From: Patescibacteria group bacterium | Lineage (GTDB): Bacteria; Patescibacteriota; Minisyncoccia; Minisyncoccales; CAZWNE01 | Reading direction: 5' to 3' | DNA: 64,000 nucleotides | NCBI GenBank assembly: GCA_038078735.1 | Contig: JBBTTI010000003.1 | Coordinates: 8,538 to 72,537, forward strand | In this document: piece after piece, positions 1 through 64,000 of the stretch | How the letters are laid out: the number at the start of each line of letters is the position of its first letter | How positions within the stretch are numbered: the first letter of the stretch is position 1 | Made by a program: the position numbers and the translations under genes | The notes under the pieces: generated by a model | Told to the model about the DNA's origin: nothing | What the model saw: only the letters and a program-made list of their open reading frames with translations | The model's database searches: none

Positions 1-1
1 A

Positions 2-691
2 CCTGTTAAGATTATTGCTGAAAAATATAATATTCCTGTTGGACATTCAATGTCTAACATAAAAGACTTGAAACCAGATTTAATTGTGGTGGCTGCTTAT
101 GGTCAGATTTTACCTAAAGAGATTTTGGAAATTCCTAAATATGGCTGTTTAAATGTTCATCCTTCTTTGCTACCAAAGTACAGGGGTGCAACCCCTGTAC
201 AATCTGCTATTCTAAACGGCGATAAGGAAACCGGAGTCAGTATTATTAAAATGGTAGAAAGGGTTGATGCGGGCGGAATAGTATCTAGTATTAAGTGTTT
301 AGTATCCAGAGACGAGACTTATAAAACTCTCTCTGACAAATTAGCGGACTTAGGGACTAAGTCCCTAAGTGAAGTAATCCCAGATTGGGTGGAAGGGAAA
401 ATAAAAGCTTTGCCGCAAGATGAAACAAAAGCGACTTATACGAAAATGATTAAGAAAGAAGATGGACTTATTGACTGGAAGAGCTCAATAGATTATATTG
501 AAAAGCAAGTGCGAGCCTTAAATCCGTGGCCTAGCACCTATACCCTATATAACGGGAAAATATTAAAAATACTAAAGGTAGAAATAACAAACAATAAGCT
601 AATAATAAAAGAGGTCCAGCCGGAAGGAAAAAAACCGATGAATTTTGAAGATTTTCTCCGCGGACATAATGATTTTAAAATACCATGTTAA
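2..691 (+). CDS. fmt: methionyl-tRNA formyltransferase (5' end outside window)
   Basis: Open frame runs to base 2. Translation has Fmt motifs (VAAYGQILPKEIL, NVHPSLLPKYRGATPVQ) and the C-terminal domain. Confidence 0.85.
   Translation, partial: PVKIIAEKYNIPVGHSMSNIKDLKPDLIVVAAYGQILPKEILEIPKYGCLNVHPSLLPKYRGATPVQSAILNGDKETGVSIIKMVERVDAGGIVSSIKCLVSRDETYKTLSDKLADLGTKSLSEVIPDWVEGKIKALPQDETKATYTKMIKKEDGLIDWKSSIDYIEKQVRALNPWPSTYTLYNGKILKILKVEITNNKLIIKEVQPEGKKPMNFEDFLRGHNDFKIPC
349..369. repeat. family D palindrome inside fmt (CTTAGGGACT-a-AGTCCCTAAG)
   Basis: Perfect 10-1-10, in-frame (DLGTKSLSE). A further family-A-like site (GGACATTCAATGTCTAAC) lies at 38..58, also inside fmt. Confidence 0.75.
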
Positions 692-1254
692 CGCATAACG
701 ATTTAAAAAAAGGAATAATCGCTGTCATAGATGGCGAGCCATACGAAATTATTGAATCCCAGTCGGTAAAAATGGCCCAAAGAAGGCCGATTATTCAGTC
801 AAAAATAAAAAATTTAATTACCGGCAGAACAACTGAAAGAAATTTTCAGCAGGGCGATACTTTTGAAGAAGCGGAACTTATAAAACTTGAAAAAAAGTTT
901 TTATATTTTCACAAGGATCGCTATTTTTTTTGCGATGCAGATAATCCTTCAAAAAGATTTGATTTGAGCTTAGAACAAATAGGCCAGGGCGCCAAATTTT
1001 TAAAACCCAACCAAATTATGGAGGTAGTAACTTTTCAAGATAAAATAATCAAAATTTCTTTGCCGATTAAAATTCAACTAAAAGTTATCGAAGCGCCACC
1101 GGGAGTTATGGGAGATCGCGCTCAAGGCGGGACCAAATCCGTTACCTTGGAAAGCGGAGCTCAAATTAATGTCCCTCTTTTTATTGAGCAGGACGACGTT
1201 ATTGAAATCAACACTGAAACCGGCGAGTATACAAAACGAGTTGAGGCGGAATAG
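685..1254 (+). CDS. efp: elongation factor P
   Basis: 189 aa with EF-P fold signature (KMAQRRPIIQSKIKNLITG...). Start overlaps the fmt stop by 7 nt. Confidence 0.9.
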   Translation: MLTHNDLKKGIIAVIDGEPYEIIESQSVKMAQRRPIIQSKIKNLITGRTTERNFQQGDTFEEAELIKLEKKFLYFHKDRYFFCDADNPSKRFDLSLEQIGQGAKFLKPNQIMEVVTFQDKIIKISLPIKIQLKVIEAPPGVMGDRAQGGTKSVTLESGAQINVPLFIEQDDVIEINTETGEYTKRVEAE

Positions 1255-1256
1255 GA

Positions 1257-2270
1257 CTAAGCGTTGTGTTTTATTTCAATAACATCGCCGTCTTGAACGA
1301 TATATTCCTTGCCTTCGGTGCGGATTAAGCCCTTCGCGCGGCTCAGGGCAAAACCGTTTTCATTTAGAAGATCCTGCCAATTTATTACTTCCGCCTTGAT
1401 AAAATGGGTTTCAAAATCGCTGTGGATTTGGCCTGCGGCTTGAGGCGCTGTCTGGCCTTTTTTTATTGTCCAAGCCCGGGTTTCATCCGGTCCAGTTGTA
1501 AAAAAAGTTATTAAACCAAGTATTTCATAAGCTTTTCTAACTAAAATATCCATTTCTGAATCTAAGGGCAGGCCGAGCTCCAATCTTTCTTCTTTGCTTA
1601 AACCGGTGGCTTCAAACTCAGTTAAAATGTCTATTATTAAAAACGGCCAATTATTTTTTTTAAATTCTTCTATTATATTTTGCGGGACTTCTTCATCCCG
1701 GCCATTCAGTAAATATAATCTCGGCTTCATCGTCAGCAGTTGATACGGCTGAATAATTTTTAATTCTTCGGCGCTGAAATTCTGCTCGCTTAAAATTTTC
1801 CCATTTGCCAGAAAATCCTTAACCCTTCCCGGAACTTCTATTTTTTTCTCAACCGTTTCCATATCTTTCAGTATTAATTCCGTATCCAATATCTCCTTAT
1901 CAAATAATGGGTTCACTACCGATTGAGTGTTTATTATGTCTGATTTTAAGAAAGCTCTTAGAATGTAAACAATGGCGTTTGTTTCCCTGATATTAGCCAA
2001 AAATTTATTGCCCAAACCTTCGCCCTTATTGGCTCCTTTGACCAAACCGGCAATGTCAAAAAATTCAATCGTGGTATATATTTTTTTTAGGGATTTAGTT
2101 AATTCGGCCAGTTTATCCACCCTATCATCTGCAACCGCAACCACGCCCACATTTGGGTCAATAGTGCAGAAAGGATAATTCGCTCTATCCACCTGCTTTT
2201 TAGTTATTGTTTCAAAAAGAGTTGACTTGCCCACATTAGGCAAGCCGACTATCCCGATAGATAAAGGCAT
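1257..2270 (-). CDS. ychF: ribosome-binding ATPase YchF (Obg-family GTPase)
   Basis: G1 motif GIVGLPNVGKSTLF and a C-terminal TGS domain. Confidence 0.9.
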   Translation of the reverse strand: MPLSIGIVGLPNVGKSTLFETITKKQVDRANYPFCTIDPNVGVVAVADDRVDKLAELTKSLKKIYTTIEFFDIAGLVKGANKGEGLGNKFLANIRETNAIVYILRAFLKSDIINTQSVVNPLFDKEILDTELILKDMETVEKKIEVPGRVKDFLANGKILSEQNFSAEELKIIQPYQLLTMKPRLYLLNGRDEEVPQNIIEEFKKNNWPFLIIDILTEFEATGLSKEERLELGLPLDSEMDILVRKAYEILGLITFFTTGPDETRAWTIKKGQTAPQAAGQIHSDFETHFIKAEVINWQDLLNENGFALSRAKGLIRTEGKEYIVQDGDVIEIKHNA

Positions 2271-2275
2271 ATATT

Positions 2276-2641
2276 TTATTCCTCGGCTTCTTGTTTAGTC
2301 TTATGGATTGTTCCGTCGGCATGATTTGGCGGAGCATAAATAGTATAGAGTTTAAGCGGTTCGTTTGAAGAAGTATTGATAATATTATGTTTTGTTCCGG
2401 CTGGGACGACTAAAACAAAGCCGTCTTTAATTATTGATTCCTCGCCCTCTAAAATTACTTTACCTGTCCCCTTTTCAAATCTGAAAAACTGATCCAAATT
2501 TTCATGCACTTCCTCCCCTATTTCCTCCAATGGTTTCAAAGACATCAAAACCAACTGGCAATTTTTTGCCGTAAAAATAACTTTTCTAAAAAAATTATTA
2601 TTTCGGACGTCTTGTTCTATATTTGTAATAAATCCCTTCAT
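2276..2641 (-). CDS. cupin-domain protein
   Basis: 121 aa with a cupin-like beta-barrel signature (VLVVPAGTKHNIINTS). Confidence 0.45.
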   Translation of the reverse strand: MKGFITNIEQDVRNNNFFRKVIFTAKNCQLVLMSLKPLEEIGEEVHENLDQFFRFEKGTGKVILEGEESIIKDGFVLVVPAGTKHNIINTSSNEPLKLYTIYAPPNHADGTIHKTKQEAEE

Positions 2642-2650
2642 GTTTTTATC

Positions 2651-3244
2651 TTACCATAGCCATTTGGGAATTGGAATAGCGATTGTCTTTATCTCGTCCT
2701 TTGTTGCTAATTTAAAAGAAATTGAGGTAGCGCAAAGGCAGATGTTTCTATCTTGGCGAACAATAGAATGACCCAATAATTCTAACTGATTGCGAATTTG
2801 GTGGAATCGTCCGGTCTTAAGATTAATCTTAAGAAGAGAGTATTTATTATTAGAAGTAATAACTTCATAGTCAAGTTCGGCTCTTTTTGGTTTACCCGCA
2901 TCGCCTTTTTTAAGAAAATTTACTAAGTTTCCTTTGTTTTGTTTCGGCCTTCCTAAAATCAAGGCGTGATATATTTTCTCAATCGTTCTATTTCTAAATT
3001 GTTCTGAAAGCCGGGAAGCCCCTTTGCTGGTTTTAGCAAATAAAACAATGCCTGAAGCCGGTCTGTCCAAGCGGTGCAGCAAACCCAAAAAGACGTTTCC
3101 GGGCTTCTTATACTTCTCTTTGAGATAAGACTTCACCTCATCCATCAAGCACCTATCGCCCGTAATGTCTCCCTGCGTCAAAACCCCTGCCGGCTTAAAC
3201 ACCGCAATCAAATGATTATCCTCGTATAAAACTTTTAAATCCAT
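2651..3244 (-). CDS. RluA-family pseudouridine synthase
   Basis: HRLDRPASG catalytic motif of RluA/RluD-type synthases. No S4 domain. Confidence 0.75.
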   Translation of the reverse strand: MDLKVLYEDNHLIAVFKPAGVLTQGDITGDRCLMDEVKSYLKEKYKKPGNVFLGLLHRLDRPASGIVLFAKTSKGASRLSEQFRNRTIEKIYHALILGRPKQNKGNLVNFLKKGDAGKPKRAELDYEVITSNNKYSLLKINLKTGRFHQIRNQLELLGHSIVRQDRNICLCATSISFKLATKDEIKTIAIPIPKWLW

Positions 3245-3247
3245 ATT

Positions 3248-4486
3248 TTATACCGCAGATTGGCCGGCGAGAAAACCGGTGCTCCAGCAAAGCTGGAGAT
3301 TATAGCCGCCCGTCGGGCCGTGTAAATTAATAATTTCTCCGGCAAAAAACAAATTTTCAATCAATTTTGATTTCATAGTTTTTGCATCAATCTCTTTTAA
3401 AGAAACGCCTCCTGATGTGATTATCGCCGTTTCAAATCCTAATAACGATAAAACTGTCATTTTTAACCCTTTTAATAATTTAACCAATCCCTGCCTTTCT
3501 TCCTTTGTTATTTCGTTCACTTTTTTCAAGGGATTAATCCCTGATAACTCAATAATAATGGGAATTAATTTTTGAGGCAATAAATCCCTTAAAGAATTCT
3601 TAAAAAATTTCGTCCTATATTTTAGAAAATCGCTTTGAATTCTTTTATCTAGTACTTGTAAGTTAAGGGCGGGTTTCAAATCCAAATTTAATTCTACCTT
3701 ACCTTTATCTAAAAGTTCCCCTACTTTTCCGCTTAAATCCAAAACAATGGGACCGGATATGCCAAAATGAGTAAAAAGAAATTCGCCAAAACGGCTGTCT
3801 TTTTTCTTGCCATTCAGAAAAACCGTCAACTCAACATTTTTTAAAGATAGCCCTTGGGCCATTTTTGGCCAGGCCTCTTTTATTCTCAAAGGAACCAAGG
3901 CCGGTCTTAGTTTTTCAATCTTATGACCTAATTTTTCTGCCCATTGATAGCCGTCGCCCCGAGACCCGGTCTCGGGATACGATTTCCCGCCGGTAGCAAT
4001 AATGTAATTTTTAGCCGCGATTGTTTTATTATTATTTAAAATAATTTTTGCTATCTTATTATTATCTCTAATAATCTCTTTTACTCCGGAATTTGTAATA
4101 ATTTCAACCTCGCTTTTTTTCAGATAATCAATTAATATATCCAGCACATCGCTGGCTTTATCGCTTTCGGGAAATATTCTTTTTCCCCGTTCAATTTTTG
4201 TTTTCAATCCCCTCTTTTCAAAAAATTCAATGGTTTTTTCCACGCTAAGGGCCGCCAAAGGACTTAAAAGAAAATCCCCTTCTCTGCCATATTTTTTAAC
4301 AAGTTCTTGGGGATTGAAATCAGCTCTGGTGATATTGCTTCTCCCTTTTCCGGTAATTAATAATTTCCTGCCCAAAGAAGCGTTTTTTTCCAGCAACGCA
4401 ACTTTTCCTCCCAGCTCTCCGGCCCTTCCTGCCGCCATCATCCCCGCCGGTCCCCCGCCAATAACCACAACATCATAATTGAGCAT
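3248..4486 (-). CDS. NAD(P)/FAD-binding flavoprotein, HI0933/BaiN family
   Basis: N-terminal DVVVIGGGPAGMMAA Rossmann motif followed by GRKLLITGKGRSN, typical of the HI0933-like family. Confidence 0.7.
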   Translation of the reverse strand: MLNYDVVVIGGGPAGMMAAGRAGELGGKVALLEKNASLGRKLLITGKGRSNITRADFNPQELVKKYGREGDFLLSPLAALSVEKTIEFFEKRGLKTKIERGKRIFPESDKASDVLDILIDYLKKSEVEIITNSGVKEIIRDNNKIAKIILNNNKTIAAKNYIIATGGKSYPETGSRGDGYQWAEKLGHKIEKLRPALVPLRIKEAWPKMAQGLSLKNVELTVFLNGKKKDSRFGEFLFTHFGISGPIVLDLSGKVGELLDKGKVELNLDLKPALNLQVLDKRIQSDFLKYRTKFFKNSLRDLLPQKLIPIIIELSGINPLKKVNEITKEERQGLVKLLKGLKMTVLSLLGFETAIITSGGVSLKEIDAKTMKSKLIENLFFAGEIINLHGPTGGYNLQLCWSTGFLAGQSAV

Positions 4487-4500
4487 AAATAGTTTAATTT

Positions 4501-5472
4501 TTAATAATTTGTCGTAATCGTTCGGTGATAAGGCAATAACGGTTCATTTTCTTTAGATAAAACCCATAAAATCCAATCGAGATTACTTGATGTTAAACCC
4601 CTGCCTAAGCCGTTTAATTCCCCAAGGAGCAATTCACAAGCATAAATGGTATTTGTCCTTATTTCTATTTCTTCCCGAGAATTCTTTTCAATTAACTCAT
4701 AATTCGCGAGCTTATTCTTTAATTTTTCACTATAAACTAGTATCCCCTCTGACTCTAAAAGTTGTGGCAACTTATAATCGGCAAATATAGTTAGATCTTC
4801 CATGTTTTTAAAATATCCCGTATTCTTATTTTGAAAAGCGTAATTTATATCACTGACAAATAATTGGGCTCTTTTTAAAAAATATATCTTTTGTCCATTG
4901 GATTCGAAATAATCATTAAAACTTGGGAAATCATTAATAATTAACTCCACAAGTTTATTAACGTTATTTTTTGCCGCCGTAACTAAATTTATAGCCTTGC
5001 CATTATATTTTTCTTGAAGTATTTTAAAGTTTTCTCGGATAATTTCGTGTCGTTCTTTCAACAGTAATAACTCTCCCCTACTCTCAAAAATCTTAGCAAA
5101 TTCGTCAAAAGTTATTTCCGACAAATATGATGCATCAAGTAATTTTTTATCAGCTAAAAACGCTTTTTTAATCGCGTAAGAAAAAGCGTAATAGCCATGC
5201 AGCCACTGGTCGTCTTTTTCAAACTCCCACCGTTTTTTCTCTTGAGTATTCCAAAAACAAAAATTAATACTATCTAGAAAAAAATAGTATTGAACAGTTT
5301 CTTCGGGACTCCCTAAAAATTGCAAGACATTATCCCAGCCAGGAATAGGATATTTTTCAAGTTTTTTTGCTAAAAGAGTAATTTTCGAATTATCTATCCT
5401 AACCGAAGAACTGTTTTTTACAACAGGATCAATTGATCTTAAAATTTTTTCTTTGATAGAAATATTCTCCAT
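4501..5472 (-). CDS. DUF2419/Qng1-like queuosine salvage family protein (tentative)
   Basis: 323 aa. Motif pattern (IPGWDN, FFLDSINFCFW, LHGYYAFSYA) is recalled from the Qng1/DUF2419 family. The assignment is from memory and is not certain. Confidence 0.45.
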   Translation of the reverse strand: MENISIKEKILRSIDPVVKNSSSVRIDNSKITLLAKKLEKYPIPGWDNVLQFLGSPEETVQYYFFLDSINFCFWNTQEKKRWEFEKDDQWLHGYYAFSYAIKKAFLADKKLLDASYLSEITFDEFAKIFESRGELLLLKERHEIIRENFKILQEKYNGKAINLVTAAKNNVNKLVELIINDFPSFNDYFESNGQKIYFLKRAQLFVSDINYAFQNKNTGYFKNMEDLTIFADYKLPQLLESEGILVYSEKLKNKLANYELIEKNSREEIEIRTNTIYACELLLGELNGLGRGLTSSNLDWILWVLSKENEPLLPYHRTITTNY

Positions 5473-5522
5473 AATAAATCTATCATATCAAAAAATCGCC
5501 CCGATGAAAGAGGGACGATTTT

Positions 5523-5580
5523 TTTACTCTATAAATGTCAGGGCCTTGCCTTTTTTGTTCCAGCGGCCGGTTCGGCCGAA
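5523..5580. repeat. 58-bp copy of the helicase 3' end (direct repeat bounding island 1)
   Basis: tttactctataaatgtcagggccttgccttttttgttccagcggccggttcggccga nearly equals 6536..6592, which encodes ...GRTGRWNKKGKALTFIE-stop of the DEAD-box helicase. Confidence 0.8.
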
Positions 5581-5618
5581 TTAAGTGACTCCCGAAGTCG
5601 CTTAACTCCACAAATAGA

Positions 5619-5643
5619 ATGTTAGACACTAAGTACCTAACAT
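5619..5643. repeat. REP-like palindrome, family A (GTTAGACA..TGTCTAAC type, imperfect)
   Basis: atgttagacactaagtacctaacat. Shares the GTTAG..CTAAC arms with copies at 5937, 11598, 36102, 48340, 49009, 55250 and 55651. Confidence 0.7.
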
Positions 5644-5792
5644 CCGACCAGTAGTATAGTAGAGACCCGATCTCTACCTAAGACTTTGGCGATAAAATAA
5701 AAAACCACCCTTCAAATTCATCGGGATGATTTCTTATCCTACGTTATTAAACATTGAATGTTTGATAAACTACAAGTTTCTTTGCTAATAAG

Positions 5793-5917
5793 GGTATTTT
5801 TGAGTTGTCTATCTGGACAAAAGAACTGTTTTTTATAACAGGATCAATCGATCTTAAAATTTTCTCTTTTATAGAAATATTCTCCATAATATATTTATCC
5901 TATCAAAAAATCGCCTG
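5793..5917. pseudogene. duplicated 5'-end fragment of the DUF2419 gene (start codon + first ~30 codons + upstream hairpin)
   Basis: About 125 bp at ~88% identity to 5381..5507 (aagaactgttttttacaacaggatcaattgatcttaaaattttttctttgatagaaatattctccat...). It has no downstream gene body. Confidence 0.75.
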
Positions 5918-5936
5918 CTTGGCGATTCTTGTTGAG

Positions 5937-5961
5937 ATGTTAAACACTGAGTACCTAACAT
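5937..5961. repeat. REP-like palindrome, family A (degenerate)
   Basis: atgttaaacactgagtacctaacat. Confidence 0.6.
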
Positions 5962-6028
5962 TCTATTCTACTGGCACCCTATTGAAGTCAGGCTTCAATA
6001 GAGAGACTTTAACAGAGACTTAAAATAA

Positions 6029-6063
6029 AAAACCACCCTTTAATAAACTCAGGGTGATTTTTT
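6029..6063. terminator. bidirectional rho-independent terminator (A-run, CACCCT/AGGGTG hairpin, T-run)
   Basis: aaaaaaccaccctttaataaactcagggtgatttttt. A diverged paralogous copy lies at 5686..5720. Confidence 0.55.
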
Positions 6064-6214
6064 GTCCTAAATAAATCTTCTTTTGAACACTTACTTAGGG
6101 GAAAGAGAGAAGGGAGGAAAGGTTCTTGTTCTATCCTTAACTTTGTAATTACTCACAAAGGAAGTCCAATTACCCTTTTTAGGATTTCTCCACCTTGCCT
6201 TCTCTCTTATTGGG

Positions 6215-6436
6215 TTACGAGATTGCTTTCATCTGTTTTTGAAAAACTTCTTCTAACAAGCTCTTTGAAAGCTCAAGAAGTTCTTCAGCCGTTACGTGGA
6301 TGGCAACCATCTCTGGTTCCTTCACGGAATTACCAATATTCCGTTTAATATTGGCAATATCCCGAAGAGCCATTTCTTTCCGAAACTGAGCTTTTACAAG
6401 GGCTAAAGCTATCTCGCCTTTTCTCCTCTCGTCCAT
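6215..6436 (-). CDS. hypothetical 73-aa protein carried on island 1
   Basis: Strong SD (aaggaggtgagaacaATG) sits before MDERRKGEIALALVKAQ. The protein is charged, helical and unrecognised, and lies inside the inserted segment. Confidence 0.45.
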   Translation of the reverse strand: MDERRKGEIALALVKAQFRKEMALRDIANIKRNIGNSVKEPEMVAIHVTAEELLELSKSLLEEVFQKQMKAIS

Positions 6437-6536
6437 TGTTCTCACCTCCTTTCTGTAAAAATTTGGAAACGAGAGAGAAACCTTTAAGGTGCTTTGGAAA
6501 GAATTCTACTCTCTTTCCATACCATATGATAACACT

Positions 6537-7736
6537 TTACTCTATAAATGTCAAGGCTTTGCCTTTTTTGTTCCAGCGGCCGGTTCGGCCGATTCTGTGG
6601 ATATATTCGTCAAAAGTCGCCGGCACATCAAAATTAATAACATGGCTGACATCGGCAATATCAAGACCCCTAGCCGCCACATCAGTTGCCACTAAAATTT
6701 GAATACGGCTTTCTTTAAACATAGTTAGGGCTTTTTGGCGCTGGGAGTGATTTTTATTTCCGTGGATGGATTCCGCCCTAAAACCTTTTTGAATAAGTAT
6801 TTTTGAGAGCCGTTCCACTCCGTGCTTGGTTCTGCCGAAAATAAGCACCTTGGTAAATTCCTCTTTAATCAAAAGATTATCAAGAACATCTATTTTATTT
6901 TTACCCCGATCTATTCTGACAATATCCTGATCAACATTACTTGAAGTGTCTCTGGTTTTTACCGAAACTCTTATCGGATTTTTAAGAAATTCTTTGATAA
7001 TTTTTTCCACCGAGTAAGGAATGGTTGCCGAAAAAAACAGCACCTGTTTTTCTTTTGGCAAACCGTTCATTATAAAACGGGTGTCCTGGATAAAACCCAT
7101 ATCAAGCATCCGATCAGCTTCATCCAAAACAACGGTATTAAATCTGGATAAATTAATCATCCTTCTTTCTATCAGGTCCTTGAGCCGGCCGGGCGTGCCG
7201 ATAATTAAATTATAATTATAGCGAAGCTCGGAAATTTGTTTGCCGATGCTCATTCCGCCGACGCAGCAAACGGAAAAAATCCGCATTCCTTTAGTAAAAG
7301 ATTTAAGCTCCTGGTCTATTTGAATGGCCAACTCGCGGGTCGGAGTGACAATCAAAACTTGTTCTTTCGGATTTAATAAAATTTTATTAATAAGGGGTAT
7401 GAGAAAAGCGGCTGTTTTGCCCGTGCCGGTATTGGCAATACCGACAACATCCGAACCGTCAATAATATGAGAAATAATCCGATCTTGGATGGGCGTAGGC
7501 GCATCGTAACCTTTGGCCAAAATAGCCCGAATTATTCGCTGGTCAATTTTAAAATCCTGAAATTTGTGTTCAGATATAAAATTCTCCATTCCTTCTATCT
7601 TTTCAACTACGACTGCTTTATTAATAAATCTTGCCGGATCTATTCTTTCTCCGCGTGAAAACCCCCTTCCTCTAGAAGGGGGCGCTTTAGTCAAGAATTT
7701 TCTTGATCCCGTGTAATGAAAGTTTCTACTATACAT
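6537..7736 (-). CDS. DEAD-box ATP-dependent RNA helicase
   Basis: Q-motif, Walker A GTGKTAAF, DEAD (VLDEAD), SAT and HRIGRTGR motifs. Confidence 0.9.
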   Translation of the reverse strand: MYSRNFHYTGSRKFLTKAPPSRGRGFSRGERIDPARFINKAVVVEKIEGMENFISEHKFQDFKIDQRIIRAILAKGYDAPTPIQDRIISHIIDGSDVVGIANTGTGKTAAFLIPLINKILLNPKEQVLIVTPTRELAIQIDQELKSFTKGMRIFSVCCVGGMSIGKQISELRYNYNLIIGTPGRLKDLIERRMINLSRFNTVVLDEADRMLDMGFIQDTRFIMNGLPKEKQVLFFSATIPYSVEKIIKEFLKNPIRVSVKTRDTSSNVDQDIVRIDRGKNKIDVLDNLLIKEEFTKVLIFGRTKHGVERLSKILIQKGFRAESIHGNKNHSQRQKALTMFKESRIQILVATDVAARGLDIADVSHVINFDVPATFDEYIHRIGRTGRWNKKGKALTFIE

Positions 7737-7758
7737 ATAATAAAATTATACACTATCA

Positions 7759-8868
7759 CTATTGCTTTGTCAATAAATATTGCTTACCCTTTAATTTATC
7801 GGGTAAAAATGACTCTTTGGAGTATTTATCGTAACCGTTGCCGGGATTGTTACGCAGTTCCATGGGAATGGGCAAATTGCCATATTGTTTGACATCGGCC
7901 GTTGCCGCTATATAAGCTTCGTAAGCGCTCCGATCTTTTTTAGCTTGGCATAAATAAACCACTCCGGTTGCCAGATTAATGCCGCATTCAGGCAAACCGA
8001 TTATTTCTACTGCCCTAAAAACATCGTTAGCCACCACCAAGGCCGTAGGCAAAGCTAGGCCGATATCTTCTGAAGCAAAAATAACCATTCTTCTGGCGAT
8101 AAATTTGGGATCTTCCCCCGAATCAATCATCCGCGCCAAATAATACAAAGCCGCATCTGGCTGCGAAGCCCTCATGCTTTTAATAAAAGCGGAAATAGTG
8201 TTGTAATGCTCATCCCCTGCTTTGTCGTATCTTAAAAATTTTGACTGGAGAGCATTTTTTAAATTCTCTTTAGTAATTTCCTTATAAAGTTCTCTAGTAT
8301 TTTCCAGCATAGTTATCGCCTGCCTGGCATCGCCATTGGCCATGTTAATCAGCCAGTCCTCGGCTTCTTTATCCATTTTTAAACCGATTCTCTTGATAAT
8401 GGCTTTCATATTATCTTCTGAAAGTTCGTTCAAAACAAAAACTCGACAGCGAGAAAGCAGAGCCGGGATAACTTCAAAGCTTGGATTTTCAGTTGTCGCG
8501 CCAATCAAGGTAATCTCCCCTCTTTCAACATAAGGCAGTAAAAAATCCTGTTGTGATTTGTTAAAGCGATGGATTTCATCTAAAAATAAAACCTTGGGCA
8601 CTCCCTGCGAATCTTCTTCCAGTAATTTTTTTATATCTGCCTTGCCAGCTGAAACAGCTGATAATTCATAAAGCTTAGCGTCTAAACTATTGGCATATAT
8701 TTTAGCCAAAGTCGTTTTTCCTGTTCCCGGAGGCCCCCACAAAACAAAAGAAAACAAATGCTTTTGCTTTATAGCAACATTCAAGGGCCTATTCTCCCCG
8801 ACCAAATGTTCTTGCCCGACAAATTCCTCCAAATTTTTCGGTCTGATTTTCGACGCCAGCGGTTCCAT
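7759..8868 (-). CDS. rarA: replication-associated recombination protein A (AAA+ ATPase)
   Basis: [11 protein letters not shown] Walker A and a MgsA/RarA-type C-terminal domain. Confidence 0.85.
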
Positions 8869-8943
8869 AAATTTAGCTTACCTTTTCATTTCATCTCCGC
8901 CAAGAGACAACTATTTGGACATCGGATGTCCAAATAGCGTAGG

Positions 8944-9078
8944 CTATTTTTTATTTATGTATTTTAATAAAGCGATTATGCCTAAAACCAACAGGGTAGT
9001 CGCTAAAGTATAGGTAATCCAAGAAAAAAACATCATCCCGCCGCCTGCTCCGCCCATCATATAATTATAATCCATCAT
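8944..9078 (-). CDS. possible 44-aa Met/Gly-rich membrane peptide
   Basis: MMDYNYMMGGAGGGMMFFSWITYTLATTLLVLGIIALLKYINKK. It falls below the ORF-track cutoff, has no clear SD, and hairpins lie just upstream. Confidence 0.2.
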   Translation of the reverse strand: MMDYNYMMGGAGGGMMFFSWITYTLATTLLVLGIIALLKYINKK

Positions 9079-9261
9079 AGATCAAGTCCGCCTCTGGCGG
9101 ACGCAGATAAAGATGAAGCAACAGCTTCATCGCCTAATCGACCTTTCTATATTTTATTATACACTAAATTTTTAATTTATTATCAAACCCCACCAGTAGT
9201 AATAACTATGCTATAGCAATGATATTACTATTCCTAAATTTTATATTTGAATAAATAAGAA

Positions 9262-9292
9262 CGGGTAAACGCGAATGCGTTTACCCGTTTTA
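9262..9292 (+). terminator. hairpin + T-run (GGGTAAACGC..GCGTTTACCC-TTTT)
   Basis: Perfect 11-bp stem followed by tttta. Confidence 0.4.
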
Positions 9293-9374
9293 GCTCAATC
9301 TGTTGCCGAGCTTCTGTTATGCAGAAGCGAAGGCGAAGAAGAGATTTATCTCTTCGCCTAATTGTTTTGGCCAG

Positions 9375-10127
9375 TTATTTCTGGCCGAAGTAACCGGTCA
9401 ACACAGCGATTGGTCCAACCTGGTACTGGGCTAAAGAATTTAGGCCGACAAGTCTTCCTTCTTTATTAAAGTCGGGCTTATCTGTTAAAGGAATTAATCG
9501 GATATCATAACCGTGACCCTTCATACCAGGTGGTGGTCCGGGAGGACCATATTGATTCGCCGGCATACCAAATTCTTTAAAATTAGTCGTTATTTCTAAC
9601 GATCCTGCCGGCATCTTCCCAGGACTCGCGCCTTCAGGCAGTCCGTTAATTTCTGGCGGGAGTAATGCTGCCCAATGTAAGAAAACGTCTCCTGGGAAAG
9701 TACTACAAGGGGGCATTTTCCCATACACAGGCACCTCTTGATTACAAGGAAAGTCAGGATCGGTCATTACCAATAAAAGAGCCTTTGTCCCGACTGGAAT
9801 ACCTCCCCATTTAAGAGGTGGAGAAACCGCTTTTTCGCCTGCATATTTTTGTGGAATCACGCCACCGGATATGAAAGCTGGCGAATATATAAAAAGTTGA
9901 AAACCAGCATCACCTTTCAGACCTGCTGGACCTGCCGGACCACGATCACCGGCTGAGCCAGCTGGACCTCTTTCTCCGGGCGGACCGTTGACTCCGTTTT
10001 TACCTGCCGGCCCTACTGGGCCCATTGGTCCGATTGGACCTTGAGAACCAGTTATCCCGGGTGCCCCTTGGCATGCCACAACTAAAACCAAAATCAGTGC
10101 CAATGCTACCAAGTATATTTTTTTCAC
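9375..10127 (-). CDS. lipoprotein with collagen-like GXY repeats fused to a PEBP (YbhB/YbcL) domain
   Basis: Signal peptide plus lipobox (VVAC). 18 consecutive Gly-X-Y triplets ([25 protein letters not shown]...). C-terminal PEBP motifs ([31 protein letters not shown]). GC content is locally elevated. Confidence 0.7.
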
Positions 10128-10215
10128 CTTTCCTCCTTATTTTTTTACAGATTGAGCTGGGTTGCTGGCGTTATATTAACATCCTCCAAAGCTTTGTCAA
10201 TTAAATTGCTTCTTG

Positions 10216-10244
10216 TTGATGTATTTTAATCCAAGTGGTATATT
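10216..10244 (+). promoter_or_regulatory. sigma70-like promoter (TTGATG-17-TATATT) upstream of the SWIB gene
   Basis: Hexamers at consensus 17-nt spacing, 47 nt before the ATG. Confidence 0.35.
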
Positions 10245-10290
10245 AAGATAGTAAGGTAAAGGTCGGGCAATAAATTTTTAAAAAAATACT

Positions 10291-10545
10291 ATGGCAAAAT
10301 CTAACTCTGCGTTCATGAAGCCGATGAAAATCAGCTCCGAGTTGGCTGAAGTCGTCGGCAAAGGGCCCATGCCCAGATCCGAAGTTGTTAAAAAACTTTG
10401 GGTATATATCAAAAAGAATGCGCTTCAAAATCCCAAGAACAAAAGAAATATACTGGCTGATGCAAAATTGAAGGCGGTATTCAGCGGTAAGGGCGAGGTT
10501 TCGATGTTTGAAATGACCAAGCTTGTTTCAAAACACTTGTCTTAA
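10291..10545 (+). CDS. SWIB/MDM2-domain protein
   Basis: 84 aa aligning to the SWIB fold (SSELAEVVGKGPMPRSEVVKKLWVYIKKNALQNPKNKRNI...MFEMTKLVSKHL). Confidence 0.7.
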   Translation: MAKSNSAFMKPMKISSELAEVVGKGPMPRSEVVKKLWVYIKKNALQNPKNKRNILADAKLKAVFSGKGEVSMFEMTKLVSKHLS

Positions 10546-10557
10546 GTTAAGAATAAG

Positions 10558-10602
10558 AAAGAGCGGATCTACACATGGTGTGCAGAACCGCTCTTTTTTT
10601 TG
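10558..10602 (+). terminator. rho-independent terminator
   Basis: AGAGCGG...CCGCTCT stem followed by an 8-T run. Confidence 0.7.
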
Positions 10603-10637
10603 CGTTAAAAGGGTAAGACGTCAGTCGTCAATAATCA

Positions 10638-11387
10638 TTAATGAACTTTGGCGAGACCAGTTCCTCCCCTAAGATTCGCACCCCCAGTCTTGCAGTAGCC
10701 CTCGATAACTCCGCAGGCATTATTGAAAAGATCCACATTAAAGCCCGATCCATAGGTTTTAGCCATCTCAAGAGAAATATCCCAAGTTTTTATTTGGCCA
10801 TTCTTGAGGAGCTGCTCCAGCACCGTTTTTTTGCAAATAGTATCCATCTGCATCTCGACCCAGGGAGGGCAATAGGGATCCAATCGTTTCTTATACTCTG
10901 CCAGCTTTATCTTGAGTTGGTTTTGACGTTTCTTATCTTCAGGCAAAACAAGAACCGGTGATTCCTTCTCTTTTTCGAGCCTTTCGATGATATTCTGGAG
11001 ATCACCCCGTAAACCTTCTACTATTCTTTCGGGTTTCAGAAAATCTTTAATGATTTCGGGAAGAACCCAGTTTTTTGACTCTTCGCCAGGTTTTGGATTG
11101 GCATCTTTTACGTGAATACGAAAACGTGGACTATCATTAATGCCAATCACGACACCGTCCCATTTGTCTTTCTCTTCCTGGGTAAGTTCCCGGGTCGTAG
11201 CCTTGGGGAATTTAACATTGATGAAGCCGAATCCTTCAACCCAGTTCCCGATGTAATTTTCATCGTCTTCCCCATGGATACTACACAGGTTGGGAGTCTT
11301 GCTACTAATGTCTCCGAGCAGGTGTATAGCTTTTGTTGCCATCATGTAGCGATGCGGTATGTCCTTCCATTTTTTCTCCTCTGCCAT
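10638..11387 (-). CDS. hypothetical protein (249 aa)
   Basis: Long ORF with locally higher GC and no recognisable family. The charged central region is followed by a Cys/Gly-rich C-terminus. Confidence 0.5.
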   Translation of the reverse strand: MAEEKKWKDIPHRYMMATKAIHLLGDISSKTPNLCSIHGEDDENYIGNWVEGFGFINVKFPKATTRELTQEEKDKWDGVVIGINDSPRFRIHVKDANPKPGEESKNWVLPEIIKDFLKPERIVEGLRGDLQNIIERLEKEKESPVLVLPEDKKRQNQLKIKLAEYKKRLDPYCPPWVEMQMDTICKKTVLEQLLKNGQIKTWDISLEMAKTYGSGFNVDLFNNACGVIEGYCKTGGANLRGGTGLAKVH

Positions 11388-11597
11388 TTTGTTTCCCTCC
11401 TTTTTTTATTTATATTAAATCCTATATTAAATGGTTTTATTCAAACCCATCTCTTTTTTAAGTTACGATCTAATAAAAAACAATATCATATTTTTGTAAT
11501 ATTGTCAATGATTTTAGGTAATGTATACAGACATATTGCACTTTTGTAGGTAATCTGGTGGCATATGAAAACTATGCCAAAATCCACAAAAGTGGTT

Positions 11598-11618
11598 GTT
11601 AGACATTGAATGTCTAAC
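11598..11618. repeat. REP-like palindrome, family A (perfect 8-5-8: GTTAGACA ttgaa TGTCTAAC)
   Basis: Perfect inverted repeat in the intergenic space. Confidence 0.8.
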
Positions 11619-11645
11619 ATCCTAATTGTGTCGGGGGGAATGTTT

Positions 11646-13097
11646 TTATTTATCTAAATCAATAATTTCGTCTATCCTTATCTGTTTTACAAACTCCGGA
11701 ATGTGGCTGACTAAAATCATCGCTCCCTCATATTTATTTAAAGCGGCGGCGATAATCGGCAAATGGCGAAAATTAATGTGATTAGTCGGCTCATCCAGAA
11801 TAAGAAGCCCCGGTTTTTGCATCACTATTCTGGCAAAAGACACCAATCCTTTTTGCCCCTCGGATAAACTGCCGATTTTGGAATAAATTAAATCGCCAGT
11901 TATCAAAAAACTTGCGGCCAAAGAACGGAGACTCTCTTCGGAAAAATTTTCAGCCACCGAACTGAGAGAGTGGTAAACTGTGTCATCAAAATTAAGAGTG
12001 GAAAAATCTTGGCGGTAATATCCGACCCTAACATCCGGAGAGATTTTAGCGCCCTTGGCTTTGCCCGAGGCCAAGGATTCAAGCAGCGTGGTCTTGCCGA
12101 TGCCATTGGGCCCAACAAGAAGCAAACGCTCTTTCTTTTTTAAAGAAATACTGACCTCTCGGCGCACTGATTTATAATTTTTCATAACAGAGAAAGAGGT
12201 AATGCTTAAAATTTCTCCGACAATATCCTGCTGAGAAGGAATAATAAATGGCCTGATTGTTTTATCTTCTTTTCTGACTTCAACTTTTTCTTCTTCCATT
12301 GTCTCGGCTTTCTGCCGCATTTTTTTCGCCAAAAATCTCAATTGCCCCCCTTTATGGGCAAAATAATTTGCCTTATCTTTTTTCTCTTGGATTTGTTTTG
12401 CCAACTGGGCGTTTTTTCTGTTTTCTCTTTCTATTCTGGCCTCAATTTCAACCAATAAATCAAAATAATTTCCGATGTACTGCTCAACCTTGCGGGTAAA
12501 TACATCCAAATACAAAACGCCGTGGGTAAACGCATTTAAAAAATTAGTGTCATGAGAAATGACAATGCAGGTTTTTTTATAACCAATGAGGAATTGCGTC
12601 AGCGACGCAATTCCTTCTTTATCAAGGTTATTAGTCGGCTCGTCTAAAAGCAGTATATCGGGATCTTGAATAATAGCCGAAGCCAATAAAAGCCGGGCTT
12701 GCTGACCGCCGGAAAATGATTTGATAATTTTGTCCTTATCGGCAGTAAGATTAACTATTTTAAGGACTTCGTCAATTTTCGGATCAATATCGTATACTTT
12801 TTCCTTAAAACAATTCTGAAAAAATTCTCGGAGAGTTAAATGAAGCGAATCCCGGGGAATTACCTGCTTTGCTTCGGCGACCGTAATTCCGACACCGATA
12901 TTGATCGCTCCGGAGTCGGGTTTAATGGCTCCCGTAATAAGATTAAAAATCGTGCTTTTTCCGGCGCCGTTCTGGCCCATCAAAGTTATTTTTGATCCTT
13001 GCCTGACGGAAAAATCAACCTCATCTAATATGGGTTTATTGCGCCCGTAGGCGAAAGACACTTCACTGAATCTTAATATTTTTTCTCCGTAATTCAT
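11646..13097 (-). CDS. ABC-F family ATPase (two ABC domains, no TMD)
   Basis: Two Walker A sites (GQNGAGKST, GPNGIGKTT), two signature motifs (LSGGQQ, LSEGQK) and a charged linker between them. Confidence 0.85.
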   Translation of the reverse strand: MNYGEKILRFSEVSFAYGRNKPILDEVDFSVRQGSKITLMGQNGAGKSTIFNLITGAIKPDSGAINIGVGITVAEAKQVIPRDSLHLTLREFFQNCFKEKVYDIDPKIDEVLKIVNLTADKDKIIKSFSGGQQARLLLASAIIQDPDILLLDEPTNNLDKEGIASLTQFLIGYKKTCIVISHDTNFLNAFTHGVLYLDVFTRKVEQYIGNYFDLLVEIEARIERENRKNAQLAKQIQEKKDKANYFAHKGGQLRFLAKKMRQKAETMEEEKVEVRKEDKTIRPFIIPSQQDIVGEILSITSFSVMKNYKSVRREVSISLKKKERLLLVGPNGIGKTTLLESLASGKAKGAKISPDVRVGYYRQDFSTLNFDDTVYHSLSSVAENFSEESLRSLAASFLITGDLIYSKIGSLSEGQKGLVSFARIVMQKPGLLILDEPTNHINFRHLPIIAAALNKYEGAMILVSHIPEFVKQIRIDEIIDLDK

Positions 13098-13118
13098 GAT
13101 TAATTACCTTTAACGCAT

Positions 13119-13487
13119 TTAAAAGAATAAGCGAATCGCAAAGAAGCTAAGTATTACGCCCAAAATAGATGTAAAGATATCGTCTAACGAAATACCTTTA
13201 TCTAAAAATTCTTTCCCTCCAGCCAAAATAGCGCCGGCAATCAAAGCTGATGTCAATGAAAAATCATTAGAAGCATTTAGGAAATATTTGTAAAAAGAAA
13301 ATATAATTATTGCGAACAAAATAATTATTCCAACTTTAAAAAAATGATGATACAGACGACCCCACTTGAAGAAAAAATTTATTGGCGATGTTTTTTCGTG
13401 GATATAGCGGTCGGGATCTCTTTTCAAAAACAACCACCCGCCAGCGGCAATTAGAATTAAAATAATTGTTGCTATCCAAATTAACAT
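13119..13487 (-). CDS. small integral membrane protein
   Basis: 122 aa with about 4 predicted TM helices. Confidence 0.45.
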   Translation of the reverse strand: MLIWIATIILILIAAGGWLFLKRDPDRYIHEKTSPINFFFKWGRLYHHFFKVGIIILFAIIIFSFYKYFLNASNDFSLTSALIAGAILAGGKEFLDKGISLDDIFTSILGVILSFFAIRLFF

Positions 13488-13699
13488 AAATTATTAATTA
13501 AAGCTAATTTCTTTTTTCAAGATTATTTGTGCAACCGATATAAAAAGATCCATCGGCACATTCTAAAAGATAAGTGTAAAACATAATCAATGCCTTTCGT
13601 CGTCCCTTATATTACTCGGGACTCCTCAGGGACTTCTTCTTTTTTATATATGGGCCGGAGGCACTGATGAGCCTCCGTCACAAAGGAGGCGAAGAAGTG

Positions 13700-13771
13700 C
13701 TGCCGGGCTAGGAGTCGAACCTAGAATATACGGCTTCAAAGGCCGTTGTCCTACCATTAGACGACCCGGCA
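13700..13771 (-). tRNA. tRNA-Gln (anticodon TTG)
   Basis: Cloverleaf on the minus strand: TGCCGGG acceptor, TAATGGTA D-loop, CTTTGAA anticodon loop, GGTTCGACTCC T-arm. Confidence 0.8.
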
Positions 13772-13774
13772 AAA

Positions 13775-14026
13775 TTAATTATTTTTTCTTAATTCTGTTT
13801 TTTCTCTCGAACCAATTTCTTTTGATTTTAACTGCCATTCCCGCCACATTGCTTCCTTACGACTTCCAAATTCCTCTGACTTGATAAGTATAAACGGTTT
13901 GCGATGTTTTGTAGATTTAACCTTTCCAGAATTATGGGCATTTATTCTATTTTTAAGATTAGAGGTGTATCCAGTATAAAAATTCCCATCTTTTAAACTT
14001 TTCAAAATATATACGTAATAAGCCAT
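13775..14026 (-). CDS. GIY-YIG nuclease-domain protein (YhbQ-like)
   Basis: YYVYILKSLKDGNFYTGYTSNLKNRINAHNSG matches the GIY...YIG...R...N motif set. Confidence 0.75.
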   Translation of the reverse strand: MAYYVYILKSLKDGNFYTGYTSNLKNRINAHNSGKVKSTKHRKPFILIKSEEFGSRKEAMWREWQLKSKEIGSREKTELRKNN

Positions 14027-14039
14027 AGGTTTAGGTCTA

Positions 14040-14095
14040 CGATCCGTAGGGTCCTACCATTAGCCTACGGCCCGTAGGGACGATCCCGCAATGGC
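14040..14095 (-). other. tRNA-like fragment / nested palindromes (CCGTAGG..CTAATGGTAGGAC..CCTACGG)
   Basis: Contains the D-loop string CTAATGGTAGGAC shared with tRNA-Gln but no full cloverleaf. Confidence 0.3.
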
Positions 14096-15192
14096 TAATT
14101 TATACCACAGACTTCAATAATCGCCAACTCTAAGGGCAACTGGGGAATCGGCGAATATTTCATTTTATTTTGGGCTTCAAGAAAAAGGTTTAATATATTT
14201 TGAATTTGCGTTTCGCTGAAGATTGCCGCTTGAGATTTAATTCTTTCAAATTCTTCTTTGGTCAAACCGACAACAAGCGAACTGCTTATTTTTGACAGCA
14301 TAACCTGCCTTAAATAATTAATCAAAGCTTTGGCAAATTCCTGAAAATCTAATCCCTTGTCCCCCGCTTCGTTTAAAAAATCAATGGCTTCTTTCGGTTT
14401 TTTCTGAGCCAAAAAATCGCAAAACTGGGCGATCAGTTCTGTTTCCACTAACCCCAAAATTTCTTTAATATCCTGCGCCTTGAGCTCCCTGCCCAAATCC
14501 CCGGCAAAAGTTATTGTTTGGTCTAGCAGGCTTAAGGCGTCGCGGATAGCTCCGGCCGAATTCAAGGCAATTAATTCTAAAGCCGCTTTCTCTATTTTTA
14601 TTTTCTCTTTTCCGGAAACTATTTCCAGCGATTCTATAATTTCCGGCACCGTCAATTTTCTAAAATCAAACCGCTGGCAACGGGAAATAATTGTCGGAAT
14701 CATTTTATGGATTTCGGTGGTGGCTAAAATAAAAATAGCGTGAGAAGGCGGCTCCTCTAGGGTTTTTAAAAGAGCGTTGGAGGCCTCTTTCGTCAGCTGA
14801 TGCGACTCATCAAAAATAAAAACTTTATATTTTGATTTTGTCGGGACAAATTTTATTCCTTCTTTCAATTCTTTTATTTCGTCTATACCCCGATTGGAGG
14901 CGGCGTCAATTTCAATTATATCCATCGCATTCCCCTGATTAATCTCTAGACAAGAAGGACATTTATTGCATGGTTCTGCTTCGCCTTCTTTTCTATTTTG
15001 ACAATTTAAGGCTTTAGCCAAAAGCCGGGCAATAGTAGTTTTGCCCGAACCGCGGGGACCGTCAAATAAATAAGCGTGGGAAATCAGATTAGCCGAAAGA
15101 GCGTTGGTTAAAGTTTTAACCACGTGCTCCTGGCCGATTACTTCGGCAAAAGTCTGAGGCCTATATTTTCTATATAAAACTAAATTTGCCAT
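14095..15192 (-). CDS. dnaX: DNA polymerase III subunit gamma/tau
   Basis: YRPQTF, GPRGSGKTT and a zinc module (CNKCPSC), with the AAA+ clamp-loader pattern. Confidence 0.9.
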   Translation of the reverse strand: MANLVLYRKYRPQTFAEVIGQEHVVKTLTNALSANLISHAYLFDGPRGSGKTTIARLLAKALNCQNRKEGEAEPCNKCPSCLEINQGNAMDIIEIDAASNRGIDEIKELKEGIKFVPTKSKYKVFIFDESHQLTKEASNALLKTLEEPPSHAIFILATTEIHKMIPTIISRCQRFDFRKLTVPEIIESLEIVSGKEKIKIEKAALELIALNSAGAIRDALSLLDQTITFAGDLGRELKAQDIKEILGLVETELIAQFCDFLAQKKPKEAIDFLNEAGDKGLDFQEFAKALINYLRQVMLSKISSSLVVGLTKEEFERIKSQAAIFSETQIQNILNLFLEAQNKMKYSPIPQLPLELAIIEVCGIN

Positions 15193-15618
15193 CTATTTCT
15201 TAAAGACTATAAACTTGTAGCCGATAAAGTTCCAAGCCATAGCCGCAAACGTGGCGGCCAAGGCGCCGGCGTTGGCCCAAATCTTGGCTGAAATGCCGAG
15301 GGAAGCAAACGGATTACCTATAAAATTTACGACTAAAGAAGCTACTCCGACATTAATTCCAAAACCAATTAAACTGACTATAAAAAATTGTAAAAATTTT
15401 CTGCCGGTACCTTTGAAAGTCCAGAGTTTATTCAGAAAATAAGAATTAATCACCGCAACCGTAAAAGATATCCCCTTAAAAATAGAATACCCCGAACCAG
15501 ACACAATCCCTGTTATAAAAATAAGCAAATTCAAAACCCCTAAATCAATAAGAGTGTTCAAACCGCCGACTAAAACAAATTTAACGGCTTGCCGAATGAC
15601 GATGGGTAAGTTTTGCAT
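15193..15618 (-). CDS. GtrA-family membrane protein
   Basis: 141 aa, 4 TM, GtrA-like N-terminus (FVLVGGLNTLIDLGVLNLL). Confidence 0.65.
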   Translation of the reverse strand: MQNLPIVIRQAVKFVLVGGLNTLIDLGVLNLLIFITGIVSGSGYSIFKGISFTVAVINSYFLNKLWTFKGTGRKFLQFFIVSLIGFGINVGVASLVVNFIGNPFASLGISAKIWANAGALAATFAAMAWNFIGYKFIVFKK

Positions 15619-16207
15619 ATAGATAATAACCGACTATTAAAATTATTAATACTAATATAACCCAATCAAGTTTTCGGAAATAAACTTCCAAATTTTTCCA
15701 ATTTTCTCCGGCGATAAGCCCCGAATAAGTTAAAAGGATAGACCAGGGCAAAGAGCCTAAAAACGTGTAAAGGCAAAATTTAAAAAGGGGCATTCGGGCA
15801 ATTCCGGCCGGCAGAGAAATAAAGGTTCTGACGACTGGTAATAATCTGGAGAAAAATATGCTGGCTGATCCATATTTATTAAACCATTTTTCAGCTCTTT
15901 CCACATCATCCGGCGACACTAAAATATATTTTCCGTATTTTAGAACCAATGCCCTGCCGCCATATCTTCCGATAAAATAAGCGATTAAGGAGCCTGCCAA
16001 ATTTCCGATAGTGCCCCAAAGAATTACCGGCCACCAAGAAAATTTTTCATCCCAGACCAAAAAACCGGAAAACGGCATAATAATTTCCGAAGGAATCGGA
16101 ATCAAAGCGCTTTCCAAAGCCATTAGAATAAATATTCCCCAATACCCCGCGCCGGAAATAAAACTGACAATCCAATTACTTAAAAAAGCCAGTAAATCGT
16201 AAACCAT
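15581..16207 (-). CDS. DedA/SNARE-associated family membrane protein
   Basis: DedA signature regions (GYWGIFILMALESALIPIPSE ... SRLLPVVRTFISLPAG). Confidence 0.8.
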   Translation of the reverse strand: MVYDLLAFLSNWIVSFISGAGYWGIFILMALESALIPIPSEIIMPFSGFLVWDEKFSWWPVILWGTIGNLAGSLIAYFIGRYGGRALVLKYGKYILVSPDDVERAEKWFNKYGSASIFFSRLLPVVRTFISLPAGIARMPLFKFCLYTFLGSLPWSILLTYSGLIAGENWKNLEVYFRKLDWVILVLIILIVGYYLYAKLTHRHSASR

Positions 16208-16252
16208 TTAAAAATTTTACCACAAATTCCCAAAAAGTGCTAAAATAAAAAA

Positions 16253-17686
16253 ATGCTTAAACTTTATAATACTTTATCGCGAAAAAAGGAAATATTGAGA
16301 CCCTTCGCTAAGGCTCAGGGCGAAAAACTAAAGTTTTTCATCTGCGGGCCGACGGTTTATGATTTTTCTCACTTAGGCCACGCCAGAACCTATATTGCTT
16401 TTGATATGATCGTGAAATATCTAAGGCAAAAAGGATATGATGTTTTTTATCTGCAAAACATAACTGATCTTGATGACAAAATCATAAAACGTGCGGAGGA
16501 AAAAAATATTACGCCCCAAAAGTTAGCCAGAGATTTTGAGAAAGAATATTTAAAAGATATTAAGGCCCTTAAAATAACCAGCGTTTCAAAATACGCCAGA
16601 GCCACGGATTATATTAAGGAAATTATCAGTCAGACAGAACGACTTTTGAAAAAGGGTTTTGCCTATCAAATAGAAGACGGAATTTATTTTGATATTTTAA
16701 AATTTAAAGATTACGGCAAACTTTCACGGAGAACGGTTCTCCGGGCCGAAGACGGAGTTTCTCGGATTGATGAAAGTGTTAAAAAAATAAATAAAGGCGA
16801 CTTCTGCTTGTGGAAATTTTCAAAACCAGAAGAACCAACATGGACTAGTCCGTGGGGTCAAGGCCGGCCCGGGTGGCATATTGAAGATACGGCCATTACG
16901 GAAAAGTTCTTTGGATCGCAATACGATATTCACGGCGGCGCCAGAGATCTGATATTTCCCCATCATGAAGCGGAAATATCCCAAATGGAAGCGATTTCCG
17001 GTAAAAAACCTTTGGTAAAATATTGGCTTCATACCGGATTTTTAACCGTCGATGGCCAGAAAATGTCAAAATCACTGGGGAATTTCATTACTATCCAAGA
17101 TTTTCTCAAAAATCACTCGCCCCGCTTACTCCGATTTTTAGTCATAAAAAGCCACTATCGATCTCCGATTGATTATAGTGAGAAAGTTATTTCTCAAACT
17201 AAAAAAGAATTGGAACGGATAGATGAATTTATTGATAAACTATTGAGGCCGAACCTCCATAGTTTAAAATCGGGGAGGTTCGGCCTCTTAAAATTCAAGA
17301 ACGCTTTTGATAACGCTATGAATGATGATTTTAATACGTCAAAGGCAATAGCTGTAATTTTTAATTTGATTAATAAAGGAAACGCTATAATTGCCCAAAA
17401 TAAATTATCTTCTAGCGATGCTAAAAATATTTTAGGCTTTTTAAAAATAATTGATAAATTCTTTGGTTTTATCTTTTGGCAGAAATCCGAAAATAAGCAA
17501 CCTCAGAGGTTGCTTAGCCTAGTTAAGCAACGGCAAAAATATCGGGAACAGGACAATTGGCAAAAAGCTGACGAGATGAGAGAGGAAATTAAAAAACTAG
17601 GATATTCAATAGAAGACACAAGTAAAGGACCAGTAATTAAAAGAAGCTTAGCTTCTCACTTAGAAGCTAAGCTTCTAAGTACCTAA
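16253..17686 (+). CDS. cysS: cysteine--tRNA ligase
   Basis: HLGHARTY and KMSKSLGN class I motifs. The last ~12 codons are encoded by a family B palindrome. Confidence 0.9.
   Translation: MLKLYNTLSRKKEILRPFAKAQGEKLKFFICGPTVYDFSHLGHARTYIAFDMIVKYLRQKGYDVFYLQNITDLDDKIIKRAEEKNITPQKLARDFEKEYLKDIKALKITSVSKYARATDYIKEIISQTERLLKKGFAYQIEDGIYFDILKFKDYGKLSRRTVLRAEDGVSRIDESVKKINKGDFCLWKFSKPEEPTWTSPWGQGRPGWHIEDTAITEKFFGSQYDIHGGARDLIFPHHEAEISQMEAISGKKPLVKYWLHTGFLTVDGQKMSKSLGNFITIQDFLKNHSPRLLRFLVIKSHYRSPIDYSEKVISQTKKELERIDEFIDKLLRPNLHSLKSGRFGLLKFKNAFDNAMNDDFNTSKAIAVIFNLINKGNAIIAQNKLSSSDAKNILGFLKIIDKFFGFIFWQKSENKQPQRLLSLVKQRQKYREQDNWQKADEMREEIKKLGYSIEDTSKGPVIKRSLASHLEAKLLST
17495..17515. repeat. intragenic perfect palindrome AAGCAACCTC-A-GAGGTTGCTT inside cysS
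   Basis: 10-1-10 inverted repeat read in-frame as ...KQPQRLLS... Confidence 0.7.
17642..17676. repeat. REP-like palindrome, family B (AGAAGCTTAGCTTCT cactt AGAAGCTAAGCTTCT), copy 1
   Basis: Perfect 15-bp arms. It forms the C-terminus and stop region of cysS. Near-identical copies lie at 19683 and 33072, with a variant at 32942. Confidence 0.85.
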
Positions 17687-17743
17687 AAATGCTTGTCAGG
17701 ATTTTTTTTCTGTGGTAATTTGAGATATGGTTAATATCTCAAC

Positions 17744-19099
17744 ATGCCAGAGCAATTAATAGACAAACTTCCTCCTCGATCAATTGAAGCCGAGCAATCG
17801 CTTTTAGGCTCTTTATTGTTGGACAAAGACGCCATAATAAGAGTGGCTGACCTTTTGGCGCCTGACTCTTTTTATCAAAAATCTCATCAGGATATTTACA
17901 GAGTTTGCCGGGAACTTTTTGAAAAAGGAGAGCCGATTGATCTTTTATCAGTTTCCAATCGGTTAAAAGACAAAGGGATTTTAGAGCAAGTCGGCGGCAG
18001 CAGTTATCTTTCTGAACTGATAAATATGGTGGCTACTCCGGCCCATGCCGCAAATTACGGGAAAATTGTTCATCGAAAAAGCATCCTGCGCGACTTAATC
18101 AGCGCTTCTCACGATATCTCAAGATTAGGCTATGACGAAAGCGAAGATATTAATGTTCTTTTGGACAAGGCTGAAAAAAGAATTTTTGGCATCGCCCAAA
18201 GCGGTTTGAGCCAAGATTTTGTGCTGGTCAAAACTACCTTGGAAGACGCTTTCACCAGAATAGATCAGTTATCGCGCGAAGGCGCAGGGCTTCGCGGATT
18301 AGCCACCGGCTTTTCGGCTTTAGATAATATTTTGGCCGGTCTGCAAAAATCCGACTTGATAATTTTAGCCGCCAGGCCTTCTCTTGGAAAATCGGCTTTG
18401 GCTTTGAATTTTGCCCTTAATGTCGCTATCAACGAAAAAATACCCGTTGGAGTTTTCTCTTTGGAAATGTCCAAAGATCAAATTGTTGACAGGCTGATTT
18501 CCTCAATCTCAATGGTAGACTTATGGAAAATAAGAACCGGAAAATTATCCCATGAAGGCGAAGATAATGATTTTACTAAAATTAGGGAAGCGATGTCGGT
18601 TTTATCGGAAGCGCCGCTCTATATTGATGATGCTGCCTCACCGACTATCTTGCAAATGAAAGCCATGTGCCGACGATTGCAGGCTTCAAAAGGACTGGGA
18701 TTAGTTGTTGTTGATTACTTGCAATTAGTTGAACCGTTTAATCCGGATGCTCCGCCTGTTCAACAAGTGACAGAGGCTTCCAGGGCATTAAAAGCTTTAG
18801 CCAGAGAATTAAATATTCCGGTTTTGGTTCTTTCCCAGTTATCAAGAGCCGTTGAGAGCAGATCTCCCCAAATTCCCCGTTTAGCCGACTTAAGGCAATC
18901 AGGCAGTATTGAACAAGACGCGGATGTGGTTATGTTCATTTATCGCGAAGACAGATACCGGCCGGAAACCGAGAAAAAAGGAATTGCTGATATTATCATA
19001 GCTAAACACCGCAACGGTCCGGTTGGCCAAGCAGAAGTTTATTTCGATGAAAGAACAGTCACTTTTAGAAATTTAGAAAAAAGATACTCTGAAGAATAA
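17744..19099 (+). CDS. dnaB: replicative DNA helicase
   Basis: DnaB N-terminal domain and RecA-like core (ARPSLGKSALALN Walker A). No intein. Confidence 0.9.
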   Translation: MPEQLIDKLPPRSIEAEQSLLGSLLLDKDAIIRVADLLAPDSFYQKSHQDIYRVCRELFEKGEPIDLLSVSNRLKDKGILEQVGGSSYLSELINMVATPAHAANYGKIVHRKSILRDLISASHDISRLGYDESEDINVLLDKAEKRIFGIAQSGLSQDFVLVKTTLEDAFTRIDQLSREGAGLRGLATGFSALDNILAGLQKSDLIILAARPSLGKSALALNFALNVAINEKIPVGVFSLEMSKDQIVDRLISSISMVDLWKIRTGKLSHEGEDNDFTKIREAMSVLSEAPLYIDDAASPTILQMKAMCRRLQASKGLGLVVVDYLQLVEPFNPDAPPVQQVTEASRALKALARELNIPVLVLSQLSRAVESRSPQIPRLADLRQSGSIEQDADVVMFIYREDRYRPETEKKGIADIIIAKHRNGPVGQAEVYFDERTVTFRNLEKRYSEE

Positions 19100-19677
19100 T
19101 GCACTCCCCTACTATTCAAAAATTAATTGATTTGTTTTCCAAATTTCCAACGGTTGGTTCCAGAACAGCCAGCCGTTTTGTTTTTTATTTATTAGGATTA
19201 AAAAAAGAAGAGGTCAGAGAATTGCTGAATAGCATCGCAGATATCCGAAATAAAGTTAAAATCTGCCCTTCTTGTTTTAATCCATTTGAGCCCTTCGACG
19301 CGACTCAGGGTAAATCCGACGTTTGTTTGATTTGTTCTGATCCAAGACGGAATAAATCTCTTCTTTGTGTTGTGGCTAATGAAACCGACTTAGAGGCGAT
19401 TGAAAAAACAAAAAAATATAAAGGTTTTTATTTTATTTTTGAAAAATTAAGGATTAAGGAATTGGAAAAAAAATTAAAAGAACATCCTGAAATTGAAGAA
19501 ATTATCTTGGCTATGAATTCTACCACTGAAGGCGAAGTCGCGACTTTATATTTACAAAGATTATTGGAACCTTTTAAGAAAAAAACAACTCGCCTTGGGC
19601 GAGGTCTGCCAGTCGGCGGTGAATTGGAATATGCCGACGAAGAAACTCTCTCTTCGGCTTTGGAAGGCAGGAAGTAG
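19099..19677 (+). CDS. recR: recombination protein RecR
   Basis: HhH region, C4 zinc finger (CPSCFN...C..C) and Toprim domain. Confidence 0.9.
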   Translation: MHSPTIQKLIDLFSKFPTVGSRTASRFVFYLLGLKKEEVRELLNSIADIRNKVKICPSCFNPFEPFDATQGKSDVCLICSDPRRNKSLLCVVANETDLEAIEKTKKYKGFYFIFEKLRIKELEKKLKEHPEIEEIILAMNSTTEGEVATLYLQRLLEPFKKKTTRLGRGLPVGGELEYADEETLSSALEGRK

Positions 19678-19682
19678 TTAAA

Positions 19683-19717
19683 AGAAGCTTAGCTTCTCAC
19701 TTAGAAGCTAAGCTTCT
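19683..19717. repeat. REP-like palindrome, family B, copy 2 (between convergent recR and rplU; overlaps the rplU stop codon)
   Basis: Identical 15-5-15 palindrome. Confidence 0.85.
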
Positions 19718-20033
19718 AAGACTTGAGGTCAATGGTTTTAATCTCTACTTCAGTAAATTGCTGACGATGGCCCTTTTTGAGGTGATAGCGTTTTTTGGCT
19801 TTATATTTAAAAATAATTACTTTTTTGGCCTTTCCCTGACTTAGTACTTTTCCCGTCACCTTAGCTCCTTTAACAGTTGGAGATCCGATCTCCAATTTAT
19901 CGTCTTTCTCCAAAAGCAAAACTTCGTCAAAGATAACCTCTTTGCCGTCTTCAATTTCCAGTTTTTCAATTTTAACTTTTTCTCCGGGTTTAACAATATA
20001 TTGCTTTCCCCCGGTTTTAATCACAGCCAACAT
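19716..20033 (-). CDS. rplU: 50S ribosomal protein L21
   Basis: MLAVIKTGGKQYIVKPGEKVKIEKL. Start placed at the internal Met that matches the bL21 N-terminus. Confidence 0.85.
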   Translation of the reverse strand: MLAVIKTGGKQYIVKPGEKVKIEKLEIEDGKEVIFDEVLLLEKDDKLEIGSPTVKGAKVTGKVLSQGKAKKVIIFKYKAKKRYHLKKGHRQQFTEVEIKTIDLKS

Positions 20034-20055
20034 ATTTTCAAATATAGCAAATTGA

Positions 20056-21027
20056 TTATTTTTCGTCAACGAGCTGTTTGGTCTCACCTATTTCTACCAG
20101 TTTTTCTACCTTTTCGTCAAGTAGGGAAAGCCTTTTCTCTGAATCTTCGTAAGCCGAACCGGCATTCTTTATATGGCTTCCCAGCTTCCTAAAGTCATCC
20201 ATCAACTTACTGGCGTCTTGATGGACCTTGGCCAGTTTCTTTAGAATCTCCTGCGTTTGCTTGGAAATTTGAGTGTCTTTAAACCAATGCTCAATTGTTC
20301 GCAGAGTTAAATAAATTGTGTTCGGCGAGGTTAAGATAATTTTTTTAGACCAGGCAAAAGCGGCCACATCCATTTCTTTGCCTAGACTGTTGATTATTTC
20401 ATAATAAATAGCTTCGGCCGGAATATAGATTAAAGCAAAGTCGGTCGTGCCTTCCGAGGGTAAAAGGTATTTTGAACTGATTTCCTGAATCCTATTTTTA
20501 ACGTCTTCTAAAAAGTTTTTTTTGAAAAAATTCTTTTCAATATCAGTCGCAGCGTTGATCATTTTATCAAAATTTTCTGAAGGAAATTTAGAATCAATCG
20601 GCAAAACCCGGCCGTTGGGCAGTTTTAAAACCGCGTCAACCTGTTCGCCCGAAGAAAAAAGATACTGGATTTTATAAAGTTCCTGCGGAAAATGCTGGGA
20701 CAAAATATGCTCCAAGCTGGCCTCGCCCCATTGGCCCCGTAGTTTAGGCGATTTAAAGATATCCTGAAAAGTGGAAACATCTTTTACCGACTCTTCAATC
20801 TGTTTTAAATTATCTTTTATCTGGGTAGTTTCTTTAGTGAAAGAATAGATTTGCTCGTTCATTGTTTTTGACTGCCCCATCATCAAATCCGTCAACCGCC
20901 TCTCTAGATTTAAAATCGCTTCGGATTGCTTTTCATCAGTTCTTGTTTTTTTGCTTAAGAAAAAAAATACCGCAACAAAAACCGCTACCGCTAAAGCTAT
21001 TCCTAAGATTAAAATTAAACTAGTCAT
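20056..21027 (-). CDS. rmuC: DNA recombination protein RmuC
   Basis: N-terminal TM, coiled coil, and the RmuC core (LRGQWGE...LPNGRVLPIDSKFP). Confidence 0.8.
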   Translation of the reverse strand: MTSLILILGIALAVAVFVAVFFFLSKKTRTDEKQSEAILNLERRLTDLMMGQSKTMNEQIYSFTKETTQIKDNLKQIEESVKDVSTFQDIFKSPKLRGQWGEASLEHILSQHFPQELYKIQYLFSSGEQVDAVLKLPNGRVLPIDSKFPSENFDKMINAATDIEKNFFKKNFLEDVKNRIQEISSKYLLPSEGTTDFALIYIPAEAIYYEIINSLGKEMDVAAFAWSKKIILTSPNTIYLTLRTIEHWFKDTQISKQTQEILKKLAKVHQDASKLMDDFRKLGSHIKNAGSAYEDSEKRLSLLDEKVEKLVEIGETKQLVDEK

Positions 21028-21064
21028 AAAATTATTTTAGCATTTTTAAAAATTTAACCAAAAC

Positions 21065-21833
21065 TAGCGAGAAGTGTTCTCGCTAATATTTATTCAATTA
21101 CAACTTGATCAAAATCGGCTAATTCTTTTTTAGATTGCAACCAATCGTTAACAAATCTTTGGCAGCCTTGAACGCCGCCCATTAGTTCGGTTAGAAATTC
21201 CCTGCTGGTTAAAGATGGAAAATTTTTCTCGTCTAAATAATCTATGTAGCTTGACCAGCGATATTTCTTTAAAAATTTTAATACTTTCTGAAAGTCCCCA
21301 CCCTTAATCCCCTTTTCTTTCCAACCCGGAACTATTATCGCCACAGGGTTAGTATGAATATAAACAAAAACGGTCATTAGTTGATTGTCATTTTTAATAT
21401 GAACTAGCTTATATCTTCCATCAAACAAATGTCCGCTTCTTTTATATTTTTTATTATAATATCCGCCGTACCCAGCGCCAAGCTTTCTCATAAATTTACT
21501 AATCCCACCTTCGCCAAGCTGTCTAAGCAATAAATGGATATGATTCGGCATCAAACAAAACGCCAATATCTCCACTAATAGTTTTCTCTTCCTTCTTTTA
21601 TCCCTTTCTAATAGTCCGAGAAATGTTCTCGAACTATTGAAACTTCGACGAAAATTCCATAACGCTGGCGCTTCATCGTTAAATTCAAACAGATCATGAA
21701 TCATCCTAAAATAATCTTTTTCGTCGCGAAAAAGCTTCAAGCCTTCTATCGCTCTGATTACAACATGGTATATTTCTCCAGTAACTAATGGCGGTCGTTT
21801 TGTGGACATATAATGTGCCGAGAAATGTTCTCG
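21065..21833 (-). mobile_element. RAYT/IS200-like unit 1: Y1 transposase gene flanked by CGAGAA..TTCTCG hairpins
   Basis: TAGCGAGAAgtgTTCTCGCTA at 21065..21085, CGAGAAatgTTCTCG at 21819..21833, and an intragenic copy at 21617..21631. Confidence 0.6.
21090..21809 (-). CDS. COG1943 / IS200-like HuH Y1 transposase (REP-associated tyrosine transposase-like)
   Basis: HuH motif LMPNHIHLLL and the YIHTNPV tyrosine motif. Paralogous to 40181..40879. Confidence 0.7.
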   Translation of the reverse strand: MSTKRPPLVTGEIYHVVIRAIEGLKLFRDEKDYFRMIHDLFEFNDEAPALWNFRRSFNSSRTFLGLLERDKRRKRKLLVEILAFCLMPNHIHLLLRQLGEGGISKFMRKLGAGYGGYYNKKYKRSGHLFDGRYKLVHIKNDNQLMTVFVYIHTNPVAIIVPGWKEKGIKGGDFQKVLKFLKKYRWSSYIDYLDEKNFPSLTSREFLTELMGGVQGCQRFVNDWLQSKKELADFDQVVIE

Positions 21834-21863
21834 CTAGTTTATAATAACACAGAACCTTTCTAT

Positions 21864-22814
21864 CTATTTTGTCAAGATTTCGACGATTAAAAATATAATA
21901 TAAATTGCCAACAAGAAAAGGCCTTCTTTTTTGGTGATTTTATGGCCGGTTCTGATGGCTAGTAAAAAAACCAAAGTTGCAATAATTAAAAAGAATCTGG
22001 AAATTAAAAATGGAGAAAAATTAGTAAAGATAATCGGCTGGATTAAGGCCACGATTCCAAGCACCATAGTGGCGGTATTAACTACTCCGCCCATCAGATT
22101 TCCTAAAATCATCCAAGTCTCTCCCCTCTTTACCGAAATAAGGGAGAAAAAAGTTTCCGGCATAGAATTTCCCAATCCGACGATTAGTATTCCGATTAAA
22201 CCCAGAGACATATGAAAAGAATCAGCAAAGAACATCGCTGATTTTATAATTCCTTGAGCGCTAAAAAATAAAATAGCGGTTGCCAAAATAATTAATCCTA
22301 TATTTTTCAAAAAGAACGAAAATTTTGTAGAGATATTTTCTTCATAAACCTTTGTAAATCTTTCCTTTTTTTTGAAAAGCCATGCCGCATAAAGAAAATA
22401 AGATAAAATTAAGACAAAACCGTCAAGTCTGCCCAGAACTCCGTCTATTGCCAGAAAGAACGGCATAAGGGCAAAAATAACGGTAAAAATAGCGGTTGAC
22501 TGAACCACTCGGCTTTCTGCCTCCAACCCCTTTTTTGACATAAAAACAGCTATGGCCATGACTACAGTCAAATCAATAAGATTTCCGCCCATAACATCTC
22601 CAAAAGAAAGCTCGGGAATACCCTGAACAGCAGAAATAATACCCAAAAAAAGATTGGGAGCGGAAGAGGCAAAAGCCATCATAAAAAAAGCGACGATGAA
22701 TTCTTTCCAGCCTAAAAATCTGGCGATATAAGAAAGCGAAGAAACAACCATTTTACTGGAAACGATTATAAAAAAAGTGGAAGCAACAAAAATTAGAATA
22801 TAGAGCCAGATCAT
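21864..22814 (-). CDS. Na+/Ca2+ exchanger (CaCA) family membrane protein
   Basis: Two alpha-repeat signatures (SSAPNLF..., GLGNSMPETFFSL) and about 10 TM helices. Confidence 0.7.
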   Translation of the reverse strand: MIWLYILIFVASTFFIIVSSKMVVSSLSYIARFLGWKEFIVAFFMMAFASSAPNLFLGIISAVQGIPELSFGDVMGGNLIDLTVVMAIAVFMSKKGLEAESRVVQSTAIFTVIFALMPFFLAIDGVLGRLDGFVLILSYFLYAAWLFKKKERFTKVYEENISTKFSFFLKNIGLIILATAILFFSAQGIIKSAMFFADSFHMSLGLIGILIVGLGNSMPETFFSLISVKRGETWMILGNLMGGVVNTATMVLGIVALIQPIIFTNFSPFLISRFFLIIATLVFLLAIRTGHKITKKEGLFLLAIYIIFLIVEILTK

Positions 22815-23857
22815 TTTATTTTTCTTTTTATTTTTTTATACATTAATAAAACCAATATTCCTTCTATGACCAGCGTAATTGAGCCGACGAAACCAATAAT
22901 ATTAATAAAATCTTTCAGCCCGGCCAAAAACAAAATAATCGGAATAAAAGAAACTAAAAACCAAGCTGAAATTTTCGGGATCTTAAAATCATAATAAAGC
23001 ATATTTTTTAAATAGAGACCGACAATAATGAAGGAGGTAAAAGTGGCTAAAAAGCCAAAAAGAAAACCTAACCTTAAAACTCCTTGGCTTAAAAGTCCGG
23101 CTAATCCCGTTAAGCCGAATTCGCTTGTCTGACGGCCGCTGATTCCTAAGATGAAAACAGTAAAAAGAGCATAAACGACGGCGGCAATTAAAATTGAAAT
23201 CAAAATAACCTTTTTTAAACTCTTTTTGTCGCCAATGAGTATTTCTTCTATCTCCGGAATCATTGTCGCCCCCCACAAAGAAAAAATAATCGGTCCGATC
23301 GGCAGAAAAATATTTTGCAAGTTGAAATTGCCAGCCAAAAGATTTTCCGGTCTGAATAATGGCATACCTTTAAAAAAAAGAAAAACCAAGGCGGCTAAAA
23401 ACAAAATTAATCCCCAAAACTCTATCCGGACAATAGCTTTGACCCCGATAAGGATTGACAAAGCGCCTAAGGCAAAATATAAAAACGTATAGAAAAAAAC
23501 GCTGCCGCCTAAAAAATCGCTAAATAAATTTCGCAGAAATTCGCCGCCGACAATCAGATAAGCTAACAAGGAGCCGAAAGAGCCTATCGCTAAACTTAAT
23601 AAAGCCAAACTTCTGGCCCAATTGCCTAAATAAAGTTTAGCATAACCGGGCAAACGCAAAAAATCAGGCGTAGCTAAGGCCACATCGGCATAAAGATAAT
23701 GGATTAATAAAACAAAAAATCCCAAGATAAAAAAATAACCAGCCATAACGACGATGCCCACTTGGGAGGCGATATAAGGCAGAGAAAAAATCCCCACTCC
23801 AATAATCGTTCCCGACAAAGTCGCTGTTGCCAAAATAAAAGTTTTAATCTTAGACAT
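22811..23857 (-). CDS. amino acid permease (Trp/Tyr-permease/HAAAP-like)
   Basis: 348 aa polytopic protein with a HAAAP-like N-terminus (GTIIGVGIFSLPYIAS). Family assignment is approximate. Confidence 0.5.
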   Translation of the reverse strand: MSKIKTFILATATLSGTIIGVGIFSLPYIASQVGIVVMAGYFFILGFFVLLIHYLYADVALATPDFLRLPGYAKLYLGNWARSLALLSLAIGSFGSLLAYLIVGGEFLRNLFSDFLGGSVFFYTFLYFALGALSILIGVKAIVRIEFWGLILFLAALVFLFFKGMPLFRPENLLAGNFNLQNIFLPIGPIIFSLWGATMIPEIEEILIGDKKSLKKVILISILIAAVVYALFTVFILGISGRQTSEFGLTGLAGLLSQGVLRLGFLFGFLATFTSFIIVGLYLKNMLYYDFKIPKISAWFLVSFIPIILFLAGLKDFINIIGFVGSITLVIEGILVLLMYKKIKRKIK

Positions 23858-23996
23858 AATCTAATTGTAATAAAAAAAGGGGCTCATTTAAAGCCCCTCG
23901 GACGCCTACACCTTAAGATAAGAAATAAAAACAGGCGCGCTAACCATTTTTTGATTTCTCCTTTCTTATATTCAGTTGGAAAAGAAACTTTTCCAG

Positions 23997-24071
23997 CGGC
24001 CCCAAGCGGATTTGAACCGCTGTTCCAAGAATGAGAATCTCGTGTCCTAGACCAGGCTAGACGATGGGGCC
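23997..24071 (-). tRNA. tRNA-Glu (anticodon CTC)
   Basis: GGCCCCA acceptor, anticodon stem-loop CGAGA-TTCTCAT-TCTTG, GGTTCAAATCC T-arm. Confidence 0.75.
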
Positions 24072-24075
24072 AAAT

Positions 24076-24122
24076 ACTAAATTTCTAATTACTAATTACT
24101 AATTTCTAATTAACTATTACCA
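24076..24122. repeat. short tandem heptamer repeat (TAATTAC/TAATTTC x ~6)
   Basis: ctaaatttctaattactaattactaatttctaattaactattacc. Confidence 0.5.
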
Positions 24123-24139
24123 AAAAATAAAGAAACTGT

Positions 24140-25711
24140 CTACTGGTAATCGGGAGGAATTTGATAAAGATGAATGATGTAGTCGGCTAAATCGCGGAAA
24201 ATGGGCAGGGCGGAATATCCGGCGGTTTTAGTTTGGGGATCATCCAATTTTACCAAGATTAAAAATTGAGGGTGAAAAGCCGGGAAAAATCCGACAAAAC
24301 TCTGAATTGTCTTATCTGACGAGTATCCCCCCTTTTCGGCAACTTGAGCCGTGCCAGTTTTTCCGGCGATATAATAACCGGGAATCTTAGCTCCCTTAAC
24401 AAGACCATTGTCCACCACGCTGACAAGCATAGAGGTTATTTGGGAAGCAGTTTTGGTGGAAATAATTTGCTCGGAATTTTCCAACGGGAAATTATCAGCC
24501 AAATGCGGCGTCGCTAATTTTCCGCCATTAGCTAAAGCCGAGTAAGCCTTAGCTAATTGCATTAAAGTGACCTGTATCCCCTGACCAAAAGCGGCATTGG
24601 CAAAATTAATTTCGTAGCCCTTTTTAAATTCCTTATTTTGGGAATAAACTTCGCTTAAGTCAGCGCCGGTTCTTTTAAAAAACCCAAATTTTTCCAGATA
24701 TTTCAGAAAAAGATTATTGCCCAGCTGCCTTTCGGCAAAAACAGCGCCGGTGTTGATTGATTTTTCCAGAACATTGGTCATTGTCTGCAATCCATAAACC
24801 TTATCATCGTAATTCTTAATTGAATAACTTCCGATCTGGACTATGCCCGTGTCTGTATATTTCGTATCAGGAGTAATTTTATCCTCTTCTAAGGCAGCGG
24901 CCATTGTAATCGGCTTGAATATCGAGCCGGGTTCAAAAAGCGAAAGAGTGGCTTCATTTTGGAATATTTCTAATTTTTTGTCTTGAGCATATTCTTGATA
25001 AGAATTTGGATTAAAATTAGGAAAATTTGCTAGGGCCAAAATTCTGCCGGAACTTGGCTCTAAAATTAAAATAGACCCTTTGGCAATTTTAAGATTTTGA
25101 GCTGCTGCGCTCAATAATTTCTCGGCATAAAATTGGACATTGTAATCAATGGTCAGATTTAAATCTTTGCCTTTCCCGCCGTTTTTGCCGGTTAAAATAT
25201 TATTATAGTATGCTTCTAAACCATATTGGCCATGAGAATTGGCATCAACAAAACCGATTAATTGAGAGGCCATTGTCTCTTGAGGAAAATAACGGCCCCT
25301 CTCTTCTTTGATATAAATGCCGGATAATTTTGCTTTTTTTAACCCGTCAACTGCTTCGTCGCTGATTCGGTTTTTTATCAAGGAATATAAAGTGCCTTCT
25401 TTATTTAATTTTTCTAAAATAAAATCAACGGGTAAATTTAAAATCTGATTCAAAATTTGAGCTGTTTTTTCCGGATCATTAATTTTAGGCGGCTCGGTAT
25501 AAACCGAAAAAAAACTTTTATTGATAGCTAATGATTCGCCATTTTTAAAAAAAATTTCGCCCCGCTCCCCGTTCTTAATCTTTGACTGCAAAAAAAAGCC
25601 TTCAGATAAGGCCTTGTTTTTTTCTCCTTGAATTATTTGGATACTAACTAGTTGGCCGATAATCGCCAGCCCAAATAAGCAAAGAGCAATAAAAACGATG
25701 TTAGTTCTCAT
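24140..25711 (-). CDS. ftsI: peptidoglycan D,D-transpeptidase (PBP2/FtsI class B PBP)
   Basis: N-terminal TM, dimerisation domain, and transpeptidase motifs (SxxK, SxN, KTG: GSIFKP, KTGTAQ). Sits in the dcw cluster. Confidence 0.85.
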   Translation of the reverse strand: MRTNIVFIALCLFGLAIIGQLVSIQIIQGEKNKALSEGFFLQSKIKNGERGEIFFKNGESLAINKSFFSVYTEPPKINDPEKTAQILNQILNLPVDFILEKLNKEGTLYSLIKNRISDEAVDGLKKAKLSGIYIKEERGRYFPQETMASQLIGFVDANSHGQYGLEAYYNNILTGKNGGKGKDLNLTIDYNVQFYAEKLLSAAAQNLKIAKGSILILEPSSGRILALANFPNFNPNSYQEYAQDKKLEIFQNEATLSLFEPGSIFKPITMAAALEEDKITPDTKYTDTGIVQIGSYSIKNYDDKVYGLQTMTNVLEKSINTGAVFAERQLGNNLFLKYLEKFGFFKRTGADLSEVYSQNKEFKKGYEINFANAAFGQGIQVTLMQLAKAYSALANGGKLATPHLADNFPLENSEQIISTKTASQITSMLVSVVDNGLVKGAKIPGYYIAGKTGTAQVAEKGGYSSDKTIQSFVGFFPAFHPQFLILVKLDDPQTKTAGYSALPIFRDLADYIIHLYQIPPDYQ

Positions 25712-26042
25712 CGACTTTTACTAGAGGAGAGTAAATCTGGATATATTTTGTTTGCTTAGACTTTTCAAAATTTTGGCTTAAAAAATAAGCGTCTAAGTTG
25801 GTCAGTGATTGAATTTTAGAAAAATTAATCTCCAACGCCCCTCTTTGTTTCACTAAATCAGTTAATTTTGTTTGGCTGTCCTTTAAAACATATCTGTCTT
25901 TAGCCAATGATGTCACTTGAAAAATATAAAAAATTAATAAGGAAATAATAAAAATCAAAGATATCGCCCGAAAGAATTTTAAATTCAAATTTGGCTTTAT
26001 AAACACTGAAACCGGAAAATTTAAAGTTAAAGTGGTTGACAT
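25701..26042 (-). CDS. ftsL: cell division protein FtsL-like
   Basis: 113 aa with one TM then a coiled coil, at the ftsL position between rsmH and ftsI. Confidence 0.4.
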   Translation of the reverse strand: MSTTLTLNFPVSVFIKPNLNLKFFRAISLIFIISLLIFYIFQVTSLAKDRYVLKDSQTKLTDLVKQRGALEINFSKIQSLTNLDAYFLSQNFEKSKQTKYIQIYSPLVKVDEN

Positions 26043-26884
26043 AATTTTACTGCGGCTCTTAATTTTGCTGAACGCGCTCTATGATTAATTTTAATTTCTT
26101 GAAAAGATGCAACGACTGGCTTTTTTGTTAAAATTTTTAACGAATCTTGTTTAAAAAAATTTTTAATAATTCTGTCCTCTAGGGAATGGAATGAAATTAC
26201 AATTATTCTGCCATCTTTTTTCAGAACTTCTAAAGATTGCGGCAAGACCTTTTCTAAATTGTTCAATTCATCATTAACCGCTATTCTTAATGCCTGAAAA
26301 GTTCTGGTGGCAATGTTTATTCTTTGACTTTGGTACCAGACAGGGGTGGCTTTTTTTATGATTCCCACAAGCTGGAAAGTATTTTGGATGGGATTTATCT
26401 GCCTTGAGGTTATAATTTCTCTGGCAATCTCCTTAGCAAACTTTTCTTCGCCGAAATCAGTCAAGATTTTTTCTATTTCCAGGGCTGACCAGAAATTTAC
26501 TATTTTTTCTGCGGTTAATTGATTTTCAACGCTATATCTCATGTCCAAGAGTTCTTGTTTTTGAAAACTGAATCCCCTGCCCGATTCTTCCAAATGCCAA
26601 CTGGACATTCCCAAATCAATTAAGACTCCGTCTGCTTTGCCAAATTTTGTTTTTTCAACTATTTCTTTCAGGTTGGTAAAATTATCTTCCGCAAGGACTA
26701 ATCGCTCATGATTCTTAATTCTTAAATTAAAATCTATCCCAAGTACTTTTCCATTAGGCTTTGTTCTTTCGAGAATAGCTGATGTATGCCCGCCTTCGCC
26801 TATTGTGCAATCAATGAAATTCTCGTTTGGCTTTGGGTCAAGATATTCTATAACCTCTTTTTGAAGAACAGGTATATGGTCCAT
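26027..26884 (-). CDS. rsmH: 16S rRNA (cytosine1402-N4)-methyltransferase
   Basis: HIPVLQKEV and DCTIGEGGHT SAM-binding motifs. Confidence 0.9.
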   Translation of the reverse strand: MDHIPVLQKEVIEYLDPKPNENFIDCTIGEGGHTSAILERTKPNGKVLGIDFNLRIKNHERLVLAEDNFTNLKEIVEKTKFGKADGVLIDLGMSSWHLEESGRGFSFQKQELLDMRYSVENQLTAEKIVNFWSALEIEKILTDFGEEKFAKEIAREIITSRQINPIQNTFQLVGIIKKATPVWYQSQRINIATRTFQALRIAVNDELNNLEKVLPQSLEVLKKDGRIIVISFHSLEDRIIKNFFKQDSLKILTKKPVVASFQEIKINHRARSAKLRAAVKLCQPL

Positions 26885-26887
26885 TCT

Positions 26888-27319
26888 TTAAATTCCTAAT
26901 TCTTTTATTTTCCCAGCAATATCCCCTATTTCTCCCTCCACTTTTTTCCTATAAATTTCCCAACTATCGGCATTCCAAATTTCCAATCGGTTGTATAAAC
27001 CGCAAACCACAACATTTTTTACTAAACTGGCGTAATTTTTTAAATAATCCGGCACAAGAATTCTGCCTAATTTATCCAATTCCACTGCCATAGCGCCGGC
27101 CAGCATAATTCTGGCGAATCCCCTGGCTTCCGCTTGCCCAGATGGCAATTTACCCAATTTGTCTGACATAATCTCCCATTCTTTTTGGGTATAAACAACC
27201 AAGCAGTTATCTAGTCCTCTGGTGATGATAACCATTTCGCCGAGTTCCTTGCGAAACTTAGCTGGCAAGGCCAGTCTTTTTTTGGCGTCAATTGTATGGC
27301 GAAATTCTCCTATAAGCAT
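26888..27319 (-). CDS. mraZ: transcriptional regulator MraZ
   Basis: Duplicated MraZ domains (EFRHTIDAKKRLALPAKFR). Confidence 0.9.
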   Translation of the reverse strand: MLIGEFRHTIDAKKRLALPAKFRKELGEMVIITRGLDNCLVVYTQKEWEIMSDKLGKLPSGQAEARGFARIMLAGAMAVELDKLGRILVPDYLKNYASLVKNVVVCGLYNRLEIWNADSWEIYRKKVEGEIGDIAGKIKELGI

Positions 27320-27325
27320 AAATAG

Positions 27326-27366
27326 TTATCCACAGATTAAGGCACTTATCCCACACTTATCCACAA
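27326..27366. promoter_or_regulatory. three TTATCCACA-type boxes (DnaA-box consensus; on the mraZ strand, GTGG(G)ATAAGT direct repeats) immediately upstream of the mraZ start
   Basis: TTATCCACA at 27326, TTATCCCACA at 27346, TTATCCACA at 27358. They resemble MraZ operator GTGG repeats and also the DnaA box. Confidence 0.45.
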
Positions 27367-27502
27367 CGTGCCATTTCATACCCTTATGTATCCTTTATAC
27401 CCCACCTCAAGCCACATCGTCAACAAAATTCCCCACTTCTAAAAATAAGGCTAAAATCAAGATTTATGCACACCTTTTCCCCACCACACATAAATAAAAC
27501 AT

Positions 27503-27585
27503 CAGAGGGGTGTCCTCCGCTGTTTTCTGTGGTTGGCTTAGCCAACCACAACTACTGCTTAATCTGGAAGGTTTCAGGGTTAATT
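27503..27585. repeat. ~83-bp direct repeat (left copy) duplicating the 3' end of the clpB-like gene; boundary of island 2
   Basis: cagagg..tcctccgctgttttctgtggttggcttagccaaccacaactactgcttaatctggaaggtttc is about 93% identical to 29175..29259. This left copy has in-frame stops. Confidence 0.8.
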
Positions 27586-27597
27586 TTTATTCGAAAT

Positions 27598-27618
27598 GAT
27601 AGACGTTCAACGTCTATC
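27598..27618. repeat. REP-like palindrome, GATAGACGTT-c-AACGTCTATC variant
   Basis: Perfect 10-1-10. Sister copy at 35690..35710. Confidence 0.7.
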
Positions 27619-27662
27619 ATTCGTCTATTACTATGTTTATCACTATTTTAATAATAAAAAGG

Positions 27663-27697
27663 CGGCGAGATTTAAAACCTCGCCGCTTTGCGATTAT
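27663..27697 (-). terminator. rho-independent terminator of the island gene
   Basis: AGCGGCGAG..CTCGCCGC hairpin followed by a T-run on the minus strand. Confidence 0.5.
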
Positions 27698-27702
27698 TGA
27701 TA

Positions 27703-28782
27703 TTAACTCAGCTCTCCGATTGCTACGCCACGAAACTGCTTACGCTTTTGAAGACTTTGCTCTTCAAGAATTTTGCGGTTTGCCGGTGTAATGGTAGCAA
27801 TAATATCGCCGATCGAATCGGATTTGCCTTGCGACATTTTGTAGAGATTCGCTATTCCCGCGAGCGTCATCTCCCGACCATCTTTGGCAAAATGGTTAGC
27901 AACCCAAGCGATCATTCTTGCATCCTCACCGACATAAGCGATGTCGGAAAGCGCGAAAACTCGGCCCTTGCCATTAAACATCATTGTCAGACCCTCGCCC
28001 TTGAGCCACTCCACGACCTGAACATCAGTCTGGCTGTCCCCGACATACATCACCCTCCTTTTTGGAATGCCGAATCTTTGACAAACCGTTTCCATTACCT
28101 CCCGCTTCTGGGTTTGGCCAACAGGATGAACCGTCCTTAGTAATCGGCCGACAGGCATATTGTAAACCTTGTCCCAAATAAATCTGGTGAATTCGTCGTA
28201 GTCGGCTTGATGTTCAGGAACGATATCCCCTGTTTCTTTGTAGTAATCAACAACTGGTTTTCTAGCGATTGATACCATGAAGCCCAGGAGTTGCGCTGTT
28301 TCTGTCGCACTGATAGGAATCTCATCAAACCCCGTAACTCTAGTACAGTTGGTCTGACTGAAATTGAATCCCACCTTGTGACAATACGCCCTGACAAACC
28401 ACTCGTAGCTGGTGGAAATCATCCAGACATTGCAGCCGCGACGAAGATCGGTCAAGGCCTCTTTGACAAAAGGCACCACTCGGAGACTCTTACTGGAAAA
28501 ATCTTGTAACCATCGAGAGTCAGCTCCCATCGCCTTGAAGAACGGCAGAACAACTTTCAAGGTATGACCGGAAGAATAGTTTGGGTCTTGGGGAATTAAA
28601 TGACAGTCGCCCCATACGTCATCAATCCCACTAAACCTCGCGTAGGCGCGCTCCCCGATTTCTTTACCTAAGCCGGACTTTTCAGCCAATGCCACCATAA
28701 TCTGTTGAGCATTGTCATTAATGACTTGCGGCCCTTCCAAATCCAGGATAACCCAAATTCCATTTATTTTTACCCACCTCAT
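27703..28782 (-). CDS. hypothetical HAD-like hydrolase-fold protein (atypical motif I) on a GC-rich island
   Basis: 359 aa at about 48% GC. N-terminal WVILDLEGP has DxE in place of DxDG. C-terminal VMYVGDSQTDVQ resembles HAD motif IV. Family assignment is tentative. Confidence 0.4.
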   Translation of the reverse strand: MRWVKINGIWVILDLEGPQVINDNAQQIMVALAEKSGLGKEIGERAYARFSGIDDVWGDCHLIPQDPNYSSGHTLKVVLPFFKAMGADSRWLQDFSSKSLRVVPFVKEALTDLRRGCNVWMISTSYEWFVRAYCHKVGFNFSQTNCTRVTGFDEIPISATETAQLLGFMVSIARKPVVDYYKETGDIVPEHQADYDEFTRFIWDKVYNMPVGRLLRTVHPVGQTQKREVMETVCQRFGIPKRRVMYVGDSQTDVQVVEWLKGEGLTMMFNGKGRVFALSDIAYVGEDARMIAWVANHFAKDGREMTLAGIANLYKMSQGKSDSIGDIIATITPANRKILEEQSLQKRKQFRGVAIGELS

Positions 28783-28789
28783 TTCTCTT

Positions 28790-29099
28790 AACTCCTTTCA
28801 AATTTTTTCCACTGCGGCGTTGATTTCCGCAGTCAGATCGTAGCCGTCTACCAAAAGCGTTCTCCTTTCGGCCAACATTTTTCCGGTTTAAATCGGAGCG
28901 AAGAAAAAGTTACCAAAGGTATTCCGGCCGTTTGGATATTACGAATCATCAAATCGCCGAAACGAGTTTCGCTTTGGTCGCGACTGACAAAGGCAAAACT
29001 TAATTGGAAGTTTTTGGAAATCTCATTAACTAACTCCCAAGCAACCTGGTCCCAAGCTGAAGTAAATACCCCTATTCTAAACATTAAACACCTCCTCAA
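28790..29099 (-). pseudogene. frameshifted formyltransferase-N-terminal-like fragment
   Basis: ORF 28848..29099 (MFRIGVFTSAWDQV...GIPLVTF) stops and the reading continues in another frame (..LLVDGYDLTAEINAAVEKI) up to the next gene's SD. Weak resemblance to PurN/Fmt N-terminal domains. Confidence 0.3.
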
Positions 29100-29174
29100 T
29101 TTTTATTCAGTTTCAAAAGGACTTCTGTCCTCCTTTATGTTTAGATTAACCATAAATCAATAAAAGTCAAACAG

Positions 29175-29259
29175 CAGAGGTCTGTCCTCCGCTGTTTTCT
29201 GTGGTTGGCTAAGCCAACCACAACTACTGCTTAATCTGGAAGGTTTCGGGGTCGATTTC
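29175..29259. repeat. ~83-bp direct repeat (right copy), overlapping the intact clpB-like 3' end and stop
   Basis: See 27503..27585. Includes the GTGGTTGGCTaAGCCAACCAC hairpin. Confidence 0.8.
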
Positions 29260-31761
29260 TACTTTACTGCCGCGCTTTATTTGATCAGAGAGAATGGCTG
29301 TGGCTAGGACATTGCCGATTTTGTCTTGGATAACTCTTTGCATCTGCCTGGCGCCAAAAGTCGGATCATATCCTAATTCCACAATCTTTGCTTTCAACTC
29401 GGGAGTTATAACAAATTCAATTTCCTTTTCCGCTAAATTCTTTTTCAGCTTCTTTAACAGAAGTTCGGCTACGCCTAAAAGATTATTTTTTGATAATGGA
29501 CCAAAGACAACCACTGAATCAAACCTGTTAATAAATTCCGGTCTAAAGATCGCTTTCTCAAAAACAAAATCCAAAAGCTTTGCCTTGACTTGGTCCCAAA
29601 CAGTATTTTCTTTTAACGCTTCGAGAATTATCTGATATCCGGCGTTTGACGTGGCAATAATAATTGAGTTTTTAAAATCAGTTTTCCTGCCCAAACCATC
29701 AGTCAACTGGCCCTCATCCAACACTTGCAAAAATAAATTTAAGATATTGGGATGAGCTTTTTCAATTTCATCTAAAAGTATTAAAGAGAAAGGCGCTTCT
29801 CTAATTTTAGTGGTTAACAACCCCTCTTGGCCGGGAGAACCGATTAAACGGGGAATATCGGCAATGTCTTGGAATTCCGACATATCCAGCCGAATCATTT
29901 TATTTTCCGAACCAAAATAAATTGTGGCCAAGGCCTTAGCTGTTTCAGTTTTGCCAACGCCGGTCGGTCCTAAAAATAAGAACGAACCGATCGTGCCTTT
30001 TCTGATACTGACTTCGGCTCTCGCCCTTCTTAGAGCCGAAGAAACCTCCCTAACAGCCTCTTCTTGATTAATAATCCTCTGATGAATTAAATTTTCCAAA
30101 TTTAAAAGGACTTCTTTTTCTTTTGTTTCTATTTCGCCAACCGGAATCTGGGTTTTTTCTGAAACAATTTTAAAGACATCTTCCGGCAAAAGTATTCTGG
30201 CTTTTTTCTGAGAGGCATAGACTATTATTTCATCCAATAATTTTATTACTTTTTCAGGATTAGTCTGCGAGGGCAAATATTTATCGGAAAGCCGGACGAT
30301 TTCCCGCAAGCTGGAATAAGAAATAAAAATCCTGTATCTTCTTTCCAAAATTAAAGATAAATTCTCTAAAAGCAATAATGTCTCCCGCTCTGAAATTTCC
30401 GCCACTTCAACCTTTTCAAAAAGATCTAAAATAGAAGAATTCTGCTCAATATTTCTGTGAAGGCCCTCAAAAGTGGTGATGGCTATTACCGGGAAATTTG
30501 GCAAAGCCAAGTAGGGCAAAATCACCCCGGAAATATTTAAAAAATTATGAAACTCGTCAATGACTAAAATAATATTTCCGGCAGTCGCTACTTCATTAAA
30601 AATAGCGTTTAAAAGGCTCTCCGGAGCTCCCTGATTGGTCAGACTTGCCAAATCAAGTTGCACTACTCTTTTATAATTAACTTCTTTTAAGCTCTCGCCC
30701 AAAACACTTCTTTTGGCTATAGCCTGAATTATGCTTTTTCTGCCGGACCCCGACTCTCCCACCATCAAAACGTTATTTTTTTCTCTGCGGGATAAAATTC
30801 TTTCTATCGCTTGAATTTCTTTTTGATGGCCGATAGTTTCCGGAAAGCCCTGCCTTTTGACCATATCTGACAAATCAAGAGAAAATTTATCCAAATTTAA
30901 AGTGTATCCGGCTGTCCAGTTTTTTGCCAGAGAGCCCTGTTTTATTAAATTTTTCCATTCCCAGAATTTTTTTCTCTCTTCAATATCTTCTTTCAGCGAC
31001 TGAAGCCACCAATTTAAATTTTTAATATCCTGATTCTTTAAATTAACGGCAACCAAGTACTTTTTGAAAGTAATATCAATTTCGCTGAAGGCCGATATTA
31101 AGTCCCCTACGCCGATTCTTTCTCCTCCTCGGTCTTTAGCGGCCTGAAAAGCAAGTAAAATAACTTTCTGGAAATCAAGGGAAAAAATTTCTTCCCCTGA
31201 ACGAGCTGAAGGGTCTCCCCGGAGCTTATCTAAACAAATTTTCAAGTCTTTTTTTATCCCCTTTAAATATAAAAGGGCCCGGGTAAATATAAAATTAATC
31301 TCCTTGCCGTCTTTAAGCGCAAAATAAAGCAGGGCCTCGGAAGAAATTTCGGCTAATTTTTTCTTGCGGGAAAATTTGATTGCTTCCCAACAAGCATTAG
31401 CCGCCCCAAGACTTAAAAATTCAGCTAAATTTACTCCTTCTTTATAATCTGGCAACCGAGGTTTTTTTAACTCCGACGCGCTTCCTAGCGGTCGGAGCTC
31501 CGATACTGATGGTCGTCGGAGTTTAGTTTTGAAAAAAATTTCCAAAAGCCAAAAAGTAATTGCCGAGGATAGAGTGATTAAGGAAAGCGCCAAAAATCTT
31601 TCCGGGAAGGAACGATAAAAAAGGGCCACCAAGAAAAAGAAAAATAAAGCAAAAAATAACCTTCTGATTAATTTGGCAAATCTGAAAACCGGAGTTTTTC
31701 CCCATTTTACCGCCGTAAATATTTTTGCTTTTTTTAAATTAAAATAGAATTGAGAATCCAT
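29224..31761 (-). CDS. ClpA/ClpB/ClpC-like double AAA+ ATPase with N-terminal TM segments and non-canonical D1 Walker A
   Basis: Clp N-domain repeats. D1 has GESGSGRKS in place of GEPGVGKT, with Walker B DEFH. D2 is canonical (GPTGVGKTE, sensor 2 GAR). The hydrophobic N-terminus is FFALFFFFLVALF. Confidence 0.75.
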   Translation of the reverse strand: MDSQFYFNLKKAKIFTAVKWGKTPVFRFAKLIRRLFFALFFFFLVALFYRSFPERFLALSLITLSSAITFWLLEIFFKTKLRRPSVSELRPLGSASELKKPRLPDYKEGVNLAEFLSLGAANACWEAIKFSRKKKLAEISSEALLYFALKDGKEINFIFTRALLYLKGIKKDLKICLDKLRGDPSARSGEEIFSLDFQKVILLAFQAAKDRGGERIGVGDLISAFSEIDITFKKYLVAVNLKNQDIKNLNWWLQSLKEDIEERKKFWEWKNLIKQGSLAKNWTAGYTLNLDKFSLDLSDMVKRQGFPETIGHQKEIQAIERILSRREKNNVLMVGESGSGRKSIIQAIAKRSVLGESLKEVNYKRVVQLDLASLTNQGAPESLLNAIFNEVATAGNIILVIDEFHNFLNISGVILPYLALPNFPVIAITTFEGLHRNIEQNSSILDLFEKVEVAEISERETLLLLENLSLILERRYRIFISYSSLREIVRLSDKYLPSQTNPEKVIKLLDEIIVYASQKKARILLPEDVFKIVSEKTQIPVGEIETKEKEVLLNLENLIHQRIINQEEAVREVSSALRRARAEVSIRKGTIGSFLFLGPTGVGKTETAKALATIYFGSENKMIRLDMSEFQDIADIPRLIGSPGQEGLLTTKIREAPFSLILLDEIEKAHPNILNLFLQVLDEGQLTDGLGRKTDFKNSIIIATSNAGYQIILEALKENTVWDQVKAKLLDFVFEKAIFRPEFINRFDSVVVFGPLSKNNLLGVAELLLKKLKKNLAEKEIEFVITPELKAKIVELGYDPTFGARQMQRVIQDKIGNVLATAILSDQIKRGSKVEIDPETFQIKQ

Positions 31762-32128
31762 AATAAAAACCGCTGATTAAAAGAAAAGGCAGGGCTAACC
31801 AAGCCAAAAAAATGATTAAACCGGCGGATAATATAAAAACTTCAAATAAAATGCCGGAAATTATTAAAAATACTCTGACGATCGCTCCTAAGATCCGAGA
31901 AATTAAATTAGAGAAAAAAACCTCGAGATATCTTTTGATGTCAAAACCCCTGCCGTAAGACCAGCTGTATCTCCGCCAAGGAGAAAATAGGGTTTTTAAT
32001 AAAAGAGGCAAAGAAAAATAATTAAGTCCGAATTTTAAAAAATTCTTCCATCCGGCTAAAACATTTTTGGGTGACTCCAAAAATTGCCAAACAATATACT
32101 GAAAGATAATATTTTGAGCCATTATCAA
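31739..32128 (-). CDS. small membrane protein, co-operonic with the clpB-like gene
   Basis: 129 aa with 3 TM helices. Overlaps the downstream gene start. Confidence 0.45.
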   Translation of the reverse strand: MIMAQNIIFQYIVWQFLESPKNVLAGWKNFLKFGLNYFSLPLLLKTLFSPWRRYSWSYGRGFDIKRYLEVFFSNLISRILGAIVRVFLIISGILFEVFILSAGLIIFLAWLALPFLLISGFYYGFSILF

Positions 32129-32134
32129 ATTATA

Positions 32135-32458
32135 CTACTCCCTTAAGATACTGTCTAACTCGTCAAGGATATCTTGGGGCACTGGTATGGACTTGCCGAT
32201 TGGACTTCTGGCCGGATACCGCCAAGTACTAATAATTTTTATTTTTGATATTTGATTTTTAATTTTAGTTATCACATACATCAACCATATCTCGGTTGGA
32301 TGTTTCTTGGTGCCGGTAATTTGCATTGCGGCCAAAGTGTCAGGCGCTATCCCCTCTTCTTTTCTGTCGGGCCGACGCAAAACTCGCAGAACCCTTTGTT
32401 CGGAAAGCCGATACTGCCGCATTTTAATTTTTGAATGTTGAGTCCAACTTAATAACAT
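32135..32458 (-). CDS. hypothetical protein (possible small toxin-like fold)
   Basis: About 95-107 aa ending ...KIKIISTWRYP. Weak resemblance to DUF4258-type proteins. Overlaps the prmC 3' end. Confidence 0.35.
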   Translation of the reverse strand: MLLSWTQHSKIKMRQYRLSEQRVLRVLRRPDRKEEGIAPDTLAAMQITGTKKHPTEIWLMYVITKIKNQISKIKIISTWRYPARSPIGKSIPVPQDILDELDSILRE

Positions 32459-33063
32459 TTGAGATAACGATATTTTTTAAATTGGTCTTTAAAAAATTGA
32501 TATTTTTTATAACCGAATTTTTCCAGCATTTTTTTGATATCTTCTTTTTGCAATGGATCGAATTCCATAAAGATCATATTACTTTTGTCTTTAGCTTCTC
32601 TCAAAAATATCTTAATAATATCTAATCCTTTTTCTCCGGAAAAAAGAGCGATGTGCGGTTCTTTTTCCAAAACCGAAAGTTGGACTTCATTGATGCGTTC
32701 CGTTGCTATATAAGGCGGGTTGGCAAAGATGACATCGTATTTTTTCCTTCTGATTTTTTCAAACAAATCTGATTTATAAATTTTATATCTTTTTGGAGAT
32801 ATTCTATTAAGCTTTAAATTAATTTTAATCTGCTTAATCGCGCCTTCATATATATCAACGAAGTCTACTCGACTATTTTTAATATTTTTCAAAACAGCAA
32901 CCCCAATGCATCCCGAACCGGCAAATATATCTAACGCTTTTAGAGGCTTAGCTTCCTTTTGGAAGCTAAGCCTCTTCAGAGCTTTTTCTACCCAGAATTC
33001 AGTTTCAATACGAGGAATCAAAACTTTTTCCCTTAAATCAATTTGACAGTTTAAAAATTTCAT
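32449..33063 (-). CDS. prmC: release factor glutamine N5-methyltransferase PrmC/HemK-like
   Basis: SAM-binding DIFAGSGCIG and the NPPY motif (FANPPYI). An in-frame family-B-variant palindrome lies at 32942..32975. Confidence 0.8.
   Translation of the reverse strand: MKFLNCQIDLREKVLIPRIETEFWVEKALKRLSFQKEAKPLKALDIFAGSGCIGVAVLKNIKNSRVDFVDIYEGAIKQIKINLKLNRISPKRYKIYKSDLFEKIRRKKYDVIFANPPYIATERINEVQLSVLEKEPHIALFSGEKGLDIIKIFLREAKDKSNMIFMEFDPLQKEDIKKMLEKFGYKKYQFFKDQFKKYRYLKCY
32942..32975. repeat. family B variant palindrome (AGAGGCTTAGCTTCC tttt GGAAGCTAAGCCTCT) inside the prmC coding sequence
   Basis: Perfect 15-bp arms, read in-frame as ..KRLSFQKEAKPLKA.. Confidence 0.8.
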
Positions 33064-33071
33064 ATCCCAAA

Positions 33072-33106
33072 AGAAGCTTAGCTTCTCACTTAGAAGCTAA
33101 GCTTCT
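33072..33106. repeat. REP-like palindrome, family B, copy 3 (between the tgt stop and the prmC start)
   Basis: Identical to copies 1 and 2. Confidence 0.85.
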
Positions 33107-33109
33107 AAT

Positions 33110-34258
33110 TTAAAATTTGCCTTGCTTGATTTTATTTCTGATGCCTTCAATGTAAGTGTTGAAAAAATACAGGTTGTGGAAAGTCAGTAATTTTAAGGCA
33201 GTAATTTCTTTAGCCCGAATAAGATGAGAGACATAATTTCTTTTATAATTTTGGCAGACAAGGCAAAAGCACTTTTTGTCTAAAGGATTTTTATCCGTCA
33301 GAAATTTTGTCTTAGCCATATCCATTTTACCACCAGAAGTGAAAGCAATGCCATGCCTGGCGTAATGAGTCGGGATAATGCAATCAACCGTATCAATGCC
33401 ACTTTTAAAAATTTTTATTAAGTCGCCGATATGGCCATTACCCAATAAATGCCTTGGCTTTTCTTCCGGTAAAACTTCGGTAACCCAATTTAACATTTTG
33501 AACATTTCTTTCTTATCAAATCCTAATTCGCCGCCTATGCCAAAACCGTCAAAATCAAGCCCGCTTATAAATTTAGCGCTTTTAATTCTTAAATCTTTAA
33601 ACTTGCCCCCTTGCACAATGCCATATAATGCTTGTTTTGCTTGCCCTGAGCTTGTCGAATGGGATTCAAGACAAATTTTCGCCCAAGAATGAGTCCTCTC
33701 TATTGATCTTTTCGTATACTCGTAATCGGCAATTGGCGGCGGACATTCATCAAAATTAAAAATTATGTCAGCCCCTAACTGCTCTTGTATTTTAATAGAC
33801 TCTTTCGGCCCTAAAAATAATTCACTGCCGTTGATCGGCGATTGGAAAAATACGCCATCTCTGGTAATTTTTAAGGATTTCGGCTGCCTGCCGGATTTAA
33901 TAGATAAAGATTCTTCTTTATTCAACATCTTTCCCATTTTAAAGTCCTTGCCAAAGCCCAGAGAAAAAACTTGATATCCTCCGGAATCGGTCATCAAGGG
34001 CTTTTGCCAATTCATAAATTTATGAAGACCGCCGGCTGATTTCACAATTTTTTCTCCCGGCTTTAAATGTAAATGAAAAGTATTACAAATTAAAATTTGG
34101 CTTTTAGTTTGTTCAACCTCTTCTGAAGTCAAGGTTTTTATAACCGCTTGAGTAGCCACCGGCACCAAACACGGCGTTTCCACCACGCCGTGAGATGTTT
34201 TCAAAATACCTAACCTCGCCCGAGATATTTTAGATTTTTTTAGAATCTTAAAATCCAT
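33110..34258 (-). CDS. tgt: queuine tRNA-ribosyltransferase
   Basis: TGT catalytic region (DSGGYQV, LHLKPGE) and C-terminal zinc site (CFCLVC...H). Confidence 0.9.
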   Translation of the reverse strand: MDFKILKKSKISRARLGILKTSHGVVETPCLVPVATQAVIKTLTSEEVEQTKSQILICNTFHLHLKPGEKIVKSAGGLHKFMNWQKPLMTDSGGYQVFSLGFGKDFKMGKMLNKEESLSIKSGRQPKSLKITRDGVFFQSPINGSELFLGPKESIKIQEQLGADIIFNFDECPPPIADYEYTKRSIERTHSWAKICLESHSTSSGQAKQALYGIVQGGKFKDLRIKSAKFISGLDFDGFGIGGELGFDKKEMFKMLNWVTEVLPEEKPRHLLGNGHIGDLIKIFKSGIDTVDCIIPTHYARHGIAFTSGGKMDMAKTKFLTDKNPLDKKCFCLVCQNYKRNYVSHLIRAKEITALKLLTFHNLYFFNTYIEGIRNKIKQGKF

Positions 34259-34295
34259 TTTATTATCTTATCATAAAACCGAGCCCCGTAAACGT

Positions 34296-34330
34296 GAAAA
34301 GGAGGTGTCGTAGAATTGACACCTCCTTTT
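34296..34330. terminator. perfect 12-bp hairpin (AAAGGAGGTGTC..GACACCTCCTTT) + T-run
   Basis: Lies between the tgt start and the island ORF. Confidence 0.5.
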
Positions 34331-34405
34331 TATTCTTTCGAATTTACCTTAGACCGCTAGCGCGATCTGGGCCGACAAGGCGCCGGCTCTGCCCGGGATT
34401 TCGGG

Positions 34406-35281
34406 CTAAAATTGGTCGTCCGATCCGTCCGCGAAATCATCGTCCGATGTGCGGACTGGGCAAATTGCCGCCTCCAAACTCTGGCGAATTTGGGCGAACC
34501 GCCGGGACTTAGAAATCCCTTTGGTCGCCGCAAGGTCGGCGACGGCCTTCTGGACAGCCAGTTTTAGGATGGCGAGGTCCAGTTTGGACTGAACTACTAT
34601 GGTCTCCGCCATCGCCCTAGCGATCTCCTCCTTGGTCTGCTGTTCTCGCCTTACCTCGGCGAGTTCGGCGGACTTAGAAGAGATTTGCACTTGGAGTTGG
34701 GAAATTTCCGCCCTTAGACCTGAAACGGTTTTCTTTTCCGTCTCAAGGTCGTAATGGAGGCGATTTATTTCCTCTCTTTCCATCGACCGCTCAATTTTAG
34801 TAGTAATCTCCCTACTGTAATCGAACGACTTACCGGTGACCTCTGTAAACCCTCTCCGAAAAAATTCGGCTGCTTGAGCAACTATGACTTCGACTTTCTC
34901 CGAAGCCTTCCCCCACCCCCCTCCAAAGGAAGTGAGAAAACCCTCTACATCATCGAGTACATCCCCATGAGGGGATGTACCACTGGCCCAGCTAGGACTC
35001 TTAATTACTATTTCGACTTTACCATCCCGGCCGGGTCCATTTACCAATTCTCCGGGGCGATAAAAGTCTAGGTAACCCCACAATAGTTTCCCCTCTAAAG
35101 CAATTTTGGCGGCCACGAATAATCCGTGGTCATCATTATGCGTTGGCAACACCCGCAACCTCCGCAACTCAACCCTATCCACCTCCTCCATCCCCGCTAC
35201 CACTGCAGCCACTTCCTCTCCTACTTTGCCAGCGAAAGTCTTTATTTCTTCCACTCTATTATTAATCATCTGGGTTTTCAT
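34406..35281 (-). CDS. hypothetical coiled-coil protein on a GC-rich island
   Basis: 291 aa at about 52% GC against ~35% background. Central coiled coil and an acidic C-terminus. No family recognised. Confidence 0.5.
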   Translation of the reverse strand: MKTQMINNRVEEIKTFAGKVGEEVAAVVAGMEEVDRVELRRLRVLPTHNDDHGLFVAAKIALEGKLLWGYLDFYRPGELVNGPGRDGKVEIVIKSPSWASGTSPHGDVLDDVEGFLTSFGGGWGKASEKVEVIVAQAAEFFRRGFTEVTGKSFDYSREITTKIERSMEREEINRLHYDLETEKKTVSGLRAEISQLQVQISSKSAELAEVRREQQTKEEIARAMAETIVVQSKLDLAILKLAVQKAVADLAATKGISKSRRFAQIRQSLEAAICPVRTSDDDFADGSDDQF

Positions 35282-35689
35282 TTTTTTCGTCCTTTTTCTT
35301 TTCTTTTTCCGCCTTCATTTCTGCAACTCCTTGTCCTGTTTTTTCTTGGCCTCCTTGCCAGAAAAACTCATCAAGTCGTTCAGAAAGCCGATCGGAAATA
35401 TTGCTGCGAAGCAGCAATAAAATGACTAATTAATAATCAGCTTATTGCTACTTCGCAACTCCTTATTAAATTTTTAAAGAAGCTGGTTTCAATGCCTAAA
35501 TTATATCATACTACTCCAACTTTGTCAAGTTTTTGTACTGGTTCACATAATATGATACACCCAGCACTTGAAAAATATGAAAGGCAGGTACAATGGTTGC
35601 CGTATGACAATCTACGGCACAATTCTGCCCGGAGCAGCCGCTATTGCCCGTTCGGCGTTCCTGACAGATAAATTAACGGAGCGTGAGAT

Positions 35690-35710
35690 GATAGACGTTG
35701 AACGTCTATC
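35690..35710. repeat. REP-like palindrome GATAGACGTT-g-AACGTCTATC
   Basis: Perfect 10-1-10, followed by CATTAC as at 27619. Confidence 0.7.
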
Positions 35711-35748
35711 ATTACATTTCTCTCAAAAAAAAGGCACGGTGGAGAAAT

Positions 35749-36009
35749 TCAAGGCCGTGCCCGAGAGATAAGCTCTCCTTGTTGAGGAAGCGATTGAGCA
35801 ATTTTAGCATCTTTCTGAGCTATAGTTATGGCAGTTGCCATTGCTTGCGCCCCTTCTTTTTGTATCAAGTGCACAAATTGTCCAGGCAGAATTTGACCCT
35901 TAATATCATAGCCGTCTTTCCTTACCCAAGGAGCTTCATTTAGAACGAGATAATAGAAGATAAAATGAGATTCCGGAATAGAAATTCTTTTCTGTTTTAT
36001 TCCTAACAA
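35749..36009 (-). CDS. hypothetical small protein (doubtful)
   Basis: 86-aa ORF in the GC-rich island with no family match. May be a gene remnant. Confidence 0.2.
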   Translation of the reverse strand: MLGIKQKRISIPESHFIFYYLVLNEAPWVRKDGYDIKGQILPGQFVHLIQKEGAQAMATAITIAQKDAKIAQSLPQQGELISRARP

Positions 36010-36101
36010 TCTATTGCCTCCTCCATATTTTATTCTAAATAAACTACTAATCTACTAATTAAACTATATTATATATCTCAAATTTAATCAACAATTAGAA
36101 A

Positions 36102-36122
36102 TGTTAGACGTCTGGCGTCTAA
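36102..36122. repeat. REP-like palindrome family A variant GTTAGACG-tctgg-CGTCTAAC
   Basis: Perfect 8-5-8. Identical core at 55651..55671. Confidence 0.8.
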
Positions 36123-36146
36123 CATTACATCGCACAACTTGCGAGA

Positions 36147-36467
36147 TTATTTAATTTCAAAACCATGAAATTCGCCATTATAATTTTCCCAAATGATTTC
36201 CATGTTTTCCACTTTGGCCAGAAAAGGGCCTCTTTTAGCCCATTTTATCATCTCTTCAATTTTATCTTTCTCCCCTTCAAAAATCGCTTCTACCCGGCCG
36301 TCGGCTAAATTAGCCACCTGGCCGGTTAAACCCAATTTTTGGGCCATTTTTTGCGTATTATGCCGATATAAAACACCTTGCACCCTGCCTAAAACAAAAA
36401 TATGAACCCTAATCCTTCGATCGGGATTAGTCCTGAACTTCGTTGAAGGACTTGCTTTTTCTGACAT
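36147..36467 (-). CDS. acyP: acylphosphatase
   Basis: VQGVLYR and GxVxNxxDGSVE-like motifs in a 106-aa protein. Confidence 0.8.
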   Translation of the reverse strand: MSEKASPSTKFRTNPDRRIRVHIFVLGRVQGVLYRHNTQKMAQKLGLTGQVANLADGRVEAIFEGEKDKIEEMIKWAKRGPFLAKVENMEIIWENYNGEFHGFEIK

Positions 36468-36475
36468 AAATTTGT

Positions 36476-36550
36476 GGTGGGCGCTGCTGGGATCGAACCA
36501 GCGACCTCTTCGATGTGAACGAAGCGCGCTACCACTGCGCTAAGCGCCCT
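36476..36550 (-). tRNA. tRNA-Val (anticodon CAC), CCA encoded
   Basis: AGGGCGC acceptor, GCGCAGTGGTAGCGC D-arm, TTCACAT anticodon loop, GGTTCGATCC T-arm, CCA. Confidence 0.85.
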
Positions 36551-36615
36551 TATTATTTATTTTAATCGATTTTTTCAAAAAATAAAGGGGCGCCAAAGCA
36601 CCCCTTTTCCCATCA

Positions 36616-37071
36616 CTAGCGAATTACTATGAAAATAAGCCTGAATAGCATAACCATAGGAAACCAACCGATTATGACCAACCAAGCTGGAGTATTATAT
36701 TTCCAATTACGCGCCTTTAAATTAGGAAGCTCGTGGAATAAAAGGAGTATCAACGTCACAACTATAAACGCTGATAATGACACTCTCAATGATGGCCCCA
36801 TTAGCGCTATTATCCATTCCCAAAGGAGATTTATTGCCACGCCGAAGACTCCCCAGGCTGACACCACAATTGAAAAATATTTCCAACTTAGAAAAGGTTG
36901 CCGGGAGTAATACCATAAATTCATCATTTTTACTCCCACAATGTCAAAAAAGAAACCTCCTATCATACCGAGACAGAAAGAAATTGTCAGTTCTCTCAAC
37001 TCACCCCTGAAATAAGCAACAGTGAGAAGAGTGACACCTAGTGCCCAGACAAACCACCTTACTCTTATCAT
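36616..37071 (-). CDS. membrane protein (4 TM), unknown function
   Basis: 151 aa, strongly hydrophobic. Confidence 0.45.
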   Translation of the reverse strand: MIRVRWFVWALGVTLLTVAYFRGELRELTISFCLGMIGGFFFDIVGVKMMNLWYYSRQPFLSWKYFSIVVSAWGVFGVAINLLWEWIIALMGPSLRVSLSAFIVVTLILLLFHELPNLKARNWKYNTPAWLVIIGWFPMVMLFRLIFIVIR

Positions 37072-37187
37072 TACTCTCTCGCCTACCTTTCTAAAAAGTT
37101 ATTGTAGATAAACTAATTTTAGTATAAATAAAATTAATAAAAAGTCAATCCCATAATGTTTTTTAAAAAATCTGATATAATAAACTA

Positions 37188-39104
37188 ATGCAGATTTTTG
37201 AATTTCATTTTAACCCGAAAGTAAAACCTGATTTAATTTTTAACGCTTTTTGTTTTGAACCGGGAAATATTTACGAAAAACGGCTGGGCGGCCTTTATCT
37301 GGCAGGAGATCTGAAAAACGTTCTGCCCCAAAATATTCATCTTTTAGAACATTTAACCCAAACGATAAAACAACAATATTATAAAAACAGCTTAAAAAAT
37401 CCGGCGAAAGCTCTTCAAGAGGGTTTAAGACTGGGCAATACTTTCTTAGAAAATATTTCCAAAAAAGGAGATGTCAGTTGGCTTGGGAATTTGGATTTTG
37501 CCGCTCTTTCTTTAAAAAACTACGACCTCAATTTTACTAAAACCGGCGAGATAAAAATCTATTTGCTGAGAAAGGGCCAGGTTATTGACATTGATAAACG
37601 ATTAAAATTTGAAGAGATAGATCCTTATCCTTTGAAAATATTCGGCAATATTATTTCCGGAAAACTTTCCGAAGACGACATAATTCTGATTTTAACCGAA
37701 GAACTGCTGGATCCGTTCCAAAAATTACTAACAGAAATTGCCGCCCTATCCCCTTTCAGCGATAAGAAATTGAAAGAAATTTTTAAAAAGAAAGAAGAAA
37801 TCCTTTCAAAAACTTCCGGCCTTTGCCTTTTGATTTCTTTAAGCAGGGCTATTTTGCCCCGCAAGAAAGAAATGATTTTAGGTAACCAGCAACCGAAAGA
37901 ATTTGCTTTTAAAAATATTGTCTCTCCTATTTTAAAAAAAATTAAGAAATTAATAAAAATAAAAAAACCGATTTTCAAATTACCTTCCATTAAATTGCCC
38001 TCTTTTAAAATTACGCTTCCGAAAAAGAACACAATCCTAATCTTAACTTTAATTTTATTTCTAGCCTTAGGTTTCTTTATCTCCCAAAAAGAAGAACAGA
38101 AAAAATTTAAAACTTACCAGGAAACCTTCCTGCAAATCCAACAAAAAATAAACAAAGCTGAAAGTTATTTAATTTTAAAAGACAACCTTCCGCTTCAAGA
38201 GAAAGCCGATTCGCTTTTAAAGGAAAGCCAAAATGATATTTTAAATCTACTAAAAATTTCCTCGACAGCTCCCGCAATTTTTAGGAACCAAATTGACGAG
38301 CTTGAGAAAAAAATCTCTGATAAGCTTTTTACGTTGAATAAACTGACGGAAATTATTGACCCTGAACTGATTTTTGAAACAGACCCCCAAAAATTTATCC
38401 CTCAAAAAATAATTTCAAATAATAATTCTCTTTATCTTTTTAGCCCTTACGTTCAAGGTATCTTTAAAATAAATGGGGAAAAAGGCGAACTTATTAATAA
38501 AAAGTTTAACACGGCGGCTGTTTCCGATAATTTTTTACTGCTTTTTTCCAAACCTAATGAGCTTACTATTTTAAAGGAAGGTCAATTTCAGCAGACAATA
38601 AACATTCAAACCTTATCAAATTATGTTTATAATGATTTTTCTTCTTACCAATTAAATCTTTATTTTTTTGATGAGGAAAAGGGACAAATAATAAAATATT
38701 CTTATTTAGGAGATTATAAGTGGAGTTCTCCCGAAGTTTGGCTTTTATCTTCAACTAAAAAAGCTATCGGAGCAAAATCAATAGCTGTGGCCGGAAGCGC
38801 CTGGATTCTTAATAAAGATAATTCCTTATCCAGGTATTATGCCGGCCAACTGCAAGAAACTTTAAAATTGAATATTTTCCCCGCAGCTAAGGATTTTTCT
38901 AAAATTTTGGCCATCCCCGAGCTTTCTTATATTTATATCTTAGACCCCCAGCAAAAAAGAGTGGTTATAACAAACAGAACTGGCGAAATAATTCGCCAGT
39001 TCCGAAGTGATAAATTCAATAATTTATTGGATTTTACGGTCTCTCAAGACGGAAAAACTATTTATTTGCTCAACGGCTCAAAAGTATACAGAATTCTATT
39101 TTAA
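37188..39104 (+). CDS. large hypothetical membrane protein (cytoplasmic N-domain, one TM, extracytoplasmic C-domain)
   Basis: 638 aa. The N-terminal ~200 aa may be PPM-like ([14 protein letters not shown]). TM at [15 protein letters not shown]. The C-terminal region is repeat/beta-rich. Confidence 0.6.
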
Positions 39105-39518
39105 TTCTACTTTTGCTCCTGCCGCCTCAAATTTCTTTTTCATTTCTTCCGCTTCTTCTTTCTTAACATTCTCTTTCACTACCTGAGGTCCGGCTGCTGA
39201 AGCATCGACTAAGTCTTTAGCTTCCTTCAAGCCCTTTTCAGTGATGTCTCTGACTACCTTGATTACTTCAATCTTTTTGTCGCCGGTAGCAACCAACACA
39301 ACATTGAAAATAGATTTTTCTTCCTCGGCTGGGGCTGCTTGCCCTGAGCCCGTCGAAGGGGCTGCCATCATCGGGGCTGCGGCTGAAACGCCGAATTTCT
39401 TTTCCATTACTTTTACCAATTCCGCTAAATCCAAAACAGAAAGTTTTTCAACATCTTCCACTAACTTTTTGAATTTTTCTGGAACCTCTATTTTTTCTTC
39501 TTTTATTTCATCTGCCAT
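39096..39518 (-). CDS. rplL: 50S ribosomal protein L7/L12
   Basis: N-terminal dimerisation helix, Ala/Pro/Gly-rich hinge and conserved CTD ([23 protein letters not shown]). Confidence 0.9.
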
Positions 39519-39519
39519 A

Positions 39520-40032
39520 TTATTTTTTTATATTAGCTAATATATAAACCAGACCTTTAATGTTTCCTTGCAATACTCTAACAAAACCTGACATCGGACT
39601 GGCAATACTGCCGACTAATCTTGCCAAAAGCTCTTCCCTGCTTGGTAATTGGGCTAAGGCGACTATCTCCTCAATCTCTTTGAATTTATTTTCCAAAAAT
39701 CCGCCTAATATTTTAATGGCCGAATTTTTTTTTGAAAATTGGTAAACGATTCTCGCAGAAGAAACTTCATCATCAAATCCAAAAATCATAGCCACTTCGC
39801 CTGTCAGCTTGTCTTTAGTTATCTCTAATTTATTTTCTTTCAAAGCTAAATTTAAAAGAGTCTTTTTTGCCACCTTCATCTCATTTTTGTCTTTTTTCAA
39901 TTCCTTCCTTAAGCGAGAAATATCTTTTACTTTCAGCCCCGTGAAGTCAACAAAAACCATCGCTTTCTGTTTAGCAATTTTCTCTTTTAAATCTTCGATT
40001 ATTTTTGTCTTCTGATTTTTATTTAACGGCAT
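39520..40032 (-). CDS. rplJ: 50S ribosomal protein L10
   Basis: [18 protein letters not shown]... uL10. Start taken at the second Met. Confidence 0.85.
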
Positions 40033-40157
40033 AAAAAAAACGGCTTCCGCCGCAGGCAATAAAAAATACTCACCTCGAGAGGACTTAAATGCCCCTTGTC
40101 TGCGGATATTTATATATTACTCACCCCAAGATCTTTGTCAAGAGCCGAAGATGAACC

Positions 40158-40939
40158 GTAGATGTTTGACATCTACAAGCCTAATCAATTGATAATTTCC
40201 CAAGAATTTCTTTAGTATTTCTAACTAAAAGAGCATTATAAATAAATTCCTTATAACTTTTATTATTACCAGATGATAGTCCTAAACTATTTCTATCCCC
40301 TTCATCTATAATAAATAGATTACGTTTTAATAAAGTATCCTGAAGACTGCTAAAAGAATAATTTGTAGCAAAATCAAAAGCCTTATCAAATTGTTTAACG
40401 GCCGCCTCTGTCCCTCCGGGATAAAGTTCAATTGGATTCAAAACTTGAATATAAGCGTCAAGATACTGGATATACTCATCATTTTTTATTGTTTTTGACT
40501 TATATGATCCTTGGAAAACTTTCCCCGATTCTTTATATTTTGTATTAATATAATTAGTGAAACCACCACTAAGTTTTTTCATAAACATACTTACTCCGCC
40601 TTCCTTTATTTCTTTTAGCAGCAAGTGAAAATGGTTTGGCATTAAACAAAAAGAGAGAATTTTTACTAACGGTTTTGGCACCGGCCATTCTGCTGGCCTA
40701 CTAAAAGTATTATTTTTTACTTGACGAAAAATATTAGATAAAGAATATTCGTCATTAAAATAACGAAGAATTTTCAAAAAACGCCATTTATCATTATCGT
40801 CTTGTGTAATCGGCATTTTCCGATTACCTCGATTATAAACGTGGATATAATCACCCACCGTAAATGCTTCTTTTCTCATAGGTTTATTTTAATCCAATCC
40901 ATCCGTAGGTGTCAAACCGTAGATGTCAAACATCTACGG
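40158..40939 (-). mobile_element. RAYT/IS200-like unit 2: Y1 transposase gene flanked by GTAGATG..CATCTAC hairpins
   Basis: GTAGATGT-ttg-ACATCTAC at 40158..40176 and CCGTAGATG-tcaaa-CATCTACGG at 40917..40939, plus a degenerate half-copy at 40902..40915. Confidence 0.65.
40181..40879 (-). CDS. COG1943 / IS200-like HuH Y1 transposase (RAYT-like), paralog 2
   Basis: LMPNHFHLLL HuH motif, GGVSMFMKKL, YIQVLNP tyrosine-region motif. Paralogous to 21090..21809. Confidence 0.7.
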   Translation of the reverse strand: MRKEAFTVGDYIHVYNRGNRKMPITQDDNDKWRFLKILRYFNDEYSLSNIFRQVKNNTFSRPAEWPVPKPLVKILSFCLMPNHFHLLLKEIKEGGVSMFMKKLSGGFTNYINTKYKESGKVFQGSYKSKTIKNDEYIQYLDAYIQVLNPIELYPGGTEAAVKQFDKAFDFATNYSFSSLQDTLLKRNLFIIDEGDRNSLGLSSGNNKSYKEFIYNALLVRNTKEILGKLSID

Positions 40940-40952
40940 ATATACGAGTACC

Positions 40953-41789
40953 CTATTTTAAATACTTTGCTCGGGCGAGGTTGTGCTCTTCCAGGGTTCT
41001 ACTGAAAATGGTTTGGCCTTCTTTAGCAGATAAATAATACCAATAAGGGCTGGCTTTGGGATTTAAAGCGGCTAAAATTGATTCTAACCCGGGATTGGCG
41101 ATAGGAGCCGGAGGAAGGCCTCTATTTTTATAAGTCCACATTTCAACATCCACCTGCAAAGGCATACCGACCCTTAATCTTTTCCATAAAAGTCCCGAAA
41201 CTAATTCTTTATCTTCTTGGGTCCTGACTTCTTTTTCTATTAGAGAGGCCATAACAACAATATCATTAGTTATTTTAAGATCAGCCGTCTTTTTTTCAAA
41301 ATTATCTTTCATTATCTTGACAACTTCCTCTCCGGTTGCGCCAAATGGGAGATGATAAGTATCGGGGAAAAGGTATCCTTCCAAATTGTCTCCGGGCAAT
41401 TTCAAGTTTAGAGCTTCTTCAATTTGTTTTTGAGTCCAACCCTCGGGTATAGTTATTGTTATTTTAGCAGTATCGCCGGAAATAATTTTATTGGCAATTT
41501 TAGCAATACTTTCCGAAGGAGAAATAAAATATTTTCCCGCTTGAAGTCTTTTTTGATCCCCCGCTAAAAAAATATAAAAACTAAAAAATAATTTACTGCT
41601 AATCAGCCCTTCTTTCTCTAAGTTTTCAGCAATTTTAAAACTTCCCTGCCCCTTTTCCACAGAAAATATCTGTTCTTTGCCTATTGAAGAAACAGGCAAA
41701 AAAATCCCCCAACTCAAAAACCCGATTAAAACCAACACCAATAAGACTAAATATTTTTTAACTGTTTTTTGAACTTCCATTTTTGCCAA
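40953..41789 (-). CDS. mltG: endolytic murein transglycosylase MltG (YceG family)
   Basis: N-terminal TM and a YceG-like domain (GYLFPDTYHLPF ... catalytic E in LIEKE). Confidence 0.8.
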   Translation of the reverse strand: MAKMEVQKTVKKYLVLLVLVLIGFLSWGIFLPVSSIGKEQIFSVEKGQGSFKIAENLEKEGLISSKLFFSFYIFLAGDQKRLQAGKYFISPSESIAKIANKIISGDTAKITITIPEGWTQKQIEEALNLKLPGDNLEGYLFPDTYHLPFGATGEEVVKIMKDNFEKKTADLKITNDIVVMASLIEKEVRTQEDKELVSGLLWKRLRVGMPLQVDVEMWTYKNRGLPPAPIANPGLESILAALNPKASPYWYYLSAKEGQTIFSRTLEEHNLARAKYLK

Positions 41790-42214
41790 AAGGGAATTTT
41801 ATCTAATATCAAAATGCCGTCTAAATGGTCGATCTCGTGCTGAAAAATTCGGGCTAAAAGCCCCTTGGCTTTTATTTTGATACTCTCCCCTCCTTCTTTT
41901 TGAACTTCAATTTCAACCTCTATCGCTCTTTTTATTTTTAAAAATAATCCCGGAATACAAAGACATCCTTCCTCTTTAATTTCAGTTTCTTCAGATTTTT
42001 TTATAATTTTCGGATTTAAAAACGCTTCTTTCTCAACGATAATTATTCTTTTTAATTCGCCGATTTGAGGAGCAGCTAATCCTACCCCTTGAGCGTGCTG
42101 AAGAGTTTCTTTCATATTAAAAATCAACTCCTTAATTTCAGGAGTTATCTCTTTTACTTCTTTCGCCTTCTTTCTCAAAATAGGATCGCCAAATTTTTTA
42201 ATTTTCAGTACCAT
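41747..42214 (-). CDS. def: peptide deformylase
   Basis: GVGLAAPQIG, EGCLCIPG and HEIDHLDG motifs. Start taken at the internal Met. Confidence 0.85.
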   Translation of the reverse strand: MVLKIKKFGDPILRKKAKEVKEITPEIKELIFNMKETLQHAQGVGLAAPQIGELKRIIIVEKEAFLNPKIIKKSEETEIKEEGCLCIPGLFLKIKRAIEVEIEVQKEGGESIKIKAKGLLARIFQHEIDHLDGILILDKIPFWQKWKFKKQLKNI

Positions 42215-42503
42215 TAAAGTTTGATTTTTTAGTAATGATTTTATAAATATTTTCAATAAAGTCGCCGCCGGCGTAGCCAATAATAAAGCCGAGCGCCGGG
42301 GTAAATAAACCCTCTAAAGTGAAACCGATTTCTTTAATGGCTATCACCGAAATCAGACCGACTGCTCCTGAAAGAAAACTCATCGCTAAAAAATAGCCTA
42401 ATTTAAAAGGCGTATTTTTATAAGAAAACTGATGTTTGATAAAGCCGATTAAACCCCTTAACACCCCGCCGCCAAATCCGGCAATTAAAATATAAAAATA
42501 CAT
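42198..42503 (-). CDS. small membrane protein
   Basis: 101 aa with 3 TM helices. Confidence 0.4.
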   Translation of the reverse strand: MYFYILIAGFGGGVLRGLIGFIKHQFSYKNTPFKLGYFLAMSFLSGAVGLISVIAIKEIGFTLEGLFTPALGFIIGYAGGDFIENIYKIITKKSNFNGTEN

Positions 42504-42506
42504 AGT

Positions 42507-42872
42507 TTAAGATATTTTATGCAATATTTTATACCAGTCCGGATAAGAAAATATCCCCTGGATTATCAGTCCGGTTAAAAAACCTGATCCTAAAAACAAT
42601 AAAACGCCGGGTATTTTGTATTTTTTGGCCAAATAAGAAAACATAAAAATTAAAATCGCCAAGCTTATCAGCCAATGATGCAAATGTAATTGCCAGTCTC
42701 CAAAATTAAAAGTATTAAATTGGAATCTGCCCTGTTCTCCGGCCGATCCTCCGCTAAAAAATCTGCCCGTAAGATAGCCTGGGGCCAAACCAAAATAAGT
42801 TTCCAGCCGGGAAAAAATTCTGAGAATAAAGAAAATAATTTTTTCCTTAAATATCTTAAAGATTATTGCCAT
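42507..42872 (-). CDS. small membrane protein
   Basis: 121 aa with 3 TM helices. Abuts tRNA-Trp. Confidence 0.4.
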   Translation of the reverse strand: MAIIFKIFKEKIIFFILRIFSRLETYFGLAPGYLTGRFFSGGSAGEQGRFQFNTFNFGDWQLHLHHWLISLAILIFMFSYLAKKYKIPGVLLFLGSGFLTGLIIQGIFSYPDWYKILHKIS

Positions 42873-42943
42873 CGGGGACGCCAGGATTCGAACCTAGAAC
42901 TCTTCTTTTGGAGAGAAGAAGTTTACCATTAGCCTACGCCCCC
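42873..42943 (-). tRNA. tRNA-Trp (anticodon CCA)
   Basis: GGGGGCG acceptor, anticodon stem-loop CTTCT-CTCCAAA-AGAAG, GGTTCGAATCC T-arm. Confidence 0.75.
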
Positions 42944-42954
42944 TCTCTACTAAA

Positions 42955-43116
42955 TTATTTTTTTCCTTCTTTGTGCAAGGTATGCTTTTTGCACCATTTG
43001 CAGTATTTTTTCAATTCTAACTTCTTCTCACCTGCCTTTTTGGATTTGTGAGTGTAGTAATTGATTCTCTTGCAAGCTTCACAAATAAGTTTTATAAACG
43101 GTTTTTTTGTCGCCAT
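42955..43116 (-). CDS. rpmG: 50S ribosomal protein L33
   Basis: 53 aa [27 protein letters not shown]...[17 protein letters not shown] with the Cys4 pattern. Not in the supplied ORF track because it is under 60 aa. Confidence 0.8.
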
Positions 43117-43143
43117 GGATTTGTATTATGTTAATTATTTATG

Positions 43144-43216
43144 AGCCCACGCGCAGATTTGCACTGCGGACCTCATCATTACCAATGATGTGCTCTACTG
43201 GCTGAGCTACATGGGC
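43144..43216 (-). tRNA. tRNA-Thr (anticodon GGT)
   Basis: GCCCATG acceptor, GCTCAGCCAGTAGAGC D-arm, anticodon loop TTGGTAA. Confidence 0.8.
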
Positions 43217-43218
43217 GT

Positions 43219-43302
43219 TGGGCAGGGAGGGATTCGAACCCCCGAAGTCCAGAGGACGACAGATTTACAGTCTGTTGCGATTGACCGCTCCGCCACCTGC
43301 CC
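43219..43302 (-). tRNA. tRNA-Tyr (anticodon GTA), type II with long variable arm
   Basis: GGGCAGG acceptor, anticodon loop CTGTAAA, long variable arm, GGTTCGAATCC T-arm. Confidence 0.8.
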
Positions 43303-43330
43303 CTGCAAAATCATCTTATCAAAATTTTCT

Positions 43331-44008
43331 TTAATTGCCAATATTTTTGCCGTATCTTGATCGCCACTCCTGAATTTTTTTGTGGTTGCCCGAAATCAAA
43401 ACCTTGGGCACTCGCCACTTTTTAAAAATTTCGGGGCGCGTATATTGCGGATATTCAATAAAGCCTTTAGTTTTTGTAATTCTCTCTTTCAATAATTGAG
43501 GTTTGCCCAAGACTCCGGGGATTAATCTTGCTACTGTTTCCGTTAAAACCATTGCCGGCAATTCCCCGCCCATCAAATCATAATCCCCTATTGATAATTC
43601 CATATCTGCCAAATTTTTTGCCACTCTTTCATCCACCCCTTCGTATCTGCCGCAAATCATAATAATCTGATTTAATTTTGAAAGTTTGTAAGCAATCTGC
43701 TGATTAAATTTTTTCCCGCGAGGAGTAAATAAAACCACTTTTCGCTTAGAGGGACTTAGTCCCTTTTTTAAGGGACTAAGTCCCTTAACGGCTTTATATA
43801 TCGGTTCGATTTTTAGTACCATACCAAGGCCCCCGCCAAATGGCCGATCGTCAACCGTCCGGTGGACATCGGATGTCCACTTCCTTAGATTATGGACATT
43901 AATCTTGATCAATTTTTTTGCTTGGGCTCTGGCAATTAAGCTCTCGCTTAAGTAAGAACTGAATAAATTTGGAAAAATTGTTATTATGTCAAAAGAAAGC
44001 CGCGCCAT
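43331..44008 (-). CDS. trmD: tRNA (guanine37-N1)-methyltransferase
   Basis: SPOUT knot motifs (HRTVDDRPFGGGLGMV, ICGRYEGVDERV, IGDYDLMGGELPAM). Confidence 0.9.
   Translation of the reverse strand: MARLSFDIITIFPNLFSSYLSESLIARAQAKKLIKINVHNLRKWTSDVHRTVDDRPFGGGLGMVLKIEPIYKAVKGLSPLKKGLSPSKRKVVLFTPRGKKFNQQIAYKLSKLNQIIMICGRYEGVDERVAKNLADMELSIGDYDLMGGELPAMVLTETVARLIPGVLGKPQLLKERITKTKGFIEYPQYTRPEIFKKWRVPKVLISGNHKKIQEWRSRYGKNIGN
43750..43785. repeat. family D palindrome inside trmD (AGGGACTTAGTCCCTT tttt AAGGGACTAAGTCCCT)
   Basis: 16-bp perfect arms. Each arm is itself a GGGACT-t-AGTCCC palindrome. Read in-frame as KGLSPLKKGLSPSKRK. Confidence 0.8.
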
Positions 44009-44051
44009 CTTATGATAATAGCACGGCTTTCTGAATTAGTAAACCTTAGGT

Positions 44052-44372
44052 TTACAGCTTAAGTTCGTCTAAATCTCCGCCGGCTGAGGGAGCTGTCCTC
44101 TCGCGAGGAACCCTCGTACTGCCTTCCGGTTCTTCGATCTTCAAATTCACTCTAGCGTGATTTTTAAGACCGACAATTCGAACCAAGGATCTTATTCCTC
44201 TGGCAGTATTGCCTTCCTTGCCGATAACCACTCCCATGTCTTCGGGATTCACTTTCAAAGAAAGTAGAACTCCCATTTCGTCAACCTTGCGGTCGACTTT
44301 GACATCATCGGGATTATCAACCAGGGCTTTGATTATAAATTCAAGAAATTCCTGATCAGATGATTTTGCCAT
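44052..44372 (-). CDS. KH-domain RNA-binding protein (KhpA/YlqC-like)
   Basis: GxxG KH motif (VIGKEGNTARGIR) in a 106-aa protein within the rpsP-trmD operon. Confidence 0.75.
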   Translation of the reverse strand: MAKSSDQEFLEFIIKALVDNPDDVKVDRKVDEMGVLLSLKVNPEDMGVVIGKEGNTARGIRSLVRIVGLKNHARVNLKIEEPEGSTRVPRERTAPSAGGDLDELKL

Positions 44373-44474
44373 AGTCTCTTCGGTTTTATCTTTTAATTCT
44401 TATATTCAAGCGACCTTTACTTGTATTGATATTTTATTCCTTCCAAATCCTTTGTCAACCCCTTAAAAAACTTT

Positions 44475-44530
44475 CCCATCTTTCAGCCCACCCTTCGGCT
44501 CGCTTAAGGCAAGCCAATGATGAGCTGAAA
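44475..44530. repeat. CCCATCTTTCAGCC...ATGAGCTGAAA element, copy 1
   Basis: 7-bp closing stem TTTCAGC/GCTGAAA around a variable insert. Copies 2 and 3 are at 48371 and 49064. Confidence 0.65.
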
Positions 44531-44596
44531 TTGGGAGGCGAGACAAAAGAGTAAGCTCCCTTCCGTTTCGCCTCAGATTTGGCGTAGGTAAAACGT

Positions 44597-44980
44597 CTAT
44601 TCCGAAAGATAATCTTTATAATTTTCCCTTACAGCATATCCTAATTTTTTTGCTGCTTTGCAGGGTTTCCGGAACTCGGTTTCAATGCGCTCTTTTAATA
44701 TTAGCTCCCTCTCCATTTTCATACGATAATTCGTTATTCTTTGGCCTATATCGATAGGAGGAGGCGCTCCTTGCATAAACTGTTCAAGTCTCCAATCTTC
44801 TTTCATGGCTTTATTGAGAATGCGCATGCGCTCAGAAAGTTTAGAGTCAACAATTTTTTGTTCCCCTTCCCGCTCTTTAGGGTTCAATGAGGGTTTAAAT
44901 CCAAAATATTCCCTGAACTCCCTTAAGAGCCAAAATTGAAAGATTCCCCGGATAATACCCTTAATAAGTCTCTTATTCAT
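44597..44980 (-). CDS. hypothetical protein (127 aa)
   Basis: Charged helical protein between rpsP and the KH gene, at the position where rimM would be expected. Not RimM-like. Confidence 0.45.
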   Translation of the reverse strand: MNKRLIKGIIRGIFQFWLLREFREYFGFKPSLNPKEREGEQKIVDSKLSERMRILNKAMKEDWRLEQFMQGAPPPIDIGQRITNYRMKMERELILKERIETEFRKPCKAAKKLGYAVRENYKDYLSE

Positions 44981-45101
44981 TTTATCCCCCTTATTAAAAA
45001 GCTATTTCTAATTTTTTTTATATCATAACTAAATAATTTGTCAATGGGCGAAGCTCCATTTATGGAGCGAGACGAAAGATGAGAGTCGTAACTCTCATCG
45101 C

Positions 45102-45130
45102 ACAAAAACCCCCAACATATCGTCGGGGGC
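45102..45130 (-). terminator. rho-independent terminator after rpsP
   Basis: GCCCCCGACGATATGTTGGGGG + TTTTTG on the minus strand. Confidence 0.6.
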
Positions 45131-45153
45131 TAATAAACTTAGAAACTCCGTTT

Positions 45154-45465
45154 CTAAGTAGCGGGAACTGGGGCGGGAGCTGCGACTGGGGGCTTCTTGC
45201 TCTTCCTCTGCAAAGGAATTTTTTTGGCTTCAATAATCTTTTCGGCAATAAACAAATTATGAATCGTTGGCGAGGGCTGAGCGCCTATTCCCAACCAATA
45301 TTTTATTCTTTCTATTTTAAAACCCTTTTCCTTAGTTCGGGAATTATAAAATCCGACTTCCTCGGTAAAACGGCCGCTTTTGGGCGGATTTTTCTTATCG
45401 GTTACCACTATCTTAAATGACGGCTGATTTTTTTTACCTACTCTAAATAATCTTATTGTTAACAT
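45154..45465 (-). CDS. rpsP: 30S ribosomal protein S16
   Basis: MLTIRLFRVGKKNQPSFKIVVTDKKNPPKSGRF. Confidence 0.9.
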   Translation of the reverse strand: MLTIRLFRVGKKNQPSFKIVVTDKKNPPKSGRFTEEVGFYNSRTKEKGFKIERIKYWLGIGAQPSPTIHNLFIAEKIIEAKKIPLQRKSKKPPVAAPAPVPAT

Positions 45466-45471
45466 ATATGG

Positions 45472-46164
45472 TTACCAGTTATTTATTTTTAAACCATTTT
45501 TGGCGGCTACTTCTTCCGCTTCCTGCTTAGAAGAACCTTCTCCCTTGGCTATTAATTTTTCTCCTAAAAATACTCCGATGACAAAATTTTTAGCGTGATC
45601 CGGACCCTGTTCGCCCAGAACTTTATAAATTGGAGTGATCTTACTTATTTCCTGGGCCTGCTCCTGAAAGTGCGATTTGGCATCCCGGAAAAGTTTGTTC
45701 TCCAATATTTTCGGCAGTTCTTTAATCAAAACTTTGTCAATAAACTCTTTTGATTTTTTATAACCTTGATCAAGATAGACTGCGCCGGTAAATGACTCAA
45801 AACTGTTGGCCAGAATATAATCCCTTGCCTTGCCAAGATTGTCTTTGGACTCGCCCTTGGAAAGCAATAAATAATCATTGAATCCGAGCTCTTTAGCAGT
45901 CTTGGATAAAGTGTCGGCATTGACCAACGCCGCTCGCCAAGTTGTTAATTCTCCTTCCGGTTCTTTGGGAAATTCTTTGTAAAGATACTCTGTTACCGCC
46001 AGCTCCAATACGGCATCGCCTAAAAATTCCATTCTTTCATTATGCGCCAAATAAAAGGTCGGGTTTTCGTTCAGATAAGAGCGATGGGTAAATGCCTGAG
46101 TTAACAAGTCCTTATTTTTAAATTTCAAACCTAATTTTTTTTCTAAACCCGAGAAATCTTGCAT
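45472..46164 (-). CDS. rnc: ribonuclease III
   Basis: RNase III signature ERMEFLGDAVLE plus a C-terminal dsRBD. Confidence 0.9.
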   Translation of the reverse strand: MQDFSGLEKKLGLKFKNKDLLTQAFTHRSYLNENPTFYLAHNERMEFLGDAVLELAVTEYLYKEFPKEPEGELTTWRAALVNADTLSKTAKELGFNDYLLLSKGESKDNLGKARDYILANSFESFTGAVYLDQGYKKSKEFIDKVLIKELPKILENKLFRDAKSHFQEQAQEISKITPIYKVLGEQGPDHAKNFVIGVFLGEKLIAKGEGSSKQEAEEVAAKNGLKINNW

Positions 46165-46165
46165 A

Positions 46166-46585
46166 CTATTTATCTATTTCTTTATACACCGTGCCCAATA
46201 CTCCGTTAATAAATTTCCCTGAATTTTCTCCGCCAAAACTCTTGGCCAATTCTATGGCTTCGTTAATCGCCACCTTTGGAGGCACGGCAGTTTTGTCTTC
46301 ATATAAAAGTTCGTACAACCCCATCCTTAAAACATTCCTGTCTATAATTGAAATTTGATCAATCGGCCATTGGGGCGCGGCTTTTTCAATAATTTTATCT
46401 ATTTCCTGTATGTGCTGGACTATGCCCGTCACCAACTGCCAAGTAAATGACTTATCTTCCAGCCCGGGTCCGAACTCCCCTATATTTCTTTCCGTAATTT
46501 TTTGCAAATCAGATTTCTTTTCAGAAAAATCCCATTCATATAACGACTGCATTGCTATTGAACGCGATAAATGTCTGCTTGCCAT
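46166..46585 (-). CDS. nusB: transcription antitermination factor NusB
   Basis: All-helical NusB fold motifs ([22 protein letters not shown]). Confidence 0.85.
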
Positions 46586-46586
46586 A

Positions 46587-46880
46587 CTATTTTTTGCTAA
46601 GCCCTTCCCAATTTAATGGTTTTTCTTTTCCAATTGTTTTCCCTTCGGCTTCCTTGACGGCCATCTCTCTTTCTTTCATCTTTCTTTCTTTTTTATTTAA
46701 TTTCTTTAAAACATCTATCGCCTCCACCCCTTTGTAATATCCGCAACTATGGCAAACCGTATGCGCCAAAACCGCCTTGCCGCATTTCGGGCAGACAGCT
46801 TTGCCGGGATTCGCCAAAAAAATATGCATCCTTCTTCTATTTCTCCTATTTTTTGTATGCCTTTGTTTAGGTTGAGCCAT
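46587..46880 (-). CDS. rpmF: 50S ribosomal protein L32 (with Lys/Glu-rich C-terminal extension)
   Basis: RRRMHIFL...[22 protein letters not shown] zinc ribbon. Confidence 0.8.
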
Positions 46881-46882
46881 AG

Positions 46883-47557
46883 TCAGAATTTGAAACTATT
46901 TCTATGTATAGCACATCGTCCAAATCTTTTCAACATTTCAAGGTGTAATTTCGTTCCATAGCCCTTATGAAGATCAAATCGGTATTTTGGGAACTTTTTA
47001 TGATACTTGAGCATTATTCTGTCCCTCGTCACTTTGGCTAAAATTGAAGCCGCGGCGCAGGAAAAAACTTTTTCATCGCCCTTCACGATTAGTTTGTAGT
47101 TTATAATTTTTAGTTTATAGTTTTTGATATTATTGCCGTCTATTATCAAAAAATCGGGCTTCAACTTTTTAATCGCTCTTGCCATCGCTAACTCTGCCGC
47201 ATTTTTAATATTAATCTTATCTATGATTTTTTCTGAAACAATGCCAATCCCCCATCTTATATTTTTATCTTTTGTTATTAAGTTATAAAAAAATTCCCGC
47301 TGTTTTGCAGATAATTGCTTTGAGTCCCTAATTTTTAGGAGAACGCTTCTCCCTTGGAGAAACGTTCTCCAATTTATTATCACCGCTCCTGCCACCACCG
47401 GCCCGGCCAACGGCCCACGGCCGGCCTCATCCAACCCAGCCACATTCTTAAATCCTTTTTTCCACAATTTTTTTTCTTCCGCTAGTGTCGCATACCGCAT
47501 GTTTTTTATTTTAGCACAAAAAAAGATGGGAAAGTTAGATAAATCTAACTTTCCCAT
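46883..47557 (-). CDS. rnhB: ribonuclease HII
   Basis: GLDEAGRGPLAGPVVAGAVI and later DSK...AASILAK motifs. The true start may be the internal Met (MRYATLAEEK). Confidence 0.85.
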   Translation of the reverse strand: MGKLDLSNFPIFFCAKIKNMRYATLAEEKKLWKKGFKNVAGLDEAGRGPLAGPVVAGAVIINWRTFLQGRSVLLKIRDSKQLSAKQREFFYNLITKDKNIRWGIGIVSEKIIDKINIKNAAELAMARAIKKLKPDFLIIDGNNIKNYKLKIINYKLIVKGDEKVFSCAAASILAKVTRDRIMLKYHKKFPKYRFDLHKGYGTKLHLEMLKRFGRCAIHRNSFKF

Positions 47558-47569
47558 CCTAAGGACTAA

Positions 47570-47761
47570 TTACCAAAGATCCTTATTCTTTTCGAGCCAC
47601 TCTTCGGCTCTTGGGTTATTTTTCACTTGAGCAATCGCTCTAGTAAAAGATTGTTTTACCTCCGTCCGAAGAGTCCCATTTCCACCGATAGCTTCCACCC
47701 TATCTGTGAATTTCATTTCTGTAAGAGTAAGGTATTTTTGATTTTTTTCTGTCTTTCTCAT
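47570..47761 (-). CDS. small hypothetical protein (~63 aa), translationally coupled to the upstream ORF
   Basis: GGAGG SD. The start abuts the stop of 47765..48181. Higher GC. Confidence 0.35.
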   Translation of the reverse strand: MRKTEKNQKYLTLTEMKFTDRVEAIGGNGTLRTEVKQSFTRAIAQVKNNPRAEEWLEKNKDLW

Positions 47762-47764
47762 CAC

Positions 47765-48181
47765 TTACTCCTCCGCACTCATTCGGTCCGCGCCACATTT
47801 AGAGCAATAGCGCTGACCTACCACTACTAAATGTTCGCAAACAGGATGTTTCTCTAATTTTTGGGGAATAATCTCCCCAGCGCGCGAATGAGGTGAGTAA
47901 CGAGCGTCTTTTAACTCTACTAATACCCCGGGTAAAAGCTCAATCATATCGCCCGTCAAATCCCAAAAATCCCTCTTTTTTATACGTACCACATGTCTTT
48001 TCCCATTCTTAAGAGTAATTTCGACATCCCCACCCCTAAGAAAAGCGGTCATAAGATCCAGCTCCCCTGGGCCGTTAACGATTTCAACTTTATCTAAAAC
48101 ACCACTAGCCATAACGGCTTCCTCCTTTAGAAATACTGCGCATTTTCTCTCCCATAACGGTGAGAGTGCGGATTTCTCCAT
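47765..48181 (-). CDS. hypothetical protein with C-terminal Cys/His cluster
   Basis: Up to 138 aa, ending ..HPVCEHLVVVGQRYCSKCGADR, a zinc-ribbon-like cluster. About 50% GC. Confidence 0.4.
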   Translation of the reverse strand: MEKSALSPLWERKCAVFLKEEAVMASGVLDKVEIVNGPGELDLMTAFLRGGDVEITLKNGKRHVVRIKKRDFWDLTGDMIELLPGVLVELKDARYSPHSRAGEIIPQKLEKHPVCEHLVVVGQRYCSKCGADRMSAEE

Positions 48182-48339
48182 AGCAGCGAACTAAACACTA
48201 ATTTTATAATGTCCACTTCGCCGCTATAAAGATTTTTTTAAAGAGCCTACCAGTAAACTTTCATTAAATATAACACATATTGAACAATTTGGTAAGCCAT
48301 ATAAATTAAGTTTGATTTTTTATTATTCGTGTTAGGGTT

Positions 48340-48360
48340 GTTAGGTACTCAGTATCTAAC
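48340..48360. repeat. REP-like palindrome family A (GTTAGGTACT-c-AGTATCTAAC)
   Basis: Preceded by a gttagg half-site. Immediately 5' of CCCATCTTTCAGCC copy 2. Confidence 0.7.
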
Positions 48361-48370
48361 ATGTGCCTAT

Positions 48371-48409
48371 CCCATCTTTCAGCCTACAAATTTATTTATG
48401 AGCTGAAAA
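48371..48409. repeat. CCCATCTTTCAGCC...ATGAGCTGAAA element, copy 2
   Basis: Identical core to copy 3. Confidence 0.7.
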
Positions 48410-48484
48410 GTGGAGGAAAACAGATATTGCCGATATTAAATCTGTTTTCCTAGAGGTGCCCCTGTCGGCACAGGAACTTAATTT

Positions 48485-48661
48485 TTAATGCCTCAGTGCA
48501 TACCATAATGCAACTGCAATAAAAATTACAAGCATTACCAAAATTATGATCATGACAATCTCGCCCAAGGGATTGCCAAGCCAGTTCATTAGTAATTTAG
48601 TTAAAATTATTGTTAGGAGCACAATTATTGCTCCTCGTAATCCCTTTATTTTCTTTTTCAT
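48485..48661 (-). CDS. 58-aa two-TM membrane peptide
   Basis: MKKKIKGLRGAIIVLLTIILTKLLMNWLGNPLGEIVMIIILVMLVIFIAVALWYALRH with SD GAGGAAAAAATG. Under the ORF-track cutoff. Confidence 0.35.
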   Translation of the reverse strand: MKKKIKGLRGAIIVLLTIILTKLLMNWLGNPLGEIVMIIILVMLVIFIAVALWYALRH

Positions 48662-48689
48662 TTTTTCCTCACTTTATTTTATTTTTCAG

Positions 48690-48990
48690 TCCGCCAAGGC
48701 GAACTGCTATTGCCAAAGAACCATCTTAATTGATATAGGTGGGAGTTGTCGCAAGCCGGTCTGGCTTAACCCGACAACTCCCAACTTATTTTAGAGGAAG
48801 GCTTCGAACTTTTCCTTGCGGAAACCAGCGAAAAATATAGAATGGCACGCTTCTATATTTTAGCCGGAAGTCCGAGCCGTCTATCTGCAATCGCAATACA
48901 GGATGGCCCGACCGTACGTGCCAAACTTCGGTTGTGGGCCAGATAGACATTCCTTCCTCTCGGAAATTCCCGATATAGAAACTTCCGAAA
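48690..48990. ncRNA. densely nested structured region (candidate ncRNA or long structured 5' leader)
   Basis: Long-range GAGGAAGG/CCTTCCTC closure around GTCTATCTG/CAGATAGAC, GGCCC/GGGCC, TATAGAA/TTCTATA and TTTCC-GCAA-GGAAA helices, plus a 12-bp GGGAGTTGTCG/CGACAACTCCC stem. Strand undetermined. Confidence 0.35.
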
Positions 48991-49008
48991 AAAAAGATAT
49001 TTTAGGTT

Positions 49009-49029
49009 GTTAGATACTCAGTACCTAAC
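49009..49029. repeat. REP-like palindrome family A (GTTAGATACT-c-AGTACCTAAC)
   Basis: Immediately 5' of CCCATCTTTCAGCC copy 3. Confidence 0.7.
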
Positions 49030-49063
49030 ACGTGTCTATCCAATAATTTATAATTTGTTGATT

Positions 49064-49102
49064 CCCATCTTTCAGCCTACAAATTTATTTATGAGCTGAA
49101 AA
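49064..49102. repeat. CCCATCTTTCAGCC...ATGAGCTGAAA element, copy 3
   Basis: Followed by a GAGGAGTT..AACTCCTC hairpin and a GC-hairpin/T-run. Confidence 0.7.
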
Positions 49103-49171
49103 TGAGAGAGGAGTTGTTTTATTTTATGCCGAAACTCCTCTTCAACTTCGCCCGTTCGGCCCGGGCTTTTT

Positions 49172-49447
49172 TTATTTCACGCAGCGTAGCTGCTCACTAT
49201 TGGTATTGGGTGACGCTAAACGAAAACATATGATTCCACCCATAAGAGGATCGTAATACCTGTAGAGATTCGGATTTTTCGCTACAAGCACCCAACCTGT
49301 AATTTCTTCCGTGGGTGGCACGGGTATTGGCACGAGCATCTTAGGTGCACATGCACCCAAGAAAACTGAAATAGCAACCAAAAAGATTCCAAGCAAGATT
49401 ATCCTCACGATTTCCTCCTTATATATTCCTCTTCCTTTTACCGACAC
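49172..49447 (-). CDS. small lipoprotein, hypothetical
   Basis: Signal peptide with lipobox LGAC. 91 aa. Confidence 0.4.
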   Translation of the reverse strand: MSVKGRGIYKEEIVRIILLGIFLVAISVFLGACAPKMLVPIPVPPTEEITGWVLVAKNPNLYRYYDPLMGGIICFRLASPNTNSEQLRCVK

Positions 49448-49489
49448 ACTTCGGCGCCAAGAAATGAGGTTATTTCTCTTAAAGAACTG

Positions 49490-49861
49490 CTACGCCTCCT
49501 TTGAAATTATTTTTATAGGATAAGGGTAATTTTCTTTTACCCTTCCTATGAACTCGTCCTCCTTGTCTTTCGGCAGGACGACCATAATGCCATCCGGGGC
49601 GGCATAACGAAGAACATAAAATGATTTCTCCCCCGCCAGCGAGAAGGCCGTTCTCACTAAAGAGTTAAAATATTCAATAGTGAAAGGGACTCTTCTTTTC
49701 GGATTTATGGAAATCCGAACGTAGTTGGGAAGAAATCCGTTCTCCTCATCCGCCCGAACACCCCTAGTTATCTCAATCTCTAAAGGCATGACTTGCCCTC
49801 CTCTCTTTCTTTTATTTATGCCCATAGTATAGCATGGTGATTTTGACATGTCAAGTGGCAA
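49490..49861 (-). CDS. hypothetical protein
   Basis: 123-aa ORF. The likely real start is the internal MPLEIEITRG. No family recognised. Confidence 0.35.
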   Translation of the reverse strand: MPLDMSKSPCYTMGINKRKRGGQVMPLEIEITRGVRADEENGFLPNYVRISINPKRRVPFTIEYFNSLVRTAFSLAGEKSFYVLRYAAPDGIMVVLPKDKEDEFIGRVKENYPYPIKIISKEA

Positions 49862-49937
49862 GCCCCTTCAATTTTTGCTTTTAGAAAACAATTTCTGTAA
49901 GATAAACAATGCGATGCCAATATGCTAATACATACTA

Positions 49938-50333
49938 ATGATACAAATAAAAAATAATAAATTAATCTATCCTGAATTATCTTATTTAATTACGGGAATA
50001 TGCTTTGAGGCGCATAACAAATTAGGGAGATATGCTAGAGAAAAACAATATGGCGATTTATTGGAACAAAAGTTTAAAGAAATAAAAATTCCCTACAAAA
50101 GAGAGTTAAGGATATTTAAAACTGGCAATACAATAGATTTCCTTATTGATGATAAAATTCTTTTAGAATTAAAAGCGAAACCGTTGATTGTCAAAGAAGA
50201 TTATTATCAAACGCAAAGATATTTACAGTCGCTTAATATAAAACTCGCCTTATTAATAAATTTTCGGAACCGCTATTTAAAACCAAATAGAATTATAAGG
50301 ATAGATACTGATATAAAAAATAAATTTCTCTAA
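49938..50333 (+). CDS. GxxExxY-family protein (PD-(D/E)xK nuclease-like fold)
   Basis: LSYLITGICFEAHNKLG..EKQYGDLLEQ... then DFLIDDKILLELKAK..LINF. Matches the GxxExxY family layout. Confidence 0.75.
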   Translation: MIQIKNNKLIYPELSYLITGICFEAHNKLGRYAREKQYGDLLEQKFKEIKIPYKRELRIFKTGNTIDFLIDDKILLELKAKPLIVKEDYYQTQRYLQSLNIKLALLINFRNRYLKPNRIIRIDTDIKNKFL

Positions 50334-50375
50334 AATTAGTATCATTAGTATTAATTCGTATATTAGCATCGATTT

Positions 50376-53300
50376 ATGAAGTTTACTCATTTACATGTTC
50401 ACTCTCATTACTCTCTTTTGGACGGCTTGCCGAAGATTGACCAGCTTTTGGATTATGTCAAAGAACTGGGAATGGATTCGGTGGCTTTAACCGACCACGG
50501 AGTAATTTACGGCGCCGTGGAATTTTATAAAAAAGCCAAAGCCAAAGGAATCAAACCAATCATTGGCTGTGAAATGTATGTTGCTTTTGAAGGAATGCAC
50601 CAGGAGAGGCCCAATATAGATGATAAAAAATACCATTTAATTTTATTGGTAAAAAATGAAACCGGCTATAAGAATTTAGTTAAACTTATTACCAAAGCCC
50701 AGCTTGAAGGATTTTATTACAAACCCAGAATTGATGAAGAACTTTTAGCTCAACATGCCGAGGGATTAATCGGCCTGACTGCTTGTTTACAGGGCAAAAT
50801 CCCCCGCTTGATTCTGTCCGGTAAAATTGATGAAGCTGAAAAAATCGCTTTGAAATATCAAACAATTTTCGGCAAAGATAATTTTTATCTGGAACTGCAA
50901 AGCCATCCCAATATTCCGGCTCAAGATAAAGTCAATAAAGTATTAATTTCTCTTTCTAAAAAATTAAATATTCCTTTAGTTGCCACCACTGACTGCCATT
51001 ACCTTCGGCCCGAAGACAGCGATGCCCAGGATGTTTTAATGCTCATAAACACCGGAGCCGATATCAATGACCCCGAACGTTTAACAATGAAGGGAGAAGA
51101 CTTTTCTATGCACTCTGCGGAGCGCATGGCAGAAGATTTTAAGGAAATTCCCGAAGCCATTGAAAATACCCAAAAAATTAAAGACGCCTGTAATTTTGAA
51201 TTTAAATTAGGCGAAATAAAACTTCCTTCTTTCCCCGTGCCAGATAATAAAACGCCAGACGATTATTTAAAAGAACTTTGTTATGAACGATTGGAAAAAA
51301 GATTTCCGGAAAAATCAAAAGAAGTTATTGACCGGTTGGAATATGAACTATCAACGATTGCCAAGTTCGGGTTTGCCCCATATTTTTTAATTGTCCAAGA
51401 TTTCGTTAATTGGGCCAAACAGAACCGAATCGTTGTCGGTCCGGGCAGGGGTTCGGCCGGAGGCTCGTTAACAGCTTATGTTTTGGGAATTACCAATATT
51501 GATCCATTAAAATATAATCTTTTATTTGAAAGATTTTTGAATCCCGGTCGCAGCGCTTCGCCGCCCGATATTGATTTGGATTTTACCGATAGAAGAAGAG
51601 ATGAAGTGATAAATTATGTTGCCGAAAAATACGGCCGAGACAAGGTTTCCCAGATTATTACTTTCGGCACAATGGCCGCCCGAGCTGTTATTCGCGATGT
51701 CGGCCGGGCTTTGGCCTATCCTTACAGTTTTTGCGACCAACTGGCTAAAATGGTTCCTTTTGGTATGACTCTTGATCAAGCATTGGCCAACGTTGCTGAT
51801 TTACGAAAAATATATCTTGAAGATTCGCAAGCTCAAAAATTAATTGATTTTGCTAAAAAACTGGAAGGCGTCGCCCGCCACGCTTCCACCCATGCCTGCG
51901 GCGTGGTTATTTCCAAGGAACCCTTGGACAATATTATTCCTTTACAGCACCCGACCCAAAATGATAAAAACATTGTTACCCAATATGAGATGCATTCAAT
52001 TGAAGATTTGGGAATTTTGAAAATGGATTTTCTTGGTTTAAAAAACTTAACGATTATTGAAGATGCTTTAGCCAGAATTTATAAAGTACAGAATAAATCA
52101 ATTGATATTGAGAATATCCCATTAGATGATAAAGCAACTTTCAAATTATTTCAAAAAGCCGAGACGGTCGGCGTTTTTCAATTAGAATGTTTGTCAGGAG
52201 ATACTATTATTTCAAATACTACAATTAAAAAATTATATGAAAGAAAAAATAAAAAAAGATTGACATCTATCTATTTGGATGAAGGCAAGGTTCATTTGAA
52301 TAAAATTATTGATGTTTTTGAAAGTGGTGAAAAGGATGTTTATTCTTTGATCACGGAGAATAATTGGTATATTAAGTCAACTAAAAATCATTATTTTTTA
52401 ACAAAAGATGGCTGGAAAAAATTAGAAAATATAAAGCCGAACGACGAAGTTTTAATTGGTAATAAGGCCAAACATTTAATTTATAATAACTGTGAAACAT
52501 GCGGAAAACAAATAAGCGGACAAAAAGAAGGTAAAAGCAAATTTTGTTACCATTGTTCGGCTATTTTTTACAAGAATCCAAGTAAAAGAGAATCGAGAGA
52601 AAAAATTAGTGCGGCAAGAATAAAGTTTTATCAGCAAGGTGGTAGGCCTTGGAATATCGGAATAACTACTGAAAATAACGAAGTCTGGAAAAGAACTGCT
52701 AAAAAAATATCTCAAGCGCTAAAGGGCAGAAGCCTAGAAGAATTATGGGGGAAAGAAAGAGCAGAATATTTTAAACAATCTCATTCGAAGAGGATGAGGG
52801 GAGAAAATAATCCTATGTTCGGGAAAAAATGCCCTCATCGAAAAGGTGGCTTTAGAGAAGATTTGAAACATTATGTTCGCTCTACCTGGGAAGCAGATTT
52901 TGCCCGAATTTTAAAACTTAAAAATTTAGATTATCAATATGAACCATCAACTTTTAAATTAACAAGGCGAAATGGAGAAATCCTCCATTACACGCCGGAT
53001 TTTTATGTTAAATCTAATAATACTTTCTATGAGATTAAAGGCTTCCTTAGAGATTTAGACGAAGAAAAAATGGAATTATTTCAACGGCAATATCCGCAAT
53101 ATAATTTTATAATAATCAACACAACTAAATTCGCTGAATTTGCCCTACAATATAAAACACTGGTTAATTGGGAATGTCCGCAAATACCAAAGAAAAATTA
53201 CGAATTTATTAAAGTAAAAAAAATAAAATATAGCGGGCGAGAAAAAACTTACGATATTAAGATGCAGTCGCCGGGCAATAATTTTGTAGCTAACGGTTTT

Positions 53301-54674
53301 ATAGTTCACAATAGCGACGGTATGCGCCGATATTTGAAAGAATTAAAACCAAACGGCTTAGACGATATTATTGCCATGGTCGCCCTTTACCGACCTGGTC
53401 CGATGCAGTTTATTCCTGATTATATTTCCGGGAAACAAGGGGAAAAAATGATTGAATATATACATCCCAAATTAAAACCGATTTTGGAAGAGACTTACGG
53501 CATTTGCGTTTATCAGGAACAAGTTATGAGAATTGCCAGGGATTTAGCCGGGTTTTCTATGTCAGAAGCCGATATTTTAAGAAAAGCCATCGGTAAAAAA
53601 ATCAAAAAACTTCTAATGGATCAGGAAGAAAAATTTATTAAAGGCTGCGAAAAAAACGAAATTCCGAACAATATCGCCCAGAAAATCTGGCGCTGGATTG
53701 AGCCGTTTGCCCAATATTCATTCAATAAATCTCACGCTACGGCTTACGCTTTAATCGCCTACCAAACCGCCTATTTAAAAACTAATTTCCCGGCTGAGTT
53801 TATGGCTTCATTTTTAACTTCGGAAAAAGCTGACGTAGAAAGAATCGGCTTCATAATCGGCGAATGCAAAAAAATGGGTTTGGAAGTTTTAGCTCCCGAT
53901 ATTAATGAAAGTTTTGCCTTTTTTAGCGTGGTTCCTCAAAGAAACCAAATCCGCTTTGGGCTAACTGCCATAAAAAATGTTGGAGAAAATATTGTTAAGG
54001 CTATTGTTGAAGAAAGAAAACAAAATGGCCCTTATCTCTCAATCTCCGATTTTGTCAGCCGAGTTAATTCTAAAGACTTGAATAAAAAATCATTAGAAAG
54101 TTTAATCAAAGCCGGCGCTTTTGATAAATTTACCGAAAGAAACCAATTATTGCAGAATATGGAAAAATTATTGGAATCGGCCAGAGAAACTCAGAAAAAT
54201 AAAAACAACGGCCAGCAAGGTCTTTTCCAAGGAATTTCTCAAAATACTGATTTTTCTCTTCAGCCGGCAGTTTTGGCTACTAAAGCGGAAAAGCTGGCTT
54301 GGGAAAAAGAATTACTGGGATTATTTGTCAGCTCGCATCCTTTGGAAAATTTCAGCAAGATTTTAGAAGAAAAAACTCAGAGCATTGAGAAAATAAAGGC
54401 TAATTTTACAAAGTTAGTTCGCAAGCCGGTTAAAATTGGCGGGATAATTTCTTCAATCAAAAAAATTATCACCAAAACCGGCCGGCCGATGTTTTTTATG
54501 AACTTAGAAGATATGAAAGACAAAATTGAAGTGGTCGTTTTTCCTAACGCCATTGAAAGAAACCCCTCGGCCTTTCAGGAAAATAAAATCGTTTTTATTT
54601 CAGGCAGAGTTGACGACCGAAACGGCACGCCCAAAGTCATCTGCGAATCAATAGAAGAAATTATTGAAAGCTAA
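50376..54674 (+). CDS. dnaE: DNA polymerase III alpha subunit, interrupted by an intein
   Basis: PHP domain (HLHVHSHYSLLDG), palm/fingers motifs, OB fold. The host sequence ..VGVFQLE / SDGMRRYLKEL.. is split by a 375-aa insertion. Confidence 0.9.
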   Translation: MKFTHLHVHSHYSLLDGLPKIDQLLDYVKELGMDSVALTDHGVIYGAVEFYKKAKAKGIKPIIGCEMYVAFEGMHQERPNIDDKKYHLILLVKNETGYKNLVKLITKAQLEGFYYKPRIDEELLAQHAEGLIGLTACLQGKIPRLILSGKIDEAEKIALKYQTIFGKDNFYLELQSHPNIPAQDKVNKVLISLSKKLNIPLVATTDCHYLRPEDSDAQDVLMLINTGADINDPERLTMKGEDFSMHSAERMAEDFKEIPEAIENTQKIKDACNFEFKLGEIKLPSFPVPDNKTPDDYLKELCYERLEKRFPEKSKEVIDRLEYELSTIAKFGFAPYFLIVQDFVNWAKQNRIVVGPGRGSAGGSLTAYVLGITNIDPLKYNLLFERFLNPGRSASPPDIDLDFTDRRRDEVINYVAEKYGRDKVSQIITFGTMAARAVIRDVGRALAYPYSFCDQLAKMVPFGMTLDQALANVADLRKIYLEDSQAQKLIDFAKKLEGVARHASTHACGVVISKEPLDNIIPLQHPTQNDKNIVTQYEMHSIEDLGILKMDFLGLKNLTIIEDALARIYKVQNKSIDIENIPLDDKATFKLFQKAETVGVFQLECLSGDTIISNTTIKKLYERKNKKRLTSIYLDEGKVHLNKIIDVFESGEKDVYSLITENNWYIKSTKNHYFLTKDGWKKLENIKPNDEVLIGNKAKHLIYNNCETCGKQISGQKEGKSKFCYHCSAIFYKNPSKRESREKISAARIKFYQQGGRPWNIGITTENNEVWKRTAKKISQALKGRSLEELWGKERAEYFKQSHSKRMRGENNPMFGKKCPHRKGGFREDLKHYVRSTWEADFARILKLKNLDYQYEPSTFKLTRRNGEILHYTPDFYVKSNNTFYEIKGFLRDLDEEKMELFQRQYPQYNFIIINTTKFAEFALQYKTLVNWECPQIPKKNYEFIKVKKIKYSGREKTYDIKMQSPGNNFVANGFIVHNSDGMRRYLKELKPNGLDDIIAMVALYRPGPMQFIPDYISGKQGEKMIEYIHPKLKPILEETYGICVYQEQVMRIARDLAGFSMSEADILRKAIGKKIKKLLMDQEEKFIKGCEKNEIPNNIAQKIWRWIEPFAQYSFNKSHATAYALIAYQTAYLKTNFPAEFMASFLTSEKADVERIGFIIGECKKMGLEVLAPDINESFAFFSVVPQRNQIRFGLTAIKNVGENIVKAIVEERKQNGPYLSISDFVSRVNSKDLNKKSLESLIKAGAFDKFTERNQLLQNMEKLLESARETQKNKNNGQQGLFQGISQNTDFSLQPAVLATKAEKLAWEKELLGLFVSSHPLENFSKILEEKTQSIEKIKANFTKLVRKPVKIGGIISSIKKIITKTGRPMFFMNLEDMKDKIEVVVFPNAIERNPSAFQENKIVFISGRVDDRNGTPKVICESIEEIIES
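52188..53312 (+). mobile_element. DnaE intein (Cys1...His-Asn, +1 Ser) with embedded zinc-ribbon / 3x NUMOD3-like / PD-(D/E)xK-like endonuclease module
   Basis: Block A CLSGDTII, block B TKNHYF (TxxH), blocks F/G YDIKMQSPGNNFVANGFIVHN. Insert has CETCG...CYHC, three repeats such as SREKISAARIKF, AKKISQALKGR and HSKRMRGENNPMFGKK, then HYTPDFYV...YEIKG. Confidence 0.85.
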
Positions 54675-54724
54675 AACCGTTGACATCGATTTGCAAAATG
54701 ATAAACTAAAAATAGAATTAAAAT

Positions 54725-54973
54725 ATGTCTAAAAGATTACAAAAAATTTCATCGTACTATGCGGTTTTTGATCTAGCCCAAGAGGGCGGATATAACGTTT
54801 CTTTCCCGGATTTTCCCGGCTGTGTTACCTTTGGAAAAACCTTTGAAGAATCTAAAAAAATGGCAAAAGAAGTATTGGAACTTTGGCTTGAAGAACTTTC
54901 ATCTCAAAAAGAGGAAATCCCGATTAAAACTTTTAGACCGATTATTGATGAAGTAGAAGTCGCTCTTCCTTAA
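54725..54973 (+). CDS. hicB: HicB-family antitoxin (short form)
   Basis: YYAVFDLAQEGGYNVSFPDFPGCVTFGKTFEESKKMAKEVLELWLEE matches the HicB/UPF0150 fold. Confidence 0.75.
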   Translation: MSKRLQKISSYYAVFDLAQEGGYNVSFPDFPGCVTFGKTFEESKKMAKEVLELWLEELSSQKEEIPIKTFRPIIDEVEVALP

Positions 54974-54976
54974 ATT

Positions 54977-55189
54977 ATGAAGCCGCTTGCCACTGGTAAA
55001 TTGATAAAAATCTTAAAAGAAAACGATTTTGTATTATCTCGCCAAAAAGGCAGTCATCAAATTTGGAAAAACCTAAAAACCAACATAATCGTTCCTGTTC
55101 CTCTGCACGGTAAATCAAATCCTATCCACCTCGGAACATTTATCGCCATAATAAAACAATCAAAAATTCCAAAAGAAAAATTTAAATAA
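54977..55189 (+). CDS. hicA: HicA-family mRNA interferase toxin
   Basis: LKENDFVLSRQKGSHQIWKN...VPVPLHGKSNPIHLGTFIAIIKQSKI matches the YcfA/HicA fold. Confidence 0.75.
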   Translation: MKPLATGKLIKILKENDFVLSRQKGSHQIWKNLKTNIIVPVPLHGKSNPIHLGTFIAIIKQSKIPKEKFK

Positions 55190-55200
55190 ATTATTTCTAT

Positions 55201-55237
55201 AAAAAACAGCTCCGCCAAAACGGAACTGTTTTTTTAT
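55201..55237 (+). terminator. rho-independent terminator after hicA
   Basis: AAAAAACAGCTCCG..CGGAACTGTTTTTTT. Confidence 0.65.
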
Positions 55238-55249
55238 AGGGATGTTAGT

Positions 55250-55270
55250 GTTAGGTACTCAGTGTCTAAC
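55250..55270. repeat. REP-like palindrome family A (GTTAGGTACT-c-AGTGTCTAAC)
   Basis: Preceded by a gttag half-site. Confidence 0.7.
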
Positions 55271-55650
55271 ATCCTAACCGGCGCCTATTGTAACTCTACC
55301 CAAAGAGTTGTGAGAACCATCGCTAGCCTCGAAAAAAATACTATTATCATTGACCAAAACGGTCAATGATGGCAGTCCTAGACTGCCTAAGCGATGGGCC
55401 TCAGTTCGGAATGATTCCCAATTATCGCGAAGTAACCTCTCCGCCCTTTTGGCTGCCATATCGAATTCCATTTTTTCCTCCTTCTCACGCCTGCCTAAAT
55501 AGGTCAGGACTTATAGAGTACAAGGCCGCTATTTCCCTAGCGGCGAGATGAACACCAGCGGAGAACCGTTCTCCGTTAAGCTGACGATCATTTCGCCGCC
55601 AAGGAATTTTATAAAAGAGCTTTCCCAAATCTGAATTCGCAATTTAGAAT

Positions 55651-55683
55651 GTTAGACGTCTGGCGTCTAACACCACGTCTAAC
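55651..55683. repeat. REP-like palindrome family A variant (GTTAGACG-tctgg-CGTCTAAC + extra CGTCTAAC arm)
   Basis: Same core as 36102..36122. Confidence 0.8.
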
Positions 55684-55744
55684 AACATTTCGAACTAAGA
55701 TTTAGTGTGGGGCGAGAAGCATTTTATTGCTCCTGCCCCACTTT

Positions 55745-55978
55745 TTAACCACCCTTTTTTCCTCCTTTCTTCCCCCTCAGCCGACCCATGGCCCAGCCGA
55801 TAAGGAAAATAAAAATGGTTATTGTTAGCAACGGTTGCCATACCGCTGCTATCGCCCTCGCTAAGAGGGCTCCGAACCAATGTGGGTTGACGATAAATAC
55901 TATCGCCGCCAACCCCACCACCACCCACAGCGTCCTCCTCGGGTCCCCAAGGAGAAAAGATACCCATCTCCTTCGCAT
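55745..55978 (-). CDS. 77-aa two-TM membrane protein on a GC-rich islet
   Basis: Strong SD (AAGGAGGGAAAATG). MRRRWVSFLLGDPRRTLWVVVGLAAIVFIV...GKKGGKKGG. About 55% GC. Confidence 0.4.
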   Translation of the reverse strand: MRRRWVSFLLGDPRRTLWVVVGLAAIVFIVNPHWFGALLARAIAAVWQPLLTITIFIFLIGWAMGRLRGKKGGKKGG

Positions 55979-56166
55979 TTTCCCTCCTTAAAAAATCTTT
56001 TTATTTTTCTATAATTTCTTACCGTTTTTTCGCGGCAGCGAGGTGGCCTCTCTTTGACATAAAGCCCGAAAGGCCACTTCGCTACTGCGAATATTTATAG
56101 TATAGCATACTGCCTTGAACTTGTCAAGGGATTTAACAACCGCTGGTTTTATGCTATTATAATGAA

Positions 56167-57864
56167 ATGGAAAAAATAGAGACAATCAGGCATTCGTTGG
56201 CGCATATTCTGGCTTATGCGGTTCAGGACCTTTGGCCTGCAACCAAATTTGGCATGGGGCCTGCCATTGATAACGGCTTCTATTATGATTTTGACTTTCC
56301 CTTCCCTATTTCCGAAACCGACTTGGTGAAAATTGAGAAAAAAATGCGAGAGTTACTACGGCAAAACATCACTTTTGAAAGAAAGGAAATTGCCAAAGAT
56401 AAGGCAAATATTTTATTTAAAAACCAGCCATATAAACTTGAACTCATAAAAGATACAGAGAACGGGTCTCTGTATGTTTACCGAAGTGGCGAATTTACGG
56501 ACTTATGCAAGGGCCCTCACATTGACTCAACAAAGGAAATCCCGTTTGACGGATTTAAGCTGACCAAACTTGCCGGGGCTTACTGGCGGGGTTCAGAAAA
56601 AAATAAAATGCTGACAAGAATTTATGGCGTGGCATTTACAACAAAAAAAGAACTGGAAAAATATATCAAACTTCAAGAAGAAGCCGGAAAACGAGACCAC
56701 AAAAAAATTGGCGAGAAATTAGATTTATTCAGCTTTCATCCTGAAGCCCCAGGAATGGCATTTTGGCATCCGAAAGGGATGATTCTTTGGAATGAACTGG
56801 AAAAATTTGGAAAAGACTTAAGAAAAAAATACGGCTCTAAAGAAATTCAGACTCCCCAGCTTGCCAAGAAAATTTTATGGGATACATCCGGGCATTGGGA
56901 TCATTATAAAGACAATATGTTTTATTTTGATGTTGAAAAAGAAACCTACTGCCTCAAACCGATGGATTGCCCGTTTAATATTAAAATTTATCAGACCAAA
57001 CCGCGATCGTATAAAGAACTCCCAATCAGATACACCGAAATTGGCAGGGTTATGAGAAATGAAAAATCCGGCGAGCTCAACGGTCTATTTAGAGTTAGGG
57101 CTATCACCCAAGATGATGCTCATATATTTGCCGCCAAAGACCAGGTAGAAAAAGAAATTTCCACTCTTTTGAAAATGGTGAAAGAATACTATCGGGCATT
57201 CAAAATTAAGCCTGAATTCTTTTTCTCTACTCGCCCCGACGACTTTATGGGAGAGATACCTATTTGGGATAAAGCGGAAGAAAATCTCAAAAACGCCCTC
57301 AAAAAAGAAAAAATCATTTATGGGGTCAAGGAAAAAGACGGGGCTTTTTACGGACCAAAAATTGACATAAATATAAAAGACGCTATCGGAAGATCGTGGC
57401 AGTTAGCTACTATTCAGCTGGACTTTCAACTGCCGCAAAGATTTAATTTAGAATATACGAACGAGAAAGGAGACAGGGAAAAACCAGTCATGATCCACGC
57501 CGCTATTTTCGGATCATTTGAAAGATTTATCGGAATATTAATTGAACATTTAAACGGCGATCTTCCTTTTTGGCTGTCCCCTGTTCAGGTGGAAATAATT
57601 AATATCGGAAAATCGCAATCAAAATACGCCAAAGATATTTTGAAACAATTGGAAGAAATTAGCATAAGGGCGGAAATTGCCAAAGAAGATATGACTCTCG
57701 GCAAACGCATTCGAGAAGCTGAAATGCAAAAAATTCCCTATATTTTGATTATCGGCGATAAAGAAGTTAAGGCAAAGTCCATTAGCGTAAGACAAAGAGG
57801 AAAGGGTGACTTAGGAGCAATGAAATTGAGCAAATTCATAAAAAAAGTTAAGCTAGAAGCATGA
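56167..57864 (+). CDS. thrS: threonine--tRNA ligase (no TGS/N1 domain)
   Basis: Editing-domain HSLAHIL, class II motifs (FRVRAITQDDAHIF, GSFERFIG) and anticodon-binding domain. Confidence 0.9.
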   Translation: MEKIETIRHSLAHILAYAVQDLWPATKFGMGPAIDNGFYYDFDFPFPISETDLVKIEKKMRELLRQNITFERKEIAKDKANILFKNQPYKLELIKDTENGSLYVYRSGEFTDLCKGPHIDSTKEIPFDGFKLTKLAGAYWRGSEKNKMLTRIYGVAFTTKKELEKYIKLQEEAGKRDHKKIGEKLDLFSFHPEAPGMAFWHPKGMILWNELEKFGKDLRKKYGSKEIQTPQLAKKILWDTSGHWDHYKDNMFYFDVEKETYCLKPMDCPFNIKIYQTKPRSYKELPIRYTEIGRVMRNEKSGELNGLFRVRAITQDDAHIFAAKDQVEKEISTLLKMVKEYYRAFKIKPEFFFSTRPDDFMGEIPIWDKAEENLKNALKKEKIIYGVKEKDGAFYGPKIDINIKDAIGRSWQLATIQLDFQLPQRFNLEYTNEKGDREKPVMIHAAIFGSFERFIGILIEHLNGDLPFWLSPVQVEIINIGKSQSKYAKDILKQLEEISIRAEIAKEDMTLGKRIREAEMQKIPYILIIGDKEVKAKSISVRQRGKGDLGAMKLSKFIKKVKLEA

Positions 57865-59450
57865 TTATATCTCAACAAACGCAAAAATTAATCCAGCGCT
57901 ACCAAGCCTGGCAAAGGGGTCTGGAACCGGCCAAACAAGGAACGGCGGTTATTCATGTGGACGAAGTTGCCTCAAAAGTGGCGGTTTTTTACGAAAAAAT
58001 CCGAGGAGTGATTGATTGGCGGGAAGAACATTTATTCAGAAGAGCCGGGATAGAAAGAATTTTGAAAAGAAGGCTGTTTTTGACAAAAACCGGCGAAAAT
58101 TTAGCCGAATCTTTTGTTTTAGAACTAATTCGCGGAGGATATTTTCCAAATGACCGAATAGAAGAAACGAAAATTCAAGATGTCCAACGGATTCTTGATA
58201 AATATATTTTTATTCTTCAGAAGAGCCGCGCCATTAGCGGAGAAAAAATAAAATTTCAACTTTATGACTGGCTGCTTTCTTTGGCAGCTTGTGAAGTGGA
58301 AGAAATTTTAGAGCCCAACCGCCGAGAACGGGCTTTGATTGAATTTATGGAAGAATCAATGCGGGAAAAAATAATTGCTCCGACCGGAATGCCAGACAGC
58401 GAAAAAAATACTCAAATTTCAATCGGCGTGCAGCAAGCTCTGTTCAAATTAGATAAAAACACCATCAGCTATCAACTCTTAAAAGAGAAATATCCCGATT
58501 GGTTCAATTTACCGCAACTCCGGCTTGAAGAAATCAGCCAAAATATCTATTCAATCTGGAAGACTATTGAAAAAGACCTTGCCCACCCTTTGGCCGGAAA
58601 ATTCTATAAGATTTTAGAAAGATATGATACTCCATATTTAATTTTGGGCGATGTCCTTTCTGTTGATCCTCAAAAAGCGCAAGAAATGATTTTGGATACC
58701 GGAACTCTGGAGGGCGCGATAAAAGAAACTTATTCTAAAAGATTACATAAATTAAGCTCCCGATTAAAAAAAGCAGCTATTTTCAGCACTATTTCAATTT
58801 TTCTGACTAAAATGGTGCTGGCATTCATCGCCGAAATTCCCGTTGATATATATATATTACACAATCAACTTAATCTGCAAGCTCTGGGATTAAGCGTTAT
58901 TATCCCCCCCCTCTTAATGTTTGCTATGGTTCTTAGTATCAAGCCCCCGAAGAAAAGCAATTTAGAAAAAGTAATAATGGAAACTACCAAAATAATTTTT
59001 ACAACAGAAAAAAAAGATAATTATAAAATTTACGCTACCAAAAAACGGGGATTTCTTTTAAGCGCGATAATCTTTATTGTCTATCTTATTACTTTCTTTG
59101 TGTCTTTCGCATTTATTTTATGGTCCCTGGATAAATTAAGTTTTGGGTTGATGTCTAAAATAATATTTATCATCTTCTTCTCTCTTATCTTTTTTGCCGG
59201 AGCAAAAATCAGAGAGAGATCGAAAGAATTGACGGTTGAAGAAGAAAAAGGCGGATTATTTTCTTTTTTATTTGATTCTTTTTCTTTGCCATTTTTACGT
59301 TTAGGGCAATGGCTCTCCGGGCAATGGACGAGATTCAATATAGTTATGGTTATGATCACGGCTTTAATTGATATGCCATTCCATCTTTTCACCGAACTCT
59401 TGGAACAATGGCGTTATTTTATCAAAGAAAAAAAAGATGAAATACGATAG
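57861..59450 (+). CDS. hypothetical protein: ~330-aa cytoplasmic domain + ~6 TM C-terminal domain
   Basis: 529 aa, ATGA-overlapped with the thrS stop. No family recognised. Confidence 0.55.
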   Translation: MIISQQTQKLIQRYQAWQRGLEPAKQGTAVIHVDEVASKVAVFYEKIRGVIDWREEHLFRRAGIERILKRRLFLTKTGENLAESFVLELIRGGYFPNDRIEETKIQDVQRILDKYIFILQKSRAISGEKIKFQLYDWLLSLAACEVEEILEPNRRERALIEFMEESMREKIIAPTGMPDSEKNTQISIGVQQALFKLDKNTISYQLLKEKYPDWFNLPQLRLEEISQNIYSIWKTIEKDLAHPLAGKFYKILERYDTPYLILGDVLSVDPQKAQEMILDTGTLEGAIKETYSKRLHKLSSRLKKAAIFSTISIFLTKMVLAFIAEIPVDIYILHNQLNLQALGLSVIIPPLLMFAMVLSIKPPKKSNLEKVIMETTKIIFTTEKKDNYKIYATKKRGFLLSAIIFIVYLITFFVSFAFILWSLDKLSFGLMSKIIFIIFFSLIFFAGAKIRERSKELTVEEEKGGLFSFLFDSFSLPFLRLGQWLSGQWTRFNIVMVMITALIDMPFHLFTELLEQWRYFIKEKKDEIR

Positions 59451-60426
59451 GCGAAAATACTGGATTATTACATATGGCTGCCAAATGAATGAGTCTGATT
59501 CCGAACGAATTTCTTCAGTCTTGGAAAAAAAAGGTTATTCTGCGGCTTCAACAATAAATGAAGCCGATTTTATTGCGGTCAATATGTGCTCAGTCAGACA
59601 ATCGGCGACAGATAGAGTTTTTGGCATCGGTCAAAAATTGATTAAACTAAAAACAAAAAATCCAAAAATAAAAACTGTCCTGACCGGATGCATACTCAAA
59701 TCTGATAAAATAAAATTCCACAAAATTTTTGATGAAATTTGGAATAAAAAAACTTTACTTAGCGACAGACCATCTTCTTATATTCCAATTTCTAACGGTT
59801 GTAACAATAACTGCAGTTATTGCGTTGTACCATTAACGCGAGGCCGCTTAATTTGCCGACCTCACAAAAAAATATTAACAGAAATTAAAAATGCCGTAAA
59901 AAATGACTTAAAAGAAATTTGGCTTTTGGGCCAGAACGTTAATGATTATAATTCAGAAGGTGTAAATTTCGCAAAACTCCTGAAAATGGCGAGTAATATT
60001 CCGGGAGATTTCCAAGTCAGATTTATGTCGCCTCATCCTGCTTATTTTACCAATGAGTTGATTGACACCATGGCTAAACATAAAAAAATAGCCCGCTATT
60101 TGAATCTGCCCGTGCAATCGGGCGATAATAAAATTTTAAAAGCAATGAATAGGCCATATACGGTTCTACAATATAAAAATTTAGTTAAAAAAATCAGAAA
60201 AAAAATCCCCGATATCAATCTTTCCACGGATATTATCGTCGGCTTTCCCGGAGAAACAAAAAAACAATTTGAAAATACGGTAAAACTTTTTAAGGAAATA
60301 AAATATGATATGGCCTATATTTCTAAATATTCTTCCCGCACCGGCACTGCCGCCTTTAAATTAAAAGATAATATCCCTATAAAAGAAAAAAAACGAAGAT
60401 GGAAAATCTTAAACGACTTATTGTAG
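59437..60426 (+). CDS. miaB: radical-SAM methylthiotransferase (MiaB/RimO family; TRAM domain reduced)
   Basis: MTTase N-domain (YWIITYGCQMNESDSE) and radical SAM CNNNCSYC. Adjacent to miaA. Confidence 0.8.
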   Translation: MKYDRRKYWIITYGCQMNESDSERISSVLEKKGYSAASTINEADFIAVNMCSVRQSATDRVFGIGQKLIKLKTKNPKIKTVLTGCILKSDKIKFHKIFDEIWNKKTLLSDRPSSYIPISNGCNNNCSYCVVPLTRGRLICRPHKKILTEIKNAVKNDLKEIWLLGQNVNDYNSEGVNFAKLLKMASNIPGDFQVRFMSPHPAYFTNELIDTMAKHKKIARYLNLPVQSGDNKILKAMNRPYTVLQYKNLVKKIRKKIPDINLSTDIIVGFPGETKKQFENTVKLFKEIKYDMAYISKYSSRTGTAAFKLKDNIPIKEKKRRWKILNDLL

Positions 60427-61250
60427 TTTTAGGACCGACGGGTTCGGGGAAGTCGAATTTAGCCGTTAAGCTTGCCAAAAAGTTCAATGGCGAGGTGATT
60501 TCGGCTGATTCGCGCCAAATTTATAAGGGTATGGACATCGGCACGGGAAAAATAACTAAAAAAGAAATGGAAGGTATCCCCCATCATCTTATAGATGTCG
60601 TTTCTCCCAAAAGAAGATTTACTGTTACCCAATACAGAAATTTAGCCCTTCGGGCTATAAATAAAATTTTTAAGAAAAATAAAATTCCCGTTCTTTGCGG
60701 CGGTACCGGTTTTTACATTCAATCTGTGGTTGACGGAATAGTGATTCCGGAAGTTAAGCCTGATTGGAAATTAAGAAAAAAACTGGAAAAAAAATCAGTA
60801 AAAGAATTGCATAAACTATTAAAAAAGCTTGATCCCGAAAGAGCAAAATCTATTGATAAATTTAATCCCAGAAGAGTAATCCGGGCTATAGAAATTATAA
60901 TGAAAACCGGAAAACCGATTCCGGAATTAAAGAAAAACCCTCTACCATATTCGGTCTTAATCATTGGACTGAAACTGACAAAAAATGAACTTGAAAAAAG
61001 AATCAAACAAAGAGTAGAAAAAATGATTAAGCTTGGATTGGAAAAAGAAGCAAAAAAATTTCTTGCGCCGATAATCGGTTATCAAGAATGGTCTCTGCCC
61101 AACCCCAAAGATTTAATTATTCAACACACTATTCAGTATGCCAAGCGCCAAATGACTTGGTTCAAAAAAGATAAGAGAATTATTTGGTTAAAAACTCAAA
61201 AAGAAGCTGAGAAGCTAACTAAGAAATTTCTGCAAAATATCTCCCACTAG
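60399..61250 (+). CDS. miaA: tRNA dimethylallyltransferase
   Basis: P-loop GPTGSGKS and the DSRQIYKGMDIGTGK motif. Confidence 0.9.
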   Translation: MENLKRLIVVLGPTGSGKSNLAVKLAKKFNGEVISADSRQIYKGMDIGTGKITKKEMEGIPHHLIDVVSPKRRFTVTQYRNLALRAINKIFKKNKIPVLCGGTGFYIQSVVDGIVIPEVKPDWKLRKKLEKKSVKELHKLLKKLDPERAKSIDKFNPRRVIRAIEIIMKTGKPIPELKKNPLPYSVLIIGLKLTKNELEKRIKQRVEKMIKLGLEKEAKKFLAPIIGYQEWSLPNPKDLIIQHTIQYAKRQMTWFKKDKRIIWLKTQKEAEKLTKKFLQNISH

Positions 61251-62594
61251 TTTGGGATTAGCCCGGCCCTTGCTTTTGGCCATTACTTGGCCGGCTAAAA
61301 ATTGTAGAACATTAGTTTTGCCTTTTTTATAGTCTTCCATTGCTTTTGGATTTTGTGAAATAACTTCTTTAATAATTTTTTCCAAATCTCCTTCGCCGCT
61401 CATCTGCTCCAATCCTCTCTCTTTTATAACTTCCGAGGGCTGTTTTGTTGTTATTTCGGGTAAAATTTCTTTGGCTGTCGTTTTAGATATCTTTCCGTCT
61501 TTTATCAAAGTTATCATCTGTGAAAAATTTTCAGACGGGATATTATAGTTTTTTATTTCAGTGTTGATTAAGAAATCTGCCGCTGATTTAATTAAATCAA
61601 AAGATAAGCCCTTAGCAACTGCTTCAAAATACTCTCCTAAGTTTTTATCGTAAACCAGAACATCGACATTTTTCTCGTCTAACCCGTAATCTTTGATAAA
61701 TCTTTCTTTTCTTTGTTGGGGTAATTCGGGAATTTCTGACCTAATCTTATCAATAAAATCTGCTGTAAAATGCAAGGGCGGCAAATCTGGCTCAGAGAAA
61801 TATCGGTAATCATGCGCCGACTCTTTTTCTCTTTGGCTAACCGTTATCCCTTTCAGATCATCCCAGCCGCGAGTTTCCTGAATGATTTTTTCTCCCTTAT
61901 CCAATAATTCCGTCTGCCTTTTAATTTCATAATCAGCTGCTCGTTCTACTGAACGAAAAGAATTTAAATTTTTAATTTCTGTCTTAGTACCTAATTCCTT
62001 ACTTTTTGAAATGGATAAGTTAATTTCAACTCTCATCTGTCCTTTTTCCATATCAGCGTCGGAAACATCAAGATAATGCATAATCAGATGCAAATCTTGG
62101 GCAAATTGCCTCGCTTCCTTAGCCGAAGCGATATCCGGCTCTGTCACTAATTCCATTAAAGGAACTCCTGCCCTGTTAAAATCAACCAAGGAATAGTCTT
62201 TTTCGTGGATTAATCTTCCCGTATCTTCTTCAAGGTGAATTTCCCTTATTCTTATGCGCTTAGTTTCTTTTAGTTTAAGATATCCGTTTTTGCATAATGG
62301 TTCGTAAAGCTGACTGATTTGATAACCCTTTGGCAAGTCGGGATAGAAATAATTTTTTCTATCAAACTTGGAAAATTCCGGAATCTGACAATTTAAAGAC
62401 AGCCCTGTTTTGATAACTTTTCTCACCGCTTCTTCGTTGATTACCGGGAGAGTTCCGGGCTGGGCCGTACAGATGGGACAGATATTAACATTGGGGTTGC
62501 GCTCATCGGGATTATTTGAACAAGAACAGAACATTTTGCTCTTTGTATTCAATTCAATATGGATTTCAAGGCCAATAGTAGGCTGATATGTCAT
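61215..62594 (-). CDS. gatB: Asp/Glu-tRNA amidotransferase subunit B
   Basis: GLEIHIELNTKSKMFCSC, followed by the GatB/YqeY C-terminal domain. Confidence 0.9.
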   Translation of the reverse strand: MTYQPTIGLEIHIELNTKSKMFCSCSNNPDERNPNVNICPICTAQPGTLPVINEEAVRKVIKTGLSLNCQIPEFSKFDRKNYFYPDLPKGYQISQLYEPLCKNGYLKLKETKRIRIREIHLEEDTGRLIHEKDYSLVDFNRAGVPLMELVTEPDIASAKEARQFAQDLHLIMHYLDVSDADMEKGQMRVEINLSISKSKELGTKTEIKNLNSFRSVERAADYEIKRQTELLDKGEKIIQETRGWDDLKGITVSQREKESAHDYRYFSEPDLPPLHFTADFIDKIRSEIPELPQQRKERFIKDYGLDEKNVDVLVYDKNLGEYFEAVAKGLSFDLIKSAADFLINTEIKNYNIPSENFSQMITLIKDGKISKTTAKEILPEITTKQPSEVIKERGLEQMSGEGDLEKIIKEVISQNPKAMEDYKKGKTNVLQFLAGQVMAKSKGRANPKLVGDILQKFLS

Positions 62595-63256
62595 AATTTT
62601 TTTGATTCTTCCACTATTTCCACTCCGGAAGACGTGCCGATAATATCTGCGCCAGCTTCCAGCATTATTTTAACATCAGACAGTGTTCTCACCGCGCCAG
62701 AGGCCTTAACTAAAATTCCCGGAGCCGATTCCCGCATAATCTTTATATGTTTGGCTTTTTCCGCCAACTCGGCATTGTCTAAAGGATCTTCAATTGTGGC
62801 GGTTTTAACGTAAATTGCCCCGGATTCTTTCACCATTTCCGAAGCCTTTTTTATTTCTTCATCAGTCAGATATCCTGAGCCGATTATAACTTTAGTCGGT
62901 AAAATTCTGCATAATTCTTTTAAATCTTCTGACACTTCCTGGTATTTTTTATTTTTAAAACTATCTATCTGCATCACCAGTTCAATTTCATCGGAACCGT
63001 CTTTTTTGGCCTGCTCGGCTATTTTTATTCTTTCTTCGTGAGAGCTGGCGCCAGTCGGCGCATCAACCAAAGTTGTGACCTTAACGCCAGAATCCTTTAA
63101 AAATTCTTTGGCCCATTTTGTATGTTCAGGATAAACACAAAACGCCCGAAAATCGTATTCCTCGGCCTCCTGGCAAACCTTTTTTATTTCATCCTCCCCC
63201 GCTCCCTTTTTTAAAAATGTTTGGTCTACTATTTTAGCAATATTTTCCATACTCAA
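62591..63256 (-). CDS. deoC: deoxyribose-phosphate aldolase-like (DeoC family)
   Basis: TIM-barrel aldolase pattern with the Schiff-base Lys region (YVKTAT) and a DeoC-like N-terminus. Confidence 0.7.
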   Translation of the reverse strand: MSMENIAKIVDQTFLKKGAGEDEIKKVCQEAEEYDFRAFCVYPEHTKWAKEFLKDSGVKVTTLVDAPTGASSHEERIKIAEQAKKDGSDEIELVMQIDSFKNKKYQEVSEDLKELCRILPTKVIIGSGYLTDEEIKKASEMVKESGAIYVKTATIEDPLDNAELAEKAKHIKIMRESAPGILVKASGAVRTLSDVKIMLEAGADIIGTSSGVEIVEESKKL

Positions 63257-63293
63257 ATTTTAGCAAAATTTCCCCAAAATAAAAAGCTCCCAA

Positions 63294-63917
63294 TCACTTG
63301 GGAGCTGCCTTTTTATAATATCGGCAATCTTTAACTTCCGGACATTTACCATAAGTGATGCACTGCGGTTCAGCCCACTCTTTGAAAGCTGGTATAGTGT
63401 CTTTTATATATTTCGCGATCTGCCAGGCGATAATTCTAATTTCCCATTGGGCTTCAACACAGGTTCTCTTTCCTTTAGTATGCCAACTTAATTGGGTTGT
63501 TATGCCGGCCGGTAAAAATCCTCTTAAAATATCAAAGGCTCTGGCTTTAATCGCTTTTTTATAAACAATTTCGTCGTCTGCTTCTTTTTTAGGATACTTG
63601 CCCGCCAAAAATTCCTCCATTATCGGCAAACTTTCTAAATAAAATTTCATCCAGTTTTGAAACACAGCCCTTGATTGGTCAGTTGCAATCGGGTCGATTA
63701 TCGGTTGTTGTGACATATCTACATAACGAGTGCTTGTTTCTTGACCACTATATAATGGCCAATCCTGGATTGCCTTATCGCCAAGAATGCTGATGCCTTC
63801 AATAAATATTGTCGTGCTGCCGCAATCAGCAATGCTTGCGTGACCGTAGCCAACGTAAAATTGCTCCATGAATTTGCCTGAACCTGTTTTTTTTACTTTT
63901 TCAACATGTTCTGCCAC
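63294..63917 (-). CDS. ThyX-family (flavin-dependent thymidylate synthase-like) protein with divergent RHR motif
   Basis: Aligns to the ThyX core (GYGHASIADCG...SGQETSTRY). DWP replaces RHR. GTG start. An in-frame TGA lies 5 codons upstream, near the window edge. Confidence 0.5.
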   Translation of the reverse strand: MAEHVEKVKKTGSGKFMEQFYVGYGHASIADCGSTTIFIEGISILGDKAIQDWPLYSGQETSTRYVDMSQQPIIDPIATDQSRAVFQNWMKFYLESLPIMEEFLAGKYPKKEADDEIVYKKAIKARAFDILRGFLPAGITTQLSWHTKGKRTCVEAQWEIRIIAWQIAKYIKDTIPAFKEWAEPQCITYGKCPEVKDCRYYKKAAPK

Positions 63918-64000
63918 GCTTTGCGGACTTCAGGAATAAAGCGCTTGCATCATTGCTATATCCTCCGGCGGAAATTCATCGTATACAAATATTTTTGCCA

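What the first reader, a model, noticed from the sequence alone, without database searches (positions are those of the whole stretch)
11598..11618. Dispersed family A REPs (GTTAGNNNNT...ANNNNCTAAC with a TAGAC/GTCTA core) mark the edges of GC-rich islets
Copies lie at 5619, 5937, 11598, 36102, 48340, 49009, 55250 and 55651, with variants at 27598 and 35690. They cluster at the borders of the compositionally atypical segments: 5.5-6.5 kb, 27.6-29.2 kb, 34.3-36.1 kb, 48.3-49.9 kb and 55.2-56.1 kb.

Several are followed by the same CATTAC or ATCC flank. Their co-location with islets suggests they either mediate or mark the integration of horizontally acquired cargo.
Basis: seen in the sequence. 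Interest (0 to 1): 0.55.

Follow-up and report, generated by a model that had tools for sequence, protein, structure and literature searches.

The report
REP hairpins of a Patescibacteria transposase
The repeated 21-base hairpins are real and belong to a REP/RAYT-type system: short extragenic palindromes that flank, and are probably copied by, a single-strand-DNA (HUH-tyrosine) transposase-like gene in a tiny groundwater (CPR/Patescibacteria) bacterium. They sit in the variable parts of the genome, but nothing shows that they bring in foreign genes.

Summary
Eleven copies of a 21-nt hairpin (9-bp stem, 3-nt loop; G[T/A]TAG-RYRY-NNN-RYRY-CTA[A/T]C) lie in the 64-kb window, against about 0.4 expected.

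What they are:
- The same hairpin occurs in 73 stretches from dozens of Patescibacteria genomes and is strongly extragenic there.
- In 11 genomes it flanks both sides of a roughly 225-aa Y1 HUH gene.
- A contig from the same sample carries such a gene between GTTAGACACTGAGTACCTAAC and its exact reverse complement, which is identical to the window copy at 55250.
- The predicted fold of this protein is closest to E. coli RayT bound to a REP.
- Two further RAYT-like genes lie in the window itself, each with its own hairpin type.
- So family A is a REP family of a divergent REP/RAYT system.

The "GC-rich islet edge" reading is only partly right:
- Only two of the five segments are GC outliers.
- Flank GC is not significantly raised (P=0.17).
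- REPs lie inside or near lineage-specific segments, not at both borders.
- Three pseudo-copies of neighbouring gene ends abut REPs; this is suggestive and unexplained.

One unexpected extra: many of these RAYT-like genes carry a third, cognate hairpin inside the ORF, about 170 nt from the start.

The parts
38..58 (.). Family A REP copy GTTGGACATTCAATGTCTAAC, in frame inside the fmt coding sequence (encodes VGHSMSN)
   Evidence: (29 bits, E 3e-9)
5621..5641 (.). Family A REP, subtype A1 (GTTAGACAC-TAA-GTACCTAAC; imperfect stem). It lies 41 nt from a pseudo-copy of the DEAD-helicase 3' end.
5746..5766 (.). Degenerate REP-like hairpin ATTAAACATTGAATGTTTGAT at the edge of the pseudo-copy of the Q_salvage 5' end (weak match)
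   Evidence: 13.3 bits, E 0.045
5939..5959 (.). Family A REP, subtype A1 (GTTAAACAC-TGA-GTACCTAAC)
11598..11618 (.). Family A REP, perfect palindrome GTTAGACAT-TGA-ATGTCTAAC. It lies 28 nt after the ABC-F gene stop. ssDNA folding energy -9.1 kcal/mol, z -6.8.
27598..27618 (.). Family A REP variant GATAGACGT-TCA-ACGTCTATC (compensatory T>A/A>T change at positions 2/20). It lies 8 nt from the pseudo-copy of the clpB 3' end.
35690..35710 (.). Family A REP variant GATAGACGT-TGA-ACGTCTATC, 15 nt after the terminator of the 86-aa ORF
36103..36123 (.). Family A REP GTTAGACGT-CTG-GCGTCTAAC, 24 nt after the acylphosphatase stop; identical to the copy at 55651
48340..48360 (.). Family A REP, A1-like (GTTAGGTAC-TCA-GTATCTAAC). 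It is absent from the otherwise alignable spacer of relative L090.
49009..49029 (.). Family A REP, A1-like (GTTAGATAC-TCA-GTACCTAAC)
55250..55270 (.). Family A REP, subtype A1 (GTTAGGTAC-TCA-GTGTCTAAC). It is identical to the REP downstream of the A-type RAYT gene on contig L093 of the same sample.
55651..55671 (.). Family A REP GTTAGACGT-CTG-GCGTCTAAC, followed by a partial repeat of its right arm (ACGTCTAAC)
40181..40879 (-). RAYT-like Y1 HUH gene (232 aa). It is flanked by its own hairpin type CGTAGATGT-TTG/CAA-ACATCTACG at 40157-40177 and 40917-40939, in inverted orientation.
21090..21809 (-). Second RAYT-like Y1 HUH gene (239 aa, 39% identical to the first). Its hairpins are of type (TAG)CGAGAA-NNN-TTCTCG(CTA): 21065-21085 downstream, about 21816-21837 upstream, and an internal copy about 21615-21633.
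27492..27589 (.). Pseudo-copy (90% identical, 98 nt) of the clpB 3' end plus terminator hairpin. Its partner at 29164-29261 is the functional end. Together they bracket a 1.57-kb segment of GC 0.447.
5523..5579 (.). Pseudo-copy (96% identical, 57 nt) of the DEAD-helicase 3' end (functional copy at 6536-6592)
5764..5915 (.). Pseudo-copy (84% identical, 152 nt) of the Q_salvage 5' end and upstream region (functional copy at 5349-5500). It lies between two REPs.

Best explanation
Family A is a family of repetitive extragenic palindromes (REPs) belonging to a REP/RAYT-type system of Patescibacteria.

The unit is a 21-23-nt hairpin. A cognate RAYT-like Y1 HUH enzyme of about 225 aa is encoded between two inverted copies of the same hairpin. 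It most likely recognises the hairpin as folded single-stranded DNA, nicks next to it through a covalent tyrosine intermediate, and so copies the hairpin in trans into new extragenic sites. The copies persist where they are tolerated, namely in the few roomy, non-essential spacers of a compact genome. That is why they coincide with variable 'islets'.

Shown here: the repeat, its extragenic bias, its pairing constraint, its physical association with the gene in 12 genomes, co-variation of hairpin type with gene clade, and the HUH/Tyr residues and RayT-like fold.

Inferred from the E. coli RayT and IS608/ISDra2 paradigm: ssDNA recognition, cleavage and mobilisation.

The upstream copy overlaps the gene's promoter: TAGACA of the left arm, then 17 nt, then TATAAT, with the ATG 7-10 nt further on. 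Autoregulation of a leaderless transcript is therefore likely (inferred).
For: 1. Non-random, structured repeat. There are 10 matches against 0.44 expected. 95% of stem cells are paired, and 5 of 9 pairs show changes on both sides. At pair 8/14, which the search pattern did not constrain to pair, 20 sequences are A-T and 28 are G-C, against 2 non-Watson-Crick.

2. Distribution. The pattern TGTTAGACRTNNNRYGTCTAACA hits 73 stretches, almost all in Patescibacteria MAGs, with 8-10 strict copies in each of two Nealsonbacteria genomes. Only 17% of hits lie inside ORFs of 120 aa or more, against 79.5% of random positions.

3. Association with the gene. Hairpin pairs 665-750 bp apart flank Y1_Tnp homologues in 11 genomes.

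4. Same sample as the window. Contig Hain_H14_02um_R1_60 has the same sample, the same Logan runs, coverage 7 and GC 0.366. It carries an A-type gene between GTTAGACACTGAGTACCTAAC and its exact reverse complement, which is identical to the window copy at 55250.

5. Co-variation. Other gene clades carry other hairpins: CGTAGATGT and TAGCGAGAA in the window, and TGTAGGACAT, TGCAAAGGT and ACTTAGAAAC elsewhere.

6. The protein.
- Pfam Y1_Tnp matches.
- The only NCBIfam hit is REP_Tyr_transpos, E 1e-8 to 1e-11.
- The HUH histidines and the Tyr are invariant.
- hhalign to E. coli RayT gives E 5.5e-5 and aligns HUH, Y-I-x-x-NP and W-x-x-S.
- The AlphaFold model has pLDDT 87.5, and its best PDB match is 4ER8 (RayT bound to a REP), E 1.7e-6. 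That is ahead of the IS200/IS605 TnpAs.

7. Promoter overlap is seen in the gene-oriented flanks.
Against: - No biochemical evidence exists, and no polymorphic insertion was caught. All population contigs are 100% identical to the window.
- Family A lacks the GTAG/CGTC head typical of REPs (PMC3733652).
- The proteins score below the NCBIfam cut-off (33-45 bits against 80).
- The proteins lack the RAYT-specific N-terminal Thr and the full NP(L/V)(R/K)xG motif (PMC2817692).
- No REPIN-type close inverted doublets occur in the window.
- The cognate A-type gene is not in the window. Its assignment to the same genome rests on sample, coverage, GC and shared REP subtype.
- The hairpin set used for the covariation count was partly selected for pairing.
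Confidence: 0.8

Rival explanations
1. The hairpins are functional ends or recombination sites of small mobile cassettes. In this view, REP-bounded or REP-tipped segments (single small genes with their own promoter and terminator) are excised and inserted by the Y1 enzyme. That would create the islets and the duplicated gene ends.
For: - Four REP pairs 318-669 bp apart bracket one small unit each: the 86-aa ORF at 35749-36009, a 65-aa ORF at about 55274-55471, a 58-aa ORF at 48485-48661, and a gene fragment at 5764-5915. This mirrors the REP-gene-REP layout of the RAYT unit.
- Pseudo-copies of the clpB, DEAD and Q_salvage ends abut REPs.
- Similar REP-adjacent direct repeats occur in L078 and L073.
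- All REPs in the syntenic 27 kb lie in lineage-specific DNA.
- Extra arm copies lie next to the hairpins in 11% of flanks, against 2.6% of random 15-mers.
Against: - The position of the REP relative to the duplicated segment is inconsistent: inside in the window, outside in L078.
- Members of a pair are more alike than other copies, which is as expected from local duplication.
- Cargo proteins have no REP-flanked homologues in other contexts.
- No RAYT remnants lie between the pairs.
- Proximity is not significant once restricted to intergenic space.
- No empty-site versus filled-site pair was found at nucleotide resolution.
Confidence: 0.12
2. The hairpins primarily act at the RNA level, as terminators or 3'-end stabilisers of upstream genes. 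Their spread would then simply reflect selection for that role.
For: Most copies lie just downstream of stop codons: 3-28 nt after the stops at 11646, 36147 and 55274. Classical REPs are known to stabilise mRNA (PMC2817692, background).
Against: - There is no U-tract, and the 9-bp stems are AT-rich.
- Several copies follow a canonical GC-rich terminator with a T-run, at 27646-27690, 35730-35775 and 55195-55235.
- The A1 subtype folds weakly, -1.6 to -4.7 kcal/mol.
- The copy upstream of each RAYT gene overlaps a promoter rather than a terminator.
- This reading does not explain the flanking of Y1 genes.
Confidence: 0.05
3. The hairpins are palindromic operators for a dimeric double-strand-DNA-binding regulator, or DNA-uptake signal sequences arranged as inverted pairs.
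For: Many copies are perfect 21-23-bp palindromes with a single central asymmetric base. One copy overlaps a promoter.
Against: - The arm sequence varies with compensatory changes, while the gene it flanks changes clade.
- The half-site GTTAGAC is not over-represented on its own: 4 outside hairpins against 3.2 expected in total.
- Copies lie mainly downstream of genes.
Confidence: 0.03

Closest known systems
REP/RAYT systems of Proteobacteria (E. coli RayT/TnpA_REP, PDB 4ER8; Pseudomonas and Stenotrophomonas RAYTs; PMC2817692, PMC3116915, PMC3479197, PMC5581495)
   Same: - Short extragenic palindromes occur in many copies.
- The Y1 HUH gene is flanked by two inverted copies of the same palindrome.
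- Hairpin type co-varies with gene clade, and several divergent gene/hairpin families occur in one genome.
- The HUH and Tyr residues, Y-I-x-x-NP and a W-x-x-S(S/T) tail are present.
- The predicted fold is closest to RayT.
   Different: - Host phylum is Patescibacteria, where I found no published description.
- The head is GTTAG instead of GTAG/CGTC.
- Copies are singlets or wide direct pairs, not REPIN doublets.
- The proteins are about 225 aa rather than 165 aa. They score below the NCBIfam cut-off and lack the N-terminal Thr and the full NP(L/V)(R/K)xG motif.
- The same hairpin sequence is shared by many species and classes of the phylum.
- The promoter is embedded in the upstream hairpin, with an apparently leaderless ORF.
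- A third, cognate hairpin lies inside the ORF; it is absent from E. coli rayT.
IS200/IS605 insertion sequences and their PATE/MITE derivatives (IS608, ISDra2)
   Same: Y1 HUH chemistry, recognition of subterminal hairpins as ssDNA, and no terminal inverted repeats in the classical sense. The structural match is second best.
   Different: - TnpA proteins are about 130-150 aa.
- LE and RE hairpins are distinct and in direct orientation on one strand. Here the two flanks are exact reverse complements.
- The hairpins vastly outnumber the genes.
- The gene copies are divergent paralogues (39% identical), not identical IS copies.
Integron attC sites and gene cassettes
   Same: The arms fit the core-site consensus (GTTAGAC = GTTRRRY, GTCTAAC = RYYYAAC). 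Folded hairpins lie next to small ORFan and toxin-antitoxin cassettes.
   Different: - The order of the two consensus arms is reversed: GTTRRRY lies on the 5' side.
- The length is 21 nt instead of 57-141 nt, and the stems lack extrahelical bases.
- No integron integrase appears among the Pfam-annotated genes of 1.6-57.5 kb.
- Copies are scattered between housekeeping genes, not arranged in one array.

Membership tests
REP/RAYT system | Short (20-40 nt) imperfect palindrome repeated many times in extragenic DNA | tested here: met
   There are 11 copies in 64 kb, against 0.44 expected. Of strict copies in other genomes, 17% lie inside ORFs against 79.5% of random positions.
REP/RAYT system | Y1 gene flanked by two copies of the dispersed REP in inverted orientation | tested here: met
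   L093 (same sample) has copies at 5962 and 6697 that are exact reverse complements, and the latter is identical to window 55250. Eleven other genomes show the same layout. The window gene 40181-40879 has loops TTG and CAA in its flanking hairpins. The A-type gene itself lies outside the window.
REP/RAYT system | HUH motif and catalytic tyrosine; fold of RayT | tested here: met
   The H-x-H histidines and the Tyr are invariant. hhalign to E. coli RayT gives E 5.5e-5. The best Foldseek PDB hit is 4ER8, E 1.7e-6.
REP/RAYT system | RAYT-specific motifs: conserved N-terminal Thr and NP(L/V)(R/K)xG after the Tyr (PMC2817692); curated NCBIfam NF047646 score | tested here: not met
   The N-terminus reads YYH(I/V)xNR, without the Thr. 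After the Tyr come NPRELK, NPVAII or NPIELY, so only NP is kept. NF047646 scores 33-45 bits against a cut-off of 80, although it is the only hit.
REP/RAYT system | Conserved GTAG or CGTC tetranucleotide at one end of the REP (PMC3733652) | tested here: not met
   Family A starts (T)GTTAG. GTAG is present in the hairpins of the window gene at 40181 (CGTAGATGT) and of L055 (TGTAGGACAT).
REP/RAYT system | Co-evolution of REP sequence with its RAYT | tested here: met
   At least six gene clades each have a different flanking hairpin. A further 80 metagenome loci show many more hairpin types.
REP/RAYT system | REPIN doublets (two inverted REPs less than about 100 nt apart) as the replicating unit | tested here: inconclusive
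   There are none in the window, where pairs are 318-669 nt apart with directly repeated flanks. One doublet 98 nt apart occurs on L093.
REP/RAYT system | Single-copy, vertically inherited (domesticated) gene | tested here: inconclusive
   At least 4 divergent paralogues occur in the sample's contigs. The unit is absent from orthologous sites of relatives. Many homologues sit on contigs of 0.9-3 kb. A whole genome and a phylogeny are needed.
REP/RAYT system | Enzyme binds and cleaves the REP as ssDNA | not testable with these tools
   Only folding energies could be obtained: -8.7 to -10.9 kcal/mol for perfect copies and -1.6 to -4.7 for subtype A1.
IS200/IS605 insertion sequence | About 130-150-aa TnpA; distinct LE/RE hairpins in direct orientation; several identical copies of the whole element | tested here: not met
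   The proteins are 213-241 aa, the flanks are inverted exact copies, the two window paralogues are 39% identical, and the hairpins far outnumber the genes.
Integron attC / cassette array | 5'-RYYYAAC...GTTRRRY-3' order, 57-141 nt, adjacent IntI integrase, contiguous array | tested here: not met
   The arm order is reversed and the length is 21 nt. No integrase appears among the Pfam-annotated genes. Copies are dispersed.
Intrinsic terminator | GC-rich stem followed by a T-run | tested here: not met
   There is no T-run after the hairpins. None of the REPs appears in the terminator scan of 47.5-56.3 kb.

The most novel reading that the evidence does not exclude
Patescibacteria carry a distinct branch of REP/RAYT systems in which the gene is a three-hairpin unit. 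The upstream hairpin doubles as the promoter, a cognate hairpin is embedded in frame about 55 codons into the ORF, and a third hairpin lies downstream. The internal hairpin would be a self-recognition site that regulates or limits the enzyme. The same enzyme/hairpin pairs would also shuffle small promoter-gene-terminator cassettes and copies of gene ends into intergenic hot spots. This would give these streamlined genomes an HUH-based, integron-like way of turning over accessory genes.
Probability: 0.12. Interest if true: 0.75.

Novelty: new variant of a known kind. Interest (0 to 1): 0.45.

Why it matters
REP/RAYT systems have been studied almost only in Proteobacteria. I found no description of them in the candidate phyla radiation. 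In those roughly 1-Mb genomes repeats are thought to be scarce, and the routes of gene turnover are poorly understood.

What this case shows:
- One hairpin family is conserved across many Patescibacteria lineages.
- Its cognate gene family has more than 1,400 detectable members, currently annotated only as 'transposase'.
- The repeats break metagenome assemblies and mark the variable spots of the genome. This is useful for binning, strain typing and finding accessory genes.

The internal cognate hairpin inside the ORF is a concrete, testable clue to how such domesticated single-strand transposases are controlled.

Tried and rejected
- The first literal pattern, with an 8-nt middle, found nothing because the true loop is 3 nt.
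- Rfam gave only six tRNAs at the gathering threshold. In 48.3-49.2 kb there were only sub-threshold hits.
- Population variants: every contig carrying window proteins was 99.96-100% identical to the window. No presence/absence polymorphism could be read, and contigs merely break at the repeats.
- GC-rich-edge test: not significant.
- DNA-uptake-sequence idea: half-sites alone are not enriched.
- Cargo mobility: the small islet proteins have no Pfam family and no homologues in the 73 REP loci. The 359-aa HAD/EhaR-like cargo has homologues of at most 60% identity, in other contexts without REPs.
- RAYT remnants between REP pairs: none.
- Systematic search for REP-adjacent direct repeats in other genomes: a few cases (L073, L078) with no consistent geometry.
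- Sequence search of the PDB with one protein or a profile reached only the ISDra2 TnpA. The link to RayT needed hhalign and the fold search.
- Strand of action, judged from G-T wobbles and folding energies: ambiguous.

Full report
**1. The observation**

At 11598-11618 the window reads GTTAGACATTGAATGTCTAAC, a perfect 9-bp stem with a 3-nt loop. The pattern GTTAGN{5,25}CTAAC gives 10 matches against 0.44 expected, and 0 of 100 shuffles reach 10.

A scan that allows two mismatches in the ends finds several more elements:
- two GATAG...CTATC variants, at 27598 and 35690;
- a copy at 38;
- 5939 (GTTAAACAC...);
- other hairpin families.

A covariance model built from the family recovers 11 core copies with E<1e-5. 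These are 38, 5621, 5939, 11598, 27598, 35690, 36103, 48340, 49009, 55250 and 55651.

**2. Source organism and its Y1 genes**

The window comes from a groundwater Patescibacteria genome. Its proteins occur on contigs of ENA assembly ERZ1292646 (Hainich), and NCBI names them 'Patescibacteria group bacterium'. The nearest named relatives are Nealsonbacteria.

The gene calls revealed two Pfam Y1_Tnp genes inside the window, 21090-21809 and 40181-40879, both on the minus strand. They are 39% identical.
- The second gene lies between CGTAGATGT-TTG-ACATCTACA and CCGTAGATGT-CAA-ACATCTACGG, that is, inverted copies of one hairpin.
- The first gene lies between hairpins of type (TAG)CGAGAA-NNN-TTCTCG(CTA).

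[quoted passage not shown] Neither hairpin type is family A, however.

**3. The cognate gene of family A**

One scan of 185,579 species genomes was run with TGTTAGACRTNNNRYGTCTAACA, for which I calculate about 9 chance hits. It returned 73 stretches. Nearly all are in Patescibacteria MAGs (Nealsonbacteria, Vogelbacteria, Parcubacteria group and others), with 8-10 strict copies in each of two Nealsonbacteria genomes.

Pairs of hits 665-750 bp apart enclose homologues of the window's Y1 genes (tblastn). In 11 genomes an 'A-type' gene of 213-241 aa is flanked by family A hairpins.

A search with one of these proteins found 1,426 homologues. One of them is P0251, on contig Hain_H14_02um_R1_60. This contig shares with the window's contigs:
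- the same sample;
- the same Logan runs;
- coverage of 7;
- GC of 0.366.

There the gene (L093 6001-6678) lies between GTTAGACACTGAGTACCTAAC and GTTAGGTACTCAGTGTCTAAC. These are exact reverse complements of each other. The second is identical to the window copy at 55250. The first matches the 5621 and 5939 subtype. So the genome very probably encodes the cognate enzyme of family A, outside the window.

**4. The protein**

- NCBIfam gives a single hit, REP_Tyr_transpos (E 1e-8 to 1e-11). It scores 33-45 bits against a cut-off of 80.
- The two HUH histidines and a Tyr in Y-I-H-x-NP are invariant.
- E. coli RayT aligns over HUH, Y-I-x-x-NP and the W-x-x-S tail (hhalign E 5.5e-5).
- An AlphaFold model of P0251 (pLDDT 87.5) matches 4ER8 best, 'REP associated tyrosine transposase bound to a REP hairpin' (E 1.7e-6). 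ISDra2 and IS608 TnpA follow at about 5e-4.
- The RAYT-specific N-terminal Thr and the full NP(L/V)(R/K)xG motif of PMC2817692 are not present.

The proteins are therefore a divergent RAYT-like branch, not canonical members.

**5. Properties of the hairpin**

- Across 51 distinct sequences, 95.4% of stem cells pair and 5 of 9 pairs carry changes on both sides. The set was partly chosen for pairing.
- Pair 8/14 was not constrained by the search pattern. It is A-T in 20 sequences and G-C in 28, with 2 not Watson-Crick.
- Strict copies avoid coding sequence: 17% lie inside ORFs of 120 aa or more, against 79.5% of random positions.
- The half-site alone is not enriched, so the hairpin is the unit.
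- As ssDNA, perfect copies fold at -8.7 to -10.9 kcal/mol (z -4.8 to -9.6). The A1 subtype, which keeps the same two mismatches in all copies, folds weakly.
- An extra partial copy of an arm lies within 15 nt in 11% of flanks, against 2.6% of random 15-mers.
- Upstream of the A-type genes the hairpin ends 16-18 nt before the ATG. TAGACA in its left arm, 17 nt and then TATAAT form a sigma-70-type promoter with almost no leader. This suggests, by inference only, that the enzyme's own binding site controls its transcription.

**6. The islet idea: composition**

Only 27590-29163 (GC 0.447) and the gene 34406-35281 (0.509) are GC outliers. The other three segments have GC of 0.368, 0.382 and 0.41. 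Flank GC is not significantly raised (P=0.17).

**7. The islet idea: comparison with relatives**

- L089 and L090 (DnaE 86% identical) are collinear with window 39-63 kb at 70-80% nucleotide identity. They lack all four REPs there and the RAYT unit at 40.1-40.9 kb, all of which fall in segments without counterpart.
- In L037, RNase HII and dnaE are 46 bp apart, against 2.8 kb in the window.
- In L030 a REP-RAYT-REP unit of 801 bp sits between gatB and miaA, which overlap in the window.
- In L027 a REP occupies the same spot upstream of mraZ, beside different genes.

REPs thus sit in the variable spacers, but inside them rather than at both edges.

**8. Duplicated gene ends**

The islets also show duplicated gene ends:
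- a 98-nt, 90% identical copy of the clpB end plus terminator (27492-27589 against 29164-29261), with a REP 8 nt away;
- a 57-nt copy of the DEAD-helicase end, 41 nt from a REP;
- a 152-nt copy of the Q_salvage start, lying between a REP and a degenerate REP.

Such repeats are what a Campbell-type insertion of a circle carrying the gene end would leave, and a REP would lie at the circle junction. This is inference. The geometry differs in other genomes. Cargo homologues elsewhere lack REPs. By my estimate the proximity is not significant within intergenic space. I therefore rate 'mark' as supported and 'mediate' as unproven.

**9. An unexpected feature**

Many of these genes contain a third hairpin inside the ORF, about 150-210 nt from the start, and it matches their own flanking hairpin.
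- In A-type genes it is always in frame, as GTT-A(G/A)A-CAT-NNN-ATG-TTT-AAC, encoding V-(R/K)-H-x-M-F-N.
- It is present, with the appropriate different sequence, in the window gene at 21090 (about 21615-21633), in L093b (ACTTAGAAAC...) and in L033 (GCAAAGGT...).
- In an independent set of 80 metagenome loci, 20 of 73 genes with a flank hairpin have a cognate internal one at +130 to +230. Permuting the flanks among loci gives 0.84 on average, with a maximum of 5 in 500 permutations.
- In that set, internal stems of 7 bp or more pile up in the +150-199 bin: 25, against 1-5 in other bins.
- E. coli rayT has none.

I found no mention of this in the RAYT papers I checked. Its role is unknown. Autoregulation or self-limitation are the obvious hypotheses.

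**10. Verdict**

The finding is a genuine REP family of a divergent REP/RAYT system in Patescibacteria. This is a known kind of element in a new host, with new architectural details. The link to islets is real as co-location and unproven as cause.

Noticed in passing
window 21615-21633; L093 6172-6192 and 1657-1677; L033, L010, L029, L030, L043, L045, L064, L079; 20 of the loci L099-L178: RAYT-like genes carry an internal copy of their own flanking hairpin about 150-210 nt into the ORF. In A-type genes it is in frame and encodes V-(R/K)-H-x-M-F-N. It co-varies with the flank hairpin across many specificity classes: 20 of 73 loci, against 0.84 expected. E. coli rayT lacks it.
   Followed up: partly
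window 38-58: A family A hairpin lies in frame inside the fmt coding sequence (…PVGHSMSNIK…). It sits in a linker that is longer and unrelated in a homologue (L035).
   Followed up: partly
window 27492-27589 / 29164-29261; 5523-5579 / 6536-6592; 5349-5500 / 5764-5915: Direct repeats that are pseudo-copies of neighbouring gene ends (clpB 3', DEAD-helicase 3', Q_salvage 5') bracket the inserted segments. The clpB terminator palindrome differs between the two copies only in its central base, so one copy is the exact reverse complement of the other. The mechanism is unexplained.
   Followed up: partly
window 48370-48409 and 49063-49102; L090 8335-8395 and 9254-9314: A conserved stem-loop module (TCCCATCTTTCAGCC...GCTGAAAA) is repeated twice in the RNase HII-dnaE islet of both the window and a relative. 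The adjoining 64 nt (48394-48457) are 98% identical between genomes that are otherwise 75-80% identical. This may be a small RNA or a regulatory element.
   Followed up: no
window 56029-56127 (- strand); L089 9811-9870; L090 9755-9808: A near-consensus promoter (TTGACA-17-TATACT) is followed by a conserved 55-nt leader hairpin. In the window it precedes a 78-aa two-TM ORF (55740-55976). In the relatives it precedes a different gene next to dnaE, so it looks like a portable promoter/leader. A twin promoter lies at 49826-49854.
   Followed up: no
window 50376-54674: dnaE carries an intein (Pfam Intein_splicing, residues 614-979, with an endonuclease-like insert). Close relatives have intein-free alleles of about 1,058 aa.
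   Followed up: no
window 17642-17680, 19683-19720, 32942-32975, 33072-33108, 43750-43788, 346-370; 45137-45159: Other dispersed hairpin families are present. AGAAGCTTAGCTTCT...AGAAGCTAAGCTTCT forms double hairpins at gene ends. ACTTAGAAAC...GTTTCTAAGT has its cognate RAYT-like gene on L093 (1210-1857). GGACAT-CGG-ATGTCC hairpins lie at 8911 and 43862 and resemble the flanks of the L055 gene.
   Followed up: partly
window 54725-55189: A hicB-hicA toxin-antitoxin pair lies immediately upstream of REP 55250. A hicB homologue also lies next to a family A REP in L034.
   Followed up: no
window 48687-48950 (- strand): A GC-rich, strongly structured 340-nt region lies upstream of the 58-aa membrane ORF, with long-range stem GTCTATCTG/CAGATAGAC and hairpin 48741-48783. 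Rfam gives only a sub-threshold 6S match (16 bits, E 0.86).
   Followed up: partly
RAYT homologues P0241-P0360: Many A-type RAYT homologues sit on contigs of only 0.9-3 kb, about the size of the REP-gene-REP unit. This suggests assemblies break at its borders, through repeats or context heterogeneity in populations.
   Followed up: no

Follow-up and report, generated by a model that had tools for sequence, protein, structure and literature searches.

RAYTs are the textbook example of a 'domesticated' transposase, and their cellular role is still unknown. Among Y1 proteins, class 2 is recognised by the signature Y---NP, while IS200 carries Y---Q (PMC6006769). E. coli TnpA-REP belongs to subclass 2.2 (PMC6006769) and its structure is available as 4ER8 (PMC3479197). 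Subclass 2.1 TnpA-Y1 corresponds to the Group 1 RAYTs of Bertels and to the TIRYTs with their 'TIRtrons' (PMC6006769, PMC5581495, PMC3733652). It is the largest RAYT group and was reported without associated repeats (PMC6006769). The surveys of subclass 2.1/Group 1 do not name CPR bacteria (PMC6006769, PMC5581495, PMC3733652). Subclass 2.4 TnpA-REP, known from Cyanobacteria and Bacteroidetes, possesses REPs in frame inside its own gene as well as 'double-foot' REPs (PMC6006769). No literature linking RAYTs to CPR bacteria or Patescibacteria was found, the sole paper with both phrases containing no more than the mention of a KEGG annotation in an archaeon. Here we describe two Y1 units in a window of Patescibacteria DNA, which means the whole 64-kb stretch that was analysed. 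Each unit is probably a cassette of about 0.8 kb which combines a class-2 HuH-Y1 nuclease/ligase gene with the predicted recognition hairpins of the enzyme itself.

The two Y1 genes and their proteins

ORF1 (21090..21809, minus strand) encodes a protein of 239 aa predicted to be a class-2 HuH-Y1 member of RAYT/TIRYT-like type, and ORF2 (40181..40879, minus strand) encodes a paralogous class-2 HuH-Y1 protein of 232 aa. Housekeeping genes adjoin both units. The neighbours of ORF1 are rmuC and a Na/Ca exchanger, while yceG and rplJ are placed one on each side of ORF2. The two proteins share 39% identity across 194 aa (E=4e-36), and tblastn over the 64 kb revealed no further paralog and none above 39% identity. 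An ORF at 50-691, with a hairpin about 140 nt into the reading frame, was considered as a third Y1 gene and rejected, as it is fmt. At E<=1e-3, 3422 homologs were retrieved for ORF1 and 692 for ORF2.

An earlier note on this DNA had taken both ORFs for HuH-Y1 proteins, and this was borne out by the Pfam profile PF01797 (Y1_Tnp), which scored 40 and 42.7 bits for ORF1 and ORF2 against a cut-off of 23, and by the retention of the HuH and Tyr motifs. In ORF1 the HuH motif NHIH occupies residues 89-92 and the catalytic Tyr150 lies within YIHTNP; in ORF2 the corresponding motifs are NHFH and YIQVLNP. CLMPNH(I/F)HLLL is present in both proteins. The LMPNH(I/F)HLLL motif claimed in the note therefore holds for the pair, while its YI..NP motif describes only ORF1, the ORF2 form being one residue longer. 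H90, H92 and Y150 are invariant across an alignment of 48 homologs. The scores for the NCBIfam equivalog NF047646 (REP_Tyr_transpos) were 44.8 and 35.1 bits for ORF1 and ORF2, below the cut-off of 80, and thus the ORFs are to be regarded as relatives, not equivalogs, of proteobacterial RAYTs.

The AF2 model of ORF1 (pLDDT 83, pTM 0.80) found 4er8_A as its best Foldseek match (E=5e-7), with IS608 and ISDra2 TnpA at about 4e-3, and the matches 4er8, 2a6m, 2xm3 and 2vjv all have a probability of at least 0.97. When the PDB was searched by sequence, ORF1 and a profile of 12 sequences obtained marginal matches only (ISDra2, E ~0.02). Intact catalytic motifs and a RAYT-like predicted fold were shown for ORF1 and ORF2. 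The C-terminal tail of ORF1 is helical in the model, and no Bac_DnaA_C or HTH (HTH_23, HTH_28) domain of Pfam matched the tail at E up to 0.1. PADLOC and PHROGs searches returned no match, Rfam detected six tRNAs only, none of them close to either unit, and no tnpB partner is present with the two units.

Hairpins inside and around the genes

In unit 1, CGAGAAnnnTTCTCG occurs exactly three times in the 64 kb, at 21068, at 21617 (within ORF1) and at 21819, where 0.19 occurrences are expected and none of 100 shuffles reached three. The downstream hairpin (21061..21087) is TAGCGAGAA-gtg-TTCTCGCTA, with its stem at 21065-21085, a few bases past the ORF1 stop. It folds as ssDNA with -8.3 kcal/mol (z -5.8) and is terminator-like, since a T-run comes next on the gene strand. 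The internal hairpin (21605..21642) has CGAGAA-atg-TTCTCG (21617-21631) as its core, and pairing continues to a total of 17 pairs inside ORF1. With -10.9 kcal/mol (z -6.0) it is the most stable of the five hairpins of both units, which as ssDNA range from -4.7 to -10.9 kcal/mol and from z -3.0 to -6.0. It encodes approximately residues 56-69 (SFNSSRTFLGLLER) of ORF1, and residues 54-71 form the sole internal segment with pLDDT <50 in the AF2 model. The upstream hairpin (21819..21840) is composed of CGAGAA-atg-TTCTCG with a CTAGTTT arm, and its end is 9 nt upstream of the ORF1 ATG. It is weak, with a stem of 6 bp and an ssDNA fold of -4.7 kcal/mol (z -3.0). The two flanking copies are inverted, 21061-21082 being 86% complementary to 21819-21840 over 22 nt.

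In unit 2, GTAGATG-N-CATCTAC occurs exactly twice in the window, at 40158 and 40919 (expected 0.00). The downstream hairpin (40156..40178) is (CC)GTAGATGT-ttg-ACATCTAC, a 'double-foot' palindrome with GTAG in one arm and CTAC in the other, which folds as ssDNA with -6.0 kcal/mol. The upstream hairpin (40917..40939), CCGTAGATGT-caa-ACATCTACGG, is the exact reverse complement of the downstream copy and folds with -9.9 kcal/mol (z -4.6). These flanking copies are also inverted, with 100% complementarity over 21 nt between 40156-40176 and 40919-40939. A partial hairpin copy with a promoter-like site is found at 40886..40916 on the minus strand, with CCGTAGGTGTCAAA at 40903-40916. Its TTGACA is the -35 of TTGACA-18-TAAAAT on the gene strand, which agrees with the consensus at 11 of 12 positions, as a consensus match only. 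The -10 of this site ends 7 nt before the ATG, so the ORF2 transcript may be leaderless. An internal hairpin copy is absent from ORF2 and from the entire ORF2 clade. The bracketing of each ORF by its own palindrome, which the earlier note had described, is confirmed by exact copies on either side of ORF1 and ORF2, and the third copy that it had noticed within ORF1, at 21617, turns out to be a feature found family-wide.

A set of about 170 related loci was compared, and hairpins were counted on 78 homologous CPR loci against 619 control ORFs. Matched upstream and downstream hairpins were found at 46 of the 78 genes and at 3 of the 619 controls. An internal copy was present in 34 to 41 genes (controls, 2/619), and all three copies occurred together in 26 genes and in none of the controls. 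The counts show that the predicted gene-plus-hairpin cassette is widespread in CPR bacteria, often with a third matching hairpin in the gene. The copies are centred at -37 upstream (median), at +183 nt from the ATG internally and at +16 downstream. Internal copies use all three reading frames. The linker measures 31 aa with the internal copy and 30.7 aa without it, and as it is equally long in both cases a recent additive insertion was rejected as the source of this copy. Inverted flanking copies were seen in 25 loci and direct ones in 15, and no single end geometry applies to all. Many upstream hairpins of the family are abutted by -10-like boxes, and T-runs follow several other hairpins besides the downstream one of unit 1. 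About 16 extra copies were observed at other loci in roughly 675 kb. The canonical GT[AG]G guide tetranucleotide of the hairpin foot accompanies 10 of 159 hairpin copies; in the window it is found in unit 2 only (GTAG...CTAC) and not in unit 1.

At each locus the hairpin copies agree with one another, though paralogs of the same genome differ. One MAG possesses at least five paralogs, and the four scored ones, each 63-71% identical to ORF1, carry different hairpin variants. They have the core CGAGAA in common and differ in the next 3 bp, while the copies belonging to each paralog agree. This pattern shows that the hairpin copies of one locus evolve in concert. Individual copies also continue the palindrome past the core they have in common, within the ORF to as much as 18 bp. 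Protein distance and hairpin distance are correlated across 64 loci (Spearman 0.22), a value reached by 0 of 2000 permutations. Co-variation of hairpin and gene had been set beforehand as a check, and the refuting outcome, hairpins that do not co-vary with the genes, was not obtained.

The stems are perfect palindromes in which the first and last loop base are often complementary (cag, cgg, tca). Residue conservation along the stem shows a common grammar for the hairpins of the family, with G at position 5 from the loop (50/56 genes) and A at position 4 (42/56). The bases vary at positions 3, 6 and 7, and A and T predominate in the outer stem. At positions 7-13, 70-94% of the bases are paired, compared with 23-52% with a shifted partner column, and every pair type is seen. 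Stem mismatches of G-T and A-C type are equally frequent, 4 vs 4, both small counts.

Cassette turnover, class membership and competing explanations

At the Na/Ca-exchanger|RmuC junction, about 37 distinct related loci have no cassette. Only the window, L085, L001 and L002 have one there, and these lie scattered across the NaCa tree. L085, the closest relative, has a mosaic character along with its filled junction, and in L113 a solo CGAGAA hairpin is situated exactly at the junction. In L165, a gene 75% identical to ORF2 has the GTAGATGT hairpin on both sides and lies next to pabB instead of yceG/rplJ. Several intergenic positions along one gene backbone are occupied by cassettes, as in L107 and L156, and the 3' end of Na/Ca-exchanger genes is host to cassettes of both the p1 and the p2 type. 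Where junctions are conserved in other respects, the cassette and its hairpins are found or missing together as one block. From sequence comparison it is a discrete insertion, gained and lost as a unit. Among the loci compared, empty and filled sites differ too much in sequence for the cassette boundaries to be fixed. Stable vertical inheritance was considered for the synteny shared by the window, L001 and L002 and rejected in a metagenome scan, because most relatives are empty at the junction and those with a cassette are spread over the NaCa tree.

Among the described systems, the HuH-Y1 fold of E. coli TnpA-REP (subclass 2.2, PMC6006769; 4ER8, PMC3479197) is the best structural match. As in this REPtron, the proteins possess Y...NP, cognate palindromes bracket the gene, usually in inverted orientation, every paralog is paired with a hairpin family of its own and near-identical gene copies are absent. 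In contrast, the proteins described here are about 235 aa long (165 aa in E. coli). They have a disordered insert of about 30 aa ahead of the HuH strand, and about 80 aa at the end form a helical tail. Most of their hairpins are without GTAG. The hairpins form perfect palindromes with short loops, there are a few dispersed copies and not hundreds, and at least five paralogs are possible in a genome of about 1 Mb or less. Of the features by which RAYTs are tested, own flanking palindromes in the REPtron arrangement and diverged low-copy genes were found, and high-copy dispersed repeats were not, as judged from the 64 kb and from about 675 kb of other loci.

The CPR motif set NH[IFV]H / FQ / Y[IV]H.NP / SS, together with a length of about 238 aa, fits subclass 2.1, as judged by motif inspection and not by the profiles of its authors. 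That subclass has a median length of 238 aa and shows NH[YF]H/NHVH, FQ, Y[IV]HLNP and an SS tail (PMC6006769), all of which are visible in the alignments here. Also shared are terminal inverted repeats, a part of which in subclass 2.1 are double palindromes, and diverged paralogs in low copy number. The long terminal inverted repeats of TIRYTs have their equivalent in the 21-nt perfect and the 22-nt 86% repeats of the window, which are themselves hairpins. Subclass 2.1 was reported without REP-like structures near the gene, whereas cognate hairpins are the rule for the CPR genes; the TIRYT repeat consensus GGGG[AT][CG]A[CG] was not seen here, nor Bac_DnaA_C/HTH in the tail. With subclass 2.4 the units share an in-frame cognate palindrome in a peripheral variable region and, in unit 2, a double-foot hairpin. 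The variable insertions of subclass 2.4 are situated between HuH and Tyr, whereas the palindrome here has a fixed place before HuH, about 183 nt from the ATG (residues 56-69, with HuH at 89-92). Subclass 2.4 proteins also differ in their motifs (WQ, YIxNNP) and have a median of 194 aa. With YIHTNP in ORF1 and YIQVLNP, with its extra residue, in ORF2, the units are, on motif evidence, class-2 (RAYT/TIRYT-like) Y1 cassettes and not IS200.

By analogy with E. coli TnpA-REP, the protein would bind extruded hairpins on ssDNA and would nick and rejoin the DNA beside them; it is from this analogy that we infer binding, cleavage and the strand acted on. The invariant G-A may act as the common contact for the protein, and the variable stem positions as discriminators which would keep the many paralogs of one genome on their own sites. 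The cassette could be moved or deleted by cut-and-join at the flanking pair, or by plain recombination between the near-identical palindromes, and such movement would leave solo hairpins or doublets resembling REPs and REPINs. The internal copy would be tolerated in a disordered surface loop without harm to the protein, and most likely represents a site acting in cis, by which the enzyme would restrain its own expression or integrity. One copying process may keep it identical to the flanking copies. Taken jointly, these features might represent an undescribed CPR RAYT subclass with an in-gene recognition hairpin, a two-part hairpin code and repeats derived from cassette turnover, a reading which we hold tentatively and with some doubt. 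If it is true, each gene product would have its own gene as substrate or as regulatory target, and the code would consist of G-A at positions 5 and 4 with discriminators at 3, 6 and 7. With such a code, at least five orthogonal nuclease/hairpin pairs would coexist in a genome of about 1 Mb or smaller. The solo hairpins and doublets would be relics or products of cassette turnover and would show the origin of REPs and REPINs from RAYT cassettes.

The units might instead be autonomous IS200/IS605 insertion sequences, selfish elements with ssDNA circles and with left-end and right-end hairpins, although this seems unlikely. IS200, IS608 and ISDra2 (subclass 1.1) belong to the same superfamily, use the same catalytic chemistry, have a similar layout and size, with one small Y1 gene between two hairpins in about 0.8 kb, and are gained and lost intergenically as a block. 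The filled and empty states of a conserved junction, the several intergenic sites of one backbone in L107 and L156, the hairpins which travel with the cassette to new contexts and the presence of at least five paralogs in one MAG all agree with such elements. Against them, the motifs are NH[IF]H and Y...NP, and not DH[VI]H and Y...Q (Y---Q) of subclass 1.1 (PMC6006769), the proteins have about 235 aa and not about 150 aa, and the fold is nearer to TnpA-REP. The two ends carry the same palindrome where IS200/IS605 has a left and a right end that differ and point the same way, there is no tnpB partner, and no near-identical copies were seen (39% within the window; the sampled paralogs of one MAG are 63-71% identical to ORF1). 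The genes lie within long contigs, which argues against the status of a multicopy repeat. Of the RAYT or IS200 architecture suggested in the note, the RAYT-like part is favoured by the match to 4er8_A and by Y...NP, and the IS200 part fails on the motifs and the rank of the fold.

It is quite improbable that the palindromes are double-stranded operators, never used as ssDNA substrates, and the Y1 protein a dimeric autoregulator or local transcription factor. Perfect palindromes might as such equally well be binding sites in duplex DNA, and with complementary loop ends they have the symmetry expected for a dimer-binding site, the upstream copy is positioned where the promoter or the 5' end of its gene lies (median -37), often adjoined by -10-like boxes, and the equal number of G-T and A-C mismatches gives no sign of RNA-level pairing. 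The His-u-His and Tyr residues, invariant in the 48 homologs, would be superfluous for a mere DNA binder. Individual copies extend their own palindromes beyond the shared core, which indicates that pairing within the strand has been selected for. Distant sites also carry solo copies and doublets, and binding to ssDNA hairpins is what the known relatives do (4er8). It can scarcely be credited that the hairpins have nothing to do with the protein, match by coincidence and are ordinary intrinsic terminators or stem-loops that stabilise mRNA. They would account for the T-runs after the downstream hairpin of unit 1 and several others, for the A-rich and T-rich outer parts of many stems and for the position of dispersed hairpins mainly at gene ends. 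Terminators need not match among the upstream, internal and downstream sites of one gene, however, and a copy within coding sequence is senseless as a terminator. This explanation is already contradicted by the strong enrichment over the 619 control ORFs and by the co-variation of hairpin and protein, the hairpin sequence following the protein phylogeny.

The gene-hairpin partnership is unmistakable in this very large CPR branch of the subclass 2.1 kind. Its hairpin grammar is simple and easily read, a tiny genome has several diverged paralogs, and filled, empty and solo states are cleanly seen at one conserved junction. Through these three assets, the reading of hairpins by Y1 nucleases, the birth of REP-like repeats from nuclease cassettes and the retention of such genes in streamlined genomes become testable. 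The in-gene hairpin is also a clear case in which a constraint on the nucleic acid dictates a part of the protein.

Other palindromes in the window

The hairpin families of unit 1 and unit 2 have no further copies elsewhere in the 64 kb. As neither family is dispersed in the window, an active REP system is not demonstrated, and the active or recently active REP-RAYT system suggested by the note finds no support here. Outside both units, 24 strong hairpins were detected compared with 1.6 in shuffles, situated mostly at gene ends, and 12 of them follow the G5A4 grammar against 0.07 expected. The scattered TAGAC-core palindromes, which the note had considered related, share the grammar of the family but belong to other sub-families with no cognate gene in the window.

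A REPIN-like doublet, AGAAGC-tta-GCTTCT / AGAAGC-taa-GCTTCT, is located at 17642..17676 and is probably related; it has G5 and A4. A second identical copy is found at 19683..19717 between the convergent recR and rplU, and a third at 33072..33106 with a diverged copy at 32942-32975. The window contains no cognate gene for this doublet, which resembles the hairpin flanking the Y1 gene of L053. The solo hairpin AATGATAGACGT-tca-ACGTCTATCATT at 27595..27621 is also probably related and has the G5A4 grammar. Its inverted partner at 35688..35712 is the second copy of the ATGATAGACGT hairpin and has the loop tga. Another solo hairpin, CTATTTGGACAT-cgg-ATGTCCAAATAG, lies at 8911..8937 and is probably related as well, with a shorter relative at 43862-43880. 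Its core is the same as the core of the hairpins flanking the Y1 gene of L046.

Two RAYT-like genes and their hairpins

The window has a G+C content of 38% and the kind of gene content expected of a CPR/Patescibacteria genome; its nearest homologs bear the label Candidatus Nealsonbacteria. It possesses two RAYT-like HuH-Y1 genes, both on the minus strand and 39% identical. ORF1 (21090-21809, 239 aa) is flanked by a Na/Ca-exchanger gene and rmuC, and ORF2 (40181-40879, 232 aa) by yceG and rplJ. No further Y1 paralog was found within the 64-kb window. Both exceed the Pfam Y1_Tnp cut-off of 23 bits (40 and 42.7 bits, respectively), in line with an earlier note that took them for HuH-Y1 transposases, and H90, H92 and Y150 are unchanged in 48 of 48 homologs. 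In structural comparison the AlphaFold model (pLDDT 83, pTM 0.80) came closest to 4er8_A (E=5e-7), which shows E. coli TnpA-REP with a REP hairpin bound; matches to the transposases of IS608 and ISDra2 were weaker (E ~4e-3). The proteins carry the Y...NP tyrosine motif, the class 2 (RAYT) signature, whereas IS200 has Y...Q (PMC6006769). Compared by eye, their length, NH[IFV]H, FQ, Y[IV]H.NP and conserved tail SS resemble subclass 2.1 (PMC6006769), also known as Bertels Group 1 and, in PMC3733652, as TIRYTs. At 44.8 and 35.1 bits the two fall short of the NCBIfam RAYT equivalog cut-off of 80, so both are relatives rather than equivalogs of proteobacterial RAYTs. The public gene call P0121 starts ORF2 21 codons further downstream (211 aa) and removes a conserved N-terminal strand, GDYIHVYNRG, alignable across the Y1 family.

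The hairpin of unit 1 (ORF1 with its hairpins), CGAGAAnnnTTCTCG, occurs exactly three times in the window, at 21068, 21617 and 21819 (0.19 expected), and that of unit 2 (ORF2 with its hairpins), GTAGATG...CATCTAC, exactly twice, at 40158 and 40919 (0 expected). The flanking copies are mutual reverse complements, perfect over 21 nt in unit 2 and 86% over 22 nt in unit 1. On ssDNA folding all five hairpins far exceed shuffled controls, and the internal copy, inside ORF1, is the most stable (-10.9 kcal/mol). The hairpins agree with the earlier description of both units, and the core of its interpretation, RAYT-like Y1 genes with hairpins of their own, holds. The unit 1 downstream hairpin resembles a terminator, likely a side role, as is the supply of a -35 box for ORF2 by a partial hairpin copy. 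This box is part of a promoter-like site (40886-40915, minus strand) which ends 7 nt ahead of the ATG, so that the transcript would be leaderless.

Association of hairpins with Y1 genes across the family

In 80 homolog-encoding loci from GTDB species genomes, labelled with many CPR lineages, 78 Y1 genes were scored, and 619 further ORFs from these loci served as controls. Hairpins had a perfect stem of at least 7 bp, and copies were matched by identity of the 7 loop-adjacent bases, one mismatch being tolerated. Matched upstream and downstream hairpins were found for 46 of 78 Y1 genes against 3 of 619 control ORFs, an internal copy matching a flank for 34/78 against 2/619, and all three copies for 26/78 against 0/619. 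Internal copies rise to 41 under a looser rule. The hairpin centres lie at -37 upstream, at +16 after the stop and, internally, at +183 (range 114-222). Stems are diverse among loci (e.g. GCCGAGAA, ATCGGGGT, TTAGAGGT, AAGGCCTC, TTGGACAT) and agree among the copies of one locus. Hairpins were found to co-vary with their genes, as the earlier note had proposed: protein and hairpin-core identity are correlated (Spearman 0.22; 0 of 2000 permutations as high), and for proteins sharing more than 65% identity the core identity stands at 0.81, versus ~0.35 for distant pairs. Stem positions 7-13, outside the bases fixed by hairpin selection, are Watson-Crick paired in 70-94% with every pair type, compared with 23-52% when the partner is shifted one base.

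In 56 genes the hairpins follow a common grammar. Counted from the loop, 50 genes have G at the fifth stem position and 42 have A at the fourth (G5A4); T and G predominate at positions 1 and 2, any base can stand at positions 3, 6 and 7, the outer stem is A/T-rich, and the 3-nt loops are mostly c-N-g. Both units conform, reading towards the loop C-G-A-G-A-A (unit 1) and A-G-A-T-G-T (unit 2). The Nealsonbacteria MAG GCA_016188865.1 has at least 5 Y1 paralogs in ~83 kb sampled, very dense for a reduced genome. The CGAGAA core is common to 4 of 5, the next three base pairs differ (ATA, TGA, GGT, GAG), and the copies belonging to any one paralog match over arms of 8-13 bp. Judged from sequence, the grammar may combine a constant contact with positions serving as discriminators. 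Pairs of diverged Y1 genes inside a 10-kb span were also observed at several loci, L083 (1068-1814 and 10001-10726), L007 and L012.

The internal copy of ORF1 (21605-21642) encodes about residues 56-69, and the model's only internal segment with pLDDT <50 is residues 54-71. Across the family internal copies occupy all three reading frames and form stems of up to 18 bp within coding sequence, and the linker holding them is about as long with a copy as without, which together indicate a constraint on nucleic acid and not on peptide. A recent additive insertion is disfavoured, as the linker measures 31 aa versus 30.7 aa independent of the copy's presence; more probably the copy is an old one that has been kept, or that has decayed in certain lineages. 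In ORF2 and its clade only the two flanking copies occur. An in-frame REP is described inside the RAYT gene of subclass 2.4, between the HuH and Tyr motifs (PMC6006769), whereas here the copy has a single fixed location ahead of HuH, in what looks like another subclass.

Gain, loss and possible mechanism of the cassette

Metagenomes scanned with the neighbouring Na/Ca exchanger (NaCa) as query gave 80 loci with a conserved backbone, permease - NaCa - RmuC - L21 - recR - dnaB. By family HMM, only three of them carry Y1 genes: L085 at the NaCa|RmuC junction as in the window, L107 upstream of the permease, and L156 between L21 and recR. The junction is empty in ~37 distinct loci (gap -3 to ~100 nt, hairpin usually absent). 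With L001/L002, the window and L085, it is filled in three lineages, and a rough NaCa tree intersperses these with empty ones. In L113, positioned near L001 in this tree, a solitary hairpin, TCCGAGAA-cgg-TTCTCGGA, directly follows the NaCa stop, at the site of L001's upstream hairpin. L165 has a gene 75% identical to that of unit 2 and likewise bracketed by GTAGATGT hairpins, but adjoining pabB; other unit 2 relatives, with GGCGATGT or TGTTGATGT hairpins, adjoin a Na/Ca exchanger or sit upstream of yceG. Hairpins kept in new contexts show that gene and hairpins travel together. Simple vertical inheritance of the cassette, the Y1 gene and its hairpins as one block, is rejected by this joint movement and by the scatter of filled junctions.

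In L085, the closest relative, NaCa is 95% identical, the Y1 protein only 80% and the permease only 53%, and a small membrane-protein ORF with a terminator lies between NaCa and the Y1 gene (2340-2760); the region is thus a recombination mosaic. Cassettes of both p1 and p2 type occur directly downstream of Na/Ca-exchanger genes (L166, 152-2103; window, L001, L002, L085), which may reflect a preference for this gene's 3' end as a target, or is coincidence.

In this family an intact HuH-Y1 enzyme goes with cognate hairpins in cis; the copies evolve in concert, and the block is gained and lost as one. If it works like TnpA-REP and IS608, the enzyme would bind extruded ssDNA hairpins and nick and rejoin beside them, and the flanking pair would allow the cassette to be excised, inserted or deleted. 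Plain recombination between two palindromes might leave a solo hairpin as in L113, and the internal copy may be a cis site limiting the gene's expression or integrity. It is also possible that the hairpins serve as double-stranded operators: copy orientation is variable (inverted in 25 loci, direct in 15), and the stem mismatch test does not separate RNA-level from DNA-level pairing. The three-hairpin cassette is family-wide in CPR bacteria, and no description of it, of the hairpin grammar or of the filled, empty and solo states was found in the searchable literature.

REP-like repeats in the window

The earlier observation was confirmed, whereas its suggestion that the genome has an active REP system was not established: no dispersed copies of either unit's hairpin family occur elsewhere in the 64-kb window. 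Outside the units, 24 hairpins (stem at least 8 bp, 3-nt loop) were found versus 1.6 in mononucleotide shuffles. The G5A4 grammar is present in 12 of them (0.07 expected), 7 of which fall in the non-coding 15% of the window. A REPIN-like inverted doublet of 35 to ~40 nt, AAAAGAAGCTTAGCTTCT-CACTT-AGAAGCTAAGCTTCTAA, has three identical copies (17642-17676, 19683-19717, 33072-33106) and a variant (32942-32975). The doublets follow the Y1-family grammar, two copies bracket dnaB-recR, and no cognate Y1 gene is present in the window. An ATGATAGACGT hairpin pair lies at 27595 and 35688, and several non-unit hairpins have cores like those beside Y1 genes of other genomes (L053, L046). These hairpins, doublets and shared cores indicate that the genome carries REP-/REPIN-like elements of this kind, which presumably belong to paralogs beyond the window or to cassettes since lost. 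Only 10 of 159 hairpin copies bear the canonical GT[AG]G tag, unit 2 among them with a 'double foot'.

Other hairpins were observed as well. Inverted TGTGGTTGGC-tta/taa-GCCAACCACA hairpins (27528-27550, 29200-29222), GTGG...CCAC 'double feet' without the G5A4 grammar, bracket a HAD-like hydrolase gene (27703-28782) and not a Y1 gene. GGAGAA-nnn-TTCTCC hairpins at 16727-16743, 47354-47372 and 55559-55575 differ from the unit 1 core solely at stem position 6; two of three are inside ORFs, and they were left out of the family counts. Unusually long intergenic stretches full of strong hairpins (8869-9374, 35426-36146, 54675-55694) matched no Rfam family at its gathering threshold. L006 has a different dispersed family, AAAGGACGC-yta-GCGTCCTTT, with three copies in 3 kb (2727-2747, 3201-3221, 5339-5359) and no adjacent Y1 gene. 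A 10-bp palindrome inside fmt, GTACAGGGGT-gca-ACCCCTGTAC (178-200), encodes the conserved KYRGATPVQ motif and has the 8-bp core of a hairpin flanking the L047 Y1 gene; it could be due to chance (roughly 0.06 expected) or be an intragenic REP.

Follow-up and report, generated by a model that had tools for sequence, protein, structure and literature searches.

The 3' end of clpB in this patescibacterial contig is present twice, once at the gene itself and once 1,672 bp further on, just upstream of mraZ. This raises the question of whether the DNA between the two copies is a discrete mobile island, as a first-pass annotation of the window (the whole 64,000-nucleotide stretch analysed) had proposed, or the trace of some other process. 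Except for one palindrome, all features described at the locus lie on the minus strand. On one side is a ClpB/ClpC-like AAA+ gene of 845 aa (29224..31761), the last 12 codons and stop of which fall inside the right repeat copy. Its ORF matches AAA_2 (3e-44), ClpB_D2-small (9e-22) and AAA_lid_9 in Pfam, and ClpB/ClpA-like models in NCBIfam under the equivalog cut-offs. On the other side is mraZ (26888..27319), which opens the dcw cluster (mraZ-rsmH-ftsL-like-PBP) and forms the conserved right flank of a variable locus. It is preceded by an upstream/promoter region (27320..27491) with GTGG-rich boxes and the elements TTGACG-17-TATAAA. RecR and RmuC are encoded near the locus.

The direct repeat comprises 27492-27589 and 29164-29261, spans 98 nt, is identical at 88 of 98 positions without gaps, and has two copies in the 64-kb window. 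Its local alignment score was 73-75, compared to 10.2 +/- 1.1 for shuffled sequences. Over the shorter extent first described, ~83 bp at ~93% identity, we counted 77/83 identical positions (92.8%), in agreement with that description. The core palindrome TGTGGTTGGCTWAGCCAACCACA was found in the 64 kb at the two repeat copies only, where the chance expectation is 0, and the repeat is therefore not a common genomic repeat unrelated to this gene, an outcome that would have spoken against the island. Each copy has a perfect palindrome with 11-bp arms, the centre base of which differs between the copies and, in the left copy (position 27539), is T or A depending on the sample. The ten mismatches are scattered across all 98 nt, with no identical core between diverged arms.

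The right copy (29164..29261) contains the codons VEIDPETFQIKQ and the stop, hairpin 1 (29200-29222) and hairpin 2, the terminator (29169-29197). This bears out the earlier reading of it as the last 12 codons, stop and terminator hairpin of the AAA+ gene, with two hairpins of which the second is terminator-like. It is collinear with the clpB end of the sister lineage L082, which has both hairpins too. The left copy (27492..27589) contains IKINPETFQIKQ and a stop, hairpin 1 (27528-27550) and hairpin 2, the terminator (27503-27519), and directly abuts the mraZ upstream region, like the clpB terminator of relatives in which the site is empty. Its reading frame had been described as decayed by in-frame stops, but the left copy has none; stops occur only upstream, in unrelated sequence. 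Across the 12 shared codons the copies differ by two synonymous and two non-synonymous changes, plus V/I in the boundary codon. The non-synonymous changes of the left copy are E to K and D to N, both at residues conserved in 6/6 relatives, and all four differences in its coding part are GC-to-AT transitions. An extra CAG codon is present in both copies and absent from L082 and the outgroups.

A repeat of this kind could be produced by assembly, if a mixed population contained an empty clpB-mraZ chromosome together with a 1,672-bp circle, free or in tandem, that was threaded into the contig through a 36-nt exact stretch. Logan k=31 contigs break exactly in this shared 36-mer and their graph fits either topology, the contig L002 measures 1,696 nt (1,672 + 24) with ends that overlap like those of a circle, and the centre SNP is polymorphic between samples. 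Against this, the integrated order was recovered in two independent assemblies of different replicates (L001 and L004), and the listings of a 77.8-kb NCBI contig for ClpB, the formyltransferase remnant and the HAD protein fit the same order. In L004 and in the window, the centre SNP links clpB-side to spacer-side variants and HAD-side to mraZ-side variants; this phasing is inferred, and the linked variants are 30-37 nt apart, a distance within reach of one read or of a long k-mer in assembly. With 10 differences between them, the two copies are not collapsed repeats. Together, these results make an artefact or mixed population extremely improbable.

Beyond the clpB terminator lies a spacer (29100..29163) with the RBS GAGGAGG, which is ~85-88% identical to the L082 spacer as estimated by eye from the alignment. 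It is followed by the 5' part of a formyltransferase-family gene (28884..29099; ATG at 29084), in which homology to L082 ends after TTTAAACCGGA, the code for an FSSLRFKP motif. A short ORF here (28848-29099) specifies the first ~70 aa of a protein of the Formyl_trans_N family, as judged by HMMER matches to Formyl_trans_N proteins of 268-431 aa; a word-indexed homologue search with the 83-aa fragment returned only itself, and a full HMMER scan was needed. A 3'-end remnant of the gene (28798..28883) continues in another frame, ending in LLVDGYDLTAEINAAVEKI and a stop, with ~130 codons missing relative to L082. The frameshifted PurN/Fmt-N-domain-like fragment of the first-pass annotation is thus present as a Formyl_trans_N-family N-terminus. 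The catalytic core of the Formyl_trans_N domain is absent, since what is left amounts to ~70 aa at the N-terminus and ~20 aa at the very end, and the two pieces are not in the same frame. The same architecture is found in P0123, an in-frame 106-aa mini-formyltransferase from another metagenome.

The remaining gene is intact and encodes a 359-aa HAD-superfamily protein of the EhaR / AF1437-like family (27703..28782; GC 47.6%, GC3 51%). It matched Pfam PF00702 at 26.6 against a cut-off of 26.4, and a relative in the PDB is 1Y8A, AF1437 (1.6e-23). The four HAD motifs DxEGP, STSY, K and GDSQTD are invariant in an alignment of 15 diverse family members that includes the window protein, and the DLEG of motif I, earlier considered atypical, is rather the invariant DxEGP of this HAD family. 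The nearest known homologue is 60% identical and the HAD allele of L082 has 49% amino acid identity. No HAD-family relative was found in IMG/VR, and a phage vector was rejected on this ground. As previously noted, the 359-aa ORF has its own terminator, an intrinsic-terminator-like hairpin with an 11-bp stem (27662..27686) followed by CTTTTTATTA. The REP reported at the left junction is also there: a 27-nt REP-like perfect palindrome, AATGATAGACGTTcAACGTCTATCATT (27595..27621; no strand assigned), that ends 5 nt short of the left repeat copy. It is one of a family of palindromes, with a second copy at 35690 (35685-35713), another at 36098-36126 and others in the genome. The ORFs between the repeats are the formyltransferase remnant and the HAD gene only, with no recombinase among them, and no known RNA family was found in 26800-29600 at E <= 1.

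To place this unit, we compared the clpB-mraZ spacer among relatives, and it proved to be hypervariable across this clade of Patescibacteria (Nealsonbacteria / Paceibacterota). In 45 relatives, the gap is <=450 nt in 17 (empty), 451-800 nt in 7 and >800 nt in 21, and the contents include DUF4015, DUF6612, sortase/CAP/DUF11, a nucleotidyltransferase, and purD / formyltransferase / AAA_28 / HAD. Two further clpB-mraZ loci, found by scanning JGI metagenomes with a conserved mraZ-upstream 23-mer, are both empty. The 1,672-bp unit is missing at five empty-site loci among the closest relatives, in which clpB and mraZ are separated by 240-252 bp; the ClpB identities at such loci are 87% and 81% for L086 and L083 (apparently one organism), 79% for L061 and 77.5% for L085. 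Subtracting one repeat unit from the window leaves a 232-nt clpB-mraZ spacer that can be aligned with the 240-252-nt spacers of L061, L083/L086 and L085. L061, L083, L084 and L085 all have the conserved mraZ upstream region, placed straight after the terminator of either clpB or HAD.

The cargo itself is a usual occupant of the site. HAD lies directly upstream of mraZ in L018, L072, L074/75 and L084, and in L078-L080 the formyltransferase and HAD genes overlap as a pair. The insert is what is left of the purD / AAA_28 / formyltransferase / HAD operon, which many Patescibacteria carry at this site between clpB and mraZ. Between L084 and L075, identity is an even 66-69% across block and flanks alike, the two having diverged in step, and frequent block transfer between lineages is unsupported for this pair. 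No flanking duplication was present in 27 relatives with filled clpB-mraZ gaps or in L074/75 and L084. This suggests that the repeat is specific to the window lineage, with the reservation that the L082 contig ends after HAD.

The sister lineage L082 comes from the same aquifer, has a ClpB 93% identical to that of the window, and shares the hairpins, spacer and formyltransferase 5' end. It carries an intact 233-aa formyltransferase and a different HAD allele. The window is collinear with L082 up to 28884, and the collinear part takes in ~280 nt at the start of the insert, made up of the spacer and the 5' part of the formyltransferase gene. Identity along the flank is mosaic, with tracts of 100%, 70-78%, 91-97%, 99-100% and 81-89%, and then ~99% over the formyltransferase 5' part, where ~215 nt have 2 differences from the intact L082 gene. 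The probability of <=2 mismatches in 215 nt at the locus-average divergence is ~1e-6. Since the first 280 nt are collinear with a lineage whose downstream content differs, the repeat-bounded unit is not discrete.

Composition changes at the same place as divergence. GC content is 47.6% in the HAD ORF, 39.6% in the formyltransferase-fragment region and 33.6% at the terminator/REP end, with 44.7% for the whole unique insert and 37.9% for the window. These figures differ from the ~48% against a ~35% background that had been reported for the intervening DNA, only ~1.2 kb being GC-rich. This GC-rich, diverged tract runs from about 28883 to 27703 and is not bounded by the repeats; both composition and divergence break at 28884/28883, inside the insert and at neither repeat. 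HAD, often with purD and formyltransferase, is also GC-richer than its neighbours in L072, L073, L074/75, L076/77, L082 and L084, that is, in most other lineages, which weakens GC content as proof of a recent foreign origin. With the break at 28884/28883, the ~280 nt collinear with L082 and a cargo usual at the locus, the picture of a GC-rich cargo island delimited by the repeats is unsupported.

These observations bear on the reading closest to a mobile island, in which the unit is the remnant of a site-specific integrative element that has lost its integrase. Integrase-mediated elements that insert in the 3' end of a gene include ICESt1 and the CIMEs at fda and the tRNA-targeting islands. 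Here, an attP would have mimicked the clpB 3' end, the repeats would be attL and attR, and the tyrosine or serine recombinase would be deleted or act in trans. The likeness is real, in that the direct repeats hold the 3' end of a conserved gene, one copy keeps or restores that gene, the unit is missing in close relatives, and the perfect 11-bp-arm palindrome of each copy, with a centre base that differs between the copies, could be a core site. Unlike such islands, the window unit has no recombinase (none inside it and none called in 15 kb of L004 around the locus), no discrete clpB-side boundary, given the collinearity with L082, and no att core in common with the other islets; the ten mismatches are spread over the whole 98 nt rather than flanking an identical centre. 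Its cargo is the usual resident operon, a normal occupant of the locus in distant repeat-free lineages (L074/75 and L084), and the other repeat pairs of the window share no sequence with the clpB-end repeat. We consider an element remnant very unlikely.

The junctions themselves point to a different origin. The repeat ends right after hairpin 2. Beyond this point the right copy continues as the filled site of L082, its T-tract entering the spacer, and the left copy continues as the empty sites of L083 and L061, its hairpin 2 and T-tract entering the mraZ upstream region as in L083. We therefore propose, as the probable explanation, that a filled and an empty allele of the same locus were joined additively, by a single crossover or by homology-facilitated illegitimate recombination anchored in the clpB end. 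The filled allele would consist of the clpB end, the twin hairpins, the spacer, the formyltransferase remnant, HAD, its terminator and the REP, and would have been cut just after the REP; the empty allele would begin 38 nt before the clpB stop and continue through the twin hairpins into the mraZ promoter. With the alleles placed head to tail, the 98-nt repeat would be the segment common to both, ending where homology between filled and empty sites stops.

The added DNA would come from a close relative and would have been incorporated by host recombination functions, a mechanism that we infer from the junctions and that calls for no element-encoded recombinase. Two routes may be envisaged: a circularised ~1.67-kb fragment could have entered by a single crossover within the 98-nt homology, or illegitimate recombination could have been facilitated by homology, with the clpB end as anchor. 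Within the filled allele, an older or separate replacement from 28883 to ~27703 would have put the diverged GC-rich formyltransferase 3' end and HAD allele in place of what L082 carries. As read from the sequence, clpB and HAD are both left intact, HAD with its own terminator; the formyltransferase gene is dead, and mraZ is preceded by a second terminator.

Several observations count against joined alleles. No donor or parental allele was found among the sampled sequences, in which the nearest HAD is 60% identical, and 98 nt of homology at 90% identity is a short substrate for RecA. Classical homology-facilitated illegitimate recombination usually yields deletions rather than duplications (PMC3240628). 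The four coding differences of the left copy, all GC-to-AT transitions and two of them changes of conserved residues (E to K, D to N), fit an older, decaying duplicate better than a functional donor allele. The CAG codon common to both copies and missing from L082 and the outgroups would require a young duplication or gene conversion.

Such changes would be expected of decay after an old insertion with a long target-site duplication. In that case, a formyltransferase-HAD block would have entered an empty site once, at a staggered break or when replication switched templates at the terminator hairpins, perhaps earlier than the divergence from L082, and the copies would have drifted to 90%. The left junction, as read from clpB, is common to the window and L082, the 10% divergence of the copies resembles that of the window and L082 spacers (identity about 85-88%, by eye), and hairpins and a REP are found at the borders. 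However, the filled state appears to be ancestral, repeat-free in L084 and L075 at 66-69% identity throughout, so that a de novo insertion is unnecessary. The CAG codon, shared by both copies and by no outgroup, speaks against an old event, the 98 nt far exceed known transposase target duplications, and the duplicated gene ends of a neighbouring islet resemble functional alleles rather than decaying copies. An old insertion of this kind is therefore distinctly unlikely. A transposon with a target-site duplication was rejected outright, as the repeat is 98 nt at 90% identity, no terminal inverted repeats are present (the end hairpins are unrelated in sequence) and the unit contains no transposase.

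The neighbouring islet (5349-6592) also consists of two alleles of one junction in tandem. Its helicase-end copy has 2 changes in the shared codons, both synonymous, and its Q_salvage 5' copy has 41 codons still in frame, of which 10 differ synonymously and 6 non-synonymously. The window has three repeat pairs, which have no common motif. A repeat sought around the other GC-rich insertion (34259-36146) was not significant, scoring 14 where the null gave 11 +/- 1.6 and at most 19.5. The idea of a recurrent, unannotated mode of gene acquisition at gene 3' ends stands in part: a second islet does duplicate a gene's 3' end, but a new mode is unsupported.

REP-like palindromes adjoin one repeat copy in all three islets (27595-27621; 5620-5648; 48338-48362 and 49008-49030), an adjacency for which the joining of alleles gives no account. 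It could reflect REP/RAYT-driven rearrangement, in which a Y1 transposase nicks REP hairpins and repair or strand transfer duplicates and captures DNA. A RAYT-like gene is present at 21090-21809, with another in L082 at a different place. Its Y1 protein matched Pfam Y1_Tnp at 4.9e-10, but its REP_Tyr_transpos match of 44.8 bits falls under the NCBIfam cut-off of 80, and the unit's two end hairpins show no sequence relationship. To our knowledge, neither RAYTs nor IS200/IS605 transposases make flanking duplications or carry cargo in this way. Since REPs are common in intergenic DNA here, their adjacency to the islets may be coincidental, and we regard a REP/RAYT origin as highly improbable. Two further candidates were rejected: an integron cassette with attC, because the fold consists of two separate short perfect hairpins and no R''/R' core pair (RYYYAAC / GTTRRRY) was seen by eye, and a dif/Xer site or IS200/IS605 ends, on hairpin structure and for want of a motif common to the islets.

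The joining of a filled and an empty allele has precedents of a known kind. When DNA that carries a short stretch of homology integrates by a single crossover, flanking repeats of this type are the textbook outcome. Sequencing in E. coli showed integrated DNA bordered by duplications of the homologous segment, 109-950 bp long, which were ascribed to one crossover with a circular molecule; classical homology-facilitated illegitimate recombination has one homologous and one illegitimate end (PMC3240628). As in such Campbell-type or homology-facilitated events (including the cited work on S. pneumoniae, A. baylyi and P. stutzeri; PMC3240628), an exact shared segment is duplicated, the target gene remains intact and no element enzyme is needed; those cases involved laboratory plasmids or marked fragments and 109-950 bp, whereas here the event is a natural one in an uncultivated Patescibacterium and the homology 98 nt at 90%. 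Transformation merodiploids (Johnston et al. 2013, PMC3784515) likewise arise by non-allelic pairing of taken-up DNA and give tandem two-version structures, but these span 100-900 kb with IS-derived repeat borders, compared to 1-1.7 kb and a repeat that is a gene end.

Many hotspots of horizontal gene transfer contain no mobile-element genes; core genes on their flanks recombine often, and transformable species are enriched for them (PMC5635113). The clpB-mraZ locus resembles the hotspots of Oliveira et al. 2017 (PMC5635113) in its conserved flanks, its variable content in 45 relatives, the absence of integrase and transposase and its mosaic flank identity. It differs from the scarless double-crossover model advanced there, in that 98 nt are duplicated and two alleles stand in tandem, which suggests that one joint here was not a clean homologous exchange. 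Patescibacteria are reported to keep homologous recombination genes and comEC/pili-mediated DNA uptake (PMC12455944). Collectively, a new kind of mobile element is not indicated, and the unit looks like a scar of ordinary recombination, left by a known kind of process.

A bolder and unlikely extension is that Patescibacteria of this aquifer may routinely gain or swap small gene blocks without an integrase, by setting a relative's allele beside their own at intergenic junctions, with last codons and terminator hairpins as anchors and possibly with REP/RAYT nicking; the repeat-flanked unit might still excise and re-insert as a ~1.7-kb circle. If this were true, three scars in 64 kb would mark a frequent and general gene flux in reduced, presumably competent genomes. 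The locus is a sequence-level example of how an ultra-small, uncultivated groundwater bacterium may change the gene content of a hotspot without mobile-element genes, with junctions that can be read as one homologous joint (the gene's last 38 nt and terminator) and one illegitimate joint. Judged by GC excess and flanking repeats alone, the locus would have been mistaken for a discrete foreign island, and it is L082 that reveals a mosaic of at least two events. If tandem-allele scars are common genome-wide, they could be used in metagenomic data as a gauge of recombination and DNA uptake by Patescibacteria populations.

All genes relevant to the clpB-mraZ locus lie on the minus strand. In gene order, TGT, a methyltransferase gene and two small ORFs come first, followed by the ClpB/ClpC-like AAA+ gene (29224-31761), a short ORF (28848-29099), a 359-aa HAD-like ORF (27703-28782) and mraZ (26888-27319), and then by rsmH, an ftsL-like ORF and PBP. 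A repeat search found two gapless direct copies, 27492-27589 on the mraZ side (left copy) and 29164-29261 at the end of clpB (right copy), which are identical at 88 of 98 positions and score 73-75 compared to 10.2 +/- 1.1 in shuffles. The ~83-bp direct repeats of the first-pass annotation are therefore real (77/83 identical, 92.8%), and they are not a common genomic repeat, as the central palindrome occurs in the window only at these two sites. The right copy comprises the last 12 clpB codons and the stop, as had been described, followed by two hairpins, of which hairpin 2 with its T-run is terminator-like. The HAD gene is followed by a terminator of its own (27662-27686), and a perfect 27-nt REP-like palindrome (27595-27621) ends 5 nt ahead of the left copy, with a second copy at 35690; both features had been reported correctly. 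The left copy had also been read as a frame decayed by in-frame stops. It has none, reading IKINPETFQIKQ-stop compared to VEIDPETFQIKQ-stop in the right copy. Of its four coding differences, two alter residues that six relatives conserve, and each of the four is a GC-to-AT transition, suggesting some age or decay, while a CAG codon common to both copies and absent from the sister lineage L082 and the outgroups suggests youth or gene conversion. The lone unpaired centre base of the left copy's 23-nt palindrome, 27539, is T or A among samples (L001 and L008 versus L004, L009 and L010); A matches the right-copy base, and the change is equivalent to palindrome inversion or to gene conversion between the copies. 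The REP centre base differs in the same way, being C at 27608 and G at 35700.

Contigs assembled from groundwater of Hainich well H14 (ENA ERZ1292646, ERZ1292660) encode the same proteins as the window, and source listings also record these in an NCBI Patescibacteria MAG, on a contig of 77.8 kb. Two replicate assemblies (L001 and L004) have an identical order at the locus and differ in the region only at base 27539 (T or A), the centre of the left copy's hairpin 1. Short Logan contigs built with k=31 end exactly inside a 36-nt stretch common to both copies, and this graph is compatible with an integrated unit or with an empty chromosome plus a circle, without telling them apart. Because the centre SNP in the window phases clpB-side with spacer-side variants and HAD-side with mraZ-side variants, at a spacing of 30-37 nt, we accept the integrated order as the probable one.

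The order clpB then mraZ is conserved throughout the clade and the gap between them is a hotspot. Among 45 loci with both genes, the gap is at most 450 nt in 17, 451-800 nt in seven and over 800 nt in 21. Filled gaps contain a DUF4015 glycosyl-hydrolase-like gene, DUF6612, a CAP/sortase/DUF11 cluster or a nucleotidyltransferase, and others contain combinations of purD, an AAA_28 kinase-like gene, a formyltransferase and HAD. These include clpB-HAD-mraZ (L018), clpB-purD-HAD-mraZ (L074/75 and L084), purD-formyltransferase-HAD-mraZ (L072), clpB-purD-formyltransferase-like-...-mraZ (L017, L020) and a formyltransferase overlapping HAD (L078-80). Since the purD/formyltransferase/HAD module recurs at the locus in relatives, the 'cargo' of the window is a remnant of the operon usual at this position. 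L084 and L075 are uniformly 66-69% identical over clpB, purD, HAD and mraZ, and given this uniformity over the block and its flanks their filled state is vertically inherited and probably ancestral. No flanking duplication like that of the window was found in the 27 other filled loci, nor in L074/75 and L084. The repeat is thus not part of the module's normal setting.

A word-indexed homologue search with the short ORF returned only a self-match. A full HMMER scan matched its first ~68 residues to Formyl_trans_N proteins of 268-431 aa at 46-66% identity, and its continuation in the other frame (ending in DGYDLTAEINAAVEKI-stop) matches the C-terminus of the same proteins. The short ORF is therefore a formyltransferase with an internal deletion and a frameshift, in line with the frameshifted fragment annotated previously. 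An in-frame 106-aa mini-formyltransferase, P0123, consisting of the N-terminal ~80 aa and the last ~20 aa, is encoded in another metagenome (L081, Logan SRR22388062), where it follows AAA_28 and precedes an ORF of which the contig end leaves only the start. The window remnant (28798-29084) is built in the same way, except that its linker is 4 nt shorter, suggesting either that the truncated formyltransferase is an old, possibly functional variant, or that the identical deletion occurred twice.

Within the HAD superfamily, the family of the 359-aa protein is well conserved (mean column identity of 59% over 15 diverse members); some sources name it 'EhaR' or 'predicted HAD superfamily phosphohydrolase'. 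All four HAD motifs are invariant among these members, and the DLEG motif, previously called atypical, is the DxEGP of the whole family. The sole solved relative is the uncharacterised AF1437 (PDB 1Y8A). The closest homologue is 60% identical, and family members occur in Patescibacteria and in some archaea. A search of IMG/VR gave no phage relative of the cargo. The intervening DNA had been described as GC-rich (~48%). This holds for the HAD ORF (47.6% GC, 51% GC3, second highest of 55 ORFs), but only for that ORF clearly, as the whole unique insert has 44.7%, the short-ORF region 39.6% and the terminator/REP end 33.6%, compared to 37.9% for the window. Because HAD, often also with purD and the formyltransferase, is GC-richer than its flanks in L072, L073, L074/75, L076/77, L082 and L084, the GC excess is largely a property of the module and weak evidence for recent arrival.

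Close relatives carry both states of the locus. The gap is empty (clpB, terminator, mraZ promoter) in L086/L083, apparently one organism (ClpB 87%/81% identical to that of the window; 252 nt), L061 (79%; 251 nt) and L085 (77.5%; 240 nt), and is filled in L082 (93%; formyltransferase-HAD) and L084 (84%; purD-HAD). Removal of one repeat unit from the window leaves a 232-nt spacer alignable with the empty sites, and hairpin 2 and the T-tract of the left copy run into a GTGG-rich mraZ upstream region, as in L083. In L082, which comes from the same aquifer (well H43), clpB is followed by both hairpins and the spacer as in the window, then by an intact 233-aa formyltransferase and a HAD allele that differs (49% identical, with a ~25-aa insertion); the L082 contig ends before mraZ, where the comparison stops. 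Identity between the window and L082 is 95-100% across the small ORFs and at the clpB 5' end, then 70-78% with indels, 91-97% and 99-100% in successive blocks, 81-89% in the clpB 3' part and ~76% in the hairpins, with one 17-nt indel. The formyltransferase 5' part has two mismatches in ~215 nt (P ~1e-6 at average divergence), before a sharp break at 28884/28883, after a conserved FSSLRFKP-coding stretch, beyond which identity is just 60-76% in short stretches. The right copy, spacer and formyltransferase 5' end are thus homologous to L082 and collinear with it up to the break, and the right-copy side is not a junction from a fresh insertion. The diverged GC-rich tract covers only about 28883-27703 and is not bounded by the repeats, in contrast to the first-pass reading. 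Over 29200-32450, covering clpB and the upstream ORFs, identity alternates every few hundred bases between 100% and ~70-89%, a clear homologous recombination mosaic between sister lineages that co-occur in separate wells of the aquifer.

Beyond the repeat, the sequence follows the filled allele (L082) after the right copy and the empty allele (L083, L061, L085) after the left copy, and homology between the two alleles stops exactly at the repeat end. The window thus holds two alleles in succession, a filled one cut off just after the REP and an empty one starting 38 nt before the clpB stop. Such a structure is expected where DNA with one allele has joined a chromosome with the other via one homologous joint in the common 98 nt and one illegitimate joint. 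We infer host recombination on a close relative's DNA, either by single crossover of a circular molecule or by an event resembling homology-facilitated illegitimate recombination (HFIR), with the HAD allele being a separate replacement. The left copy's changes at conserved residues and the CAG codon common to both copies weigh against this scheme. In E. coli, where sequencing showed 109-950 bp duplications of a homologous segment on either side of integrated DNA, a circular-molecule single crossover was given as their cause, and classical HFIR has one homologous and one illegitimate end, with deletions as the usual outcome (PMC3240628). The repeat-flanked unit contains no recombinase. An integrase-borne island, a transposon and an integron cassette were rejected on ORF/domain content and hairpin structure, and no known RNA family matched 26800-29600 at E <= 1.

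A neighbouring islet (5349-6592) has the same tandem-allele signature. A DEAD-box helicase gene (6537-7736, minus strand) has its final 18 codons and stop repeated ~1 kb downstream over 57 nt (5523-5579), and both differences within shared codons are synonymous. For the next gene, Q_salvage (4501-5472), a second version of the promoter and the initial 41 codons lies inside the islet (5764-5915; 152 nt, 84%) with the frame kept and with ten synonymous and six non-synonymous codon differences. Three REP-like palindromes and a 76-aa ORF (6215-6445) with no Pfam match lie between the duplicated ends. The islet reads as a tandem pair of alleles from a single intergenic junction, a pattern expected from functional alleles of diverged relatives, not from a decaying copy. 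At 48338-49102, ~690 nt with a 58-aa hydrophobic ORF lie between two identical direct copies of 40 nt (48370-48409 and 49063-49102), each preceded by a REP-like palindrome (48338-48362, 49008-49030). A ~1.9-kb GC-rich insertion (34259-36146) between the acylphosphatase gene (36147-36467) and TGT (33110-34258) is absent from L061, where these genes overlap. It has no significant flanking repeat, and includes two REPs (35685-35713, 36098-36126) and the window's most GC-rich ORF (34406-35281; 51% GC, 291 aa, coiled-coil-like, no clear family). Recurrence across islets, as first proposed, is partly supported, by the duplicated gene ends at 5349-6592, but the window's three repeat pairs have no sequence motif in common, which argues against one site-specific system.

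REP-like palindromes adjoin one copy in each of the three pairs. The family in the window comprises TGTTAGACnnnnnGTCTAACA and GATAGACGTTsAACGTCTATC variants. A RAYT-like, 239-aa Y1 (HUH) transposase-like gene lies at 21090-21809; of the NCBIfam models it matches REP-associated tyrosine transposase best, at 44.8 bits and thus below the cut-off of 80. L082 has a Y1_Tnp gene (L082 1966-2655) elsewhere, with the methyltransferase on one side and the small ORFs that precede clpB on the other. The window also has three copies (17632-17679, 19673-19720, 33062-33109) of a 48-nt element that contains a 35-nt near-palindrome (AGAAGCTTAGCTTCTCACTTAGAAGCTAAGCTTCT). At least two copies directly follow gene ends (a 192-aa ORF ending at 19677, and TGT ending at 33110), and the element looks like a second REP/terminator family.

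Collectively, the first-pass observation was largely right, but support is only partial for its interpretation as a discrete, GC-rich island of cargo acquired in a new way. Islands are reported to be numerous in Patescibacteria, which are also reported to have kept genes for recombination and DNA uptake (PMC12455944). The clpB-mraZ finding fits mobile-element-free hotspots of horizontal gene transfer with recombination at flanking core genes (PMC5635113), to which the window adds the visible scar of an additive, non-reciprocal event.
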